64,000 nucleotides of DNA, from the NCBI GenBank assembly GCA_964654465.1, contig CAZZIO010000065.1, positions 64,001 through 128,000 on the forward strand, written 5' to 3'. The notes beneath the pieces were generated by a model. That model was not told where the DNA came from. It did not search any database and saw nothing but the letters and a program-made list of their open reading frames with translations. This DNA comes from an uncultured Dictyoglomota bacterium (GTDB taxonomy: Bacteria; Dictyoglomota; Dictyoglomia; Dictyoglomales; Dictyoglomaceae). A program made the position numbers and the translations under genes. Positions 1 to 64,000 of this stretch are shown in pieces. Each line of letters starts with the position of its first letter. The first letter of the stretch is position 1.

Positions 1-269
1 AACATTTTTTTCTCATATATTTTTACATCTTTAACTGTTACCCATGCAAATGGTTGATTCTTTATTCTTATAAAGGCTTTCTCACCTGGTTTAATTACAG
101 ATTTATCATTAAGAGGTAAATTTCTAACAATCATGTCAATTTCTATATCCTTTTCCTCCCCCTTCACTCTTGCAAGAGGAGTCCTACCTTCTTTCACTAA
201 AAAAAAGCCTAATATGGCTAAAAATATGACCAAAACCACAAAAAGATCAAAAATATTTATTCTCTTCAT
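1..269 (-). CDS. DUF4330-like membrane-anchored protein, runs off the window start
   Basis: Manual translation MKRINIFDLFVVLVIFLAILGFFLVKEGR... is open to the window edge; GGAGAGG SD upstream; the N-terminal 'INIFD' plus TM pattern is typical of DUF4330. Confidence 0.6.
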   Translation of the reverse strand, partial: MKRINIFDLFVVLVIFLAILGFFLVKEGRTPLARVKGEEKDIEIDMIVRNLPLNDKSVIKPGEKAFIRIKNQPFAWVTVKDVKIYEKKM

Positions 270-356
270 AATTTCTACCTCTCCATCTACATAAGTTTAT
301 AACTAAAAGATTATACATCACAAATAAAAAAAAGAAAAAGATCTTTAAAAAATTCT

Positions 357-389
357 TAACACATGCTATAATTTCACTAACACGAGTTA
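357..389 (+). promoter_or_regulatory. malE promoter (extended -10 TGcTATAAT, 364-372) flanked by two TAACACGTGTTA-like operator sites (357-368, 378-389)
   Basis: TAACACATGCTA and TAACACGAGTTA match the palindrome at 34105-34116 at 10/12 and 11/12 positions. Confidence 0.65.
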
Positions 390-472
390 AGTAGGGAGGT
401 GAAAGACTTTAAAAGACAAACCTTCTATAATTTATGGATTTTAAAAAACATATTTTAAGGGGGTATTAAAAA

Positions 473-1666
473 ATGAAGAAGCTTCTAATTTTAAGCTTGA
501 TTCTTTTATTAGTTTTCACCTTATCTAAAGGAGCAGTTCCTGGCAAAATAACTATCTGGACGTCAGAAGCACAAGTTAAAGGATTAAGAGAAGCTGTTAA
601 ACCTTTTGTACAAAAATATGGTATCCAGGTAGAAGTAAATGAGGTAAGTTTTGGAGATATTAAACCCAAATTCATAACTGCTGCACCTACAGGAGAGGGT
701 CCAGACATCATTGTTGGGGCTCATGATTGGGTTGGAGAATTAGTAGTAAATGGCCTTCTTCTTCCAATAGATTTCTTACCACAAAAAGTACTCGATGAAT
801 TTACACCTGTCACTTTAAAAGCCATGTCCTATAGGGGAAAATTATATGGAATCCCCTACTCCATGGAAGCAGTAGCCTTAATTTATAATAAAGATTTAGT
901 TCCAAATCCTCCAACTACCTATGAATCCTTAGTTAGGGTGTCTAAAAGTTTAACAAAAGGTGGAATTTATGGATTCCTATATGACTATAATAACTTCTAT
1001 TTTAGTTTTCCTTTCTTCTCAGCTCTTGGAGGATATGTCTTTAAAGAAACTCCAAATGGATTAGATCCATTGGACATAGGACTTGCAAATGAAGGAGCAA
1101 TTAAAGGAATCGAAAAATTAGTCAATCTCTTTAAAGAGGGCATCTTAAAACAAGGAGTAGATTACCAAACAACTACCAGTTTATTCTCAGAAGGTAAATT
1201 AGGAATGATGATAAATGGTCCATGGGAAATAGATAATATCAAAAAAGCAAAAATAAACTATGGGGTAGCCAAATTACCTAAGATTGATGGAAAACCAATG
1301 AGGCCTTTTGTAGGAGTTCAAGGCTTTATGTTAAATTCCAGATCACCCAATCTAGCTATATTAAAAACCTTTGCAATTGAAGTATTAGCCTCTAAAGAAT
1401 TAGAATTAAAACTCTTTGAGACAGATCCCAGAATATTGGCAAGGAAAGACGCTTATAGAGTAGTATCATCAAATCCAGACATAAAAGCCTTTGGAGCAAG
1501 TGCTGCTGATGGAATTCCTATGCCTAATATACCAGAAATGGGGCCTGTATGGAGCTACATGGGTGACGCCCTCACTTTGATAACCTCAGGCAAAAAAGCT
1601 CCTGATGTTGCCTTAAAAGAGGCAGTTGCACAGATAAAAGATGCCATACAAAAAGCAAGAAAGTAA
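473..1666 (+). CDS. malE: Maltose/maltodextrin ABC transporter substrate-binding protein
   Basis: Signal peptide; GPDIIVGAHDW, ALIYNKDL, INGPW, PFVGVQ and PMPNIPEMGPVW motifs of MalE. Confidence 0.9.
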   Translation: MKKLLILSLILLLVFTLSKGAVPGKITIWTSEAQVKGLREAVKPFVQKYGIQVEVNEVSFGDIKPKFITAAPTGEGPDIIVGAHDWVGELVVNGLLLPIDFLPQKVLDEFTPVTLKAMSYRGKLYGIPYSMEAVALIYNKDLVPNPPTTYESLVRVSKSLTKGGIYGFLYDYNNFYFSFPFFSALGGYVFKETPNGLDPLDIGLANEGAIKGIEKLVNLFKEGILKQGVDYQTTTSLFSEGKLGMMINGPWEIDNIKKAKINYGVAKLPKIDGKPMRPFVGVQGFMLNSRSPNLAILKTFAIEVLASKELELKLFETDPRILARKDAYRVVSSNPDIKAFGASAADGIPMPNIPEMGPVWSYMGDALTLITSGKKAPDVALKEAVAQIKDAIQKARK

Positions 1667-1676
1667 TAATACACCA

Positions 1677-1705
1677 AAGGAGGGAGAAATATTTTCTCCC
1701 TCCTT
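1677..1705 (+). terminator. Intergenic hairpin after malE (partial terminator or mRNA stabiliser)
   Basis: AAGGAGGGAGAAA-TAT-TTTCTCCCTCCTT, perfect 13-bp stem. Confidence 0.75.
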
Positions 1706-1726
1706 CTTTACAGGAGGTAACTCGAA

Positions 1727-3241
1727 ATGAATCTTTATAAGACAATCTTTCATATTTTATACTCTATAGTAATAGCTGTAATAGGGATATTTTTTAGTTA
1801 TATTATAGGAAATGTAGCAGGACTTATATGGGGTTTAATCTTTTTCATGGTTACTTTCTTCTTTTCTTTATTTGTTTTACATCCTAAAACCTATCCATGG
1901 AGATATATAGTACCTGCCTTTCTTTTAATGTTCATATTTATGATTTATCCAATTATTTATACCATCCAAATAGCTTTTACAAATTATGGTACTGGACACA
2001 TACTCACTAAATCTCAAGTGATTGAACAATTAGAAAAGGAAACTTATTTACCTGAAAATACTCAAAAATATGAATACGCTGTTTATGAAAGTGATAACAA
2101 GATTAAAATCTTATTGAAAGATTCCATGGGTAATATATATAAAATTGAAAACAAAAAATTGATATTGATTTCAAAAGATAACTTTCCTTCTGAATATGAA
2201 GAATATAAATTAATCTCCCAAGAGAAAAAATTCTCTAAAATTCCCTTACTACAAAATCTTAAATTTGAACTGGAAGATGACTCCTTTCTTCAACTTTCAG
2301 ACCTTAATCATTTCTCGTTATATAAACAAAGATATGTTTATATTCCAGAGGAAGATGTAATAATAGATAAACTCACTAATGAAAAATTATTTCCAAAGGA
2401 TGGATTCTTTACAAGACCAAATGGTGAAAAGATAATTCCTGGATTTGTTGAGTTTGTAGGTACAGAAAATTTTGTAAGATTAATAAAGGATGATAGAGTA
2501 TCTAAGCCCTTCCTTAGAGTGTTTCTATGGACCATTTTTTGGGCAGCAGGAACAACTCTCTTAAACTTTACAGTAGGATTATTTTTAGCATTACTTATGA
2601 ATGATAAAAATTTAAAATTTAAAGGTATTTATAGAACACTACTTATAGTCCCTTGGGCTATCCCTGCATTTATATCTCTACTTATATGGGTAGGATTACT
2701 TAATACAGAAGTAGGAGTAGTGAATAGAATCTTGTTTTCCCTTTTTGGAGTTAAGATACCATGGTTCTTAGAAACTACATGGGCAAGAGTAGCATTGTTT
2801 GTGGTAAATTTATGGCTTGGATATCCATATGCTATGACAGTTTGCTTAGGTGCTTTACAAAGTATCCCAGAGGAGCTCTATGAAGCAGCAAAAGTTGATG
2901 GAGCAAGCTATTTTCAACAATTAAGAAGTATAACATTACCTCTTCTCCTAACAGCTATTGGTCCTCTTTTAGTTGGAACTTTTGCTTTTAATTTTAACAA
3001 TTTTAACGTAATATATTTACTTACATCAGGTAAACCTCCTATGTCTGATATCTCCACAGTAGCTGGTACCACTGACATCCTAATTTCTTATACATATAAA
3101 CTTGCCTTTGAAGGTGGTAGAGGTCAAGACTATGGTTTAGCAGCCACTATATCAATTATCGTATTTATCATAATAGCTTTAATAAGTATATTTAACTTTT
3201 GGATTTCTGGTATGTTTAAACGTGAGGTGAGATACGAATGA
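1727..3241 (+). CDS. malF: Maltose ABC transporter permease MalF
   Basis: Large periplasmic P2 loop; IAFTNY, EAAKVDGA and FAFNFNNF motifs. Confidence 0.9.
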   Translation: MNLYKTIFHILYSIVIAVIGIFFSYIIGNVAGLIWGLIFFMVTFFFSLFVLHPKTYPWRYIVPAFLLMFIFMIYPIIYTIQIAFTNYGTGHILTKSQVIEQLEKETYLPENTQKYEYAVYESDNKIKILLKDSMGNIYKIENKKLILISKDNFPSEYEEYKLISQEKKFSKIPLLQNLKFELEDDSFLQLSDLNHFSLYKQRYVYIPEEDVIIDKLTNEKLFPKDGFFTRPNGEKIIPGFVEFVGTENFVRLIKDDRVSKPFLRVFLWTIFWAAGTTLLNFTVGLFLALLMNDKNLKFKGIYRTLLIVPWAIPAFISLLIWVGLLNTEVGVVNRILFSLFGVKIPWFLETTWARVALFVVNLWLGYPYAMTVCLGALQSIPEELYEAAKVDGASYFQQLRSITLPLLLTAIGPLLVGTFAFNFNNFNVIYLLTSGKPPMSDISTVAGTTDILISYTYKLAFEGGRGQDYGLAATISIIVFIIIALISIFNFWISGMFKREVRYE

Positions 3242-4083
3242 GAAAAAACAAAATCATACTCCAAATTCCCAAGCATATAATCATTTGGATATTTTTAGTA
3301 TTCACTTTCTTTCCAGTAGCTTGGACTATCTCTGCATCCATTAGGGCTGGAGGTAGCTTGGTAGGGCAAAAACTTATCCCCGATAATATTACTATAGAAC
3401 ATTATTCCAACCTAAAAGATATTGGCTTTTTTAATTGGATAAAAAATTCCCTTATAGTATCTATAACTACAGCTATACTTACAGTATTTTTTGTTTCCCT
3501 TGCTGCCTATGCTTTTTCAAAATTTGAGTTTTGGGGTAAAAAATATTCTCTTCTCACCTTATTAATACTTCAAATGTTTCCTGCTATTATGGGAATGGTT
3601 GCTGTCTACTTGCTACTTTATCATTTAGGGAAATATCTACCATTTTTAGGTCTTAATACTCTCTCTGGATTGATAATGATATATTTAGGTGGAGGAATAC
3701 CATATAATATATGGCTTATGAAAGGATTTTTTGATAGTATTCCAGATTCTCTTGAAGAATCTGCATTAATAGATGGTGCCACAAGATTTCAAGCCTATTA
3801 CAAGATAATTTTACCTCTTTCTACACCTATTTTGTCAGTTGTAGCTATAACCTCCTTTATTGGAACATATTCTGATTTCCTTTTAGCAAGTATTGTATTA
3901 AAGGATCCATCCAAATATACTTTTGCTGTTGGCTTAAGAAATTTTATATCAGGAATGTATGATGTAAGATGGGGGGATTTTGCTGCAGCATCGATAGTTG
4001 GAGCATTACCTATTGTCATTATGTTTTTAGCTCTTCAAAACTTGATTGTATCTGGTTTAACTCGTGGGGCTGTTAAGGAGTAA
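3238..4083 (+). CDS. malG: Maltose ABC transporter permease MalG
   Basis: LQMFP and EESALIDGA EAA loop; overlaps the malF stop (ATGA). Confidence 0.9.
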   Translation: MRKNKIILQIPKHIIIWIFLVFTFFPVAWTISASIRAGGSLVGQKLIPDNITIEHYSNLKDIGFFNWIKNSLIVSITTAILTVFFVSLAAYAFSKFEFWGKKYSLLTLLILQMFPAIMGMVAVYLLLYHLGKYLPFLGLNTLSGLIMIYLGGGIPYNIWLMKGFFDSIPDSLEESALIDGATRFQAYYKIILPLSTPILSVVAITSFIGTYSDFLLASIVLKDPSKYTFAVGLRNFISGMYDVRWGDFAAASIVGALPIVIMFLALQNLIVSGLTRGAVKE

Positions 4084-4105
4084 GGTAGGTTTACCTACCT
4101 TACTC
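4078..4105 (+). terminator. Hairpin after malG
   Basis: GAGTAAGGTAGGT-TT-ACCTACCTTACTC inverted repeat. Confidence 0.6.
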
Positions 4106-4154
4106 TCCCAAGTAATGATATAATAAACAGAAAACAAATTTCTTGGGGGTGTAT

Positions 4155-4652
4155 ATGAAAAAAGCTATAATAATTTTAGTCTTATTTATTATCCCTCTTT
4201 TCTCAATAATAATAGCTGAAGATATATCCTTAACCATACAAGGAAAAGAAGTAAAAGGAGAAAATATAGATGGATTAATCTTTTATATATCCAAAATTGA
4301 CAAATTAGAAGCTTTACCTTTTGATTCTTCTAATATAAAGCCAGAGAAAAACCATGTCTTTTATATCTTTGAAATATATGTGCTAAACAAAACAAATAAA
4401 GAATTATTAATAAAACACGATAATTTTCGTCTTATAAATGATGATGGAATTAAAATTCCTATTAGTACATTAGGAGCTATTTATTATGGTTTAAGGGGGC
4501 AAGAAGTATTTTTCATGAGGTATATAAAACCTAACGAGATGAAATCTGGTCTCCTCATATTTGAATTAAATAAAAACAATACACCTTATAAGTTAAAAAT
4601 CTTAGACATTCCTAATAAGGGAAAAAACTATACTATCTCCTTGAAGATTTAG
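4155..4652 (+). CDS. Secreted DUF4352-like Ig-fold protein
   Basis: ATG at 4155 after a GGGGG SD; signal peptide; 'FRLINDDG' and 'IKPNEMKSGLLIFE' patterns. Confidence 0.6.
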   Translation: MKKAIIILVLFIIPLFSIIIAEDISLTIQGKEVKGENIDGLIFYISKIDKLEALPFDSSNIKPEKNHVFYIFEIYVLNKTNKELLIKHDNFRLINDDGIKIPISTLGAIYYGLRGQEVFFMRYIKPNEMKSGLLIFELNKNNTPYKLKILDIPNKGKNYTISLKI

Positions 4653-5864
4653 CTCTATATAAGTCAGGTACGAACTTTTAGTATCTATTAAAATCTTTCC
4701 CATATCTCTAAAGGGAAGAAGATCTTGGAGGCTACCTTCAGGCAATATAAAATCAAAGCCATCCAATATATCTTTATGCTTAAAAATATCTAAAATCATA
4801 TTTATAATCCTTTTATCTTCTACCTTTATAACTCCATATTTATACTTTAAGGCAAACTGCAAATCTTTCATTTCTTTTCCACAGTATATGCATTTAAACT
4901 TATAGTTATCTAAAATTACTTGATATGAAGCCTTTCCACAGAAAAAACATATAACTCTACCCTCTTCGTCTATCATATTTATAAAAGATGGTTTCTCTTT
5001 AATTTTCTTTTCACCAAATGACCTTCTCAAAAACCAGAAATCTTGTTTTTTATACTGCAAAAACCTATCTCTTACATAAATATCAGACAAATTTCCTTTT
5101 ATAACTTCTTCTTCAAGTTTATATACTTCTGAGATCTTCTTCAAAAATTTTTCTCTATATGCTTTGGCAATTAAGGAAGCTACTCTCACTTCTATAAACT
5201 TATTTTCTGAATCAGAAATAGTAATAACTTCAGCCCCCTTTTCTTTAACATGCTGTAAATATTTATTAAGAATATTACCTATACCATAATCATCAATTAC
5301 AATCCTTAAGTCTTCAAAAGGTACATTATAAATAAGATTTTTCAATAGTTTCTCATATCCCAGATCCATCAACATATTTATATTAAATCTATCTATTTCC
5401 CTTGGCATTATAAGATCAATCTTATATTTTAGATCTTCTATTGAATTCAGAGAAAAAAGCAATTTTTCCCAATATTCATAATTATGTTTTTTCTTGGTAT
5501 CAGAAGTACTAAATTCTAAAGAAATATTTTTCAGAATTTCCTTAGGTACCATTACTCCTGCAAGTACAAGTGGCCCAAAAGGCTCCCCTTTTCCCGTCTC
5601 ATCAAATCCCAACAAATAATTCTTTAAATTATCACTTTCACTCTTTATTATGGAATCTATTAATTCCCAAATTCTCCATATCTCATTAGAAGGAGTGCTG
5701 TAAAGCTTATTAGATGAATAGTATATAAATATACTATTTCCTAATCTTATCCTCCAAATCTCATAAATACTTTTAGGATTTTCCTCTATTCCCCCTCTTT
5801 TTATGAGCTCTTCCTTTATTTTTTCTGCCTTTTCTCTGGTTACAACCCATGTACTTCCATACAC
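4602..5864 (-). CDS. RNase HII/HIII-family protein with N-terminal extension and C-terminal CxxC..CxxC domain
   Basis: GFDETGKGEPFGPLV, SDTKK, IDD and VASLIAK motifs. Confidence 0.75.
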   Translation of the reverse strand: MYGSTWVVTREKAEKIKEELIKRGGIEENPKSIYEIWRIRLGNSIFIYYSSNKLYSTPSNEIWRIWELIDSIIKSESDNLKNYLLGFDETGKGEPFGPLVLAGVMVPKEILKNISLEFSTSDTKKKHNYEYWEKLLFSLNSIEDLKYKIDLIMPREIDRFNINMLMDLGYEKLLKNLIYNVPFEDLRIVIDDYGIGNILNKYLQHVKEKGAEVITISDSENKFIEVRVASLIAKAYREKFLKKISEVYKLEEEVIKGNLSDIYVRDRFLQYKKQDFWFLRRSFGEKKIKEKPSFINMIDEEGRVICFFCGKASYQVILDNYKFKCIYCGKEMKDLQFALKYKYGVIKVEDKRIINMILDIFKHKDILDGFDFILPEGSLQDLLPFRDMGKILIDTKSSYLTYIELNLQGDSIVFSLIRNV

Positions 5865-5866
5865 CT

Positions 5867-6412
5867 TTAATCTTCCTCTATTACAGGAATTCTCTTTATA
5901 TTAGGATCTGTAAATATATCATATTCATCAGAATTTCTTGTAGAAAATTCTGAAACAATAGCTCCTTCATCTCCTGCCTGAAACCAATGAGGGGTATTAG
6001 GATATAAAGTATATTGTTCACCAGGATTTAACTCAATCTCATGCCAAACTGTAAAATATCTTCTCTTATCTTCTGGAATAATAGCCTTTGGATTTCTTGT
6101 TGGTTCTCCAGGAACATAAAGATAAACCTTTCCCCATCTACATCTAAAAGTCTCTTCTTTACCTAAATCTCCATTAAATGGGGGATGTCTATGTTCGGGA
6201 CATGTTTGGCGAGGAAACAAAATAAGTTCTTTTGCACAAACCCTCTCAGTACTCACATATGTAAGTATTTGAAGTCCAAAAACAGACAACATTCCTAAAC
6301 CAAAATCAGCCACTTCAATCTTTCTCTTTTCTTCCTCCGTAATTACTATATGGGCTTTTTCCAAAAAAGAAATGGCTTTCTCTCTTGCCTTATCATATTC
6401 ACTTCTTTTCAT
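5867..6412 (-). CDS. D-lyxose/D-mannose isomerase (cupin)
   Basis: CAKEL, QTCPEHRHPP, GKEETFRCRWG, HWFQAG and VSEFST motifs. Confidence 0.85.
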   Translation of the reverse strand: MKRSEYDKAREKAISFLEKAHIVITEEEKRKIEVADFGLGMLSVFGLQILTYVSTERVCAKELILFPRQTCPEHRHPPFNGDLGKEETFRCRWGKVYLYVPGEPTRNPKAIIPEDKRRYFTVWHEIELNPGEQYTLYPNTPHWFQAGDEGAIVSEFSTRNSDEYDIFTDPNIKRIPVIEED

Positions 6413-6428
6413 AATCAACCTCCTGAAT

Positions 6429-7685
6429 CTATTTATTTAAACTCTTATAAAGTTTCTTAAACTCCTTAATAAGCTCAGATGTTATTCTGCCAAACCCATA
6501 TCTTACTTCAATATAAATATTTCTCATTCTTTTCAATGAATTATCATTAAAAAGATCAGAGGTCTTCTTATAGACATCGTAAGTAGTATCAGAATATCTA
6601 ATATCAGCCCCCATTTCTCTACTATCTAAAAGGTATTTCCTGTAGTATTCTCTAATAGGATTAAGATTATCCCTACCAAAAAGATTTTGAAGCATCTTTA
6701 TTGGATTCAAAGAGGGGAATATAAATTCTTTTTCTTCTATATAGTTTTCTTCTTTTTTATACGTTCTATAAAATCTCTTCATTACCCAATATATAATTAA
6801 AATTAGTGTTACCGTTACAAAGATATAAAATGACACAATTATAATCTTATCTAATAAATCGGAAGTTATATGTCTCCTCTCCCAAAGGAATTTGAGGAAT
6901 TTATTTATCTCGGGATTCATATTCATAATTTCTCTTGAAGATCTTCCAATTAATCCTCTGTTAGCCATAAAGGAGATAATAAAGTAAATTATTTTACCTA
7001 TCACATATCCGATAATAATAAAGATAACTGAAATTAAAGTTATAAAAATGAAATAAATAAAAGAGAAAACATAACTTGCTACCCAAAACAATTTATCTCT
7101 CACAAAAGGTATACTCAAAAGCATAGAGAAAACAAGAATAGCCAAGGCATATCTAATATTTAAGGACATAAGATTTTTATCTTCCGGTTTATGCTCTAAA
7201 TATCTTAAAGTTCTTAGCAGAATTATGCTTGATATAAAATACATCAACAAGGATGATGATACTACACTTTCTAAAATAATAAACTTAATAGTACTTATAT
7301 ATCTCATAGCGAAAGTTGTAAGAAATAATAATAAAGCTAAGGGATAGGTTTTATTAAAATGCTCTAAAACTGAGCCATACGTAACATCCCTTTGGGTATA
7401 AAGAAGAAATAAAGTTAATCCTCCTAAAATTAACAAAAACAATTTCTCATATATGAAAATTGGGACAAACAAAAGCAGTAGGAAAGGGAGAAAGATAAGT
7501 TTTTTAAATCTCCTCTTAATAATAACTCCACAAAGTAAAACAAAAACTAAGGAAAGATATGAAATATAATATATCTTAAGGTTGTAAAGCAGAATAATAG
7601 CTGTACCTATCAAAGAAAAAAGAAAAGAAATTCTTGCTAATAAATCAAGAAATATAAGCCACATTTTTATCCTTTTTAACCTCAT
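6429..7685 (-). CDS. Polytopic membrane protein with DUF4129-like C-terminus
   Basis: Many hydrophobic helices; 'YIEVRYG' tail; sits in a MoxR-DUF58 operon. Confidence 0.6.
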   Translation of the reverse strand: MRLKRIKMWLIFLDLLARISFLFSLIGTAIILLYNLKIYYISYLSLVFVLLCGVIIKRRFKKLIFLPFLLLLFVPIFIYEKLFLLILGGLTLFLLYTQRDVTYGSVLEHFNKTYPLALLLFLTTFAMRYISTIKFIILESVVSSSLLMYFISSIILLRTLRYLEHKPEDKNLMSLNIRYALAILVFSMLLSIPFVRDKLFWVASYVFSFIYFIFITLISVIFIIIGYVIGKIIYFIISFMANRGLIGRSSREIMNMNPEINKFLKFLWERRHITSDLLDKIIIVSFYIFVTVTLILIIYWVMKRFYRTYKKEENYIEEKEFIFPSLNPIKMLQNLFGRDNLNPIREYYRKYLLDSREMGADIRYSDTTYDVYKKTSDLFNDNSLKRMRNIYIEVRYGFGRITSELIKEFKKLYKSLNK

Positions 7686-8784
7686 ATTTCAATATTCTTT
7701 CTGAAAGATAAGGAAAATTATCACTATTTATGGATATGACAATCACTTTTGTGAATTCTGTATCTAAAGAATTTATAATAGGAATATACTCTTTCAACAC
7801 ATAAGGAGTAATTATAACAAATGTAGAAATAAGTAAATTTCCTGTTCTAAAAAATCTCTTTATGGTCTCTTCAAAAGGTAAATTAACATTATAAGAAACC
7901 CTTCCTAAATACTCTAACAGCAAATATAGATGAGCCTCTCCTATCCCAGGATATATAGTGTTTTCATCCCTTGAAAGTCCATAAATCAAGGAATTAGTAG
8001 AAAAGCCAAAAGGAATCTTCTTCTCGTTAAAAGCTTCAGCTACTCCTCTCGCTATAGATATACATTTCTCAATACCTTCTTCATCCATATTAAACCAATA
8101 GGGCTTTGAGCATTCTACATTAAGAAGAATCATAACATTGTTTTCAAAGGTAAAATCAAAATTTTTAACCAATAATTCTCCATGTTTTAAGGACAAAGGC
8201 CAATGAATTGTTTTAGAAGGTTCTCTACCAGTATATTCCTTTACTCCTATTATCATGGTTGGATCTTCAATAATCCATCTCTTAACCGATATATCTCCAT
8301 GATAATCTCCATAAGGTATTAAACCCTCTTCCATATCCATCTTCTTAGGTAACACAACAATATCTTGCATATAATTTAAAGATTTAGTCTTAACCTTAAG
8401 CCCAAAAAAATCTCCCCCTAAAATCTCCACATTACCAAAAATATATCTTCCTCTTTTATAACATGTAGCCAAATACTTTCTTCTTATCCTTTGAAAAGGT
8501 AGTATAAAAAAAGTCATAGTATGATATAGAAAATTCTTCGTTCTTATCTTATCAACTTTAAACTTATAATCTAATGTTCCTGGAAGTTCCTCCACTACTT
8601 GCAAGAAAGTAACCGGTATAATTTTTTTGTTTTCTATTACAATTTCAATGAAAAACTCTTCTCCTGGTTCTATTAATTTTTTTGAAAAATATCTATGAAA
8701 GCTGAGACCTTCTAAAACATAATATTTAGAAAGCTCATTTATTATTAACCCTATAAGAATGACAAAAAATAAAATATAAATCAA
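7645..8784 (-). CDS. DUF58 (vWA-like) protein
   Basis: KRGRY, VKEYTGREPSKTIHW and LLVKNFD motifs. Confidence 0.85.
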   Translation of the reverse strand: MIYILFFVILIGLIINELSKYYVLEGLSFHRYFSKKLIEPGEEFFIEIVIENKKIIPVTFLQVVEELPGTLDYKFKVDKIRTKNFLYHTMTFFILPFQRIRRKYLATCYKRGRYIFGNVEILGGDFFGLKVKTKSLNYMQDIVVLPKKMDMEEGLIPYGDYHGDISVKRWIIEDPTMIIGVKEYTGREPSKTIHWPLSLKHGELLVKNFDFTFENNVMILLNVECSKPYWFNMDEEGIEKCISIARGVAEAFNEKKIPFGFSTNSLIYGLSRDENTIYPGIGEAHLYLLLEYLGRVSYNVNLPFEETIKRFFRTGNLLISTFVIITPYVLKEYIPIINSLDTEFTKVIVISINSDNFPYLSERILKYEVKKDKNVAYIS

Positions 8785-8786
8785 GG

Positions 8787-9731
8787 TTAAATCTCCTCTA
8801 CAGGTACTTTTATAGTTTCTAATAAGTTATTTATTACCTCATATATGTCTTTACTCTTCGAAGCCCCAATAGTGATTATACGGTGATTGAGAATGAAAGG
8901 AGCCAAATATTTTATATCCTCAGGAATAATATAATCCCTTCCATTAAATAATGCAAAAACCTGACTTGCTTTAAACAAAGCTACGCTTCCTCTTGGACTT
9001 ACTCCAAGAAGTATAGATTCTGATTTTCTTGTTGAATCTATAATATCTAAGAGATAATCCATAACTTCTTTTGAAACCCTAACATTAATAAAATTCTCTC
9101 TTAAATAATTTATCTCATCAGTATCTACCACAGTTTCTATATCCTCAAGCATATCCCTTTTCTTGTTTCTATTTATTATCTCTATTTCTTCTTCTCTATT
9201 GGGATATCCTATCTTTATTCTCATAAAAAATCTATCTAATTCAGCTTCTGGTAGAGGGAAAGTACCATAAGTTTCAACTGGATTTTGGGTTGCAAGAACC
9301 ATAAAAGGATCAGGAAGTCTTCTTGTGACACCATCAACCGTTACTTGTTTTTCCTCCATAGCTTCTAATAAGCTTGATTGAGTCCTTGGAGTTGCCCTAT
9401 TAATCTCATCAGCTAAGATTATATTGGCAAATAATGGACCCGGTCTAAATTCAAATTCTCCCTTTTTTTGATTATAAAAATTTATACCTGTAAGATCTGA
9501 CGGTAAAAGATCAGGAGTAAATTGTATTCTTTTAAAGCTTCCTCCTATTGTCTTCGCAAAAGCTTTAACCATTAGAGTTTTACCAAGGCCGGGAACATCT
9601 TCTATCAACACATGTCCCCCACAAATAAATGCAACCGCTATTAGCTCTATTATTTTCTCTTTGCCAACAATAACCCTTGAAACGTTTTTCACCACTTTTT
9701 CTTTAAAATCTATGTATTTTTTTATATCCAT
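8787..9731 (-). CDS. moxR: MoxR-family AAA+ ATPase
   Basis: DVPGLGKT, RIQFTPDLLPSD, DEINRA and ATQNP motifs. Confidence 0.92.
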   Translation of the reverse strand: MDIKKYIDFKEKVVKNVSRVIVGKEKIIELIAVAFICGGHVLIEDVPGLGKTLMVKAFAKTIGGSFKRIQFTPDLLPSDLTGINFYNQKKGEFEFRPGPLFANIILADEINRATPRTQSSLLEAMEEKQVTVDGVTRRLPDPFMVLATQNPVETYGTFPLPEAELDRFFMRIKIGYPNREEEIEIINRNKKRDMLEDIETVVDTDEINYLRENFINVRVSKEVMDYLLDIIDSTRKSESILLGVSPRGSVALFKASQVFALFNGRDYIIPEDIKYLAPFILNHRIITIGASKSKDIYEVINNLLETIKVPVEEI

Positions 9732-9815
9732 TGAAATTATCCTCCCATTATTTAGGTTCTTTTACTTTTTATTTTATCACTCTTTTAATATTAGGAGAAT
9801 AAATTTTTTGAAGAA

Positions 9816-11162
9816 TTAATCTTTTTCTAATAACACAATGTTTTCTACATGAAATGTATGAGGAAACATATCTACAGGTTGAACTTCTTTAACCCTATAT
9901 CCAGAATTTACAAGAACATTTATATCGCGAGCCAAGGTTGAGGGATAACAGGATATGTAAATGATTTGCTTAACATTACTATTTATAATCGCATCCAAAA
10001 GAATCTTATCACATCCTTTTCTTGGTGGATCTAAAACCACTGCATCAGGAATTTTACCTTCAGAGATTAACCTGGGAATAACCTCTTCTGATCTACCCCA
10101 AATAAATTCTACATTTTTAACCTTGTTTATTCTGGTGTTTTTCCACGCATCTTCTATGGCTGATCTTTCTATCTCAATTCCATACACTTTTTTGGCCTTT
10201 TTAGATAAAAATAAAGATATAGTACCAATTCCACAATAAGCATCAAAAACTAAATTGCTATCTTCTGATAAATATTCTACAGCTTTACTATATAGTTTTT
10301 CTGTTTGTATCGAATTTACCTGAAAGAAAGAAACGGGAGAAATTTCAAAAATAAAACCCCCTATTTTGTCCTTTATGACCTCTTCTCCCCATATGAGTCT
10401 TGATTCCTCTCCAAATATCTCATTTGTACGCTTTGGATTAATATTAATATAAAATGATCTTAAATTTGGATGTTTGAATTTAAAATATCTTGCAATTTTC
10501 TTAGCATTATTAAGCATCTTCTTTGAAACTAAAATAACCATTAATTCATCAAAGGCAAAGGATCTGCGAGCTACCATAAATCTAATTTCTCCTTTGTGTT
10601 CTAATTCATTGTATATTTCTATCCTAAATTTCTTTATTGCCTCTTTAACTGTTTCAATAAGTCCGTCAGTATCCTCATGTTGAACTATGCACTTTTTAAT
10701 ATCCACAATATGATGAGTATTAGTTTTATAAAAACCAACTACTATTTTGCCATTTCTTCGCCCAACAGGAATCTTTGCCTTATTTCTATATCTATAAGGG
10801 TAATCCATACCAATAACAGGTTTAATATATACATTAACTTTACCAATTCTCTTAAATGTATCCTCAACTATCCTTCTTTTTAAATCCAATTGATATTCAT
10901 AACTAACATGCATTAAATGGCAACCACCACATCTATAAAAAACATCGCATAGAGGATCAACCCTATGGGTATCTTTTTCAACAAAATCTACAATTTTACC
11001 TATAGCATAATCTTTTTTAGCTGTATGAATTCTGATCTTTACTATTTCACTAGGAAGGCCGTAATCAACAAATACCACAAATCCCTCAATATGGGCTATT
11101 CCTTGTCCTTGAGAATTAATCCCATCAATTTTTACTATGTATTCTTCCCCTACTTTTACCAC
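9816..11162 (-). CDS. rlmD: 23S rRNA (uracil-C5)-methyltransferase, RlmD/TrmA family
   Basis: TRAM domain, CxxxxxCGGC, SFFQVN, DPPRKG, YISC and DMFPHT motifs. Confidence 0.9.
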   Translation of the reverse strand: MVKVGEEYIVKIDGINSQGQGIAHIEGFVVFVDYGLPSEIVKIRIHTAKKDYAIGKIVDFVEKDTHRVDPLCDVFYRCGGCHLMHVSYEYQLDLKRRIVEDTFKRIGKVNVYIKPVIGMDYPYRYRNKAKIPVGRRNGKIVVGFYKTNTHHIVDIKKCIVQHEDTDGLIETVKEAIKKFRIEIYNELEHKGEIRFMVARRSFAFDELMVILVSKKMLNNAKKIARYFKFKHPNLRSFYININPKRTNEIFGEESRLIWGEEVIKDKIGGFIFEISPVSFFQVNSIQTEKLYSKAVEYLSEDSNLVFDAYCGIGTISLFLSKKAKKVYGIEIERSAIEDAWKNTRINKVKNVEFIWGRSEEVIPRLISEGKIPDAVVLDPPRKGCDKILLDAIINSNVKQIIYISCYPSTLARDINVLVNSGYRVKEVQPVDMFPHTFHVENIVLLEKD

Positions 11163-11163
11163 T

Positions 11164-11547
11164 TTACTTAATCTCTAAATCCTCCTTTATCTTTCTATAA
11201 GCTAATTTGGCAAGTCCTCCCGCAACATGAGTCTTAAGCTCCTTTTTCTTAAACTCATCCTCAAGAATATCCAATACTATATCTGGATCTGCCTTTAATA
11301 TATTTCTAACAGTCTGCTTAGTCAGCCCTAAAAATTCTGCAATCTCAGTCTCCGTTTTCATATATCTGTCCCTTAGTACTACTGCATAACATGCTTCAAT
11401 TAAACTTGGTACCCAAGTAAGATTTCTAAAAAGAATCAATTTCCTTGGTCCCCCCAAAATCTCCAATGTTTTCAAAAAAGTTTTCATAGCAATATTATCA
11501 AGCTCATCCTCTTGTAAAGGAATATCTTCACCACTAAGAATTGGCAT
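11164..11547 (-). CDS. KaiC-associated HTH regulatory protein
   Basis: LGGPRKL, LTWVPSL, EIAEFLG..QTVRNIL and HVAGGLAK motifs; overlaps the KaiC gene. Confidence 0.75.
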   Translation of the reverse strand: MPILSGEDIPLQEDELDNIAMKTFLKTLEILGGPRKLILFRNLTWVPSLIEACYAVVLRDRYMKTETEIAEFLGLTKQTVRNILKADPDIVLDILEDEFKKKELKTHVAGGLAKLAYRKIKEDLEIK

Positions 11548-12442
11548 CTAATTTCACCCCCTTAGAAAGTCCTTTTAAAGATGGTCCTATTCTTACTAAA
11601 CCATTCCTATCAATTTCAAGAAGAAAAGTATCTGTACTATGTCCACACATTCTACAACCATCTATCCTAAAAAGTCTAACCAGTTCTCCTAAAGGACGCT
11701 TATATATTCTTTCCATATATTGGCTACTTATAAGCACCTTTGAAAGTACCATGGTACCATCTACTATATGGGAAATAGCAAAGCCTCCAGCTGCTTCAGC
11801 TGAGAACTCTTCTTGGCTTGATCTCTTTTGAGATATAAATATGGCTGTTTGGTACCACTTTTTCATAAAGTTGAAAAGTTGTCTCACTATTACTCTTGCC
11901 ATCATCTCTTTTGCTTCATATAAACCAGTTATTGAATCAATAACAGTAAATTTTATTTTATATTTTTTAATAGCATGTGCAAGAGTTGCAAGAAGTGTAG
12001 GAACATCCTCTCTTAATTTAGAATAAGAAGCTGCATCAATAAAAACTATATTATCGTCTATAACATTTTCCTCTACTCCCATAGCTACAGCTCTTGATTT
12101 CATAGATGTAGCCACAAAATGTGCCGGAGACTCTACTGTAATAAAGGCAACTGAATAGCCAAGAGAAGCCTGCTTTATTGCAAATTGTTCCCCCATTAAA
12201 CTCTTTCCAGTATCTGATATACCAGTCAAATTAAAAACACTATATTGAGGAATACCTCCTAAAGATACAACTTTTGTTTTTCCCTTTTCTATTTTTGTGG
12301 TAAAAAATAAATTATCTAATCCCTCAATTCCTGTAGGTACTCCTCTTATCTCTACTGCTCTATCACCTATATCTCTTAAAGATAATATTGCATCTTCTAC
12401 AACTTCATATTGAGACTGATACACCTTCTCTTCTTTCTCCAT
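11534..12442 (-). CDS. Single-domain KaiC/RecA-superfamily ATPase (thermophile AF_0795-like)
   Basis: PTGIEGLD, Walker A GISDTGKS, Walker B VIDSIT, SHIVDG and RIDGCR motifs. Confidence 0.8.
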   Translation of the reverse strand: MEKEEKVYQSQYEVVEDAILSLRDIGDRAVEIRGVPTGIEGLDNLFFTTKIEKGKTKVVSLGGIPQYSVFNLTGISDTGKSLMGEQFAIKQASLGYSVAFITVESPAHFVATSMKSRAVAMGVEENVIDDNIVFIDAASYSKLREDVPTLLATLAHAIKKYKIKFTVIDSITGLYEAKEMMARVIVRQLFNFMKKWYQTAIFISQKRSSQEEFSAEAAGGFAISHIVDGTMVLSKVLISSQYMERIYKRPLGELVRLFRIDGCRMCGHSTDTFLLEIDRNGLVRIGPSLKGLSKGVKLDANS

Positions 12443-12500
12443 AATAATTCCCCCTTAAAAAAATTATTTTTAATTCAAGTCTCAAAAGTAGTATATCATA

Positions 12501-12533
12501 GAAAAATCCCCTGGGAGGGGAGACCCAGGGGAT
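12501..12533 (-). terminator. Intrinsic terminator after ldh
   Basis: CCCCTGGG/CCCAGGGG stem followed by a T-run on the minus strand. Confidence 0.7.
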
Positions 12534-12577
12534 AGGGTGTTAAAGAGGTTAAAAGGGTTTAAAGTTGAATTAATAGA

Positions 12578-13540
12578 TCAACTAAAAATTGGTTCTTTAT
12601 CAAAATCTAAGGAATCTATCATTTGTTTAATTATTTTTGCAGAATTCAATAATTCCTCTACTTCCTTTTCAGAAAGTTTTATATTTAATACCTTTTCAAT
12701 CCCATTTCTATTTATTATAGAAGGCAAACTTAATGGAATATCGTTTATACCTAATATATCTTTATGTACTGAAGATACAGGCAAAATTCTATTTTCATCC
12801 CTCAAAATAGCTTCAACAATATTTACTAAAGCTAAGCCTATAGCATAATATGTTGCTCCTTTAAGTTCAATCACCTTATAAGCAGATTCTCTTACTTCTT
12901 TCAAAATATTCTCCATAATTTCTTGAGTAAAGCAATTTTTACCACATACAGGACAAAAATCAGATATGTGAATTCCACCAATATGGGTTAAACTCCAAGC
13001 TGCAACAGCAGAATCGCCATGTTCACCTATTATATAGGCATTAACTGATCTTGGGTCTACATTACAATGTTGAGAAAGAAGATATGCAAATCTTGAACTA
13101 TCAAGTACAGTTCCAGAACCTATTACTCTTTGTCTTGGGAAACCAGAAAGCTTATAAGTAACATAAGTAAGTACATCTACTGGATTTGTCACCACCAAGA
13201 AAATCCCATTAAATCCAGATTCTAATATTTTTGGAATTAAATCTTTAAATATTTGTAGATTTCTATCAATAAGTTGTAATCTTGTTTCACCAGGTCTTTG
13301 CTTTGCTCCTGCAGTAATAACTACTAAATCTGAATCTTTTGCTTCTCTTAATTCTCCAGCCTTTATTATTGTAGGTTTAGTAAAAGATACCCCATGAGAA
13401 AGATCCATGGCTTCTCCTAAAGCCCTATTCTTATCTATATCAAACAAAACAATTTCCCTAGCTATACCTCTCTGCATTAAGCTATAAGCAAAAGAAGATC
13501 CTACAAAACCCGCCCCTACTATAAATACCTTGTTTCTCAT
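12578..13540 (-). CDS. ldh: L-lactate dehydrogenase
   Basis: GAGFVG, GAKQRPGETRL, NPVD, LDSSR and GEHGDS motifs. Confidence 0.95.
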   Translation of the reverse strand: MRNKVFIVGAGFVGSSFAYSLMQRGIAREIVLFDIDKNRALGEAMDLSHGVSFTKPTIIKAGELREAKDSDLVVITAGAKQRPGETRLQLIDRNLQIFKDLIPKILESGFNGIFLVVTNPVDVLTYVTYKLSGFPRQRVIGSGTVLDSSRFAYLLSQHCNVDPRSVNAYIIGEHGDSAVAAWSLTHIGGIHISDFCPVCGKNCFTQEIMENILKEVRESAYKVIELKGATYYAIGLALVNIVEAILRDENRILPVSSVHKDILGINDIPLSLPSIINRNGIEKVLNIKLSEKEVEELLNSAKIIKQMIDSLDFDKEPIFS

Positions 13541-13658
13541 ATAATCACCTACCTTTTTAGTCCAAATTCCATATAATAATAACTTAAAAACAATGCAAAG
13601 TCAACAATTTTTGTGTTAAAATTATCTAAAAAACAATTAGAAAGGATGGGAGTACAAA

Positions 13659-14858
13659 ATGGACTTATTTGATAAATTTAGAAATATAGGACCTGATCAT
13701 TTCTTAAATGAAGCAAGAGTAGCTATAGATCAAGGCATTTATCCATTCTTTCTTCCGTTAGAAGAGACAGAAGGTACAGAAGTAGTTATTAATGGTAGAA
13801 GATTAATAATGCTTGGTTCTAACAACTATCTTGGTCTAACTACCCATCCCAAAGTAAAAGAAGCAGCTATAAAAGCCATTAAAGAATATGGTACAAGTTG
13901 TACTGGATCACGTTTTATGAATGGAACTTTAAAACTTCATAAAGAATTAGAAGAGAAACTTGCAGAATTTCTCCATAAAGAGGCAGCTTTAGTATTTTCT
14001 ACAGGTTATCAAACCAATTTAGGAACAATATCTGCTTTAATAGGTAAAGGAGATATTGCAATTACAGATAAGGAAGATCATGCTTCTATTATTGATGGAT
14101 GTAGACTATCTCAGGGAGAAATGAAAAGGTTTAAACATAATGATATGGAGGATTTAGAAAAAGTGCTTGCTTCTTGTCCTGACAATGCAGGAAAATTGAT
14201 AATAGTAGATGGTATATTTTCAATGGCAGGAGATATTGCACCACTCCCCGAAATTATCAAACTCTGTGAAAAATATAATGCCAGGTTGATGGTAGATGAT
14301 GCCCATTCTATAGGAGTATTGGGTGATCACGGTAGAGGTACTGCTAATTATTTTGGAGTAGAAGATAAAGTAGATATTATAATGGGTACTTTTAGTAAAT
14401 CTTTTGCCAGTCTTGGAGGTTTTATAGCAGGAGATGAAGACACCATTTTTTATGTACAACATACAGCACGGTCCTTTATATTCTCTGCTAGCATGTCTCC
14501 TGCCAATACTGCAGCTGCTTTAGCAGCATTAGAGGTTATGCAAGAAGAACCTGAAAGAATAGAGCATCTATGGAAAATTAGCAATAGAATGAGAGAGGGA
14601 TTAAAATCTTTAGGTTTTGATATTGGAAATAGCTGTACCCCTATTATACCCATATATATAAGGGATCGATGGAAAACCATATATATGTGGAAAGAGCTTT
14701 TTGACTTAGGAGTTTATTGTAACCCTGTACTTCCACCTGGTGTTCCACCTAATCAATCTCTTCTAAGAACAAGTTATATGGCAACTCATACTGAAGATCA
14801 AATTGATAGGGCCTTAGAAATTTTTGAAAAGGCAGGGAAAAAACTTGGAATCATCTAA
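13659..14858 (+). CDS. Alpha-oxoamine synthase (PLP), serine palmitoyltransferase-like
   Basis: [28 protein letters not shown] and GTFSKS motifs. Confidence 0.8.
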
Positions 14859-15498
14859 AAACATAAAATTTATAAACTATGCAATAAAAGAATTTATAGA
14901 TCTACTTGCCTCAAAGGAACCTGCACCTGGAGGAGGAGCTGCAGCAGCCTTAGTTGGAAGTATTGGGGTTGCATTATCATCTATGGTTGCAAATTTAACC
15001 ATAGGAAAAGAAAAATTTAAAGATAAAGAGGAATTAATGGAAGAAATTGTAGAAAAAAATGAAAAACTACAGAAAGAATTATTAGATCTTATAGAAAAAG
15101 ATGCTGAAGCCTTTAATAAAGTAGCAGAAGCCTTAAAACTTCCTAAAAATAATCCTGAAGAAAAGGAAAAAAGGAAAGAAATATTAGAAAATACATTAAA
15201 AGAAGCATCATTAGTACCCCTTGAAGTCATGAAAAAGAGTTTAGAAGCCCTAAAAATTCTTGAAAATACCTTAGGAAACTCCAACCCTAATGCGGTAAGT
15301 GATATTGGTGTAAGCGCCTTATGTCTTAAATCTGCTATTCAGTCCGCTTGGCTTAATGTTAAGATAAATCTTGTTAGTATAAGGGATAAAAATTTTGTTA
15401 ATGAAATTCAAAGGCAAGCTGAATCTTTATTAGAAGAGGGGATTCAGCTTGCCGACAGAATATACGAAGAGGTAGAAAGTGTTCTTCAAATATCTTAA
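14824..15498 (+). CDS. Formiminotetrahydrofolate cyclodeaminase / methenyl-THF cyclohydrolase (FchA-type); start uncertain
   Basis: PAPGGG, SMVANLT, D..AF, NPNAVSD and LNVKINL motifs. Confidence 0.85.
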
Positions 15499-16721
15499 AA
15501 TACAAAAGCTGTCTTTACTAATCCATACTTTCCCCTAAGAAAGTTCATCTGTATTGCTTTTTTATACTCATCCAACTTAAAGGTAAGGGTAAGTAGAGGT
15601 GATAGATCCAAACCTTCCTTCATTAAAGTAAGAGCTATCTCATAACCTCTTTTTCTCTCTCCTCTAAATATCTCACCACTACTACTATTTGTCCCTGCAA
15701 CCTTTAATTCTTTAAACCAGACAAAGGTCCAATCCACTTTTTTGGTAATTCCCACCAAACCTACAAATACTGTTTTTCCTCCTTGTTTAGTAAGTCTCAA
15801 TGCATCATCAATAGAATCATCGCTTCCCACACATTCGAATACTATATCTGCACCTCCAACCACAACAGGCTTTCCTAAAACGGGTTTTAATACTTCACCT
15901 CCAGTCATCTCTACAATCTTTTTATATAATTTAGACTTTTCTAATCCTTTAGTATATATAACCTCATCTGCCCCATAATGTTTTGCAAAATCTCCTTGAA
16001 ATTTATATCTCGCAAGAACTATGATTCTCGCCTTACTTCCTAAAGCTCGCAATGAACTTACAACATTTATTCCTATACTTCCTGCCCCGACCACTAAAAC
16101 TGTATCTGTATCCTTGGGAAAATTTCTCATAACAGGATGTAATGCAGAACAAAATGCATCTACTAAAATGGCATTCTCATTTGTAATTTTATCTGGCACT
16201 TTAAATAATTGAAACTCATGGGCCACATAATATTCTCCCCAGCTTCCTCCTGTATCCCTACATGCTCCAATCATTAGTGCAGGTGATACACTTCCCTTAT
16301 TAAAATTAAAACATTGAGAAAACTCCCAATTTTGACACTTCTCACAAGGTGGATCTATATCCCTTGCCCTACAAGAGAGAGTTGGATCAGCAATCACTCT
16401 ATCTCCTACCTCAAAACCCTCCACTTCTTCACCTTTCTCTACAATTACTCCTAAATTTTCATGCCCTATAACAAAAGGAAAAGACGCAAAGGGAGAAGTT
16501 GCAGGACTATCATGAAGTTTTATAAGACCAATATCACTCCCACAAATTCCCCCCATAAGAGTTTTTATCTTTACCCACTTAGGTCCTGGAAGTTTTGGCT
16601 CTGGAAAATCTCCATATCTTATACATGAAAATACATTATAATAAAAAGAATGGTGAATATTTCCTAAGGTTTTACTTAGCAAATATCGAGGGATACTCTC
16701 TTCAAACCATATTGCTTTCAT
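15495..16721 (-). CDS. Zn-dependent medium-chain dehydrogenase with N-terminal extension
   Basis: GICGSD, GHE, Cys-rich structural Zn site, GAGSIG. Confidence 0.85.
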   Translation of the reverse strand: MKAIWFEESIPRYLLSKTLGNIHHSFYYNVFSCIRYGDFPEPKLPGPKWVKIKTLMGGICGSDIGLIKLHDSPATSPFASFPFVIGHENLGVIVEKGEEVEGFEVGDRVIADPTLSCRARDIDPPCEKCQNWEFSQCFNFNKGSVSPALMIGACRDTGGSWGEYYVAHEFQLFKVPDKITNENAILVDAFCSALHPVMRNFPKDTDTVLVVGAGSIGINVVSSLRALGSKARIIVLARYKFQGDFAKHYGADEVIYTKGLEKSKLYKKIVEMTGGEVLKPVLGKPVVVGGADIVFECVGSDDSIDDALRLTKQGGKTVFVGLVGITKKVDWTFVWFKELKVAGTNSSSGEIFRGERKRGYEIALTLMKEGLDLSPLLTLTFKLDEYKKAIQMNFLRGKYGLVKTAFVF

Positions 16722-16762
16722 AACAATCCCTCCTAAGTATTTTTTATTGCCTATTATACTAC

Positions 16763-17524
16763 TTATAATGTGGCCTCATATAATTCATCAAAATAATTTT
16801 GAAGATCTTGTCCCTCTAATAACTTCCTTCCAAAAGCACTTCCCACTATCACACCATCTACTAAACCATATAAATTTTCAATTTGATTTCTATTCCTTAT
16901 ACCAAACCCCCAAATCAAAGGTTTATCTGTTTCCAATCTTACTTCTCTTGCAAAATTAATTCCCTCTTGAGGAAGTTCATCTCGTTCACCTGTAACACCC
17001 TTAACCGATATAAAATAAAGAAAGCTTGGAGCTATTTTTATAATCTTTTCTCTTCTTTCCTTCCTTGTGGTAGGTGATATAAAAAGCACTAAATCTAAAC
17101 CATATTTATTGAAAATGGGTAAAAGATCTTCACTCTCCTCAAGAGGAAGATCTGGTATGACAAGACCTTTTATTCCAATATCCTTAATTTTTTGAAGTCT
17201 TTCTTCTAATCTATCATACAGAAGATTAAAGTATAAAAGAAAAACTACATCTACCACTTTTGGTATCTCTGTATCTTTCAACCAACTTAATGTATTTTCC
17301 AAACTTACTCCACTTAGAATAGCTCTATAATTAATTTCTTGAAGTACAGGGCCATCTGCTACAGGATCAGAGAAGGGAATACCAAGTTCCAATATATCAA
17401 TCTTATCTTTATTTTTAATAATAAAATTCTCTAAAAACTTAAAATCAGGAAAGCCAGCTACAAAAAAAGGGACAAAAACTAATTTCTTTTTTCTGTTTAT
17501 TATTTTATATTGAAGGTTACTCAT
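16763..17524 (-). CDS. trpA: Tryptophan synthase alpha chain
   Basis: [22 protein letters not shown] and DGVIVGS motifs; ATG at 17524 after GGGAGGGG. Confidence 0.95.
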
Positions 17525-18716
17525 TTTTCCCCTCCCATAGAGCATAAATTATTCCAAGATCTTTATCTCCTCTCCCTGATAAATTAACAATTATAAGAGG
17601 TTCTTTTTCAGGAAAATCATCTCTATGCTCTATCAGATATCCTATAGCATGAGCACTCTCTAAAGCTGGAACTATACCTTCTAATTCTGAAAGGGCATAA
17701 AATCCTTTTATTGCTATATCATCAGTAGCAATATCATACTTCACCCTTCCTATTTTAGCTAAGTAACTATGTTCGGGACCAACCCCTGGATAATCAAGAC
17801 CAGCAGAAACAGAGTGAGTAGGAGAAACATTACCATTTTCATCTTGGATAAGATACATTTTAGCACCATGAAGTATTCCAACTTTGCCAAAGTTTATACT
17901 TGCTGAATGTAGACCTGATTCTATACCCTTTCCTCCTCCCTCTACTCCTATAATCTTTACATTATCCTCTAAAAAGGGATAGAAAAGCCCTATAGAGTTA
18001 CTACCACCGCCTACTGATGCAATAAGATAATCAGGTAATCTATCTTCAATTTCTAAAATCTGCTTTCTTGCCTCATCTCCTATTACCCTTTGGAAATCTC
18101 TTACAATCATAGGATAAGGATGAGGACCAACCACAGATCCTAAAAGATAATAACTATCTTCTGGATGAGCGACCCAATCTCTTAAAGCCTCATTTATTGC
18201 CTCTTTTAATGTCCTTGATCCTACCTTTACAGGAACAACTTCAGCTCCTAACAACTTCATTCTCAACACATTCATCTCTTGTCTTTTACAATCTTCTTCT
18301 CCCATATATACAGTACACTTAAAACCAAATAGTGCAGCTACAGTAGCAGTAGCAACACCATGCTGACCAGCCCCTGTTTCTGCTATTAATCTTTTTTTAT
18401 TCATGTATTTAGCAAGTAATGCTTGTCCTACTGCATTATTGATTTTATGAGCTCCTGTATGACAAAGATCTTCTCTTTTTAAATATATCCTTGCTTTTAG
18501 CTTCTCAGAAAGTTTTGAGGCATAATATAGAGGAGTAGGTCTACCCACAAAATTTCTTAAATAATATTCATATTCCTTTTTAAAATTTTCATCTTGTTTT
18601 AGCTTATAGTATGCTAATTCCAGCTGTAATAAAGGTTCCATCAAAGTTTCAGGAACAAATCTTCCCCCAAACTCACCAAAATAGCCCCTTTCATCAGGAA
18701 GCTTTTCCGTCCTCAT
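17517..18716 (-). CDS. trpB: Tryptophan synthase beta chain
   Basis: [22 protein letters not shown] and SGRGDKD motifs. Confidence 0.97.
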
Positions 18717-19323
18717 AACTGTAATCCCTCACCTTTCTCATAAATTTTGATATTTTTAAAAGGTCCTTCTTACCTATTTCAAATTCCACACCACTCGAAA
18801 GATCTATACCAAATGGTTTTAACCTAAGAACATCATAAACATTATCTTCTCTAATTCCACCTGCTATAATCGTTTTTGAGTTTATAATCCTTTTAGCCCT
18901 GCTTAGAAACTCCTCAAAAGATAAAGCAGAATTTTTACTCCTATCTAAAAGAACATAGGAAAACTGAGAAAAATAACTAACTCTTTCAGCCCAGTCTTCA
19001 TACTGATCTGTGTTTATTGCCTTTATAAGAAAATACTCTCTAAACTTTTTCATAAACTCTAAATTCTCATCTCCATGAAACTGAATACCATCTAAAGAAA
19101 CAATATCGAGAATTTTTTTAATTTCTTCTTCGCTCTGATTCATAAAAACTCCAATCTTCATAATTTTTAATCTATTAAGATGGGGACCAAGCTTTTCAAG
19201 CTTTTCAAAAGATATAAATCTTGGTGACCATGGTACAAAAACCAAACCAATAGCTGAAACTCCTTCTATCTCACAATGTAATGCAGTAATAATATCAGTT
19301 ATTCCACAGATTTTAATCCACAT
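18694..19323 (-). CDS. trpF: Phosphoribosylanthranilate isomerase
   Basis: KICGIT, QFHG, IAGGI and DLSSGVE motifs. Confidence 0.9.
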
Positions 19324-20075
19324 CCTTCATATAGCTCCTTTATCTTTTCCTTGGGATTTTCTGAAGTTACAATACTTTCCCCTACAAGCACACCTCTAAC
19401 TCCATACCTGTATAAAATTTTAATATCTTCTTTATCTTTGATACCACTTGCACTAATTACAAAAATATCCTTAGGAATGTATGATAAAAGTCTTATAGTA
19501 TTTTTAATGTCAACTCTAAAACTACTAAGATCTCTATTATTTATCATTACTATTCGAGGATTTAGTTTTAAAACCTTCTTCAAATCCCTTTCATCATAGA
19601 TTTCTATGATAGGTTCCATATCAAGTTTCATAATAAGCCTATATAAAGACTCCAGATCTTCCACTGGTAATATTCTTGCAATAAGCAAGATAGCATCAGC
19701 TCCTAATAATCTACCTTCATATATCTGCTCTGGAATAAGAATAAAATCTTTTTGAAGAAGGGGTTTTTTAGTAATATTCCTTGCTAGTTGAAGATTAGCA
19801 AGAGTAGCAGAGAAACTTTCTGCAGTAAGAATAGATATTGCAGAAATTTCATCTGCCATATCATAAATTCTTAAGATTTCAGAAATACTTAGAGACATGA
19901 GACTACCTTTTACAGGAGAAGATGGTTTTACTTCAGCTATTATATTAAATCTATTTTTTACGAGAGTATTGAAAAAATAGTCCTTTTCTTTATATGGAAA
20001 AGATGTTTGTATTTTATATATTCTGTTATATATTATTTTTCTTTTCTCCTCCACAAGTTTATCTAATATGTTCAT
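19299..20075 (-). CDS. trpC: Indole-3-glycerol phosphate synthase
   Basis: IIAEVKPSSP, KDF, INNRDL, SGI and LVGE motifs. Confidence 0.9.
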   Translation of the reverse strand: MNILDKLVEEKRKIIYNRIYKIQTSFPYKEKDYFFNTLVKNRFNIIAEVKPSSPVKGSLMSLSISEILRIYDMADEISAISILTAESFSATLANLQLARNITKKPLLQKDFILIPEQIYEGRLLGADAILLIARILPVEDLESLYRLIMKLDMEPIIEIYDERDLKKVLKLNPRIVMINNRDLSSFRVDIKNTIRLLSYIPKDIFVISASGIKDKEDIKILYRYGVRGVLVGESIVTSENPKEKIKELYEGCGLKSVE

Positions 20076-21082
20076 TTATTACCCCTCCTCAGTCTCTCTA
20101 AATATTCATAGGTTTTACCAGAAAGAATATGGTTCTTTACATTATCAAATCCTTCTTTGACACTATTGACCTTCCCTAAAACCCAAAGAGCAAAAGAAGC
20201 ATTTAAAGCAACAATATCAGTTTGGGCATCAGTTCCTTCCCCCTTAAAAATACTTTCCAAAATCTTAGCATTTTCTTCTGCAGTACCACCTAAGAAATCC
20301 TCAAATTTATACCTTTTTAAACCAATATCCTCAGGGGTAAAGTCAAAATAATCTATTTTATTACCTTTTACATAAGCCATAATTGTAGTACCACAAAGAG
20401 AAATCTCATCTATCCCATCGTCCTTTCCATGATAGAATAAAATATTCTCTCTTCCCAAAATAGAAGCTGCCTCTGCCATTTTCTTCATTAAATTTTCAGA
20501 ATATACTCCTATTATCTGGCCTTGCAATTTTGCTGGATTAAGCATAGGTCCTGCCATATTAAAAATTGTTCCAACTCCTAACTCTCTCCTTACTTTTACT
20601 GCCTTTCCTACAACAGGATGGAAATAAGGAGCAAAAATTATACCAAGATTATTAGTCTCAATATTTTTAGCAATCTCCTCAGGATTATCACTACACTTAA
20701 AGCCTAAAACCTCAATAACATCAACACTTCCTGACTTACTGGACATGGCCCTATTACCATGCTTTGCTACTTTTATTCCCATACTTGCTAAAACAAATGC
20801 TACTGCAGTAGAGATATTAAAAGTATTAGATTTATCCCCTCCTGTACCACACACATCAATTGCAGGAGATACGTTTGGGATTTTTTTAGCTTTCTCAAAC
20901 AGCCCAGAGACAAAACCTGCAAGCTCTTCTGGAACTTCTCCTTTAACCCTTAATCCCAGTAAAAATGCCCCCAATTGTGCTTCTGTAATCTCTTCCATAT
21001 CCAAAATTTCAACCACATTCTTTGCTTCCTCAAATTTCAAATTTTTACCCTCAGATATCTTTTTAATATATTCTTTAATCAT
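20072..21082 (-). CDS. trpD: Anthranilate phosphoribosyltransferase
   Basis: DVCGTGGD, NISTA and KHGNR motifs. Confidence 0.95.
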   Translation of the reverse strand: MIKEYIKKISEGKNLKFEEAKNVVEILDMEEITEAQLGAFLLGLRVKGEVPEELAGFVSGLFEKAKKIPNVSPAIDVCGTGGDKSNTFNISTAVAFVLASMGIKVAKHGNRAMSSKSGSVDVIEVLGFKCSDNPEEIAKNIETNNLGIIFAPYFHPVVGKAVKVRRELGVGTIFNMAGPMLNPAKLQGQIIGVYSENLMKKMAEAASILGRENILFYHGKDDGIDEISLCGTTIMAYVKGNKIDYFDFTPEDIGLKRYKFEDFLGGTAEENAKILESIFKGEGTDAQTDIVALNASFALWVLGKVNSVKEGFDNVKNHILSGKTYEYLERLRRGNK

Positions 21083-21654
21083 TACAAAACACCCCCTATT
21101 TTAAGGAAATTTTTAATTATATCCTTTCCAGATGGAGTAAATATGGACTCTGGATGAAATTGAAGACCATAAACTGGATTATCTTTATATTGAATTCCCA
21201 TAATTAATTTATCTAAAGTCCAAGAAATTACTTTTAAATCAGGATGTAAGGTCTCCATATCCACTACTAACGAGTGATACCTGGTAGCTTGGAAGGGATT
21301 CTCTATGCCATTAAAGATAGGATTTCCATCATGATAAATAAGAGAAACCTTGCCATGCATAGGAATAGGTGCTCTTATAACTTTTGTGCCAAAAGCTGAT
21401 GCTATAGCCTGATGTCCCAAACATATACCAAGAATGGGTAATTTATCCTTAAATTCTTTAACCACAGGAATACTTATACCTGCATTTTCAGGTATAGATG
21501 GACCTGGTGATATAACTATTGCCTTAGGTTTTAATCTATATATATCATCCAAAGATATATGATCATTTCTATATACTAAAACATCTGTATACTCTGCTAA
21601 ATATTGATAAAGATTATAAGTAAATGAATCATAATTATCTATTAACAAAATCAT
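21082..21654 (-). CDS. trpG: Anthranilate synthase component II
   Basis: [17 protein letters not shown] and QFHPES motifs. Confidence 0.95.
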   Translation of the reverse strand: MILLIDNYDSFTYNLYQYLAEYTDVLVYRNDHISLDDIYRLKPKAIVISPGPSIPENAGISIPVVKEFKDKLPILGICLGHQAIASAFGTKVIRAPIPMHGKVSLIYHDGNPIFNGIENPFQATRYHSLVVDMETLHPDLKVISWTLDKLIMGIQYKDNPVYGLQFHPESIFTPSGKDIIKNFLKIGGVL

Positions 21655-23050
21655 AATCCATCTCCCCCGCCGTCTTTATAGCTTCAAATAATGCTTTCGC
21701 CTTATTTATACATTCCTCATATTCTCGTTTCTTTATAGAGTCATAAACAATACCAGCACCAGTTTGTAAATAAAGGTTTTTCCCATCTAAAAAGAATGTT
21801 CTTATGGAAATACATGTATCCAAATTTCCGTTTAACGATAAGTAACCAACACCTCCTGCGTAAGGTCCTCTTCTATATTTTTCAAGTTCTTCTATAATTT
21901 CCATTGCTCTAACCTTGGGTGCTCCAGAAACTGTCCCTGCAGGGAAGGAAGCTCTTAATACTTCAAGAGGATGAATTCCCTCTTTTATTCTACATGATAC
22001 CGTACTAACAAGATGCATAACATGAGAGTATTTCTCTATTTTCATTACATTTTCTGCCCTCACTGTTCCTATTTCAGCTACTCTCCCAAGATCATTTCTT
22101 GCTAAATCAAGAAGCATGGTATGTTCTGCTCTTTCTTTTTCATCCTTTAATAGCTCCTCTTCCAAGTTTCTATCCTCTTCTTCCGTTTCTCCCCTTCTAC
22201 GAGTTCCAGCAATAGGTCTTATCTCAGCCCTGTCACCTTCTACTTTTACCAAAGCCTCTGGAGAAGAACCAATAAGATACCTATTTTTAAATTTCAGATA
22301 AAACATATAAGGAGAAGGATTTATCAACCTTAAGGCTCTATATAAGAGATAGGGATCTCCTTCATATTCGGTATAGAATCTCTGAGAATAAACAACTTGA
22401 AAAATTTCTCCAGCCTTAATATATTCAATTGCCTTCTCCACGTTATTTTCATATTCTTCTTGAGAAGTTAGAGCTTCAATAGAAAACTCCTTTTTATAAG
22501 CTGGTACTCTTTGGGACTCTTTTTTAAATAGTTCCTTTATTTGAGCTAATCTTTCATTAATTCTCTCTTTTAATATTGGGTTTTCAATTTCTTCTTCTGG
22601 AACAACAAAAATCACACTTATTTTTCTTTTTAAATGATCAAAAACAACAAGAAAATCTACTAACTGGAACTCAGCCATAGGAAAGTTTAAATTATCTAAG
22701 GTTAATTCAGGAATTTTTTCCCACTGTCTCACAATATCGTAACTAAAATAACCCACAATACCCCCAATAAATCTTGGAAGTTCCTTCTTATTCCTTACAT
22801 TTAAAACAGGATACTTTTGGGCAAGATAATTAATAATGTCATAATTTACATTCTTATCAAAACTCAAAATTTCCTTAGGTCCCCAGCTTATAAACGAATA
22901 CCTACCAATCCTTTCTCCTCCTTCAGCACTCTCAAGAAGAAAAAGATATTCTTCTTCTCTTATCTTAGAGAGAAGACTGGTAGGAGTCTCATAATCTCCA
23001 GGAAAATCAAAAACCAAAGGAACATAGGTCTCTGTCATAATTTTCTCCAT
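21635..23050 (-). CDS. trpE: Anthranilate synthase component I
   Basis: [27 protein letters not shown] and GAGIV motifs. Confidence 0.95.
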
Positions 23051-23092
23051 AAACTTTCACCTCCTTTTTACGAAGCTCAAAAGCCTATAAAT

Positions 23093-23385
23093 AAAAAACC
23101 CTCTCACCCTTTAAAGGGCGAGAGGGTTTACTCTCGCGGTGCCACCTTTCTTGAGCATCATTGCCCATCTCTTTTTCGGGTACAGGAGAACACCATCGAC
23201 TCCGATACCCTTTGCCCTGATAACGGTGGCAACTCCGGCATAGCTTACTCGGGAAGACTAATTTCTTCCCTTTCAGTATGCAGCTCCCAGGCCCATTCAC
23301 TCCCCGCGCTGATAGCCGGCTTCCACCTTACCCGGCCTCTCTGGATCCCGCTTGGGAGCTACTCCTCCTGTTCACAGCCTTTATA
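23093..23385 (-). ncRNA. Trp-specific T-box riboswitch with terminator
   Basis: GC-rich leader with GCTGTGAA GA motif, AGAGAG and GGTGGAA stem I motifs, specifier GAA-TGG (TGG at 23293-23295), T-box AAGGTGGCACCGCG (23135-23148), and terminator CCCTCTCGCCCTTTAAAGGGTGAGAGGG plus T-run. Confidence 0.93.
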
Positions 23386-23412
23386 GGGCAACTCTATTTA
23401 ACTTTGGATGAA

Positions 23413-23441
23413 ATTATACAACAAAAAGAAAAATTTTTCAA
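23413..23441 (-). promoter_or_regulatory. Sigma70-type promoter of the trp leader
   Basis: TTGAAA-17 nt-TATAAT. Confidence 0.75.
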
Positions 23442-23442
23442 A

Positions 23443-24543
23443 TTAACTGGAAAATTTAATTTTTCCTAATTTTTTTTCTCTCTCTATTACTCCTCCACAT
23501 AATACAAAATCATCTTTATAACAAACCAATATCTGCCCAGGAGTAACAGCCCATTGAGGTTCATCAAAAACTACAAAAACTTCCTTTTCTGATAAGATAT
23601 GAAGAGTAGCTGGCGACGGTTTCATATTATATCTTATCATAGCATTTACTCTTAGCTCTTTCTCCTCAGGAATATATGACGGATAATTTACATTTACAGC
23701 ATAAACCTCTCTTCTAAAAATTTTCTCTTTTTCTGCCACAAACACATTACCACTTTTTGTATCTATATCTTTTACATATACAGGCTTACCTAATGCTACC
23801 TTTAAACCTCTCCTTTGACCTATAGTAAAGGAAAAAATACCATCATGATATCCCACTATTTTCCCATCTTCCGTAACAATTTTCCCTGATTTCTCATTCA
23901 CATATTGCTTTAAAAATTTTCTATAATCCTTGTCAGGTAAAAAACAAATTTCTTGACTCTCTCCTTTTTCTGCTACTATTAATCCATTATCACGAGCAAT
24001 TCTACGTACTTCCTCTTTCGTTAAATTTCCCAAAGGAAAAAGAGCTTTGGATATCTGATCTTGGGTTAAAAAACTTAAAAAATAAGACTGATCTTTTTTC
24101 TGATCTTTTGCCCTTTTTAATAAAAAAACATTTTTTAATGGATCCCATACTTTCCTTACATAATGACCTGTCGCTAAATATTCAGCACCTAACTCTTGAG
24201 CCTTTCTTAGTAAAAGATCAAACTTTATCAACCTATTACAAAACACACATGGATTTGGAGTATACCCATTTATATAAGAATCAATAAAATATTTAATTAT
24301 CCTCTCTTCAAACTCTTTTTTAAGATTTACCACAAAATGAGGTATACCAAGACTATGTGCAACCCTCATAGCATCATTAATAGAACTCCATGAACAACAA
24401 GCCTCATATCTTTCCTGAGGTGTCAACGCTATATTCATAGTTAAACCAATAACTTCAAAACCCTCTTTCTTCAATAAGAGAGCAGTAACCGAACTATCAA
24501 CTCCTCCACTCATGCCTACTGCAACCTTGATTTTTTCACGCAT
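23443..24543 (-). CDS. mnmA: tRNA 2-thiouridylase
   Basis: SGGVDS, TPNPCVFCN, ATGHY, KDQSYFL, ESQEICF and TIGQRRG motifs. Confidence 0.95.
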   Translation of the reverse strand: MREKIKVAVGMSGGVDSSVTALLLKKEGFEVIGLTMNIALTPQERYEACCSWSSINDAMRVAHSLGIPHFVVNLKKEFEERIIKYFIDSYINGYTPNPCVFCNRLIKFDLLLRKAQELGAEYLATGHYVRKVWDPLKNVFLLKRAKDQKKDQSYFLSFLTQDQISKALFPLGNLTKEEVRRIARDNGLIVAEKGESQEICFLPDKDYRKFLKQYVNEKSGKIVTEDGKIVGYHDGIFSFTIGQRRGLKVALGKPVYVKDIDTKSGNVFVAEKEKIFRREVYAVNVNYPSYIPEEKELRVNAMIRYNMKPSPATLHILSEKEVFVVFDEPQWAVTPGQILVCYKDDFVLCGGVIEREKKLGKIKFSS

Positions 24544-24668
24544 AAACAACCCTTAACAAATGAATATTAAATATTCTCATCATTTTTTAAAATATTTATT
24601 TTTTTCTTGACAAATTTCACAATCCATTATATTTTATAAAAAATTTTTGATTTTTGAAGAGACAAAAA

Positions 24669-25832
24669 ATGAAAATTGGAAGACCACAATTAATAGATGA
24701 GGTTAATAAAGGACAAATTTTAAAACTCTTAAGAGAAGAGGGTCCGATTTCTCGTGCAGAAATAGCTCGTAGACTTGGTCTCAGTCGACCTACTGTTTCT
24801 ACTCACATAAGAGAGCTCATAAAAGAAGGATTAGTATATGAAGTAGGTAAAGGAAAAAGTAGTAAAGGTAGAAAAGGTATTTTATTAAAATATAATGCTA
24901 AATATGGATATTTCTTAGCAGGAGACATTGAAGGATCTATAATGAGATTTGCAATATCAGATCTTTGTGGAGAAATTCTTTATGAAAAAGTATTATCCTT
25001 AAATGAACTTAGAGAAAAAAATATGATGCAACCCGAAAAACTTGTAGAGATAATGAAGACCTTTGTTTACGAAAATAAAATAAACTCTGAACACATAAAA
25101 GTCATTTCCATAGGAATAGCAGGTATAATTGAGGAAGGAAAACTCATTTTTGCCCCAAACCTTCCAGAATGGAATCATACACCTCTAAAATCTCTCATAG
25201 AAACAGGATTTCCTAATACCTTTATAATACTGGAAAACGATGTAAATATGGCTGTAATGGGAGAATTTTGGAAGGGAGCAGGAAAAGGCCACAAAAATAT
25301 TGTATATATGAATTTAAGTACAGGAATTGGTGCAGGTATCATGATAGATGAAAAATTATATGAAGGAGCAAATAAATTTGCAGGAGAAATTGCATATATG
25401 GTTTTAGGCAACCGACATGATGAATATCCAGGATTAGAATATACACCTTTGGGAGCCTTAGAATGGGTAGTTTCAGGAATAAGAATAATAGAAAAGGCAA
25501 AATCTATAGATCCTAAATATAACCTAATAGAAAAAATATTTGAAGATTATAATAAGGTATATGAAATTACTGAGCTTATTAACAAGGTAAGCGAATACTT
25601 AGCAAAAGCGGTGGTAAACATTGTAAGTATATTAGATCCAGAAGTTATAATTGTAGGCGGAATTGTAGGAAAATTTTTAAACATATTACTTTCCAAAATG
25701 CAACCTGTAATAGAATATTACTTACCAATTCCAGTAAAAATTATACCTTCTGCTCTATATCCAAAAACAGTAATCTATGGAGCTATATATAAGGCTATAA
25801 ATCATTACCACACAAAACCCGTTATTGTATAG
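24669..25832 (+). CDS. ROK-family transcriptional repressor
   Basis: N-terminal HTH ISRAEIA..LSRPTV, ENDVN, TGIGAG and AGEI motifs; TTGACA at 24607. Confidence 0.88.
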   Translation: MKIGRPQLIDEVNKGQILKLLREEGPISRAEIARRLGLSRPTVSTHIRELIKEGLVYEVGKGKSSKGRKGILLKYNAKYGYFLAGDIEGSIMRFAISDLCGEILYEKVLSLNELREKNMMQPEKLVEIMKTFVYENKINSEHIKVISIGIAGIIEEGKLIFAPNLPEWNHTPLKSLIETGFPNTFIILENDVNMAVMGEFWKGAGKGHKNIVYMNLSTGIGAGIMIDEKLYEGANKFAGEIAYMVLGNRHDEYPGLEYTPLGALEWVVSGIRIIEKAKSIDPKYNLIEKIFEDYNKVYEITELINKVSEYLAKAVVNIVSILDPEVIIVGGIVGKFLNILLSKMQPVIEYYLPIPVKIIPSALYPKTVIYGAIYKAINHYHTKPVIV

Positions 25833-26672
25833 TCAAATCTCAATTAGCTTTTTAGCTTTATCAAGTCGATCTTTTAAATTTCTTAAAGAGTCTAAGTATC
25901 CAAAAGTTGGCTTTTCAATCTTAATATTATATATGGTTAAAGATTGCGGGTTATGCTCATGTCCACATATTACAAAATCAGCCTTATTTTTTAAAATAAC
26001 TTCCCCCAATTTTTCACTTCCTAAATAAGCAGAAAAGAAATTTTTTATCATTACTAATTCCTTAAAAGGAAGCATATGAGTTATAACTATCTTATTAAAA
26101 TTTTCAACCTTATAAAAATCTTTTTCTAACTCCTCAATAAATAGCTTACAAATCTCTATATTACTCAGACAATTTCCATTGATATTAGTAAAATTTATTA
26201 ATTTCCAAAACGTTTCCCTCCATTTTAAACCCCTAAATACTCCTTTATCATAATCTTCCTTTGGATAGTCACTATTACCCAAAGTGTAATCATACCAACC
26301 TAAGGTACCCAAAAATGCCCATTTACCAGTAATAAAAGGATTTCTGGGAAGAAAATGAATCCCAAAATCCTCACAAATATTAGGCAGTATGTAGTAATAT
26401 TTATCGGTACTGGTTATTTTCCCTTCTTTCCATACATCATGATTTCCAGGAACAAAAACAATATTAATGTTAGTATAAGAAAATTCTTCAAAAAATAGCT
26501 CCACTTCCCATATCTTAGAAGATATATCTCCTCCAATAATCAAAATATTTGGATTATCAGTTAATAGATAATCCCTAATTTTTCTTAAAATTTCTCTCTC
26601 TTCCTGTAGATTTAAGCCATTTCTAAGTCTAATATAATCTAAATGAAGATCTGAGATAGCAAGGATTCTCAT
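25833..26672 (-). CDS. Calcineurin-like metallophosphoesterase
   Basis: SDLH, GGD, PGNHD, THM and GHEH motifs. Confidence 0.85.
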   Translation of the reverse strand: MRILAISDLHLDYIRLRNGLNLQEEREILRKIRDYLLTDNPNILIIGGDISSKIWEVELFFEEFSYTNINIVFVPGNHDVWKEGKITSTDKYYYILPNICEDFGIHFLPRNPFITGKWAFLGTLGWYDYTLGNSDYPKEDYDKGVFRGLKWRETFWKLINFTNINGNCLSNIEICKLFIEELEKDFYKVENFNKIVITHMLPFKELVMIKNFFSAYLGSEKLGEVILKNKADFVICGHEHNPQSLTIYNIKIEKPTFGYLDSLRNLKDRLDKAKKLIEI

Positions 26673-27094
26673 TTAACAATCTTGAGAAATTTAAAGAAAT
26701 GGAATAAATTTAAGATAAATTTAACTACAGGATCAAGAAAAGAATAAACAAGAGAATCCTTCAGAATAAGAATTTTGTAATCATTTGGCAAAAAATTTAT
26801 TAACAATGCATAAACAATAATTATAATTCCGCCGCCTAACACAACCCTTAAAAGGAAATTGGGTAACACTAAAAGAAAATAACTGAATACAAAGGTCAAA
26901 ATAAAACTTACAATGTTAGCAGGAAGATGAATAGGGATTTTAATATATTTCATATAAAGAGGAGTAAGAAAAGAGGAAAAATAAAATGCTATAACCAAAG
27001 AAATTAAAAGCACTATTTTATTAGAAAATATATCTTTTAAGCCCTTAATAGCCAAGCCCAAAATTGTAATAGCACATATTAAATCAAAGATCAT
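26669..27094 (-). CDS. CvpA (colicin V production)-like membrane protein
   Basis: Four TM segments; 'D..AI..LAIKG' start and 'DSLVY' tail. Confidence 0.55.
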   Translation of the reverse strand: MIFDLICAITILGLAIKGLKDIFSNKIVLLISLVIAFYFSSFLTPLYMKYIKIPIHLPANIVSFILTFVFSYFLLVLPNFLLRVVLGGGIIIIVYALLINFLPNDYKILILKDSLVYSFLDPVVKFILNLFHFFKFLKIVK

Positions 27095-27099
27095 GATCC

Positions 27100-28113
27100 C
27101 TACTCCTCATAAGTTATCATTACTCTTAAACTTTTACCACTCAATCCTACTTCTATTGCTTTATGAATTTCAGATAAAGGAAACTTATGAGAAACTACTT
27201 TTGAAACATTTATTCTTCCATCTTCTATTAAGCGTAATGCCCTACTATTTGTAAAAGGATTAACAAAAGATCCCATAATAGTCAACTCTCGATAATAAAC
27301 GTCAAAAGGAGAAATACTTATCAAATCTTCCTTTGGAGAAACACCAAAAATGAGTACTTTTCCACCTCTTCTTACATTATTAATTGTCAACGATACAGTT
27401 TCTTTCTTTCCCACAGCTTCAATACCCACATCCACTCCTCTACCATTCGTTAACTCTTTAATAAAAGAAGAAACTTCATCAGATGGACTTAAAACATAAG
27501 ACGCTCCAAGTTCCTTAGCTATTTTTCTTTTCCCTTCGTCTATCTCAACTACAATAACCGAACTTGCACCATAAAAATATGATAACTGAAGAAGTATCAA
27601 ACCCAAAGCTCCTGCTCCAACTATAAGAACTGTATCTCCCAAATGAATACCTATTCTTTCAATTCCATGTAAAGCACATGCAACTGGTTCCATCATAGCT
27701 CCTTCTATAGGAGAAACCTTTTCTGAGAAAGAATATGCCTGTTTAAATGGAACCTTACAATACTCAGCAAACCCCCCATCCATATCAACTCCTATAGCCC
27801 TCAAATTTTCACATAGATGTATTTCTCCTCTTCTGCAGAAATAACAATGCCCACAAGCAATATTAGGATCAACAGCCACCAAATCACCCTCTTTTATGCC
27901 TAACACATTTCTCCCTACTTTAACTACTCTTCCAGCAAATTCATGTCCTCTTACAATATCGTCCTTCGCATAGCCTTTACCAGCAAAAATATGTAAATCA
28001 GTACCACATATTCCTGATGCAAGCACCTTAATTAATATCTCATCATCATTAACTAAAGGTTCTGGTTTATCTATTAAATTGATTTTCCCCTTTTTCCAAA
28101 CAGCAGCAAGCAT
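27100..28113 (-). CDS. Zn-dependent polyol/sugar dehydrogenase
   Basis: GICGTD, GHE, CGHCYFC..C and GAGALG motifs. Confidence 0.88.
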   Translation of the reverse strand: MLAAVWKKGKINLIDKPEPLVNDDEILIKVLASGICGTDLHIFAGKGYAKDDIVRGHEFAGRVVKVGRNVLGIKEGDLVAVDPNIACGHCYFCRRGEIHLCENLRAIGVDMDGGFAEYCKVPFKQAYSFSEKVSPIEGAMMEPVACALHGIERIGIHLGDTVLIVGAGALGLILLQLSYFYGASSVIVVEIDEGKRKIAKELGASYVLSPSDEVSSFIKELTNGRGVDVGIEAVGKKETVSLTINNVRRGGKVLIFGVSPKEDLISISPFDVYYRELTIMGSFVNPFTNSRALRLIEDGRINVSKVVSHKFPLSEIHKAIEVGLSGKSLRVMITYEE

Positions 28114-28258
28114 ATTAAAACCTCCCGAAAATAGACAATTTAATTTTTATTTTACAATATAAAATCTATGTGGTAAAATTTTTAAAAAGTAAATTAATTT
28201 TATTTTTTCTTCCCCCTTAAAACTAATAAAAAAATCCATAATTAAAGGAGGGTAAAAG

Positions 28259-29392
28259 ATGAGGTACAGAAAGATGAATAAAATTGATGTAACTGTTTCC
28301 TCATTAGGCTTTGGCGCTATGAGACTTCCCACTTTAGGTAGTGATTCTCAAATAGACGAGCCAAAAGCTATAGAATTGATTAGATATGCCATAGATCATG
28401 GGGTAAATTATGTGGATACCGCATATGGTTATCATGGTGGACAGAGCGAGATATTAGTTGGAAAAGCCTTAAAAGACGGTTATAGAGATAAAACATATCT
28501 TGCCACAAAACTACCTGTTTGGTTTGTTAACAAAAAAGAAGATATGGATCGACTCCTTAATGAACAACTGAAAAAATTAGACACAGATCATATAGATTTT
28601 TACTTGCTACATGCACTAAATAGAGAAAGCTGGCAAAAAGTGTACAACCTTGGTGTTCTTGAATGGGGAGAAAGGATGAAAGAAAAAAATCTAATAAGAT
28701 TTTTTGGCTTTTCTTTCCATGATGACTTAGACACATTTAAAAAGATTATTGATGCTTACGATTGGGATTTTTGCCAAATTCAATATAACTATATGGATGT
28801 AGATTATCAAGCAGGAAGAGAAGGACTTTTATATGCCTATAATAAAGGGATAAATGTGGTCGTAATGGAACCTCTAAGAGGAGGCAGATTAGCAAGACCT
28901 CCTAAGGACGTCATGGATTTAATCAATAGCTACAAAATTAAAAGAAGCCCTGTGGAATGGGCTCTCCTATGGCTATGGAATCATAAAGAAATATCTACTG
29001 TACTTTCTGGTATGAGCACCTTAGAGCAAGTTAAAGAGAATATTGAAATTGCAGATAAGGCTGAAGTTGGTATTCTATCCCAAGAAGAGTTAGAATTTGT
29101 AGAAAAACTAAGACTTGCATTTCTTGGGAGGAAAGCTATTGATTGTACTCAATGTGGTTACTGTATGCCATGTCCATATGGGGTAAATATTCCAAGAAAC
29201 TTTTTCCTATATAATGAAGGTATCAGATATGATGATTGGGGTGCTCCCCGTTGGGAATATAATTATTCCATGAGAGAAGAAGAAAGAGCAAGCAATTGTC
29301 AAGAATGCGGTGTATGTGAAACAAAATGTCCTCAACAATTACCCATAAGAGAACTCCTTAAGAAAGTACATGAGGCGTTAGCCCAAAAATAA
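28259..29392 (+). CDS. Aldo/keto reductase with C-terminal 2x[4Fe-4S] domain
   Basis: GFGAMRLP, DTAYGY, CTQCGYCMPCP and CQECGVCETKCP motifs. Confidence 0.9.
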   Translation: MRYRKMNKIDVTVSSLGFGAMRLPTLGSDSQIDEPKAIELIRYAIDHGVNYVDTAYGYHGGQSEILVGKALKDGYRDKTYLATKLPVWFVNKKEDMDRLLNEQLKKLDTDHIDFYLLHALNRESWQKVYNLGVLEWGERMKEKNLIRFFGFSFHDDLDTFKKIIDAYDWDFCQIQYNYMDVDYQAGREGLLYAYNKGINVVVMEPLRGGRLARPPKDVMDLINSYKIKRSPVEWALLWLWNHKEISTVLSGMSTLEQVKENIEIADKAEVGILSQEELEFVEKLRLAFLGRKAIDCTQCGYCMPCPYGVNIPRNFFLYNEGIRYDDWGAPRWEYNYSMREEERASNCQECGVCETKCPQQLPIRELLKKVHEALAQK

Positions 29393-29422
29393 TAAGGGGA
29401 AGGGATTAACCCTTCCCCTTAT
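29391..29422. terminator. Bidirectional terminator between convergent genes
   Basis: ATAAGGGGAAGGG-ATTAA-CCCTTCCCCTTAT. Confidence 0.75.
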
Positions 29423-30054
29423 ATTTCTTTAAATGCTGAAGGACATATATCTTTTAAGATACATTCTTCACATTTTGGAGTTTTAGCTTTACATATGTTT
29501 CTTCCATGATGTATTAAAAGATAAGAAAAATTAGCCCATTCATCTCTTGGTACAATCTTCATCAAGTCTTGTTCCATTTTATCTCTATTTTTCTCTTTAC
29601 TAAGATCTAATCTTTTAGAAAGTCTTGCCACATGTGTATCTATCACAATTCCTTCATTTTTGCCATAACCTGCTGAAAGAACCACATTAGCAGTTTTTCT
29701 CGCCACACCAGGGAGCTTTAATAATTCCTCCATAGTATCGGGAACTTTTCCACCATATTCCTCTACTATAATTTGGGCACAACTTTTTATAAATTTAGCC
29801 TTGTTTCTATAGTAATTTATGGATTTTATATCTTGTTCCAACTCCTCTTGAGGTACTTTTAAATAATCTTCAGGAGATTTATATTTTTTAAATAAATTTT
29901 CGGTAACCATATTAACTCTCTCATCAGTTGTTTGGGCCGAAAGAATTGTTGCAACTAAAAGTTCCCATGGATTAGAAAATTTTAGAGCTATTTTAGGCTC
30001 ATAAACTCCTTTAAGTCTATTAATCAATTCCTTTACTCTTTCTTTCTTGTCCAT
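29419..30054 (-). CDS. nth: Endonuclease III
   Basis: LSAQTTD, LPGVARKTAN HhH, IDTH and C-x6-C-x2-C-x5-C motifs. Confidence 0.95.
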   Translation of the reverse strand: MDKKERVKELINRLKGVYEPKIALKFSNPWELLVATILSAQTTDERVNMVTENLFKKYKSPEDYLKVPQEELEQDIKSINYYRNKAKFIKSCAQIIVEEYGGKVPDTMEELLKLPGVARKTANVVLSAGYGKNEGIVIDTHVARLSKRLDLSKEKNRDKMEQDLMKIVPRDEWANFSYLLIHHGRNICKAKTPKCEECILKDICPSAFKEI

Positions 30055-30133
30055 AGTATAAAACCACCCCCAAAAATAAATAGCTATTAAAGTTTATCAT
30101 AAACTTGTATAATCAATTAGTGAACTATAAAAA

Positions 30134-31159
30134 GTGAAAGGAGGCTTAAGAGTGGATATAAAAACTATACTAAAGAACCTATCAAATCTGGATGGTCCTT
30201 CAGGTTATGAATATAAAGTAATAGAGTATATAAAAACCGAAGCAGAAAAAATCCCAAATACTACCAACTATGTTGATAATCAGGGAAATCTTATCGTAAA
30301 AAGGGAAGGAAAAGGCAAAAAAATAGCCCTTTTTGCTCACACCGATGAAATAGGTTTTGTAATTACTAAGAAAGAATTAGGTAATTATTTCAGATTTCAC
30401 ACCTTTGGTGGAGTAGATCCTAAGATTGTAATTTCTCAAAGGCTGAGAATACATACAAAAAAAGGTATAGCTTATGGTGTGGTAGGAATGTTAGAACCTC
30501 ATTTACAAACGGAAGAGATGAGACAAAGAGTTTTAACTTTTGATGACTTATTCATGGATGTGGTAGAAAATTCAGAATATGTATCTATAGGAGATTTAGC
30601 TACTTTTTCATCAGAGGCTTTTGAATTAAATGAAAAGTATGTAACGGGAAAAGCCTTAGACAATAGAGCAAGTTGTACTACTTTACTTTATACTTTATAT
30701 CTTTTAAATCAATATGTAGTAGAAAATGAGGTATATTTTGTCTTTTCTGTAAGAGAAGAAGATGGAACTTCAGGAGCTTCTACTTCTGCATATCACATAA
30801 ATCCTGATCTTGCTATAGTATTAGATGTAACTCATGGGGATATATATAGACCAGGTTATCCCAAAATTGAAACAGGTAAAGGTCCAGTATTAGATATTGG
30901 AACCATGGTTGATTATAAATATTTTGAAAAAATCAAAAATATCGCTGAAAAAATATCAGTAAACTACCAAATAGAACCAAATGGAGAACACAGTCATACT
31001 GATACAGACAGAATCCAAATAACAAGGGAAGGTATTCCAACTCTACTAATCTCTATACCCTTAAGATACATGCATACACCATATGAAGTAGTAAATATAA
31101 AAGATATAGAAGAAACGGCAAGACTTCTAAGTTATTTCATAGCTACTGGAGGTGAATAA
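30134..31159 (+). CDS. M42 (TET) aminopeptidase, paralog 1
   Basis: AHTDE, ALDNR, EE, D and MH metal/catalytic motifs; true start may be the GTG at 30152. Confidence 0.88.
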   Translation: MKGGLRVDIKTILKNLSNLDGPSGYEYKVIEYIKTEAEKIPNTTNYVDNQGNLIVKREGKGKKIALFAHTDEIGFVITKKELGNYFRFHTFGGVDPKIVISQRLRIHTKKGIAYGVVGMLEPHLQTEEMRQRVLTFDDLFMDVVENSEYVSIGDLATFSSEAFELNEKYVTGKALDNRASCTTLLYTLYLLNQYVVENEVYFVFSVREEDGTSGASTSAYHINPDLAIVLDVTHGDIYRPGYPKIETGKGPVLDIGTMVDYKYFEKIKNIAEKISVNYQIEPNGEHSHTDTDRIQITREGIPTLLISIPLRYMHTPYEVVNIKDIEETARLLSYFIATGGE

Positions 31160-31161
31160 CT

Positions 31162-32163
31162 ATGCTTTTAAAAGAACTCTCCAACCTTTGCGGGGTTTCT
31201 GGTTTTGAACAAGAGATAAGAAATTTTATAAAGGAAAAAATAAAAGATAAAGTAGATGATATAAAAGAGGATAAATTAGGAAACTTAATAGCATTCAAAG
31301 AGGGGAAAAATAATAAAAAGCTAATGTTAACAGCTCATATGGATGAGGTAGGATTTATCGTAAGTAATATAGAGGAAGACGGAAAAATTAGTATTATTCC
31401 CCTTGGATCCATAGATCCGAGAGTGGTTCTTGGTAAAAAAGTGGTAATTGGAGAGAAAAAAGTACCTGGAATTATTGGTTCAAAACCGGTCCATCTAATG
31501 ACAGGTTATGAAGGCATTTCCTCTTTTGAAAATATAAAAGTTGATATTGGAGTTTCCAAAAAACAAGAGGCAGAAAACAAAGTAAAAATTGGTGATTTCG
31601 TTAGTTTTGCCCCCAATGCTATGCTACATAAAGATTGGATATCTGGAAAAGCATTGGATGATAGAGGAGGATGTTCCATACTTATAGATCTCATAGAGGC
31701 CAATATAGAACCCTTTTATAATACATATTTCACCTTTGTTATTCAAGAAGAGACAGGATTAAGAGGATCAGGGGTAGCTGCAAATCAGATAGACCCAGAT
31801 TATGCCATAGTTATCGAAACTACTACATCAGGTGATAATCCAGAATTTCCTGAGGCAAGAAGATCAAGCGAACTTGGCAAAGGACCCGTGATTACACCAG
31901 CACATAGAGGATATGTAAATGATGAAAAACTTTTTAATTTTGCCATTAAAGTAGCTCAAGAAAATAATATTCCTTATCAAATAAAAAGAAGAACCGCAGG
32001 GGGTACTGACGCTGCAAGAATTGCCATAACCACTGGTACTCCCTCTTTAGTCATTTCCATTCCATCCCGTTATATTCATTCCCCAATGTGTGTGGTAAAC
32101 CTTCAAGATTATCAAAATACTTTTAAACTCTTATCCATTATCATTACAAAGGAGGTAAATTAA
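31162..32163 (+). CDS. M42 (TET) aminopeptidase, paralog 2
   Basis: AHMDE, ALDDR, QEE, GGTDA and RYIHS motifs. Confidence 0.9.
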   Translation: MLLKELSNLCGVSGFEQEIRNFIKEKIKDKVDDIKEDKLGNLIAFKEGKNNKKLMLTAHMDEVGFIVSNIEEDGKISIIPLGSIDPRVVLGKKVVIGEKKVPGIIGSKPVHLMTGYEGISSFENIKVDIGVSKKQEAENKVKIGDFVSFAPNAMLHKDWISGKALDDRGGCSILIDLIEANIEPFYNTYFTFVIQEETGLRGSGVAANQIDPDYAIVIETTTSGDNPEFPEARRSSELGKGPVITPAHRGYVNDEKLFNFAIKVAQENNIPYQIKRRTAGGTDAARIAITTGTPSLVISIPSRYIHSPMCVVNLQDYQNTFKLLSIIITKEVN

Positions 32164-33176
32164 TGAAAGAGCTAATTAAAAAACTTACTACCACCCCTTC
32201 TCCCAGTGGAAGGGAAGAAAAGATAAAACAGACCATATTAGAAGAATTACAAGGATATATAGATGGATATAAAATAGACAAATTAGGAAATCTTATTGTA
32301 TGGAAAAAGGGTAAAAAAGAAGGAAAAATTCTTTTAGATGCTCATATGGATGAAATAGGGGTTTTAGCTACTTATATAGATGACAAGGGATTTATAAGAA
32401 TCGAGCCTATAGGGGGTGTATCTCCTTATAACCTCTTGGGAAGCAGTATTCTATTTCCAGAGATTGAAGGATTTGTAGGAGTAGAAGGAGAAACTTCAGA
32501 GGAGATGGCTAAAAATATTAAAAACCTTGATTTTGATAAGATATTTGTAGATATTGGAGCAAATAGTAAAGAGGAAGCTGAAAGTTTGGTTCCTCCTGGC
32601 ACTTTTGGAGTTTATTCTTCATCTTTTAGAGACCTTGGAAATCGTGTAGTTTCAAAAGCTATGGATGATCGAGTTGGTTGTGCTATTATTATTGAAGTAT
32701 TTAGGAGATCAACTCCCATTTATGATTTGTATGGAAGTTTTTCAGTACAAGAAGAAGTCGGCCTTGTAGGTGCAAGTGTCGTAGCTTTTGATATACAACC
32801 AGATGTAGCCATAGCTGTAGATGTAACAGCTCATTCTGATACCCCAAAAGGATTAAAAAGAATATCTTTAGAACTTGGCAAAGGCCCTGCAATAAAGATA
32901 AAAGATAGTGCATCCATAAGTGATAGAAGAATTGTAGAAAAATTAAGGTGTTTAGCAGAAAAAAATCAAATACCTTACCAAATTGAAATACTCCTAAGAG
33001 GGGGTACAAATGCTGCTGTCCTTCAAAGAACAAGAGCAGGAATTATAGCAGGAACACTATCTATTCCAACAAGATATGTCCACTCTCCTCACGAAATGAT
33101 AGATATAAGAGATGTAGAAAATGCTGTAAGATTATTTAAAATCTTTGTAGAATCAGAGGATTCTATAAAATTATAA
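32163..33176 (+). CDS. M42 (TET) aminopeptidase, paralog 3
   Basis: AHMDE, AMDDR, QEEVG, GGTNA and RYVHS motifs. Confidence 0.9.
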   Translation: MKELIKKLTTTPSPSGREEKIKQTILEELQGYIDGYKIDKLGNLIVWKKGKKEGKILLDAHMDEIGVLATYIDDKGFIRIEPIGGVSPYNLLGSSILFPEIEGFVGVEGETSEEMAKNIKNLDFDKIFVDIGANSKEEAESLVPPGTFGVYSSSFRDLGNRVVSKAMDDRVGCAIIIEVFRRSTPIYDLYGSFSVQEEVGLVGASVVAFDIQPDVAIAVDVTAHSDTPKGLKRISLELGKGPAIKIKDSASISDRRIVEKLRCLAEKNQIPYQIEILLRGGTNAAVLQRTRAGIIAGTLSIPTRYVHSPHEMIDIRDVENAVRLFKIFVESEDSIKL

Positions 33177-33182
33177 AATAAT

Positions 33183-33215
33183 GGGGAGGAATAGAGGTAT
33201 ATTTCCTCCCCTTTT
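33183..33215 (+). terminator. Terminator after the M42 cluster
   Basis: GGGGAGGAA...TTCCTCCCC followed by TTTT. Confidence 0.7.
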
Positions 33216-33222
33216 ATTACTA

Positions 33223-33251
33223 TTAACAAGATTAAAAATTATGCTTAAAAT
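33223..33251 (+). promoter_or_regulatory. Promoter of the XRE gene, probably leaderless
   Basis: TTAACA-17 nt-TAAAAT, ATG 6 nt later, no SD. Confidence 0.55.
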
Positions 33252-33257
33252 ATTATC

Positions 33258-33575
33258 ATGAATGTGGGGAAGAGGATTAGAGAATTAAGAAAAAAGAAAA
33301 ATTTCAAATTAGAAGACTTGGCTCAAAAAACAGGTCTCTCTCTATCTTATATATCCTTAGTAGAACGAGGCTTAAAAAATCCATCATTAAAAGCTTTAGA
33401 AAAAATAGCAAAAGCTTTTAATGTGCCTACTTCTTATCTATTTTCAGGTGAAACTGAAGAAACCTTAGAAACTTTTCTCAGAGCTAACACCTCATTGGAT
33501 GAAGAAGAAAGAAAAATGATAATTCAGTTAATAAAGTCATTAGAGAGTAGGAAAAATGTACGAGGATCTGACTAA
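33258..33575 (+). CDS. XRE-family HTH regulator
   Basis: RIRELRKKK..LEDLAQKTGLSLSYISLVERG..NPS motif. Confidence 0.92.
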   Translation: MNVGKRIRELRKKKNFKLEDLAQKTGLSLSYISLVERGLKNPSLKALEKIAKAFNVPTSYLFSGETEETLETFLRANTSLDEEERKMIIQLIKSLESRKNVRGSD

Positions 33576-33984
33576 AGAGATTTTAAGTTACTTCTTTATA
33601 AAGAAGCCACCTGTAAAACCTGACGTAATTGCTTATGGTTTAGGTTTTAATATAACATTCACCAAAGTCCCAACTCATAAAATATCTGGAATAATTTACA
33701 ATAAAGAAATATTAATAAATTCATCAGATCCAATAGTAAGACAAAGATTTTCCTTAGCTCATGAGTTAGGACATTATTTCCTACATGATCAATCATCCAC
33801 CATTTATAAATTTGATAAAGAATATATAAGAAAAGAACAAGAAGCAGATTTATTTGCTGCATCTCTTTTAATGCCCATATTTATGTTAGAGAATTATTTA
33901 TATCTCCCGTTAGAGAAGATAGCCAAGATATTTCTTGTATCCAAAAAAGCAGTAGAATTAAGATTAAAAGTTATAACAATCTAA
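33556..33984 (+). CDS. ImmA/IrrE-family metallopeptidase
   Basis: RQRFSLAHELGH, EQEADLFAASLLMP and C-terminal HTH 'IAKIFLVS..AVELRL'. Confidence 0.9.
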   Translation: MYEDLTKEILSYFFIKKPPVKPDVIAYGLGFNITFTKVPTHKISGIIYNKEILINSSDPIVRQRFSLAHELGHYFLHDQSSTIYKFDKEYIRKEQEADLFAASLLMPIFMLENYLYLPLEKIAKIFLVSKKAVELRLKVITI

Positions 33985-34029
33985 TATAATCCTTATTTTC
34001 CAATGATTTAAAACTTCTTTAAAGATATC

Positions 34030-34116
34030 TTGACAAATTTAACATTATTTTAATATACTATTTTCGTTATTAACACGTGTAAAGTTTATTTTTTTTAAGA
34101 TAATTAACACGTGTTA
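34030..34116 (+). promoter_or_regulatory. Starch-locus promoter with two palindromic operators
   Basis: TTGACA(34030)-18 nt-TATACT(34054); TAACACGTGTAA at 34071-34082 and TAACACGTGTTA at 34105-34116. Confidence 0.75.
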
Positions 34117-34207
34117 TAAGGAGGTGATTAGAAAATTACAATAAATAATATTCCAAACTTTTCCATCAATGATTTTAAATATTAAAACAAGAAGGGGGAA
34201 TAGAACT

Positions 34208-35657
34208 ATGAAAAGGTTTTTATTGTTTGGATTACTTGTTGTGTTATTTATATATTCGTTTTCTTATGCTCAAGAAGTCACCTTCTATGGATATAGCGAA
34301 ATAGGAGTCCATAGCGAATTTCTTAAAGACTCAAATGGAAATTATTCTAATACCTTAGGTCCTGTAAACCTTGATTATTGGAATACATACTTTAAAGTAA
34401 AAGCAGAACCATCGAGTTTTCTCGAAAGCTATTTTGAACTCAAAATGTATCCAAATTTCAGTAATTTATTTGATCCAGGAATAATTGAAGTACAAAAAGC
34501 CCATTTAACTGCAAAAAGTTCTTTGCTAAATCTTAGAGTTTATTATAAGGAAGACGCAACTCCCTTTGGTGATCCCCTACTTTTAAATAAACCTGGAGAT
34601 CTACCTGGATCTTCCTGGATATGGGGGAATGGATTTGAATTAATAGGAAAACTTTTTAATACAAATATCTTAGCTGGTATCAATTCTTCTGATCAAATTT
34701 CTTATTTAAGATTAAAAAGAAGCTTTGCTCCCCTTCTTATTGGTTTCACAGCAATGGGAACAAATTGGGGAGAAGCTAATAAAGGAAAGAGTCTGTTTGG
34801 TGTTGATGTTACTGGAAAAATCGGACCTGTAGATCTTAAAGCTGAAGGAATATATGGAAAATGTGTATGGGGACCTAACCCTACTGATTCAGAAGGTGGT
34901 TTTGTCTTCTTTGCTGACTTTTCTTCTCAAATTAATTCTATGATAAGAGTATATGGAACAGCTAAAAAAGTGGATTTTGGATATATTAATCAATTTGATT
35001 GGTTCAAAACAGATCAAACCCAATTAATTCCAGGAACAAGCAAATCAGCAGGTACCTATCTAAAACTTGGAGCATTTTTTACACCCCTTTCAAATCTTTC
35101 CATTGAACCTATAGTTGAGTTAACAAGTAGAGAGGATATAACAGAAAAAACAACAAAATTAACGGGTATTGTTACTTATAATCCTACAAAACAAATTTCC
35201 TTAAAAGGTACCCTTGTAAATAGCACTGTTAACAATACAAATTCCACCAGCATAACAGGTGAAGTAACAGTCACTCCTTCTTCTATACTTACTGTTTATG
35301 GAAAAGTTTACTATCCTTTAAATAGTAAATCATCAATTAAATAGTAAATTATCAATATATGGAAACACAACCATTACTCCTCTTACAGACCTTACTTTCT
35401 ATGGTGCACTATCATCTGATCTTAATTCCAATACTACCTGGATATATATTAAACCAAGTTATAAATTATCTAAAGATGTAACCTTAACAGGTATTTATCA
35501 ATATAAAAAGATAGGAGAAACAGAAACCCATACTACATATTATATAAGCTTAAGTTTTAACAATGCCACATTATATTTTGGAAACGCTCCATCAGAAGAA
35601 GGAGCAACCAGTGATTTTGTAAAACAAATTGGAGCTAAAATTTCCTTTGATTTCTAA
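34208..35657 (+). pseudogene. Outer-membrane beta-barrel (putative maltodextrin porin), frameshifted by a 19-bp duplication
   Basis: Signal peptide, alternating beta-strand pattern; reading frame continues after the duplication to ...QIGAKISFDF-TAA. Confidence 0.72.
35318..35355 (+). repeat. 19-bp tandem duplication
   Basis: TTAAATAGTAAATCATCAA followed by TTAAATAGTAAATTATCAA (1 mismatch). Confidence 0.92.
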
Positions 35658-35671
35658 AAGAGAAAACAAAA

Positions 35672-35696
35672 AGGTGGGGAGTTAAACTCCCCACCT
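35672..35696 (+). terminator. Intergenic hairpin after the beta-barrel gene
   Basis: AGGTGGGGAG-TTAAA-CTCCCCACCT. Confidence 0.65.
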
Positions 35697-35713
35697 ATAA
35701 AGGAGGTATAAAA

Positions 35714-36517
35714 ATGAAAAGATATCTTATTTTAGTATTCTTAATTCTTCTTTCCTCTACTCTTTTTGCTGAATCTGTAAAATATCCATTAGTTTTTAAT
35801 GACCCTGTAAATGATGATAAAGGACCTGGAACATACGTATACCCAACAGATGCTGTCTTTAAACCTGGAAGCTTTGATTTAACAAAAGTAGTAATTGATG
35901 CTGACAATGAAAATGTATACTTTAAAATTTCTTTTAGAGTTCCCATAGAAAACCCATGGGGAAGCCCTCTTGGCCTTTCCATTCAAACTATACATATTTA
36001 TATTGATAAAGATGGAAAAGAAAATTCAGGTTTTAGAGATTTTATACCAGGAGTAAGGGCTCAAACCACTCTAAATAGTGCTTGGGATATGGCTATATTG
36101 GTAGAAGGTTGGCCTACCGAACTAAAGGCTTCTGTAAAGTCTGCAGTACCTGAAATGTATAAATACTGCATATTCCCTGCAAAGGGTGTAAGTGTGGAAG
36201 GAAATACCATTATAATTCCTGTACCTAAAAAGAGTTTAGGAGGAGATTTTGTGAAAGGCTGGGGCTTCCAAGTTTTTATCCTTGGACAAGAAGGTTTTCC
36301 AACACAAGATCCTGTATCATGCAGAATTAGAGAAGTACTATCTTCTCCACAACAATGGAGATTTGGTGGTGGCGATGATTTCTATGGAGATCCCAATATT
36401 ATTGATTTATTAGATTATGAAGGAATAAATCAATATGAAGTATTAAGCAAATACAAAAGTGATGCTAAATACGAGAAGAATGTATATGCACAAATTCCCT
36501 TCATATACGTGAAATAA
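35714..36517 (+). CDS. Secreted standalone glucodextranase DOMON-like domain protein
   Basis: Signal peptide; DPVNDDKGPGTYVYPT, FDL, NPWGSP.G.S.Q and WRFGGG motifs. Confidence 0.82.
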   Translation: MKRYLILVFLILLSSTLFAESVKYPLVFNDPVNDDKGPGTYVYPTDAVFKPGSFDLTKVVIDADNENVYFKISFRVPIENPWGSPLGLSIQTIHIYIDKDGKENSGFRDFIPGVRAQTTLNSAWDMAILVEGWPTELKASVKSAVPEMYKYCIFPAKGVSVEGNTIIIPVPKKSLGGDFVKGWGFQVFILGQEGFPTQDPVSCRIREVLSSPQQWRFGGGDDFYGDPNIIDLLDYEGINQYEVLSKYKSDAKYEKNVYAQIPFIYVK

Positions 36518-36535
36518 TTAGGAGGGAGATTGTAT

Positions 36536-39500
36536 ATGAGAAAACTTTACTTAATCTTTTTGTGTTTGATACTTTTTATCAGTATAGGATTCTCGGAAAA
36601 TATAACACAAATACCAGTAAACCCATATATCTCTAATGTAAAAAAAGTAGAAAAACCTTTATATTTAGCTATAATATGGCACAATCATCAACCTTTATAT
36701 TATGATCCAATTGAGAATTTAAATATAATGCCATGGGTCAGAATGCATGCAATAAAAGATTACTATGATATGGCATATATACTAAAAAACTATCCTCAGA
36801 TTAAAGCTAATTTTAATATGGTCCCCTCCCTCATATATCAATTAGATCTCTATGCCAATAAAGGATTAAAAGACAAATACTTAATTCTAACAGAGAAACC
36901 AGCTGATGAACTAACCCCAGAAGATAAAGACTTTATTTTAAGAAGATTTTTTGATGTAAACTGGGATAGAATAATAAAAAAATTCCCAAGATACTGGGAA
37001 CTCCTAAATAAAAGAGGACAGTCGATAGATGATAATGTCATTTCAAAAGCAATCCAGAACTTTACAGTTCAAGATTTTAGAGATCTTCAAGTTTGGTTTA
37101 ATTTGGCATGGTTTGATCCTGACTTTCAAACTTACGATAAAGATTTATCCAGATTAATACAAAAAGGAAAAGACTTTTCAGAAGAAGACAAAAAAATAGT
37201 AATTAATAAGCAGTACCAAATAATGTCAGAGATCATGAGATTATATTCAGAATTGCAAAAAAACAAACAGATAGAAGTTGCCACTACACCTTTCTTTCAT
37301 CCTATAATGCCTCTACTATATAACATTAAATCTGCCAAAGAAGCAGTACAAGATATAAAGATACCAGACTTAAATATCAGCTATCCAGAAGATGTAGATG
37401 CTCAATTAAAAATGGCAGTAAATTACTATAAGAAATATTTTAAAGACAGCCCAAAAGGTTTATGGCCCTCTGAAGGCTCTGTAAGTCAAGAGATCATTTT
37501 TTCTGTAGTCAATAATGGCTTTCAATGGATGGCAAGTGATGAAGATGTTTTAGCAAAATCCTTAGGTGTTCCTATTACAAGAGATTCTAAAGGTAATGTT
37601 ACAAATCCAGATGTTCTTTATAAACCATATATTGTAGAAGAACAAGGTAAAAAACTATATATGGTATTCAGAGATAAAAATTTATCAGACAAAATTGGAT
37701 TTGTCTATAGCGGAATGAAAGGAGCTAATGCAGCAAAAGACTTTGTAAATTATTTAGAGAATATTTATGAAAGGACAAAAGATACAAAAGACCCATACTT
37801 GGTAACAGTAATCTTGGATGGAGAAAATTGTTGGGAATATTACGAAAATGACGGAAAAGAGTTTTTAAATTCACTATATAAATTATTATCTGATAACCCT
37901 TATATTGAGACTGTAAGAATATCAGATTTTTTAGACAAATTCCCACCTAAAGCTAAAATCAACAGATTACATGCTGGATCTTGGATTGATGGTACTTTTC
38001 TAACTTGGATAGGAGAAAATGAAGAAAACAAAGCATGGGAACTATTAGACAAAACAAGAACAAACTTAATATATGAGACAGTCAAACAAAAAAAGAAAAT
38101 ATCACCAGTACTAAATCCAGTTAATTTAAAATCAGATTTAGAAAAAGCATGGTTTGAATTATATGCAGCAGAAGGAAGTGATTGGTTCTGGTGGTATGGA
38201 GATGATCAGGATTCCACTAATGATATTGCTTTCGATGAGTTATTTAGAAAACATTTGATAAACATATACAAACTAATTAAAAAAGAAATCCCACCAGACT
38301 TACACTTACCTATAGTAAAGATAGGAGAAGAAAAACCTATTCAAAGTCTACAAAGAAAATTTACCCCCAAAATTGATGGAAAAATATATCCTCAAGATGA
38401 ATGGAAAGATTCCGCTATATACAATGTAAAAATTGGAACAGGTACATTCGCAAAACCAGGTAAATTCTTAGAAAGGTTATACTTAGGCTTAGATAACGAT
38501 GCTCTCTATTTCTTGATTGAAAGTAAAGAAACTCTAAAAAACCTGCTTAGAAAACCTTATTATTTAGCTATTTACTTTTCTAACCCATACCTAAAAGAAA
38601 TAAATGTTTATCCAAGAAATTCAGATAAAAGCTTAGGATATGGTATAGGTTATGAAATATTAATAGATTTATCACAAATAAAAGATCTTGGAGAAATAGA
38701 AGTACCTCTAAATCAAGCCTTAGGCAATAATCAATGGAAAGAAATATCAAAAATAAAAGGAGGAATATCTGAGAAATATGTGGAAATAGGAATACCATTC
38801 AAATCCATGAAATTACAAGGCAGAGATCAAATTGCAATCAATGTGATCTTTGGCTCAGACAAACCTGAAGATATAGTCCCTTACTATATACCCATTTATG
38901 TAACAGTACCAGAAGCAAAATTAGACATAGTTTATTTCTCCATTGATGACCCACAGGGAGATGACTACGGTTGGGGAAGCATAGTTTATCCTACTGCTCC
39001 AGTATTTAAATCTGGAGTCTTTGACATAATTCATGTTGAAATGGGAAAAAGTAAAGAAGATATAGTATTCAGGATAAAAATTAGAGGGGATCTTGAAAAT
39101 CCATGGGGTTCACCTACAGGGATTTCTGTACAAACAATTGACATTTATATTAACGATGGAAAAGAAGGTCCATACTATTATAAAGCATTACCTGGAAGGC
39201 AAGCTAATATACCTGAAGGATGGAATAAAGCAATATGGGCTGAAGGCTGGATACAGGAATTGATAATTCCTGTCTTAAACGAAAAAGGGAAGGTAGACTT
39301 AAAGGAAATTAAAGGAGTAGTACAAGTTACAGCAGATCCAACCGAAAGAACTATAATAATTTCAATACCAGAAAAATACTTGGGTACTGTAGATCCAAAT
39401 TGGAAAATACTTATAATAATGTGCGGCCAGGAGGGATATCCAAGACCAGGAAATTGGAGAGTAAGAGAGGTTGAAGAAACAGCAAAACAATGGAGATTTG

Positions 39501-39664
39501 GTGGTGGTGACGACTTCTACGGAGATCCAAATATTATAGATATGATTGTTCCTCCTGGAATAAAACAAGAAGACATATTGTCTAAATGGAAAAGTAGTGA
39601 TGAAGAAGAAAACGTATATGTAGATCTACCTTTGATCCCCCTTAGGGTTTTAATGACTCAATAA
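36536..39664 (+). CDS. Secreted GH57 amylopullulanase with C-terminal DOMON-like domain
   Basis: WHNHQP, WPSE nucleophile, ILDGEN, AEGSDWFWW GH57 conserved regions; signal peptide. Confidence 0.92.
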   Translation: MRKLYLIFLCLILFISIGFSENITQIPVNPYISNVKKVEKPLYLAIIWHNHQPLYYDPIENLNIMPWVRMHAIKDYYDMAYILKNYPQIKANFNMVPSLIYQLDLYANKGLKDKYLILTEKPADELTPEDKDFILRRFFDVNWDRIIKKFPRYWELLNKRGQSIDDNVISKAIQNFTVQDFRDLQVWFNLAWFDPDFQTYDKDLSRLIQKGKDFSEEDKKIVINKQYQIMSEIMRLYSELQKNKQIEVATTPFFHPIMPLLYNIKSAKEAVQDIKIPDLNISYPEDVDAQLKMAVNYYKKYFKDSPKGLWPSEGSVSQEIIFSVVNNGFQWMASDEDVLAKSLGVPITRDSKGNVTNPDVLYKPYIVEEQGKKLYMVFRDKNLSDKIGFVYSGMKGANAAKDFVNYLENIYERTKDTKDPYLVTVILDGENCWEYYENDGKEFLNSLYKLLSDNPYIETVRISDFLDKFPPKAKINRLHAGSWIDGTFLTWIGENEENKAWELLDKTRTNLIYETVKQKKKISPVLNPVNLKSDLEKAWFELYAAEGSDWFWWYGDDQDSTNDIAFDELFRKHLINIYKLIKKEIPPDLHLPIVKIGEEKPIQSLQRKFTPKIDGKIYPQDEWKDSAIYNVKIGTGTFAKPGKFLERLYLGLDNDALYFLIESKETLKNLLRKPYYLAIYFSNPYLKEINVYPRNSDKSLGYGIGYEILIDLSQIKDLGEIEVPLNQALGNNQWKEISKIKGGISEKYVEIGIPFKSMKLQGRDQIAINVIFGSDKPEDIVPYYIPIYVTVPEAKLDIVYFSIDDPQGDDYGWGSIVYPTAPVFKSGVFDIIHVEMGKSKEDIVFRIKIRGDLENPWGSPTGISVQTIDIYINDGKEGPYYYKALPGRQANIPEGWNKAIWAEGWIQELIIPVLNEKGKVDLKEIKGVVQVTADPTERTIIISIPEKYLGTVDPNWKILIIMCGQEGYPRPGNWRVREVEETAKQWRFGGGDDFYGDPNIIDMIVPPGIKQEDILSKWKSSDEEENVYVDLPLIPLRVLMTQ

Positions 39665-39667
39665 TAA

Positions 39668-39697
39668 AGAAGGAGGGGATATAAGGCCCCTCCTTCT
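39668..39697 (+). terminator. Terminator after the amylopullulanase gene
   Basis: AGAAGGAGGGG...CCCCTCCTTCT. Confidence 0.7.
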
Positions 39698-39762
39698 TGT
39701 TAATCTATCCTATTTTTACATCTTCACAAAAAAATCAATTAGATATAAAATTATTTTTTGTT

Positions 39763-41535
39763 ATGGTAGGCAAGCCTCTTTTTAGGCATATTAAAAAAAT
39801 ATTATTAAAACATAAATGGAAGTATATCTCAGGAGCGTTCTTTCTGCTTCTTACGGATATTTTCCAACTAATCTCCCCTAAACTTTTAGGATGGGGTGTA
39901 GATTATCTTAATAAGGGATCATTATCTTTGAGAAACCTATTTTTAATATTTTTAGCTTTAATTATTTTTGCAATACTTACAGCCTTTTTTAGATATCTTT
40001 GGAGGATGCAAATTATTGCTACTTCTCGTCATATAGAAGCTCAAATAAGAGAAAAATACTTTACCCATCTTCAAACTTTATCATTAAACTACTTTAACTA
40101 TCATAAAACTGGAGAGCTCATGGCTCTTGCTACCAACGATCTTGGAGCTGTAAGAGAGATGTTTGCTTTTGGTATCGTTATGCTCCTTGATACAATCTTT
40201 TTAGGTATTCTTTCTATTTTTTTCCTTATAAGCATAAGTCCCAAACTAACATTATACACAGCTATTCCTTTACCAATAATTACATCAACTATATCCATAT
40301 TTGGAAAAATAACTCACAAAAGATTTAAATTGGTACAAGAAAGCTTTGCTAATCTAACGGATAAAACTGAAGAAACTATAGCAGGTATAAGGGTTGTAAG
40401 AGCTTACGTACAGGAAGAAAAAGAATTAGAGAATTTTTTAGTAAAAGCAAGAGATTTATTAAATAAAAATATAAATCTTGTTAAAGCATGGGGATTTATG
40501 TTTCCTACTATAGAACTATTAGCTAATCTATCTATGCTTCTTGTATTCTTCTTTGGAGGGTTGGAAGTTATAAAAGGAAATATCACCCTTGGTGACTTTA
40601 TAGCCTTCAATTCCTATTTAGGCCTTTTGATATGGCCTATGAATGCCTTAGGATGGGTAATAAACAATTTCCAAAGAGGAAAAGCATCCTTAGAAAGAAT
40701 AAATGAAGTACTTGATGAAATACCTGAAATAAGAGAACCTAAAAATGCAATAAAAAAAGAAAGGTTAAATGGAGAAATTATATTTAAGAATGTATTCTTT
40801 AAATATCCGTCAAGTAAAAACTGGCAACTTGAGGATATAAATATAGAAATAAAACCTGGAAAATTCCTTGGTATCACAGGTCCAGTAGGTTCAGGGAAAA
40901 CCACCTTAGTAAGTCTCATATCAAGACTTTTTGATATACAAAAAGGAGAGATTCTAATAGATGATATTCCTATTAAAAATCTTTCTTTATATTTTCTCAG
41001 AAAAAACGTTGGATTTGTACCCCAAGATAGCTTCTTATTCTCAGATACTATTGCTAATAATATAAGATTTGGCAATCCTAATCTATCAGATAACGAGGTT
41101 AAAGAACTAATAAAAATCGTTGCATTAGAAGAAGATCTAAAAGATTTTCCAGACGGTATATATACAGTAGTAGGCGAAAGAGGTGTTACATTATCTGGAG
41201 GCCAAAAACAAAGAGTCGCAATTGCAAGAGCTTTAGCCATTAATCCCCCTATTTTAATCTTAGATGATGCTTTATCTGCTGTAGATGCTAATACAGAAAA
41301 ACAGATTTTAAGTAATCTATTGGAAATAAGGAAAGATAAAAGTCTTATAGTAATAGCCCAAAGGCTATCAGTTATTCAAGAGGCAGATGAAATAATAGTG
41401 TTAAAAGATGGAAGGATTACGGAAAGAGGAGATCACAATAAATTAATGAGACTTGGTGGATATTATGCTGAGCTTTATGAACAACAACAATTAGAATCTA
41501 AGTTGGAGAGGGAAATAGATGAATCAGTTTTATGA
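39763..41535 (+). CDS. Heterodimeric ABC exporter subunit 1 (TMD+NBD)
   Basis: GPVGSGKT, LSGGQKQR, degenerate LDDA and AQR motifs; ATG at 39763. Confidence 0.88.
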   Translation: MVGKPLFRHIKKILLKHKWKYISGAFFLLLTDIFQLISPKLLGWGVDYLNKGSLSLRNLFLIFLALIIFAILTAFFRYLWRMQIIATSRHIEAQIREKYFTHLQTLSLNYFNYHKTGELMALATNDLGAVREMFAFGIVMLLDTIFLGILSIFFLISISPKLTLYTAIPLPIITSTISIFGKITHKRFKLVQESFANLTDKTEETIAGIRVVRAYVQEEKELENFLVKARDLLNKNINLVKAWGFMFPTIELLANLSMLLVFFFGGLEVIKGNITLGDFIAFNSYLGLLIWPMNALGWVINNFQRGKASLERINEVLDEIPEIREPKNAIKKERLNGEIIFKNVFFKYPSSKNWQLEDINIEIKPGKFLGITGPVGSGKTTLVSLISRLFDIQKGEILIDDIPIKNLSLYFLRKNVGFVPQDSFLFSDTIANNIRFGNPNLSDNEVKELIKIVALEEDLKDFPDGIYTVVGERGVTLSGGQKQRVAIARALAINPPILILDDALSAVDANTEKQILSNLLEIRKDKSLIVIAQRLSVIQEADEIIVLKDGRITERGDHNKLMRLGGYYAELYEQQQLESKLEREIDESVL

Positions 41536-43471
41536 AGAAGAAATATTAGGAAAAGCATATGATTCAAGAATAATGAAAAGATTATTAAAATATGCTAAAC
41601 CTTACTTTTCTTATCTACTCTTTGCTCTATTTCTTATTATAATCATAACCATTTTAAAGCTTATAAATCCATATATTATAAAAACTGCCATAGATAAAAA
41701 CATAAACCCCTTTGAAGTTATAAAGGTAGAAAATAGAGAGATAAGAGTATATTATATTGAAGATAATTTAGCCAAAACACTAATTAAAAAATATCCTTCT
41801 CTTATCAAACCTTTAAATGGGAAATATTATATTTCCCTTGAAGACATGCAAAAGATTGATATTAAGGACAGATTCTCATTGAGGTGGAAAAATATCTCGA
41901 ATTTACAAAAAGCAGCTCTATTGTATCTTCTTATTATATTCATGATTTTCTTTCTAACATATATACAAGTCTATATCTTGAACTTAACATCTCAAAAAAT
42001 AATATATGACCTAAGGAAAGAACTATTCCAGCATATATTAAAACTTCCTATGAGAATTTTTGATAGAAATCCTGTAGGAAGATTAGTAACAAGAGTAACT
42101 AATGATACTGAAACCCTTCAACAGATGTACAACTCTGTAATAACAAGTCTTGTAGTAGATATATTCTTGCTTACTGGACTTTCTATTGTAATGTTAAGCT
42201 TAAATTGGAAATTAGCTATTATATGTCTAATATCCCTTCCTATAGTAGGTTATATAAGTTTTCTATTTAAAAAATATGCGAGAGAAGCCTATAGAGCTTT
42301 TAGAATTAGACTTGCAAGATTGAATGCCTATTTAGCAGAACATATAAGCGGTATTAGAGTAACGCAACTTTTTGCAAGAGAAAAAGAGAATGAAAAAGAA
42401 TTCAGAGAAATTAATAACTTACTTTTACAAGCAACTCTAAGAAACGTTTTCGTTAATGCCATATTTAGACCTATAGTTAGTGCCTTGGGAAGTTTTGTCT
42501 CTGCCTTTCTTATATTCTTTGGTGGCCTACAAATAATGGGAAATCAAATGAGTTTTGGAACTTTATTTTTATTCATATCTTATCTGGGAAGCTTTTTCCA
42601 ACCAATTCAAGACTTAGCAGAAAAATATGATATAATGCAAGATGCTATGGCTTCTGCAGAAAGAATTTTTTTGCTTCTTGACGAACCGGAACATATAACA
42701 GAAACACCTAAGATTACAGTTCTAAAAAATATAAAAGGAAAAATAGAATTTAAAAATGTTTGGTTTGCTTATGATAGTGAATGGGTTTTAAAAGATTTAT
42801 CCTTTACTATAGAACCGGGCGAAAAGGTAGCTTTCGTAGGTCATACAGGAGCAGGAAAAACTTCAATCATAAATCTACTTACAAGGTTTTATGATATTCA
42901 AAAAGGAGAAATTCTTATAGATGATATTAATATAAAAGATATAGATCCAAAAGAATTAAGAAAACATATTGGTATAGTCCTTCAGGATGTACACCTCTTC
43001 GCTACTAATATTTTACAGAATATAAGATTAAATAAAGAGGATATTCCGGAAGAAAAAGTCATAGAAGCAGCAAAACTGGTTAATGCAGATAATTTTATAA
43101 GGGAACTTCCGCAAGGATACTATACTCCTGTTCAAGAAAGAGGAGCTACATTATCTTCTGGACAAAGGCAATTAATAGCCTTTGCAAGAGCATTAGTATT
43201 TGATCCTAAAATATTAATTTTAGATGAAGCTACAGCTAACATAGATACAGAAACAGAAAAATTAATCCAAGATGCAATAGAAAATCTCATAAAAGGGAGA
43301 ACCAGTATAATTATTGCCCATAGATTATCTACAATAAAAAATGTGGATACTATTTATGTAATGCATAAAGGTAAGATTGTAGAAAAAGGAAGTCATAATG
43401 AACTCATAAAGAAAAAGGGACTTTATTACCATCTTTACAAACTCCAAAGTTTAAATTATGCTAACATATAG
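41519..43471 (+). CDS. Heterodimeric ABC exporter subunit 2
   Basis: GHTGAGKT, LSSGQRQ, LDEAT and IAHR motifs. Confidence 0.9.
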   Translation: MNQFYEEEILGKAYDSRIMKRLLKYAKPYFSYLLFALFLIIIITILKLINPYIIKTAIDKNINPFEVIKVENREIRVYYIEDNLAKTLIKKYPSLIKPLNGKYYISLEDMQKIDIKDRFSLRWKNISNLQKAALLYLLIIFMIFFLTYIQVYILNLTSQKIIYDLRKELFQHILKLPMRIFDRNPVGRLVTRVTNDTETLQQMYNSVITSLVVDIFLLTGLSIVMLSLNWKLAIICLISLPIVGYISFLFKKYAREAYRAFRIRLARLNAYLAEHISGIRVTQLFAREKENEKEFREINNLLLQATLRNVFVNAIFRPIVSALGSFVSAFLIFFGGLQIMGNQMSFGTLFLFISYLGSFFQPIQDLAEKYDIMQDAMASAERIFLLLDEPEHITETPKITVLKNIKGKIEFKNVWFAYDSEWVLKDLSFTIEPGEKVAFVGHTGAGKTSIINLLTRFYDIQKGEILIDDINIKDIDPKELRKHIGIVLQDVHLFATNILQNIRLNKEDIPEEKVIEAAKLVNADNFIRELPQGYYTPVQERGATLSSGQRQLIAFARALVFDPKILILDEATANIDTETEKLIQDAIENLIKGRTSIIIAHRLSTIKNVDTIYVMHKGKIVEKGSHNELIKKKGLYYHLYKLQSLNYANI

Positions 43472-43524
43472 TTTTAATAAATAGAAAAATTTTTAAATCG
43501 TTTTAAAAGGAGTCCTTATCATAT

Positions 43525-44709
43525 ATGAAAAAACTAATCAGTTTAGGTATAATTTTTCTTAGTATATCTGCTGGTTTTTCTCAATTTATTGATCCTTACT
43601 TACTAAAAGAAATATCTCTTGGAGAAAATAGTGTAAATTATTTTCTAATTTATGAGAATTTTTTAATATATAACATAAAGGATCAATTAGCAATTTTAGA
43701 TCTTAAAAACCTTAATGAGAACAAAATAAGAGTGAGATCAAAAAATGCAAGAGACTTTAACACAATTATCAAAGAATTTAAAATAATAGCTACTAAAACG
43801 ATAGCTGTCGTTAACAATGAACCCTACGCTCTAATTTATAACTTTGAAAAAAATACATATACAGAGCTTCCATATAATTTGGAAAGTAACATAAAAATAA
43901 ATAACAATTTTTGGTTTTCTATTTCGCAAAATATACAAAATATTTCCTTTTCAAATACCGGAAAATATATACTAGAGAAAAAACTCGTTGAAACTTACTT
44001 TCTTGGATTTATACCTACTGAGAATCATTATGAATATCGTATATTAAGCTATCCATCCCTAAAAGAATTAATCTTCTTTTCAACTCAAGATGATTTAGAA
44101 GAATCTCTGAATTTCTCTCCTAAGGATACTTTCTTAATGCTAGCAAACTCCTACAACCCTATGGACGATAAAAATGACGATATCTATGGACTTATCCTAA
44201 TTGATCTTAAAAATATTAAAACGATACCTTTGTTTAAAGATGAGAAAATAATAAGTTACGATGTTTCAAAAAGTGATGATTTATTAGCAATTTCCTTTGA
44301 AAAAATAACTAAAGTTATAGACTTTAAAAATCTTTCAGAAATATTTTCTTATCCTATGGGTGGAAGTGTAAGGTTTACTGAAAAAAATGAATTTCTTATT
44401 ATTGAAGGAACAAAGGTTTCCACCCTTATAGATATAAAAACAAAAGAAGTAATAAACACATATTTAGGGAATAATCTATGTATATCACCAAATGAAGAGT
44501 TTTTAGCGTATACTACTACCAATAATCCCTTCTCTTTAATAAAAGAAATTCAATTAGTTCATAGAAAATCAGGTACTCAGAAAAAAATAAGACTTAACAA
44601 CGAATACTTCTTAGAGCATATGAAATTTTCTAAAGATGAAAAATTCTTCATCCTTTTATTATCTGGAAAGGATGGCTATAACATTAATATTTATAAAATA
44701 CAACAATAA
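43525..44709 (+). CDS. Secreted WD40-like beta-propeller protein of unknown function
   Basis: Signal peptide; repeated FSP/ISP/FSKD blade motifs. Confidence 0.55.
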   Translation: MKKLISLGIIFLSISAGFSQFIDPYLLKEISLGENSVNYFLIYENFLIYNIKDQLAILDLKNLNENKIRVRSKNARDFNTIIKEFKIIATKTIAVVNNEPYALIYNFEKNTYTELPYNLESNIKINNNFWFSISQNIQNISFSNTGKYILEKKLVETYFLGFIPTENHYEYRILSYPSLKELIFFSTQDDLEESLNFSPKDTFLMLANSYNPMDDKNDDIYGLILIDLKNIKTIPLFKDEKIISYDVSKSDDLLAISFEKITKVIDFKNLSEIFSYPMGGSVRFTEKNEFLIIEGTKVSTLIDIKTKEVINTYLGNNLCISPNEEFLAYTTTNNPFSLIKEIQLVHRKSGTQKKIRLNNEYFLEHMKFSKDEKFFILLLSGKDGYNINIYKIQQ

Positions 44710-44714
44710 CTATC

Positions 44715-45707
44715 TTAAAATTCTTGTAATAATCTTAACATCTCCCTATCTAACTTATGTCCATACCAATCCTCATATTCCACATCTTCTCTTTCAGAGT
44801 CAAGAATTCCAAAAGGTCCTTTAAAGTTCCAAAGAGCATAACCCATACCTCTTTCTTTAAATATTTCCAAAAGATCTCTCATCCAAGAAAGTACTACCTT
44901 ATGAGGTGTATACTTAAAGGCTCCCATCTCTCCACAATGAACACCTATGCCTTTATCCATCAGACTTACCCATCTATCATAATGTTTTTCAAGCTTACCC
45001 CTATCCCAATATTCTCCGTAATGCCAAGCTCCAGGCCACCTAGGCTCAGGCCAGCTTTCCCCTCCCACCCAACTTGCTTTATAATGGGTAAGTCCCATAG
45101 GCAAATACCCTCTACAACTTTGTACAACATTAAGATCAATTAACTCAGGTAAAGGCTCATTTCCATAAGAGATGCCATCTATAATAATCAGCCTTTCATT
45201 ATCAATCTTCCTTATAAAATCTACCGTTTTCCTTATTACCCTCTCATGATCAGTTCTTGTCATAATATCATCTGATACATAGGGTGGTTCATTAATCAAG
45301 TTAAAACTCAAATCTTTTGAGGATATACCTTTGTATCTTCTTGCAAAATATCCCCAATGGTAACAAAAAGCACTTAAAGCCTCCTCATCTTTCCATAAAT
45401 TAAATTTCTCTTTTAATTCCTGATTAACACTGTAACCTGGACCACGATGAAAATTTAAACATATATGTACATGATATTTTTGGCCCCATGAAATTACCTT
45501 ATCTATTTTTTCGAAGAACTCTTCCCTTATATAATAAATATCATCATCTTTTATCCAGAATCTATAATTTAGAGGAATTCTTACAAAATCAAATCCCCAG
45601 TCAGATATCCATTTAAAATCTTCTTCTTCAAAATCTTTATAATGATAATATGAAAACAAATTGGGTAAATTAAAACCCCTCCATCTTGGAATTACGTTTT
45701 TAGCCAT
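44715..45707 (-). CDS. GH5 glycoside hydrolase, cytoplasmic (mannanase/cellulase type)
   Basis: RGFN, FVRIP, LINEP and CGEMG motifs; no signal peptide. Confidence 0.9.
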   Translation of the reverse strand: MAKNVIPRWRGFNLPNLFSYYHYKDFEEEDFKWISDWGFDFVRIPLNYRFWIKDDDIYYIREEFFEKIDKVISWGQKYHVHICLNFHRGPGYSVNQELKEKFNLWKDEEALSAFCYHWGYFARRYKGISSKDLSFNLINEPPYVSDDIMTRTDHERVIRKTVDFIRKIDNERLIIIDGISYGNEPLPELIDLNVVQSCRGYLPMGLTHYKASWVGGESWPEPRWPGAWHYGEYWDRGKLEKHYDRWVSLMDKGIGVHCGEMGAFKYTPHKVVLSWMRDLLEIFKERGMGYALWNFKGPFGILDSEREDVEYEDWYGHKLDREMLRLLQEF

Positions 45708-45716
45708 ATTTACCTC

Positions 45717-46652
45717 CTAAAAATTTAATTCTGGTATTAAAGCTCTTAATAAAGGAACTCTCCATTCATCTTTTTCAGGATCATAAACTCCGAATCCAGA
45801 GAAAAATTCCCAATATGCCCAAGCTATTCCTCTCTTTTCTGCAGATCTTGCCACAAAATCCGTCCATCTAACCCTTGATTCCATATCTGCTTTTGAGTAT
45901 GCTCCAAATTCTCCCATATAAAGAGGTATATTTCCATGTTCTTTAGCCCAATTAACCGCTATATCAAGTTCCTTTTCTATCATCTGCTTTTCTTCATCTG
46001 TACCTAACCATCTAACTCCCACCGGTAAATCTATTTTTACCCATCCTGCTCCTTGATGTGTAAAATTAAAAGGATTATAATAATGAAAAGTTACTATAAT
46101 ATTTTTATCATTTTCAGGAATAATCAACTTATCAAGATTATAAAGGCTATTCCAATTATCAGGTCCTACTACAATTTTTCTATCAGGATTAGTCTTCCTA
46201 ATAATTTCTATAGCTTCCTTTAAAAATTGATTCCATAAATTACTAAGCAAATTATAAGTAGGTTCATTCAATAATTCAAAATATAAATTATGAGGATAAT
46301 CTTTATAGTGCTCTGATATTTGCCTCCATATAGCTAGAAATCTATCCTTTTCTTTCAGTGGATCTTGCATTATTTCATCATAATGATGGATATTTATAAC
46401 TATATAAAGCCCATTATTAAAAGCTTGCTCTATAAGATGATCCACTCTATCAAAAATCTTTTTTTCTATATCATAGGGAGATTCCCTTTTTGAATATATA
46501 CTCCATTTTATTGGAATCCTCACATGGTCAAAACCTACTTCTTTTACTAACTTAAAATATTCGTCTTTAATAACATGCCCACCCCATGCACCTTCAAAAG
46601 GCGCTTCTAAGGCATCTCCAAAATTTATACCACGCCTAATCGGAATATTCAT
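45717..46652 (-). CDS. GH5 endoglucanase, cytoplasmic (Thermotoga Cel5A-like)
   Basis: RGINFGDALEAP.EG.WG, LLNEP, HYY and MGEFG motifs. Confidence 0.9.
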   Translation of the reverse strand: MNIPIRRGINFGDALEAPFEGAWGGHVIKDEYFKLVKEVGFDHVRIPIKWSIYSKRESPYDIEKKIFDRVDHLIEQAFNNGLYIVINIHHYDEIMQDPLKEKDRFLAIWRQISEHYKDYPHNLYFELLNEPTYNLLSNLWNQFLKEAIEIIRKTNPDRKIVVGPDNWNSLYNLDKLIIPENDKNIIVTFHYYNPFNFTHQGAGWVKIDLPVGVRWLGTDEEKQMIEKELDIAVNWAKEHGNIPLYMGEFGAYSKADMESRVRWTDFVARSAEKRGIAWAYWEFFSGFGVYDPEKDEWRVPLLRALIPELNF

Positions 46653-46701
46653 TATAAATTTACCTCCTTAACAAACACATTTTATTTTTTAAAAACATCG
46701 A

Positions 46702-47712
46702 TCATCTTATTTTTGTTTCTGGGATTAACACTTTTAAAAGATGTATTCTCCACATTTTATTTAACCCATCATATACTCCAAAACCTGCCGATGCAAAATC
46801 CCAATATGCCCAAGCTATTCCTCTCTTTTCTGCAGATCTTGCTACAAAATCCGTCCATCTCACCCTTGATTCCATATCCGCCCTAAAATATGCCCCAAAC
46901 TCTCCCATCCACAATGGTACATTCCCATTTCTTTTTGCCCAGTCAACAGTAAAATCAAGTTCCCTCTCTATCATTTTCTTTTCTTGATCTGAACCAGTCC
47001 ATCTAACACCTATTGGAAGCTGAGGCTGTACCCAATCTGCTCCTTGATGGGTAAAATTGAAAGGATTATAGTAATGAAAACTTACTACAAGATTTTTGTC
47101 TTCAGGAAGTTTTAAAAAAGAGATAGTGCTATAATTTGCCCAATTTGCTGTATCTACTACAATCTTCCTCGTTGGATTTGTCTTTCTAATTATCTTTATT
47201 GCTTCAGCCAAATATTCGTTCCAAATCTGAGGTGTAAGATTTGTATTTGGCTCGTTTAAAAGCTCAAACCATAATGTATCTGGATAATTTTTATAATGCT
47301 CTGCTATCTGATCCCATAACGCAAGAAACCTATCTTTGTGTTTTTCAGGATTTTGCATTATTTCATCATAATTATGGATATTTATTATTACATACAAGCT
47401 ATTCTTAAAAGCAAGATCAATCACTTGATCCACTCTATTAAATATGTAATCCCTTATAGTATATGGGGGTTCATATAATGCATGACCATTCCATCTAACT
47501 GGAATTCTCACATGGTCAAAACCCGCTTTTTTTACTAAATCAAAATACTCATCCTTTACATATACCCCCCATGAACCTTCAAAAGGGGCCTCAAGACCAG
47601 TAAGATTAACTCCTCTTCTAATGGGTAATTTGGCTTGAGAATGGACTTCCTTAAAAGAAAAAGAGAGAACAAATAGGAAGATTAAGGAAAAAAGTAATAT
47701 CTTCTTCATCAA
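46702..47712 (-). CDS. GH5 endoglucanase, secreted paralog
   Basis: Signal peptide; LLNEP and MGEFG motifs. Confidence 0.9.
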   Translation of the reverse strand: MMKKILLFSLIFLFVLSFSFKEVHSQAKLPIRRGVNLTGLEAPFEGSWGVYVKDEYFDLVKKAGFDHVRIPVRWNGHALYEPPYTIRDYIFNRVDQVIDLAFKNSLYVIINIHNYDEIMQNPEKHKDRFLALWDQIAEHYKNYPDTLWFELLNEPNTNLTPQIWNEYLAEAIKIIRKTNPTRKIVVDTANWANYSTISFLKLPEDKNLVVSFHYYNPFNFTHQGADWVQPQLPIGVRWTGSDQEKKMIERELDFTVDWAKRNGNVPLWMGEFGAYFRADMESRVRWTDFVARSAEKRGIAWAYWDFASAGFGVYDGLNKMWRIHLLKVLIPETKIR

Positions 47713-47715
47713 TAA

Positions 47716-49518
47716 TCACTCTCCTTCCCCTAATAATTCTATTTTTATTGCCAAATCTCTTTCAAACTCAATAATAGGAATTACATTTTTATCTAAATCT
47801 AATTCCTTAATCTTTTCACCTCTATATGTGTCATAGTAGATTACTTTAATTGGGGGTTTTATTAATAATTCAATACTGCCTAAGAATTTCGAACTATCCA
47901 TATTAGGAATATCTTTTTTATATTGATAGGCCTCTTTAGCATTATAAAGCCATAAAAGTATATATTTCTTACCTTGAAGTCCTATAACCTTAATCTCTCT
48001 ATTATAGACGTTAAATTTATAATTTGTTAACCTTTCAAATTTTTCCTCTAAAAAATTTATATCCTTAACAAAATCCGCTAAAGCCCTATAATGAAAATAA
48101 AGATTATTAGGATGAATGTGATTATCCCACCACCAAGACATTGCAGTACCAGAAGCACCAGACAAAATGGTAGTCCAAATAGCATTATGTATAACATACC
48201 CATTAGGATCTACCCAAAGATCATTTCCACCAGCATCCAACCCAAATTCTCCCACAAGATGAGGTTTTCTATATTTTTCTTTATAAGCTATAAGAGATAA
48301 TAGGGCATCAATATATCTATTGCTTTTATAAATATGAGTTTGTACAAAGTTTAATCCAGAGATACTGTCAATCTCAGGTTTTCCAGGAGAGAAAGCAAAA
48401 CTTGTAGTTATTAGATGTTTCCAGGGATCAATACTATTAAGATATTTAGCCATATCTTCATGCCACTTTTTAACCTCTCCTATAACAAAAGCAGTTGGAG
48501 AAATAATATCTACCTCATTCCAAAATTCCCAAGCAAAAACATTAGTGCTATAACCATATCTTGCCACAATATATCTTAACTTATTTTTATAATATTTAAT
48601 CATCTCATTATTAGTCCAAAAATCTTTGGGTTCTTTCAAGGGTCCTCCATTTTTTTCATAATGGGGTGTATGTTCCCAATATGGATATGCTCCTTCCTTC
48701 TGATATCTAAGTTCATTGTAACTGTCAAAACAAAACATTATGTACATATTTAATTTTTCCGCTAAATTTAATACATAATCAAGTTTCCACGCATTTTTAA
48801 GATCATATTCTTTAACAGATTCCCTTTCCAAAGCAAAAGTAGCCCATGAAGGTCCAAGCCAAACTCTAAAATAATTTCCACCATTTTCAGCACATTTAGG
48901 AAGCCATACATCGTAATCATAAGTACCCTTAGATGTTGCCCAACAAATGTTCGCCCCAATAGGTAAAAATTGTCTCCCATTATCAAACTTAAAATATCGC
49001 CAATTCTTTTCGCTAACCCTTATATACCCGGGTTTTTCAGATTCCTTTACATATATAGTATATTTATCTGATGAGACTTCTCTTCCTGTTTTATCTTTAA
49101 CTTTTATAAAAAATTTATATGAGCCTATATTTATTGGAGAAAATCTTATTTTGAAATATGGATCCCCCACAGGAACCAAATATTCGTAATCATTTTTTAG
49201 TTCTCTTTTATATTCTTGATAGAAAAATCCTGGAACCCTATATTGATTACCATACTGATCTTCAAAAATTCCTTCTACATCTATTTCTTGGGGGTCAAAA
49301 GGATTCAAGTATGAACCCTGTAGAAAAATAGACACTTCAAATAAATTATACCTTCCTAATTCCATTTTAGAGATATCTATCCCTAATATATTCAAAGGTC
49401 TATTGTCTTTATATCTTGACTCATAAGATCCTATACTATTCCTTACACTACTTTCTTTCATACACCCACAAATAATTAATATTATTGACAAAATCAAAAA
49501 CAATATGAAATCTCTCAC
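47716..49518 (-). CDS. Putative lipoprotein: DUF5060-like Ig domain plus clan GH-A (GH5-like) catalytic domain
   Basis: Lipobox-like IICGC; NPFDP..IDV; WEFWNE acid/base; VGEFG nucleophile. Confidence 0.72.
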   Translation of the reverse strand: MRDFILFLILSIILIICGCMKESSVRNSIGSYESRYKDNRPLNILGIDISKMELGRYNLFEVSIFLQGSYLNPFDPQEIDVEGIFEDQYGNQYRVPGFFYQEYKRELKNDYEYLVPVGDPYFKIRFSPINIGSYKFFIKVKDKTGREVSSDKYTIYVKESEKPGYIRVSEKNWRYFKFDNGRQFLPIGANICWATSKGTYDYDVWLPKCAENGGNYFRVWLGPSWATFALERESVKEYDLKNAWKLDYVLNLAEKLNMYIMFCFDSYNELRYQKEGAYPYWEHTPHYEKNGGPLKEPKDFWTNNEMIKYYKNKLRYIVARYGYSTNVFAWEFWNEVDIISPTAFVIGEVKKWHEDMAKYLNSIDPWKHLITTSFAFSPGKPEIDSISGLNFVQTHIYKSNRYIDALLSLIAYKEKYRKPHLVGEFGLDAGGNDLWVDPNGYVIHNAIWTTILSGASGTAMSWWWDNHIHPNNLYFHYRALADFVKDINFLEEKFERLTNYKFNVYNREIKVIGLQGKKYILLWLYNAKEAYQYKKDIPNMDSSKFLGSIELLIKPPIKVIYYDTYRGEKIKELDLDKNVIPIIEFERDLAIKIELLGEGE

Positions 49519-49546
49519 AATTGAACCCCTCTCACCCCTTAAACAC

Positions 49547-50494
49547 CTATACTAAATGACATGCCACAAAATGTCCTGGAGAAACCTCCCTTAAGGCAGG
49601 TTCTTGTTTTCTACATGTTTCCATCACATACTCACATCTGCTTTGGAATCTACAACCTTGAGGCAAGTCTATAGGAGAAGGTACTTCTCCCTTTAATGCT
49701 GAAAATCTTCTTTGCCTTTCCCCATCTCTCGGCATCTTAGGTACAGAAGCAAGAAGAGCTCTTGTATATGGATGCAATGGATTTGTATATAATTCTTCCT
49801 TTGGAGCCATTTCTACTATAGTACCAAGGTACATAACAGCAACTTTATCAGATAGGTATCTTACCACTGCCAAGTCGTGGGATATGAAAAGGTAAGATAT
49901 CTTAAATCTTCTTTTTAGTTCATAAAGTAGGGAAACAATTTGAGCTTGTATAGATACATCCAATGAAGAAACAGGCTCGTCTGCAACAATAAATTTAGGA
50001 TTTAAAGCAAGAGCTCTTGCTATTCCTACTCTTTGCTGTTGACCCCCAGAAAATTCATAAGGAAAAGCATCTATTACCTCTCTACCTAAACCTACTATTT
50101 CAAGAAGCTCTTCTACCGCTCTTCTTCTTTCTTCTCTTGTTCCTATATTGTGAATTATTAAAGGATCTTCTATGTTTTGTCCGACTGTCATCATAGGATT
50201 TAATGAAGCTAATGGGTCCTGAAAAATTATCTGCATAAATCTCCTCTTTTGCCTTAACTCTTCCCCCTTAAGCTTCCTCAAATCAGCCCCATCAAAAATT
50301 ATCTCTCCAGCATCTGGTTCAATCAGTCTAAGTATAGATCTACCTAAGGTAGATTTTCCAGAACCACTTTCTCCCACGAGACCTAACGTTTCTCCTTGTT
50401 CTAAAGAAAAAGATACATTATCTACTGCTCTCAAAAACTTCTTTTTAACAGGAAAATACTTTTTTAAATTTTTAACAACTAAAAGTTCAGGCAT
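49547..50494 (-). CDS. oppF: Opp-type ABC ATPase
   Basis: [16 protein letters not shown] and C-terminal Cys cluster VACH. Confidence 0.9.
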
Positions 50495-51467
50495 TGAATT
50501 TTCCTCCCTTCACTAAATGACATGCCACATAATGTCCATCTTCTACTTCCTTATATTCTGGCTCTACTTCTCCACATATATCTTGAGCATATGGACACCT
50601 TGGATGGAACCTACAGCCAGATGGGGGATTCACAAGGCTTGGTGGGTTTCCAGGAATAGGTCTTAATGAACCCTCTTTTGCATTTATATCAAGAGTAGAT
50701 GAAATTAAACCTTGAGAATATGGATGTAATGGATTTCTAATAAACTTCTCAGTAGATGCATACTCTGATATCTTTCCTGCATACATAACCATTATTGTAT
50801 CAGCAAAATTCATAGCCAGTGTAATATCGTGAGTAATAAATATTACACTAGTTTTAAATTCTTCCTTCATGTCAGAAAGAAGATTCAATATTTGGGCTCT
50901 TACTGTAACATCCAAAGCTGTAGTAGGCTCATCAGCTATAACAAGCTTAGGATTACATGCAAGAGCTATTGCAATCATAACCCTTTGTCTCATCCCACCT
51001 GAAAATTGGAATGGATAATCCCAAACTCTCGTCTTATATTCAGGAATTCCTACAAGCCTTAAAAGTTCGATAGCTCTATCCCTTGCTTCCTTATCAGACA
51101 TTACTTTATGCCACAAAATAGGTTCCATTATCTGGATACCTACTCTCATTATGGGGTTCAAACTGGTCATTGGATCTTGGAAAACAATAGAAATATCTTT
51201 ACCCCTTACTTGTCTCAGTTCTTCTTTATTTAGTTTCAATAAATCCTTACCATCAAAAATAGCTTCTCCATCTACTATTCTTCCATTTCTTTTAATAAGC
51301 CTTAAAAGAGAAAGAACCGAAACAGTTTTTCCAGATCCACTTTCGCCCACAATCGCAAGAGTCTCCCCATAATTTACCTTATAACTTATACCATCAACCG
51401 CTTTTACAACACCATCATATCTATCAAAATAGGTCTTTAAATTATTAACTCTTAATAGTTCTGCCAT
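50487..51467 (-). CDS. oppD: Opp-type ABC ATPase
   Basis: [16 protein letters not shown] and DEPTTALD motifs; ATG at 51467 after GAGG. Confidence 0.9.
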
Positions 51468-51471
51468 GGCT

Positions 51472-52343
51472 TTATACCTCACTCCTTGGATTTAATGCAT
51501 CTCTTAAACCATCACCTACATATGTAAAGGCAAGAAGAGTAAGAGCAAAAGTAGGAATGGGAAGATCACCATATGAGGAAATCCCATTATATAACCAATT
51601 CCAGCTCCAATCATATTACCCCAAGAAGGCATTGGTGGTCTTACTCCCATTCCAATTAAAGCAAGACCTGCTTCAATCCATATTCCATTTGGTATACCAA
51701 AGGCTAAACTTACAATAATTGGTCCTAACATATTGGGAAGTATATATTTTCTAATAATATACGATTCTTTAGCTCCTAAAGCTCTTGCCGCTTCAACAAA
51801 TTCTGCATGTTTTAGATACATAACCATACCTCTTATTAAACGAGCCATTCCTGCCCATCCTGTAAGTCCAACAGCAACAAGAATTGTAAAAAGACCTCTA
51901 CCCATAACAGTAACTAAAATAACGTTAAAAAGGAAAGTAGGAAACGCATACATTATATCTGTTATTCTCATAAGGAGTGTATCTATCATTCCACCTCTAT
52001 ATCCTGCGATAGAGCCTATTATTACTCCAATAATAAGTACCACTATTTGGGAACCAAAACCCACTAACAGAGCATTTCTCATAGCATATAAATTTCTACT
52101 AAACATATCTCTTCCAAGGTCATCAGTACCCCACCAAAATTTGGCACTCGGCTTTTCAAAAGTATGAGCATAGTGGGGTTCATCATAAGGATAGGGAGCA
52201 ATCCATGGGGTAAATATGGAGACAATTATTATTATGATAATATAGATTAATCCAGCAACTGCCATTTTATTTCTTTTAAATCTTCTCCAAGCAGAACTCC
52301 AATAGCTTGATCTTTTAACCTTTCTATTTATTGCAACTTCCAT
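51472..52343 (-). pseudogene. oppC: Opp-type permease OppC with a 1-nt frameshift near the 3' end
   Basis: GTDDLGRD and EAARALG motifs; the conserved ...YVGDGLRDALNP tail lies in a different frame from the called ORF (51516..52343). Confidence 0.75.
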
Positions 52344-52375
52344 TTAGTAAAAACCTCCTTTTTCCTTTGAGCCTT

Positions 52376-53338
52376 TTATTCATATTTAATTCTTGGATCA
52401 AGAAATGCATATATAATATCAACCAACAAGTTCATTGACATTACAGAAAGAGAAAGGATAAAAGTAGATGTTACCAATAATGGATAATCTCTCATAGATG
52501 CAGCATTAACAAAGAGCTGACCAAGACCAGGCACCCTAAATAGGTTTTCAATCCATACAGTACCTGTAAACAAAAAAGCAAGTTGAGGTCCAATAATAGT
52601 AACAATTGGAATCAAAGAGTTTCTTAAAGCATGTCTCATAATAACTGCTCTATCAGGTCCGCCTTTTGCATAAGCAGTTCTTATATAATCCTGATTAAGA
52701 ACATCTAAAAGACTTGATCTCATAAATCTTGCAATTACTGCCATAGGACCTAAACCGACAGCTATAACGGGCATAATCATTTGTTTTGGAGATTCCCATC
52801 CCGATGAAGGAAGCCATCTTAACCAAACACTAAAAACAAGTACCATAATAACTCCAATCAAATAAGCTGGAATGATACTTCCAAGCATAGAGAAGAACAT
52901 AGAAACATAATCTATCCATGTATTTCTTTTAAGAGCAGCAATAATTCCGAGAGGAATTCCAACAAGTACAGCAAGAGCCATAGATAAGATAGCAAGAGTA
53001 AAGGTAACTGGGAATCTTCGTGCAATTTGAACCTCAATAGGCTCATTAGGATTTGAAAAAGAAGGACCAAACTTAAATCTAAATGCATCTTTCAAATAAT
53101 TCCAAATCTGTTTCCACAAAGGTACATTTAAACCATATTTTTCTTCAAACCCTTTTATTAAAACTTGCAATTGCTCAGGAGTTAATGTTGCAACTTTACC
53201 TGCGCTTGCCTGGAACTGAGCAATATTGAAAAAATCACCAGGTGCAAGCCACATAAGAATATATGTGATAATAATTACCACAACAATTGAGACAAAAATA
53301 GTAAAAAGCCTACGTATTATATACTTTATAAGCCCCAT
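52376..53338 (-). CDS. oppB: Opp-type permease OppB
   Basis: DYIRTAYAKG, RHALRNS, RDYP and LDPRIK motifs. Confidence 0.9.
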   Translation of the reverse strand: MGLIKYIIRRLFTIFVSIVVVIIITYILMWLAPGDFFNIAQFQASAGKVATLTPEQLQVLIKGFEEKYGLNVPLWKQIWNYLKDAFRFKFGPSFSNPNEPIEVQIARRFPVTFTLAILSMALAVLVGIPLGIIAALKRNTWIDYVSMFFSMLGSIIPAYLIGVIMVLVFSVWLRWLPSSGWESPKQMIMPVIAVGLGPMAVIARFMRSSLLDVLNQDYIRTAYAKGGPDRAVIMRHALRNSLIPIVTIIGPQLAFLFTGTVWIENLFRVPGLGQLFVNAASMRDYPLLVTSTFILSLSVMSMNLLVDIIYAFLDPRIKYE

Positions 53339-53364
53339 ACTTTACCTCCTTTTAATAACAATTT

Positions 53365-53395
53365 AAAAAAGGGGAGGGCAATTATCCCTCCCCCT
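53365..53395 (-). terminator. Hairpin plus T-run after the binding-protein gene
   Basis: GGGGAGGG/CCCTCCCC stem followed by TTTTTT on the minus strand. Confidence 0.7.
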
Positions 53396-53420
53396 ATTCT
53401 ATCAAAAACTTAATCTATTT

Positions 53421-55364
53421 TTAATCCTTGAGATTTAGATATTTGAAATTGAAGAATCCAGGACCCCAAGAGAACTTATAGAGCATCAAACCTTCAAGTT
53501 TTGGATTCTTTACCCATTGAGCCTTTGCAAGATAAACTGGCACCATATAGTATCTATCTTGCATACCCTGTAATGCATAATGGGCAATCTTAACTGCTTC
53601 ACTAAATGGTCTATTTATAGCTCTAAATCTCCATCTATATGCTTGCTTACTTTCCTTGGAAAGGTTAAGATACCAGTTTTGGAATATTTCTTGCCCTGTA
53701 ATTTCTCTTCCAGCAAGTCTCCAATAATTTGTCTTCTCTTCCTTTGTCTTTGCTGCCTTCCATTTTTCATATAATTCATCAAAACGCTCAAACCAGGTTG
53801 GTTTTCTTGCAATATCTTCTTTCCAAAGTTTCTCAGGTTCATTATCTACAATCTTCTTCCAAGTTTCATATAATGTCTTCCTCTTCTCAAGAAGTGGTGC
53901 CCAATCTGCCTGTGTTAATCCACCATCTTTTCTTAACCAAGCATCATTTTCTTGGTTAAGTTCATGATATCTCTTCCTTGCAGAAGTTGGGAAGTCATAG
54001 AACCATACTGTATGATCAGAGTTCTTAAAGAGAGCTCCAATTTCCAAGTTGTTCATTGGGGCACCTATTACAGTAAATCCTGCCTTAGCATCTGGTGAGA
54101 ATGATGGCCATACATAAGAGTTCCAATAAAGTCCAGACTCTACGTTTTCTATTATAACATTTATACCAAGATTCTTTTTCCATTGATCTACTATAAATTC
54201 TACAACAGGATCTCCGCCACCAGTTATGTAGAATACAAGAGTCTTAAGTCCTTTTCCTCCTGGATATCCTGCTTCAGCAAGTAGTTGTTGTGCCTTCTTT
54301 ACATCAAATGGAATTGCCTTCATTTTGTCTCCTATTGGGTTACCATCTGGCCAATACTTGGCAAGAGGCAATGCCCTACCACCAAGTACATCTTTACAGA
54401 GTTTTTCCCTATCTATTGCCATTGCGAGAGCTTGTCTTAATTTAAGATTGTCCATTACAGGATCAAATCCACGAGACCATTGATAACCATTCCAGAAACA
54501 ATCCATTACATCCTCATGAAATTCCTTGGAAAGTTTTGGATCTGCCATGACAAACCTATATTCTGCAACGTTTCCTATCATTGCTGCATCAAGCTCTCCT
54601 GCCATGTATTGTTGAAGTCCAAGTCCTCCGAACTTAAGCACAATCTTATCTACATTACCAGTTTCACCTACATATTTTGGATTTTTGACTAATACCATAT
54701 CTTTACCAGGTGTCCATGATACCGGTATATATGGTCCATTTACTACTATTTTCCCGGGTCTCCACCAATTCTGTGGATCTGCCTCTACAGACTTCCTGTG
54801 AATTGGTACTCCCTGTGCTACGCAGAGCCATTCTTTCATATCGTATCTTGGTACATCAAGTCTAATTTCTAAGGTGTAATCATCAAGAGCTTTTACTCCA
54901 AGTTTACTTGGATCTTCCGCACCACTTTTTACTGCCCAGAAATTCTCAAAAAACTGAAGTGGTCCTGCCCACGCAGGTAAATCTTGAATCTTTGGACTTG
55001 CATAATATCTGAAGGACCACTCAAAATCTTTTGCTGTTACTGGATCTCCGTTAGACCATCTCTTATCTTTTCTCAATTTGAATGTCCATACTTTATAATC
55101 TTTAGATACCTTATAGCTTTGAGCAATAACAGGTACTACCTTTACTCCACCAAGTCCCTTAGGATCTGGTGCATATCCAAATAGACCTTCAAATATTGTA
55201 CCTTGAGCTAATATATGTTGGGCTTGCCAATAGTAAGGAATTAATCCTGGTGTATCCCAAAATGGTAAACTAACGACTTTTTCTTTTTGTCCACTTACCA
55301 CTCCAGAAAGAAGAAGAACAGAAATCAAAACTAACAAGATAATTAAACCTTTTTTGTTACGCAT
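53421..55364 (-). CDS. Family 5 (OppA-like) solute-binding protein, probably oligosaccharide-binding
   Basis: Signal peptide; WTFKLR..WSNGDPVTAKDF and NGPY motifs; lies upstream of GH5 genes. Confidence 0.85.
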   Translation of the reverse strand: MRNKKGLIILLVLISVLLLSGVVSGQKEKVVSLPFWDTPGLIPYYWQAQHILAQGTIFEGLFGYAPDPKGLGGVKVVPVIAQSYKVSKDYKVWTFKLRKDKRWSNGDPVTAKDFEWSFRYYASPKIQDLPAWAGPLQFFENFWAVKSGAEDPSKLGVKALDDYTLEIRLDVPRYDMKEWLCVAQGVPIHRKSVEADPQNWWRPGKIVVNGPYIPVSWTPGKDMVLVKNPKYVGETGNVDKIVLKFGGLGLQQYMAGELDAAMIGNVAEYRFVMADPKLSKEFHEDVMDCFWNGYQWSRGFDPVMDNLKLRQALAMAIDREKLCKDVLGGRALPLAKYWPDGNPIGDKMKAIPFDVKKAQQLLAEAGYPGGKGLKTLVFYITGGGDPVVEFIVDQWKKNLGINVIIENVESGLYWNSYVWPSFSPDAKAGFTVIGAPMNNLEIGALFKNSDHTVWFYDFPTSARKRYHELNQENDAWLRKDGGLTQADWAPLLEKRKTLYETWKKIVDNEPEKLWKEDIARKPTWFERFDELYEKWKAAKTKEEKTNYWRLAGREITGQEIFQNWYLNLSKESKQAYRWRFRAINRPFSEAVKIAHYALQGMQDRYYMVPVYLAKAQWVKNPKLEGLMLYKFSWGPGFFNFKYLNLKD

Positions 55365-55406
55365 CTAATCACTCCTCCCCCAAAAAGATTAAAGGTTCAT
55401 TAAAGA

Positions 55407-55505
55407 AAAACGTTTTGAGAATTTGTTTTTGCTTAAATATCACCTCCTTAGCTCGCTGTGAATATTTTCAAAATAATTTTATCTTAAACTAATTTTTTTT
55501 GTCAA
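55407..55505 (-). promoter_or_regulatory. Promoter and candidate LacI operator of the Opp/GH5 operon
   Basis: TTGACA(55505-55500)-18 nt-TAAAAT; CG-centred palindrome AAAACGTTTT at 55407-55416; divergent lacI gene. Confidence 0.6.
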
Positions 55506-55646
55506 TAGAATTTTAAGAAAAAATTAAGAAAATTACATTACTTTAAAGATTTCTATCTGAAAAAAACTTATTATTTTCAATTTGCTATAATTATTGTAAA
55601 GTTTGTATAATATCATACAAAAAAAATAAAAAGGGGTGAAAAATAA

Positions 55647-56663
55647 TTGAAAAAAGTAAAGATAAACATAAGAGACATAGCAAAACTTGCAAACGTATCA
55701 GTAGCAACTGTTTCAAGGGTTATTAATGGAAGTCCTAATGTTAGTGAAAAAACAAGAAAAAAAGTATTAAAAATTATTCAAGAATATGACTACCATCCCA
55801 GTGCTTTTGCTCAAAAATTATCAAAAGCGAGAACTCAAATTGTTTCTCTCATTATCCCATATGAAAGAGGGTTTATTCTTTCAGACGCCTTCTTTCCTCC
55901 TTTGATTAAAGGAATAACAGAAATATTAGATAGAAATGAATATAATATTATGTTATCAATGCTTGAAACACCCTATATTCCAGAAAAATATATATCTTTA
56001 TATAAACAGGGTGTAGTAGATGGCTATATATTAGCAAACGTGAAAAAAGACGATCCTTTTCCTGAAATGTTATATAATGACAATATACCTTTTGTAAGTG
56101 TTGGCAAAGTTTCATCAAAACTTAAAAAATATCCATATGTAGATACTGATAACGTAAAAGGAGCATATGATGCCACTATTTATTTCTTAGAAAAAGGTCA
56201 TAAACGTATAGCCCTTCTTAAAGGAAATAACACTCATAGCTTTATACAAGAAAGATATGAAGGCTATATTTTAGCATTAAAAAGATATGGAGTTAAACCT
56301 GATCCAAAATTAATAGTTGAAGAAAGCTTAACTATTGACGGTGGCTACAAAGCTATGAAGAAACTTTTAAAACTTGAAAATCCACCCAGTGCTGTGTTAG
56401 CTTGTAGCGACTACATGGCAATAGGAGCTATAAATGCTGCTATAGAAGAAAATTGGGAAGTACCAGATGATATATCCGTAATTGGTTTTGACGATCTATA
56501 TATAGATGCAAGAATAGATCCACCTCTTGCTTCTGTAAGACAGGAAATTGAAGAGATGGGTCAAGAATCAGCAAGACTCTTCTTACATATTCTTGATAAT
56601 CCTAACGATTACGAACCCAAAATTATACCAGCTACTTTTATATGGAGAAAATCCGCCGGATAA
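55647..56663 (+). CDS. LacI-family transcriptional regulator
   Basis: IRDIAKLANVSVATVSRVIN and VPDDISVIGFDD motifs. Confidence 0.93.
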   Translation: MKKVKINIRDIAKLANVSVATVSRVINGSPNVSEKTRKKVLKIIQEYDYHPSAFAQKLSKARTQIVSLIIPYERGFILSDAFFPPLIKGITEILDRNEYNIMLSMLETPYIPEKYISLYKQGVVDGYILANVKKDDPFPEMLYNDNIPFVSVGKVSSKLKKYPYVDTDNVKGAYDATIYFLEKGHKRIALLKGNNTHSFIQERYEGYILALKRYGVKPDPKLIVEESLTIDGGYKAMKKLLKLENPPSAVLACSDYMAIGAINAAIEENWEVPDDISVIGFDDLYIDARIDPPLASVRQEIEEMGQESARLFLHILDNPNDYEPKIIPATFIWRKSAG

Positions 56664-56665
56664 TG

Positions 56666-57559
56666 TCAGATAATATCTTTTTCCTCTGAAATAATCTTTA
56701 CATTACCTACACCAGCTTTAACCCTTAAATGTATTATTTCTTTACTGCTTTCTTTTCCTTGTTCTATATTCTTATCCACTGTTACCTTTCCAATTCCAGC
56801 TTCTGTTGTAAGATCTAAAACACTACCTTTTGGAATATATACACTTATATTACCTACTCCACCTTCTACTTCTACATAACAGGATCTCTTGGGTAAAAAA
56901 ATTTTTATATTGCCTACTCCACCTTTCACTTCCAAATTATTTAACTTAAAATTTCTCATATCTAAGGTGCTATTTCCAACGCCTGAATTAAATACAAGAT
57001 CTATATTAGTATTAGAATTGATTTCTATGTCTACTTCATCTAATTTACCTATTCTTCCAAAAAAAGGAATCTCTCTATCAAAATCTTCAAAATTAAGACA
57101 TAAACTCAAACTACCATTTATTTCTTCATCTTTTACTTTATTAATCTTAAAACCTGTATTAGAATTTATATATATCAGATCTCCTTTATTATCTTTCTCA
57201 AAACCTCTTAACAATACATTTCTGTTACCAACAGAAATACTTAAACTAATAGATTTTAAATTCTCTCTAAAAGGATACCTCCATTCTCTATAAAAATTAT
57301 GGCCTCTGTTCCTAAAATATTGACTACTATAAGGAGAGAAAAAGATTATTAGTATAACTAAGCCGATAATTATCAAAACTAAAACCCAACCAAACCATCT
57401 CTTTTCTCCTAATATTAAATCAAGTCCCCAAAAAATAAATATTAACGGCCAAAATCTAAGAAAATCTTTTAAATAGAACCTGATTATTCCTATCTCTGAT
57501 AATAACAATAACACTCCTATTAATATCAAAAAAATTCCAAATATGGATACTCTTCTCAT
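56666..57559 (-). CDS. LiaF/DUF5668-type membrane protein with toast-rack (DUF2154-like) domain
   Basis: LILIGVLLLL..FWPL N-terminus; repeated GVGN beta motifs. Confidence 0.72.
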   Translation of the reverse strand: MRRVSIFGIFLILIGVLLLLSEIGIIRFYLKDFLRFWPLIFIFWGLDLILGEKRWFGWVLVLIIIGLVILIIFFSPYSSQYFRNRGHNFYREWRYPFRENLKSISLSISVGNRNVLLRGFEKDNKGDLIYINSNTGFKINKVKDEEINGSLSLCLNFEDFDREIPFFGRIGKLDEVDIEINSNTNIDLVFNSGVGNSTLDMRNFKLNNLEVKGGVGNIKIFLPKRSCYVEVEGGVGNISVYIPKGSVLDLTTEAGIGKVTVDKNIEQGKESSKEIIHLRVKAGVGNVKIISEEKDII

Positions 57560-57574
57560 AATCTTTTCCTCCTT

Positions 57575-57961
57575 TTATTTTTTGAACATCAATAAAAATC
57601 CTATGATTATAAGAGTTAAAGCCAAAACAATATTAAAAGATATGGTAAAAAAGTTAAAAGTTTTTCCCAAAAAATAAACTCCTATAGCAAGAAGAATCCA
57701 ACCTAAAAGTTCATTTTTATGAGCATATATATCCTTTCTTTCTAATTCTCCATCTTCCTGTGATCCTTCTTCATACCATGGAGCTTCTGGTATAACTATT
57801 GCACAAAGAAGGTATAAAAGAAAACTAAAAGGACCCAATATTAAGATGGAAAATATAAAAATTAGTCTAATAATAACTGGATCTATACCCAAATACTCAC
57901 CTATACCACCACTTACACCAAGAAAAACCCTATTTTTTTTGCTTCTATAAAGTCTCTTCAT
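57575..57961 (-). CDS. PspC domain protein with extra TM domain
   Basis: RLYRS..NRVFLGVSGGIGEYLGIDP motif. Confidence 0.88.
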   Translation of the reverse strand: MKRLYRSKKNRVFLGVSGGIGEYLGIDPVIIRLIFIFSILILGPFSFLLYLLCAIVIPEAPWYEEGSQEDGELERKDIYAHKNELLGWILLAIGVYFLGKTFNFFTISFNIVLALTLIIIGFLLMFKK

Positions 57962-57979
57962 TTTTAAAATCCCCCTTTC

Positions 57980-58228
57980 TTATAGATGTTGAATTGGCCC
58001 AGAAGGTGTTATATCATCATGTTCATTCTTCTCAGAAATATCAGGTTCTTCCGGTATTATAAGAGCAGAAAGAAAATATACTACAACAAGGGAAAAATTG
58101 AAGGCTATCAAAAAGAAAATAAAAATAAGCCTTATTATTGTTGGATCAATATTCAAATATTCTCCTATACCACCACATACACCAAGTATAACTCTGTTTT
58201 TCTTACTTCTATATAATCTTTTTTCCAT
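57980..58228 (-). CDS. pspC: PspC domain protein
   Basis: RLYRS..NRVILGVCGGIGEYLNIDP motif. Confidence 0.88.
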   Translation of the reverse strand: MEKRLYRSKKNRVILGVCGGIGEYLNIDPTIIRLIFIFFLIAFNFSLVVVYFLSALIIPEEPDISEKNEHDDITPSGPIQHL

Positions 58229-58369
58229 AAATTTATCACCTCCTCTACATATAATACGAAGAAATATTAAAAAAAGTTGCCTTTTAATTAAGTTTTAAGA
58301 AAATTTTAACAATAACTCAAATTTCTCTTTTTAAAATATGTAGCAAAAATAAGAAAGGTAAGGTGATGG

Positions 58370-58885
58370 GTGTTGAATTATAAAAAGATACCAGTTTTGA
58401 GCTTAGGTTTAGCATTACTTATCTTGGGAAGTTATTTAAGTTTTTATCTACCCTTTACTACAGTCCCATTTACTCTACAAGTATTATTTTTGTTTTTAAT
58501 AAGTCTTTTCTTTTCACCTATGGAAACTTTCTATATTGTTTTCTCTTACCTAATATTAGGAGGTTTAGGGATTCCTGTATTCGCTGGAGGAAGAGGAGGC
58601 CTAAATATCCTTTTTGGAGCTACAGGAGGATATCTTTTTGGGTTCTTATTGGGAGGTATAACCATTTCTTTATTAAAAAGATATTCTGAGATCTTAGCCC
58701 TTATCTTTGGTATTTTTGTAATTTATTTATTAGGAAGCATGTGGCTTTCTATTGCTATAAAAATACCATATACAAAAGCAATCTTAACAGGAGTATTACC
58801 TTTTATACCCTATGACTTATTAAAAGGTATCATAGCACTAACAATATGGAACAAATTAAAAACTCACATAAAATCAAATAGTTAA
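58370..58885 (+). CDS. bioY: Biotin ECF transporter S-component
   Basis: VPFTLQ, G.PVFAGG, TGGYL.GF and PFIPYD..K motifs. Confidence 0.92.
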   Translation: MLNYKKIPVLSLGLALLILGSYLSFYLPFTTVPFTLQVLFLFLISLFFSPMETFYIVFSYLILGGLGIPVFAGGRGGLNILFGATGGYLFGFLLGGITISLLKRYSEILALIFGIFVIYLLGSMWLSIAIKIPYTKAILTGVLPFIPYDLLKGIIALTIWNKLKTHIKSNS

Positions 58886-61027
58886 CTTCGCCAATATTTC
58901 TTCGGGTATAAGATCAGATACTTTTATTTCAGCAAGAGCCATAACTTCATCTGCACTACCATAATATATCAAAAGTTCATCGTCTAATTCTAAAATTTCA
59001 TTGGAATCTTTGCTCTTTGGTACAACACCACAGGTAAATACCACATTAGGGACCCAACCAGTAGTTTCATATAGTTCTTCAGGTTGAAGAATAGGCTCTG
59101 ATGATCTATATAAAATTTTTTCTGGATCTTCAAGAGATGTTAGTACAACTCCCAAACCATAGGCTCTTCTTCCCATCCAATTACCAACCCCATGATAAAT
59201 ATGAATCCACCCAAAACGTGTCTTTAGAGGTGGGGCTCCTGCCCCAATCTTTATACTATCCCAAGTATTAGGAGAAGGCATCAAAAAGGTTTTACCAACT
59301 TTTATACTTTTAGCTTTAAGCTCATCTGTATAAAGTATCTGCATATCAGGAGGTATTCTATGAATAAGAGCTACTTTCTTATCCAAAAGTTCTGGGAAAA
59401 TTGTTACAAAATCATCCTCTTCTCTTTTACCATTTGAAAATTCCCTATTTCTTTCATTTACAACATAAAGTACTGCATCTTTATCTTCTAAGTACTTAAA
59501 TATCGGGCCATTTCTCACCCAAGCATTATTCCATTCTTCAAAACTTTTAAATTTCTTTACCCCATCCAAAAAAGTATTTAAAGGTATCTTTGCCATAGCA
59601 AGCTGTACCACATCTCCATAAGCTGTATAGGTCATATATAACCAATCATCAATGAGAGTAATTCTTGGATCTTCAGTACCTCCTACCTCTCTAATCATTC
59701 CAAATGTTCTCTTCTGCCATTTTCTACGCTGTTCTGGCTTCTTTGGCATTTCATATTCTTCCTTAGGACCAAATATAGGATAGTCAAGTCTTCCTTCTTC
59801 TTTATAACCATCCTTTGACCACCACAATCCAATGCGAGAAACCCCATCTTCTCCCAAAGCTCTATAAAGCACATAAATAGTTCCATTAATTCTAATAGCT
59901 CCAGCATTATAAACTAACCTTTCCCATTTTATCTTCTTTCTGTTTATGTTTAAGTAAACATTTGGTCTTGCTCTAAATAATGGATTATTCTGAAATCTAA
60001 TAGCCTTTTTAGATGCTCTATATTGGGGTGGTTCTAATAGTTCTCTAAAGATAAATAAAAATTGACTACCAACAAGTTCAGGAGAATGAGCATAGGCAAA
60101 TGCTCTTGATGTACCGAGAATTATATCTCTTAGGTTTTTATTTTCAAATAATAGTTTTATTTTGTAAAAAAGATCATCTTTATTTTTAAACCTCAAAACA
60201 CCTGTATAAAGCTCGGTTTTTGATATTCCCTTTATTTCTGTCCTTTCTTTACCATCAAATTTTATGGCTTCATTGTATAAAAAATTATTAAATATCTTAT
60301 ATTTTATAACGAGAGGTGTCCCCCAACCTATAAGTTTATAAACCTCAAAAGGTTCCACTTCATCTCCTCCATCCATAATAACCATTTCGGAAGCTCCCAC
60401 GATTTGCAAATCATCATCCCATATTCCACCTAATATAACAGAATCCACATTAAGCTTATTTTTAGCAACAAATTTTTCAACCTTCAACTTCCTTTCATAA
60501 GTAGAAACTAAAACAACAATATAAAGATTTAATAAACTTTTTACATAAGAAAGATAAAATAGGACATTCTCAAAAGAATAATCGCCCATTACAAGAATTA
60601 TCCTTTTATCTTGAGGAAATCCCAACTTTTCTCTTGAGATCTCCAAATTCTTTTTAAAAACAGGATAAGAAGGAAATTTTACCAAATATATATTTTTAGG
60701 CAAATATTCTTCCCAAAAAAAGGAAATAATTCCATCCCACTTATGTCTCCATATAGGATGATCAGAATTTTTAATTGTTTTAGGATAATTTAAAAAAAGA
60801 GTTTTTCCTTTAACATTTCTAATCTCTTCTAATAACATTCGCCATGGAATATGATCCTTAGGACTATCAACAATTAGATATATCTTAGAATTTATATCCC
60901 TAATTTTATAGTTATATTCAATTTCTACATTAAATCCTTCTTCTTTCCAATAATCAACTACTGGAGTTAAAAAATCATGAAACCCTAATAATGTTATTTT
61001 ATCTCCCTTTCTTAATCCTGCCATCAT
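58874..61027 (-). CDS. Fusion of a divergent GT-B-like N-terminus with a GH130 glycoside phosphorylase/hydrolase C-terminus
   Basis: YNAGA, LYRA, EDPRIT, YMTYTAY, DKDA, HRI, KIGAG, IYHGV, PNVVF and YYGSAD GH130 motifs. Confidence 0.8.
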   Translation of the reverse strand: MMAGLRKGDKITLLGFHDFLTPVVDYWKEEGFNVEIEYNYKIRDINSKIYLIVDSPKDHIPWRMLLEEIRNVKGKTLFLNYPKTIKNSDHPIWRHKWDGIISFFWEEYLPKNIYLVKFPSYPVFKKNLEISREKLGFPQDKRIILVMGDYSFENVLFYLSYVKSLLNLYIVVLVSTYERKLKVEKFVAKNKLNVDSVILGGIWDDDLQIVGASEMVIMDGGDEVEPFEVYKLIGWGTPLVIKYKIFNNFLYNEAIKFDGKERTEIKGISKTELYTGVLRFKNKDDLFYKIKLLFENKNLRDIILGTSRAFAYAHSPELVGSQFLFIFRELLEPPQYRASKKAIRFQNNPLFRARPNVYLNINRKKIKWERLVYNAGAIRINGTIYVLYRALGEDGVSRIGLWWSKDGYKEEGRLDYPIFGPKEEYEMPKKPEQRRKWQKRTFGMIREVGGTEDPRITLIDDWLYMTYTAYGDVVQLAMAKIPLNTFLDGVKKFKSFEEWNNAWVRNGPIFKYLEDKDAVLYVVNERNREFSNGKREEDDFVTIFPELLDKKVALIHRIPPDMQILYTDELKAKSIKVGKTFLMPSPNTWDSIKIGAGAPPLKTRFGWIHIYHGVGNWMGRRAYGLGVVLTSLEDPEKILYRSSEPILQPEELYETTGWVPNVVFTCGVVPKSKDSNEILELDDELLIYYGSADEVMALAEIKVSDLIPEEILAKLTI

Positions 61028-61145
61028 AATACCTTCAACTCCTCCATCAAGTCTTTCTCTAATTCATTCCAAAGGATTATATTAATAGAATCTATAAAAA
61101 AATCAAGCCAAAAAAGTTACAAAAAAATCATGTATAATATTAAGC

Positions 61146-62237
61146 ATGTGGTTAGAAATTATTTACAAAAGATTAATAAAAATCCTTCTTTTTTTATTTG
61201 TCATTGTTTACTTTACCCTTTCCAATACCTACGAAGAGGAATTTAAAAATCTATCCTTAGCTTTTGCAGGGGATCTTTTTCTCCAAAAACATTTATCAAA
61301 TTCTTATTATGATCCATCAAGCAAGAAATATTATTTTCCTCCTGATATATTTGAAGAAATAGAGGAATATATTAGAAAAGATTTTTCTTCCATTGTGATT
61401 GATACTCCTATTGCCTCAAATATATTTCAAGTATCAGGTTACCCCCTATTTAACGCTCCAGTAGAAATTTTAGATCTTCTTAAAAAAAGTGGATTTAATA
61501 TTATGATTCTGTCAACAAATCACATATTTGATAAGGGTGAAATAGGACTAACAGCTACAATAGAGAATATAAAAAAGAGAGGATTATATTATGTGGGTGC
61601 ATATACCTCAGAAGAGGACAGTAAAAATTTCCTTGTTTTATCTAAAAACGGCATAAAAGTAGGAATTCTTGCATATACATTTAGCATCAACGGTTTTAGT
61701 TTACCTAAAAACAAAGAATATATGGTTAATCTCATAAATGAGGACAAAATCAAAGAAGATATAAGAAAGATAAAGAATTTAGTTGACTTTACAATCATTT
61801 ATCTACATTGGGGATACATAGAATACTCTGAAAAACTTGAATCCTATCAAAAATCGCTTGCTAAAAAAATAATATCATGGGGTGGAGACTTGATAGTAGG
61901 AAGTCACCCCCATTCAGTAAGACCTTACGAGAAGATAAATGGAAAATGGTGTTTTTATTCATTGGGGAATTTTTTCACAGACCAATATGGACTAAATATA
62001 CCTCAAGTAAAATTTGGATTAATATTAAATATAACATTGAACAAGTATAAAAATAAAACCTTTATCATTAGAAAAGAGATAATACCTATATTCATTTCAA
62101 AGACCACAAAGGATAAAAATAATCCTCATAGATATAAGGTTATAAAAGCAGAGAAAATAACTAATTTGACATATGTAGAATCTGATTCTAAAATATACCT
62201 AAAAAAAGTCCTTAATTATATATCGAAAGGGGAATAA
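61146..62237 (+). CDS. CapA-family (PGA_cap) metallophosphatase-fold protein
   Basis: FAGD, GYPLFNAP, TNHIFDKG, HWG, GSHPH and YSLGNF motifs. Confidence 0.88.
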   Translation: MWLEIIYKRLIKILLFLFVIVYFTLSNTYEEEFKNLSLAFAGDLFLQKHLSNSYYDPSSKKYYFPPDIFEEIEEYIRKDFSSIVIDTPIASNIFQVSGYPLFNAPVEILDLLKKSGFNIMILSTNHIFDKGEIGLTATIENIKKRGLYYVGAYTSEEDSKNFLVLSKNGIKVGILAYTFSINGFSLPKNKEYMVNLINEDKIKEDIRKIKNLVDFTIIYLHWGYIEYSEKLESYQKSLAKKIISWGGDLIVGSHPHSVRPYEKINGKWCFYSLGNFFTDQYGLNIPQVKFGLILNITLNKYKNKTFIIRKEIIPIFISKTTKDKNNPHRYKVIKAEKITNLTYVESDSKIYLKKVLNYISKGE

Positions 62238-62241
62238 ATTT

Positions 62242-62700
62242 ATGAGAGAAAAAGCTATGGCTATCCTTTTAATATTTATAGGTCTCCTTTTGCTCCTAAG
62301 TAATTTTGGGATTCTTTCAGGAAATCTCTTCCTTTTAATTATTAGTGCCATATTTTTGTTTTCATATTATAGATTTAACAGAAATATAGGATTTCTCATT
62401 CCAGGATGTATCTTATTAAGTATAGCTTTATTTAATATTTTACAATCCCTATACACTATCAACCCTGTATATATCATTTCATTTATAGGATTTGGATTTC
62501 TAATGATTTTCTTTATTCATTCATCTAAAAAAGAGTACTCCTATGCAGAAAAGTACTGGTCTATATATCCAGGAATCATCCTTATCTCTTTTGGTATCAT
62601 ACTAGGCTTAATATCAAAATCTCCAGAATATATAAGATATTTATTCCCCATACTTCTTATAATTATTGGAGCTTTACTACTTTTTCGTTCTATAAAATAA
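62242..62700 (+). CDS. LiaF-like small membrane protein
   Basis: Repeated LLIFIGLLLL, LIPG and FPILLIIIG TM motifs. Confidence 0.6.
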   Translation: MREKAMAILLIFIGLLLLLSNFGILSGNLFLLIISAIFLFSYYRFNRNIGFLIPGCILLSIALFNILQSLYTINPVYIISFIGFGFLMIFFIHSSKKEYSYAEKYWSIYPGIILISFGIILGLISKSPEYIRYLFPILLIIIGALLLFRSIK

Positions 62701-62705
62701 TCAGT

Positions 62706-63332
62706 TTATCCTAATATTACATATTTCAAAAAGTAGACACTAAAGAAAATAAGAGAAAAAGATGCTAAATACAATATAATCTTGTATAATTTATTCCAAA
62801 GAGGAAGGGCTAAACCTTGTCCTACAAAGCCAATAAAAATATACCATACAAAATCAGAAAAGATATGGCCCACATAAAAACTTAAAATTCCCAACATAAA
62901 AAAACTCCTTGCTTGTCCGAGAAAAGTTACCCCTACTGTAACCCACCATATCAGCCAATAAGGATTTGATAAAGAAACAAGAGCTCCGGCTAAAGGAAGG
63001 GGAATTTTTATAGGATCAGAATTCTTTAGCTCTAAACTACTTTTTTTAATAAGTGATATAAATAGAGATATACCCATATAACTCAAAAATATACTTCCTA
63101 AAAAAGTAAAAATTTTTAAAAAAGTCGGATCTTGAAGAAAAGGTTGTAAACCTAAGAGCAGAAGTATAATAAGAACAGCTTCCAACATAGCATGCCCAAA
63201 AACTATTTTGATAGAGTCCTTCCAACCTTTAAGGCTACACTGTGTAATTACCATTGTCATCATAGGACCAGGAGCTGACGCCCCTGAAAATCCTACTACA
63301 AAACTAGTGATGAATAAATTAAATACAACCAT
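62706..63332 (-). CDS. LysE-family exporter
   Basis: [13 protein letters not shown] and SNPYW..WW motifs. Confidence 0.88.
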
Positions 63333-63741
63333 TCTTCACACTCCATTCTATATTTAATCTTCTAAAATACTTCTTCATATTATCTAAAAAATTCTCTTCC
63401 ACTTTTATAAGATGAGAATCACATTTACAGTCTGATGATCCAAAGCGAGGAACTTTCTCTCCATCTATCAAAGATGCAATCTTACATTCCCATTCTTTAC
63501 AAAGATGATCATTATATAAGGCTTCTCTTACTCTAACAAAAGGAGATTCCAATAGATAGTCAATATGCCAATATAATTTTTTATTTTTACTAAGATGCCT
63601 TTTTATTCTTTTCTCCATACTATTTTGTGCTGATCCTACATAGATATAAAGGCCCCTATTAAATTTTATAACTCCAAGTCGCCCTACCCTACACTCTATA
63701 TCTTTTTCTACCTCAACAACCAAAAGATATATTCCTTTCAT
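63319..63741 (-). CDS. GIY-YIG nuclease, DUF123 family
   Basis: KGIY, YIYVGSA, R..RH, WHIDYL and [11 protein letters not shown] motifs. Confidence 0.88.
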
Positions 63742-63743
63742 AA

Positions 63744-64000
63744 TTAAATTCTAATAACCTTATAAGAATTTGGTTCCAATCTGATTTTCATTTCTTTATC
63801 CTTATTTACTAATGTTACCTCAGTTCTATAGGATAAAAAGGACTCTAAAATACAATAACCATTATCATACAAAAACATTCCTATTTTTTCATCTCCTTTG
63901 AAATAAATACCTAATTTATTCAAAAATATTTTTCTTATTTCATTAAGTACCTCTATGGGTAACAGATAAATATCTGAATAATTATCGGGAATATTTAAAA
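63744..64000 (-). CDS. 3' end of a hypothetical protein (starts beyond the window)
   Basis: Open frame [14 protein letters not shown]...[10 protein letters not shown] ending in TAA at 63744. Confidence 0.65.

Follow-up and report, generated by a model that had tools for sequence, protein, structure and literature searches.

The first gene of a three-gene operon from a Dictyoglomus-type thermophilic diderm is predicted to encode an outer-membrane beta-barrel. The operon may well constitute a maltodextrin module of the outer membrane that works without TonB and includes a DOMON-like accessory protein; the barrel would be its putative channel, and we put the probability of this reading at about 0.5. 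In the mechanism that we propose, a putative repressor would bind two TTAACACGTGTTA-type palindromes located just downstream of the promoter. Induction would then yield a plug-less large outer-membrane barrel, a secreted Glucodextran_C protein and a GH57 amylopullulanase. Starch or pullulan would be cut at the envelope by the GH57 enzyme, while the Glucodextran_C protein, located at the barrel or close to it, would assist by binding glucan. The maltooligosaccharides may cross the outer membrane through the barrel without TonB, after which they would be imported by MalEFG. To our knowledge, how starch oligosaccharides pass the outer membrane in diderms beyond Proteobacteria and Bacteroidota is largely unknown, and our literature search found no paper on a Dictyoglomus porin.

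The source genome is 99.97% complete in a 72-contig assembly. Positions below are those of the window, the whole 64-kb stretch of DNA that was analysed. Behind one promoter and a double operator lie three co-directional open reading frames on the forward strand: the barrel gene (gene 1) in two pieces at 34208-35344 and 35322-35657, the Glucodextran_C gene (gene 2) at 35714-36517, and the GH57 gene (gene 3) at 36530/36536-39664. The N-termini of all three proteins are basic and then hydrophobic when read by eye, as expected of signal peptides. The arrangement that a sequence-only reading of this DNA had described, a promoter with a double operator ahead of three co-directional signal-peptide genes, could be located in full. 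A GC-rich hairpin occupies the gap between gene 1 and gene 2 (35672-35696, forward strand, no U-run on that strand). Its RNA folds at -20.9 kcal/mol (z -4.92), and none of 200 shuffled sequences folded as well; another, different GC-rich hairpin is found in the same gap of two orthologous loci. The operon ends at a terminator-like hairpin (39667-39698) with a 12-bp stem containing seven GC pairs. At the start of the window, the genes for an ABC importer of MalE/MalF/MalG type (473-4083, forward strand) were recognised by Pfam as SBP_bac_1/8, BPD_transp_1 with TM_PBP2_N and MalF_P2, and BPD_transp_1, in agreement with the earlier assignment to MalEFG.

The promoter is of the sigma-70 type (TTGACA-18-TATACT, 34030-34059, forward strand), matching the consensus at 11 of 12 positions and ranking top of the 23 promoter-like sites in 33200-40200. 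The number of such sites is by itself uninformative, since shuffled sequences average 34.1. The TTGACA box is also seen 5' of the operators in three orthologous upstream regions. The first operator copy, a TTAACACGTGT-type palindrome, comes shortly after the -10 box (34070-34082) as an exact 11-mer. The second, TTAACACGTGTTA (34104-34116), has a perfect 12-nt palindrome core and carries an exact TTAACACGTGT at 34104. Allowing up to one mismatch, TTAACACGTGT is matched five times in the window, as compared with 0.24 matches expected, and none of 100 shuffles reached five. Two operator-like sites stand upstream of malE, at 357-368 and 378-389, with two mismatches and one mismatch to the 12-mer, respectively. 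Across the whole genome the motif gave seven forward and eight reverse matches, as compared with zero and one for a reversed control pattern. Twelve sites have at most one mismatch to the 12-mer, and 10 of them are at or inside alpha-glucan loci. Besides malE and the two copies at the barrel operon, motif sites are found at a GH13 amylase locus (C15), at a locus for a GH57 branching enzyme and a GH57 4-alpha-glucanotransferase (C18, two sites), at a locus for GH13 with SusG_C (C22), at a phosphorylase/ABC locus (C29, two sites) and at the gene for an 842-aa GH57 protein (C65:11166). The recurrence of the palindrome beside GH13, GH57 and phosphorylase genes and malE indicates that these sites form one alpha-glucan regulon, as judged from sequence. 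The double operator is retained 5' of the orthologous barrel gene in three other genomes. No operator was seen upstream of the trio in genome G006, where the three genes follow an ABC operon adjoining GH94 and LacI genes; this locus counts against the maltodextrin-module reading. The common motif, together with the gene order kept in Dictyoglomaceae, backs the tie to alpha-glucan use and MalEFG that had been suggested earlier.

Gene 1 is split in the source copy by a frameshift, which the first reading had noted and which is present in the sequence. The N-terminal part (34208-35344, forward strand, 378 codons) ends at a premature TAG (35342-35344), and the C-terminal part (35322-35657, forward strand) is read in the +1 frame and ends ...KISFDF. 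The frame is shifted by a 19-nt tandem repeat (35318-35356, forward strand; TRF period 19, 2.1 copies, 95% matches). An intact homolog, P0001, is encoded in a near-identical genome. The N-terminal piece is 98-100% identical to its residues 1-379 and the C-terminal piece 97% identical to its residues 374-482. At 482 aa, P0001 is close to the length of about 476 aa proposed for the rejoined protein. It ends in ISFDF and bears a 6-residue in-frame insertion at the place of the tandem repeat that is absent from every other homolog. Gene 1 is single-copy in its own genome.

The frameshift counts against the maltodextrin-module reading for this genome; if the extra base is real, the barrel would be inactive in the source assembly. 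That gene 1 is a true pseudogene, the operon being reduced there to a unit of Glucodextran_C protein and amylopullulanase, is a serious possibility to which we give somewhat less than even weight. The position of the premature TAG in a tandem repeat, not a homopolymer run, argues for a real mutation, as does the existence of relatives entirely without the barrel. Set against these points are the intact 482-aa version in a near-identical genome and the 97-98% identity of both pieces to it, with no other damage. An error in the consensus is also possible, because the source is a 72-contig assembly.

Several features suggest that the gene 1 product is an outer-membrane barrel. Its N-terminus, MKRFLLFGLLVVLFIYSFSYA followed by QEV, is consistent with a Sec signal peptide; the AF2 model has a helix at residues 2-18 and strands after it. 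A terminal aromatic residue is the BAM signal of outer-membrane barrels, and the C-terminal Phe pointed out earlier in KISFDF recurs, with ISFDF ending 11 of 12 aligned homologs. The host genome itself encodes an Omp85/BamA homolog (PF01103, E 2.4e-49). For D. turgidum, the available part of one report lists BamA, TamB, Skp and Lpx genes (PMC5167688). The AF2 model of gene 1 is all-beta with 26 strand elements, at low confidence (mean pLDDT 59.1, pTM 0.41). With this model, Foldseek returned at least 284 matches at E<=1e-3, all membrane barrels among the matches listed, at TM-scores of 0.17-0.47 to solved barrels. In the VIA fold comparison, 50 of the 50 listed rows were membrane barrels (best Z 14.6, rmsd 7-10 Å). 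The nearest language-model clusters were porin-like. Neither piece had a Pfam match at E<=0.1 or an NCBIfam family match, and relatives of the gene 1 family were found only in Dictyoglomaceae.

Three known classes were considered and set aside. The LamB maltoporin profile (PF02264) was unmatched by both pieces and in the whole genome, and the maltoporin fold 1mpr ranked only 31st (Z 11.3). For the carbohydrate porin OprB there was no Pfam match at E<=0.1, and 4gf4 ranked 24th (Z 11.9), a generic barrel likeness only. These low ranks, like the poor quality of the barrel model and its low TM-scores, count against the maltodextrin-module reading. A SusC/TonB-dependent transporter would be expected to carry Plug or TonB_dep_Rec domains; neither matched, and no TonB_C was found in the 99.97%-complete genome. 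With no family match, no LamB or TonB_C in the genome, and listed fold matches that are all membrane barrels, the gene 1 product is probably an outer-membrane beta-barrel distinct from LamB, OprB and SusC. The absence of LamB and SusC/TonB features seen in the sequence-only reading is thereby upheld. Structure prediction and fold search, which it had recommended, gave membrane barrels alone among the matches listed, from a low-confidence model, and no specific likeness to LamB or OprB. As to its larger proposal of a porin-based maltodextrin capture module, the barrel class, the DOMON-like gene 2, the GH57 gene 3 and the alpha-glucan/MalEFG link are the parts that found support.

Gene 2 (35714-36517, forward strand) encodes a stand-alone Glucodextran_C protein of 267 aa with a signal peptide (PF09985, E 2e-58), which fits its earlier description as a stand-alone DOMON-like protein. 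Its AF2 model (pLDDT 91.5) had glucodextranase 1ug9 as the sole strong fold match (E 2.7e-15, TMq 0.66), followed by weak matches to CBM9, NxrC and EBDH-gamma. The likely start of gene 3 is the ATG at 36536 (to 39664, forward strand), with a ribosome-binding site, AGGAGGGAG, 8 nt 5' of it; in the ORF list the frame begins at TTG 36530. As predicted from the letters, gene 3 combines a GH57 catalytic domain (PF03065, E 3.6e-64, residues 47-475) with a C-terminal domain of the DOMON-like type (PF09985, E 8.4e-58, residues 803-1026). Solved GH57 chains matched its fold at E 1e-82, and 1ug9 matched at residues 804-1020; by profile and beta-sandwich fold, gene 2 and the gene 3 tail are both members of Glucodextran_C. 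The translation contains WPSEGS and LDGENCWEY, which we take to be GH57 conserved regions 3 and 4. The only export signal of gene 3 is of the Sec type, which counts against the maltodextrin-module reading. In the part of PMC10074034 available, Glucodextran_C is placed in the DOMON-like superfamily and suggested to recognise alpha-glucan chains, with sugar binding and function of the domain described as undemonstrated; the statement on sugar binding counts against the maltodextrin-module reading. Excerpts of PMC5167688 state that the cloned D. turgidum GH57 enzyme Dtur_0675 hydrolysed AZCL-pullulan and that its neighbour Dtur_0676 is annotated 'CBM9', and the portion of PMC6037648 seen lists the Dtur_0675 enzyme among characterised amylopullulanases. 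Based on matching annotation and neighbours, we infer that gene 3 is orthologous to Dtur_0675.

Within Dictyoglomota, barrel homologs are found near a GH57 gene, a link that the first reading had proposed to check: seven genomes share the gene order barrel, Glucodextran_C, GH57, and an eighth is interrupted by a contig end. Of the 11 genomes of the phylum, eight have both the barrel and the stand-alone Glucodextran_C gene, and three, each about 99% complete, have neither; these three count against the maltodextrin-module reading. In one of the three, genome G009, the gene for a GH57-Glucodextran_C enzyme adjoins MalF/G-like genes without a barrel.

The Glucodextran_C domain is widespread. Outside the phylum, a stand-alone Glucodextran_C gene directly precedes an unannotated barrel-like gene in 60 of 80 loci. 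These pairs are often within MalK-E-F-G clusters, with genes like MalF or MalG of the window in the flank of 35 of the 60, and GH77, GH13, pullulanase or GH57 genes adjoin some others. An enzyme bearing the Glucodextran_C domain is usually lacking at the 60 loci. The paired barrel family, which we call A3, occurs in Acidobacteriota, Myxococcota, Pseudomonadota and other MAGs; its members are beta-rich proteins of 570-735 aa with a signal peptide and an aromatic last residue. No homology between A3 and the Dictyoglomus barrel was detectable (hhalign probability 1.3% and 0.8%), which, together with the different gene order, counts against the maltodextrin-module reading. The predicted complex of one pair from other phyla had weak support. 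We tentatively consider a previously undescribed two-part, TonB-independent outer-membrane maltodextrin gate, Glucodextran_C docked on a plug-less large barrel, that might replace LamB in mal clusters of Acidobacteriota, Myxococcota, several Pseudomonadota and others, the Dictyoglomaceae having a version with an unrelated lineage-specific barrel and a GH57 amylopullulanase.

The same observations can be read with the barrel as a docking or export platform in place of a sugar channel. Glucodextran_C would then bind the barrel and keep the amylopullulanase on the cell surface or display it there, as in LptD-LptE and MtrAB-MtrC. The 44% identity between gene 2 and the C-terminal domain of the enzyme over 245 residues would suit such a role, as would the joint gain and loss of barrel and stand-alone Glucodextran_C, a model of about 26 strands with usher, LptD and Mtr barrels among its fold matches, and the Pfam description of the domain as an 'SLH-like binding module'. 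We regard this as unlikely, given that the 60 pairs from other phyla usually have no domain-bearing enzyme and are located in importer clusters, and that G009 has the enzyme but no barrel. A general porin or structural protein of Dictyoglomaceae, placed by the starch genes through inherited synteny and with no functional coupling, would fit the generic fold matches, the single gene copy and the conserved gene order, which is not independent evidence because all carriers are close kin, but is improbable: the motif characteristic of the alpha-glucan loci is present twice at the promoter, the barrel is lost jointly with the stand-alone Glucodextran_C gene, and a major structural protein is unlikely because 3 of 11 genomes manage without it.

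The near-constant pairing of Glucodextran_C with a barrel in maltose-type clusters offers a testable role for the domain, and two barrel families without annotation emerge from it. Should the maltodextrin-module reading prove true, LamB-type porins and SusCD would be joined by a third design of glycan uptake across the outer membrane, which would also be a source of thermostable parts for study.

How does the proposed module compare with known systems? Like LamB/MalEFGK of the E. coli mal regulon, it would combine TonB-independent passage with an outer-membrane barrel that is under common control with alpha-glucan enzymes and a MalE/F/G importer. At about 26 predicted strands, the Dictyoglomus barrel exceeds the 18-strand LamB barrel in size; it also belongs to a genome without any LamB family match and is paired with a DOMON-like protein, a partner that LamB does not have. 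With SusC/SusD of Bacteroidota it shares the operon make-up, in which an outer-membrane barrel is encoded together with a secreted partner that is not catalytic and an enzyme that degrades starch. Unlike in that system, Plug and TonB-dependent receptor profiles were unmatched on the Dictyoglomus side, as was TonB_C in the genome, and the partner, in whose sequence no lipoprotein signal was seen, is a Glucodextran_C beta-sandwich instead of a SusD-type protein. The gene 3 enzyme has the domain order of the amylopullulanases of Thermococcales and of Dtur_0675, with the GH57 catalytic domain first and Glucodextran_C at the C-terminus, and nothing notable separates the enzyme itself from them. Gene 2 and the gene 3 tail share Pfam family and fold with the C-terminal domain of Arthrobacter glucodextranase (1ug9/1ulv), but in Dictyoglomus the domain also makes up a complete secreted protein by itself, with a barrel gene as the neighbour of its own gene. 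The A3 loci likewise place a Glucodextran_C gene beside one for a beta-rich protein with a signal peptide and an aromatic end, often near MalK-E-F-G and alpha-glucan enzymes. They differ in gene order, which is reversed, in a barrel of 570-735 aa as compared with 482 aa and without detectable homology, and in usually having a second protein, Glucodextran_C-SHOCT.

Taken together, the data favour reading the three genes as an outer-membrane module, inducible and devoted to alpha-glucan oligosaccharides, in which the barrel encoded by gene 1 would act as the conduit for these sugars and the DOMON-like product of gene 2 as its accessory. The promoter and double operator that the sequence-only reading had placed ahead of a three-gene run are both present. 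The promoter (TTGACA-18-TATACT, 34030-34059, + strand) matches at 11 of 12 positions, and two copies of the operator 11-mer TTAACACGTGT lie downstream of it at 34070 and 34104. Gene 1, with the RBS GAAGGGGG ahead of its ATG, opens at 34208 and is interrupted by a TAG (35342-35344), beyond which its reading carries on in the +1 frame as far as 35657; reassembled across this frameshift it ends in ...KISFDF, with the C-terminal Phe that had been claimed for it. Gene 2 (35714-36517) begins 56 nt past gene 1, the gap containing a GC-rich hairpin (-20.9 kcal/mol, z -4.92). Gene 3 extends from its most likely start, an ATG at 36536, to 39664, and a terminator-like hairpin lies directly beyond its end. 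The G+C content of the window is ~31%, and the closest homologs of its genes carry the names Dictyoglomus or Dictyoglomaceae.

The operator motif (TTAACACGTGTTA site / TTAACACGTGT) is found five times in the window with at most one mismatch, as compared with 0.24 expected, and none of 100 shuffles reached five matches. Across the source genome, the 13-mer with at most one mismatch occurs 7 times in the forward and 8 times in the reverse orientation; the reversed control pattern gave 0 and 1. Twelve sites fall within one mismatch of the 12-mer, and ten of them are at or inside alpha-glucan loci. These are a GH13 amylase on contig C15 (one site), a GH57 branching enzyme with a GH57 4-alpha-glucanotransferase on C18 (two), a GH13 amylase with SusG_C on C22 (one, at 32715), a phosphorylase with ABC genes on C29 (two), an 842-aa GH57 on C65 (one, at 11166), malE in the window (one, at 378) and the barrel operon itself (34070 and 34104). 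Of the other two, one falls within an unrelated ORF (C22:111279) and one precedes an MgtC gene on C24. MalE/F/G do stand at the start of the window (473-4083), where the module had been proposed to deliver its sugars, and a second, weaker operator-like site precedes them at 357. Two operator copies also precede the orthologous barrel gene in three other genomes of the phylum (G008, G005 and G002). The distribution of the motif is the strongest evidence, apart from synteny, for a common regulon, and the operon would be repressed by a factor acting through the operators. A regulator gene was sought beside the motif sites, but the neighbouring genes examined code for SAICAR synthetase, radical SAM, JAB and a SHOCT-like protein, none of them a regulator.

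Several further features surround the control region. A Shine-Dalgarno-like GGAGGTG is located directly 3' of the second operator, with the actual start of gene 1 about 80 nt later behind its own RBS (34117-34208). The same layout is seen in the malE leader (390-472) and in the orthologous leaders at loci L021, L023 and L027; the short ORFs behind the GGAGGTG show no conservation. An Rfam scan of 33900-39800 returned nothing beyond a sub-threshold L20_leader on the minus strand (31.3 bits, gathering score 58.7), which we take as chance. Immediately ahead of the operon (33258-33984) are an XRE-type HTH gene and, overlapping it, a gene for an ImmA/IrrE-type M78 peptidase. This pair has its own promoter-like site (33223-33251), in which inspection revealed no operator motif. 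By Pfam, an M78 gene precedes the barrel gene in G004 as well, and in G005 and G002 an M78-like coding sequence, read from the DNA by eye, stops just ahead of the promoter. Further upstream, 30134-33176 holds three successive ORFs of ~335 aa each; Pfam assigns the first to the M42 aminopeptidases, and in translation its two neighbours look similar to it by eye. On the other side of the operon, a 394-aa ORF (43525-44709) with no Pfam family at E≤1e-5 follows two ABC exporter genes. The segment 44715-56663 looks like a beta-glucan utilisation cluster, with three tandem GH5 cellulases, a DUF5060 protein, a LacI regulator and an Opp-type ABC importer composed of SBP_bac_5, two permeases and two ATPases.

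What kind of protein does gene 1 encode? Neither piece matched a Pfam or NCBIfam family at E≤0.1, and its profile gave only chance-level matches to PDB sequences. A word-indexed search found 14 relatives, all the named ones from Dictyoglomaceae, and when 1.84 billion representatives were scanned exhaustively with HMMER, relatives came from four clusters, all close kin. From 12 aligned rows, AF2 gave a poor model (mean pLDDT 59.1, pTM 0.41), which consists of a signal helix followed by an all-beta chain of 26 strand elements. Foldseek returned at least 284 matches to this model at E≤1e-3, and every one listed is a membrane barrel; they include ushers, LptD, TonB-dependent receptors and porins, with TM-scores of only 0.17-0.47. 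The 50 matches listed by an independent aligner are likewise all membrane barrels, led by Campylobacter MOMP (Z 14.6), with OprB 24th and maltoporin 31st. The nearest language-model clusters are porin-like, the ISFDF C-terminus is retained in 11 of 12 homologs, and the source genome encodes Omp85. Gene 1 thus very probably codes for a barrel of the outer membrane, from a family that is unclassified and confined to this lineage, in agreement with the beta-barrel originally proposed, even though the model is poor. It is neither LamB, OprB nor SusC: these were excluded by the lack of any family match and by searches of the source genome that found no LamB and no TonB_C, and the earlier statement that LamB and SusC/TonB features are missing stands.

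The break in gene 1 sits inside a 19-nt tandem repeat identified by TRF (35318-35356). P0001, an intact 482-aa homolog, is nearly identical to the window protein, differing in few residues, and has, precisely where the repeat lies, six inserted residues in frame that are absent from all other homologs. This insertion indicates a tandem duplication in the lineage, which keeps the frame in one genome and has one base more here, and the frameshift may be either a real mutation or an assembly error. Nine sequencing runs contain all or part of this stretch, with no RNA run listed among them; contigs from four of the nine gave no placement on the region, a blank that can be false. P0001 implies an in-frame version of 18 nt, one base shorter than the 19-nt duplication of the window; the duplication may have broken the gene, with a one-base loss repairing it in the sister genome, or the reverse may have occurred.

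The other two genes are as had been claimed, a DOMON-like protein and a GH57 enzyme bearing the same domain. Gene 2 encodes a complete secreted Glucodextran_C protein (PF09985, E 2e-58), and gene 3 combines GH57 with a Glucodextran_C domain that is 44% identical to the gene 2 copy. The model of gene 2 is confident (pLDDT 91.5). In fold it strongly resembles only glucodextranase 1ug9 (E 2.7e-15), with weak matches to CBM9, NxrC and the ethylbenzene dehydrogenase gamma subunit, which agree with the DOMON-like placement of Glucodextran_C in PMC10074034. According to that paper, sugar binding by the domain has never been shown, and the kinetics hint that it recognises alpha-glucan chains. The combination of a GH57 enzyme with a Glucodextran_C domain is already known. 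In D. turgidum, PMC5167688 describes Dtur_0675 (GH57) as cloned and active on AZCL-pullulan, with Dtur_0676 ('CBM9') adjoining it, and PMC6037648 counts the D. turgidum GH57 among characterised amylopullulanases. From matching annotation and neighbours, we infer that the window genes are orthologous to Dtur_0675 and Dtur_0676; the cellular location of the enzyme is likewise one that we infer. The available part of a report on a Sulfolobus GH57 amylase (PMC5023256) has no bearing on the Glucodextran_C domain.

Within the phylum, gene 1 is found in 8 of 11 genomes and is missing from three that are ~99% complete. It had been suggested to check whether homologs adjoin GH57 or GH13 genes, and the order of barrel, stand-alone Glucodextran_C and GH57-Glucodextran_C was indeed found in seven genomes and, as far as a contig end allows, in an eighth. 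In 8 of 11 genomes the barrel occurs together with the stand-alone Glucodextran_C and in 3 of 11 both are missing, counts that are not independent since the genomes are close kin. One barrel-less genome retains the enzyme, adjoining MalF/G-like genes. At locus L115 of one Dictyoglomaceae genome (G006:C34, 5551-14195), 95 nt separate the trio from a sugar ABC operon ahead of it that encodes an SBP and two permeases, with LacI and GH94 phosphorylase genes upstream; no TTAACACGTGT site was seen in the DNA before its barrel gene. The main rival to a conduit is that the barrel anchors or exposes the proteins bearing Glucodextran_C. A generic porin is less likely, because the operators stand ahead of gene 1 and the barrel is lost together with gene 2.

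Outside the phylum, proteins consisting of a stand-alone Glucodextran_C are common, with 371 matches at E≤1e-5, many of them called 'DOMON domain-containing'. We examined the best 80 of 568 confirmed loci, a choice that biases the set to the closest relatives. In 60 of these 80 loci, a stand-alone Glucodextran_C is directly followed by a gene of another barrel-like family, A3; 12 are GH57-Glucodextran_C fusions in Bacillota, Limnochordales and Chloroflexota, one is from Dictyoglomaceae, and seven have neither the A3 pairing nor the fusion. The A3 proteins are 570-735 aa long, with a signal peptide and a ...K-V-x-F terminus. Ten members scanned gave no match at a Pfam family cut-off and one weak sub-threshold match to DUF2490, and the family matched no NCBIfam entry and no PDB sequence. 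For one member, the Atlas model (pTM 0.71) has as its closest neighbours clusters annotated as TonB-dependent-receptor-like barrels (DUF6029, TM 0.57) and as SLH-porins (TM 0.51). No homology between A3 and the Dictyoglomus barrel is detectable (hhalign probability 1.3% and 0.8%). Genes similar to MalF or MalG of the window flank 35 of the 60 A3 loci in this best-80 set, and Pfam-checked loci carry MalK (OB_MalK/TOBE), SBP, MalF-like, MalG-like, Glucodextran_C, the barrel and a second Glucodextran_C with a SHOCT tail. GH77, GH13, pullulanase or GH57 genes adjoin A3 in L061, L066, L042, L105, L051, L056 and L089; in 8 of 10 sampled A3 loci without MalF/G matches, there was no alpha-glucan gene among the ORFs tested. 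The second Glucodextran_C, longer and with the SHOCT end, was seen after the barrel in L082, L061, L085, L076, L108 and L102 (at ~10.7-12.4 kb in each locus), and a TIG-domain protein of ~1000 aa is near the pair in L042, L083 and L096.

Since the model of the Dictyoglomus barrel is of low quality, the pair chosen for complex prediction was the A3 barrel of L076 and its neighbouring Glucodextran_C, with alignments made for this analysis (A4 and A5). Three runs scored 0.45, 0.63 and 0.53 (median 0.53), against 0.00 for the best of three controls; the runs share at least 89% of contacts, and the partner pLDDT is at least 86. Among 157 solved complexes 116 pass the score mark, and among 215 mismatched pairs 2 do; passes at 0.60 or below comprise only 18 of the 157 solved complexes plus both mismatched pairs, and such passes are wrong in the majority of cases unless the pairing was already likely. 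The prediction thus lends weak support, as a lead, to binding between the A3 barrel and its Glucodextran_C neighbour, the one pair to which it applies. In the favoured alpha-glucan module, the Dictyoglomus barrel would act as a channel and may contact its Glucodextran_C partner. The barrel family, its link to the regulon and the recurrent pairing of barrel and DOMON-like genes in maltose-type clusters did not turn up in the searches made of open-access papers and preprints. We rate the operon as belonging among the substrate-linked outer-membrane uptake modules, to which it appears to add a new barrel family, a new regulon link and a new pairing.
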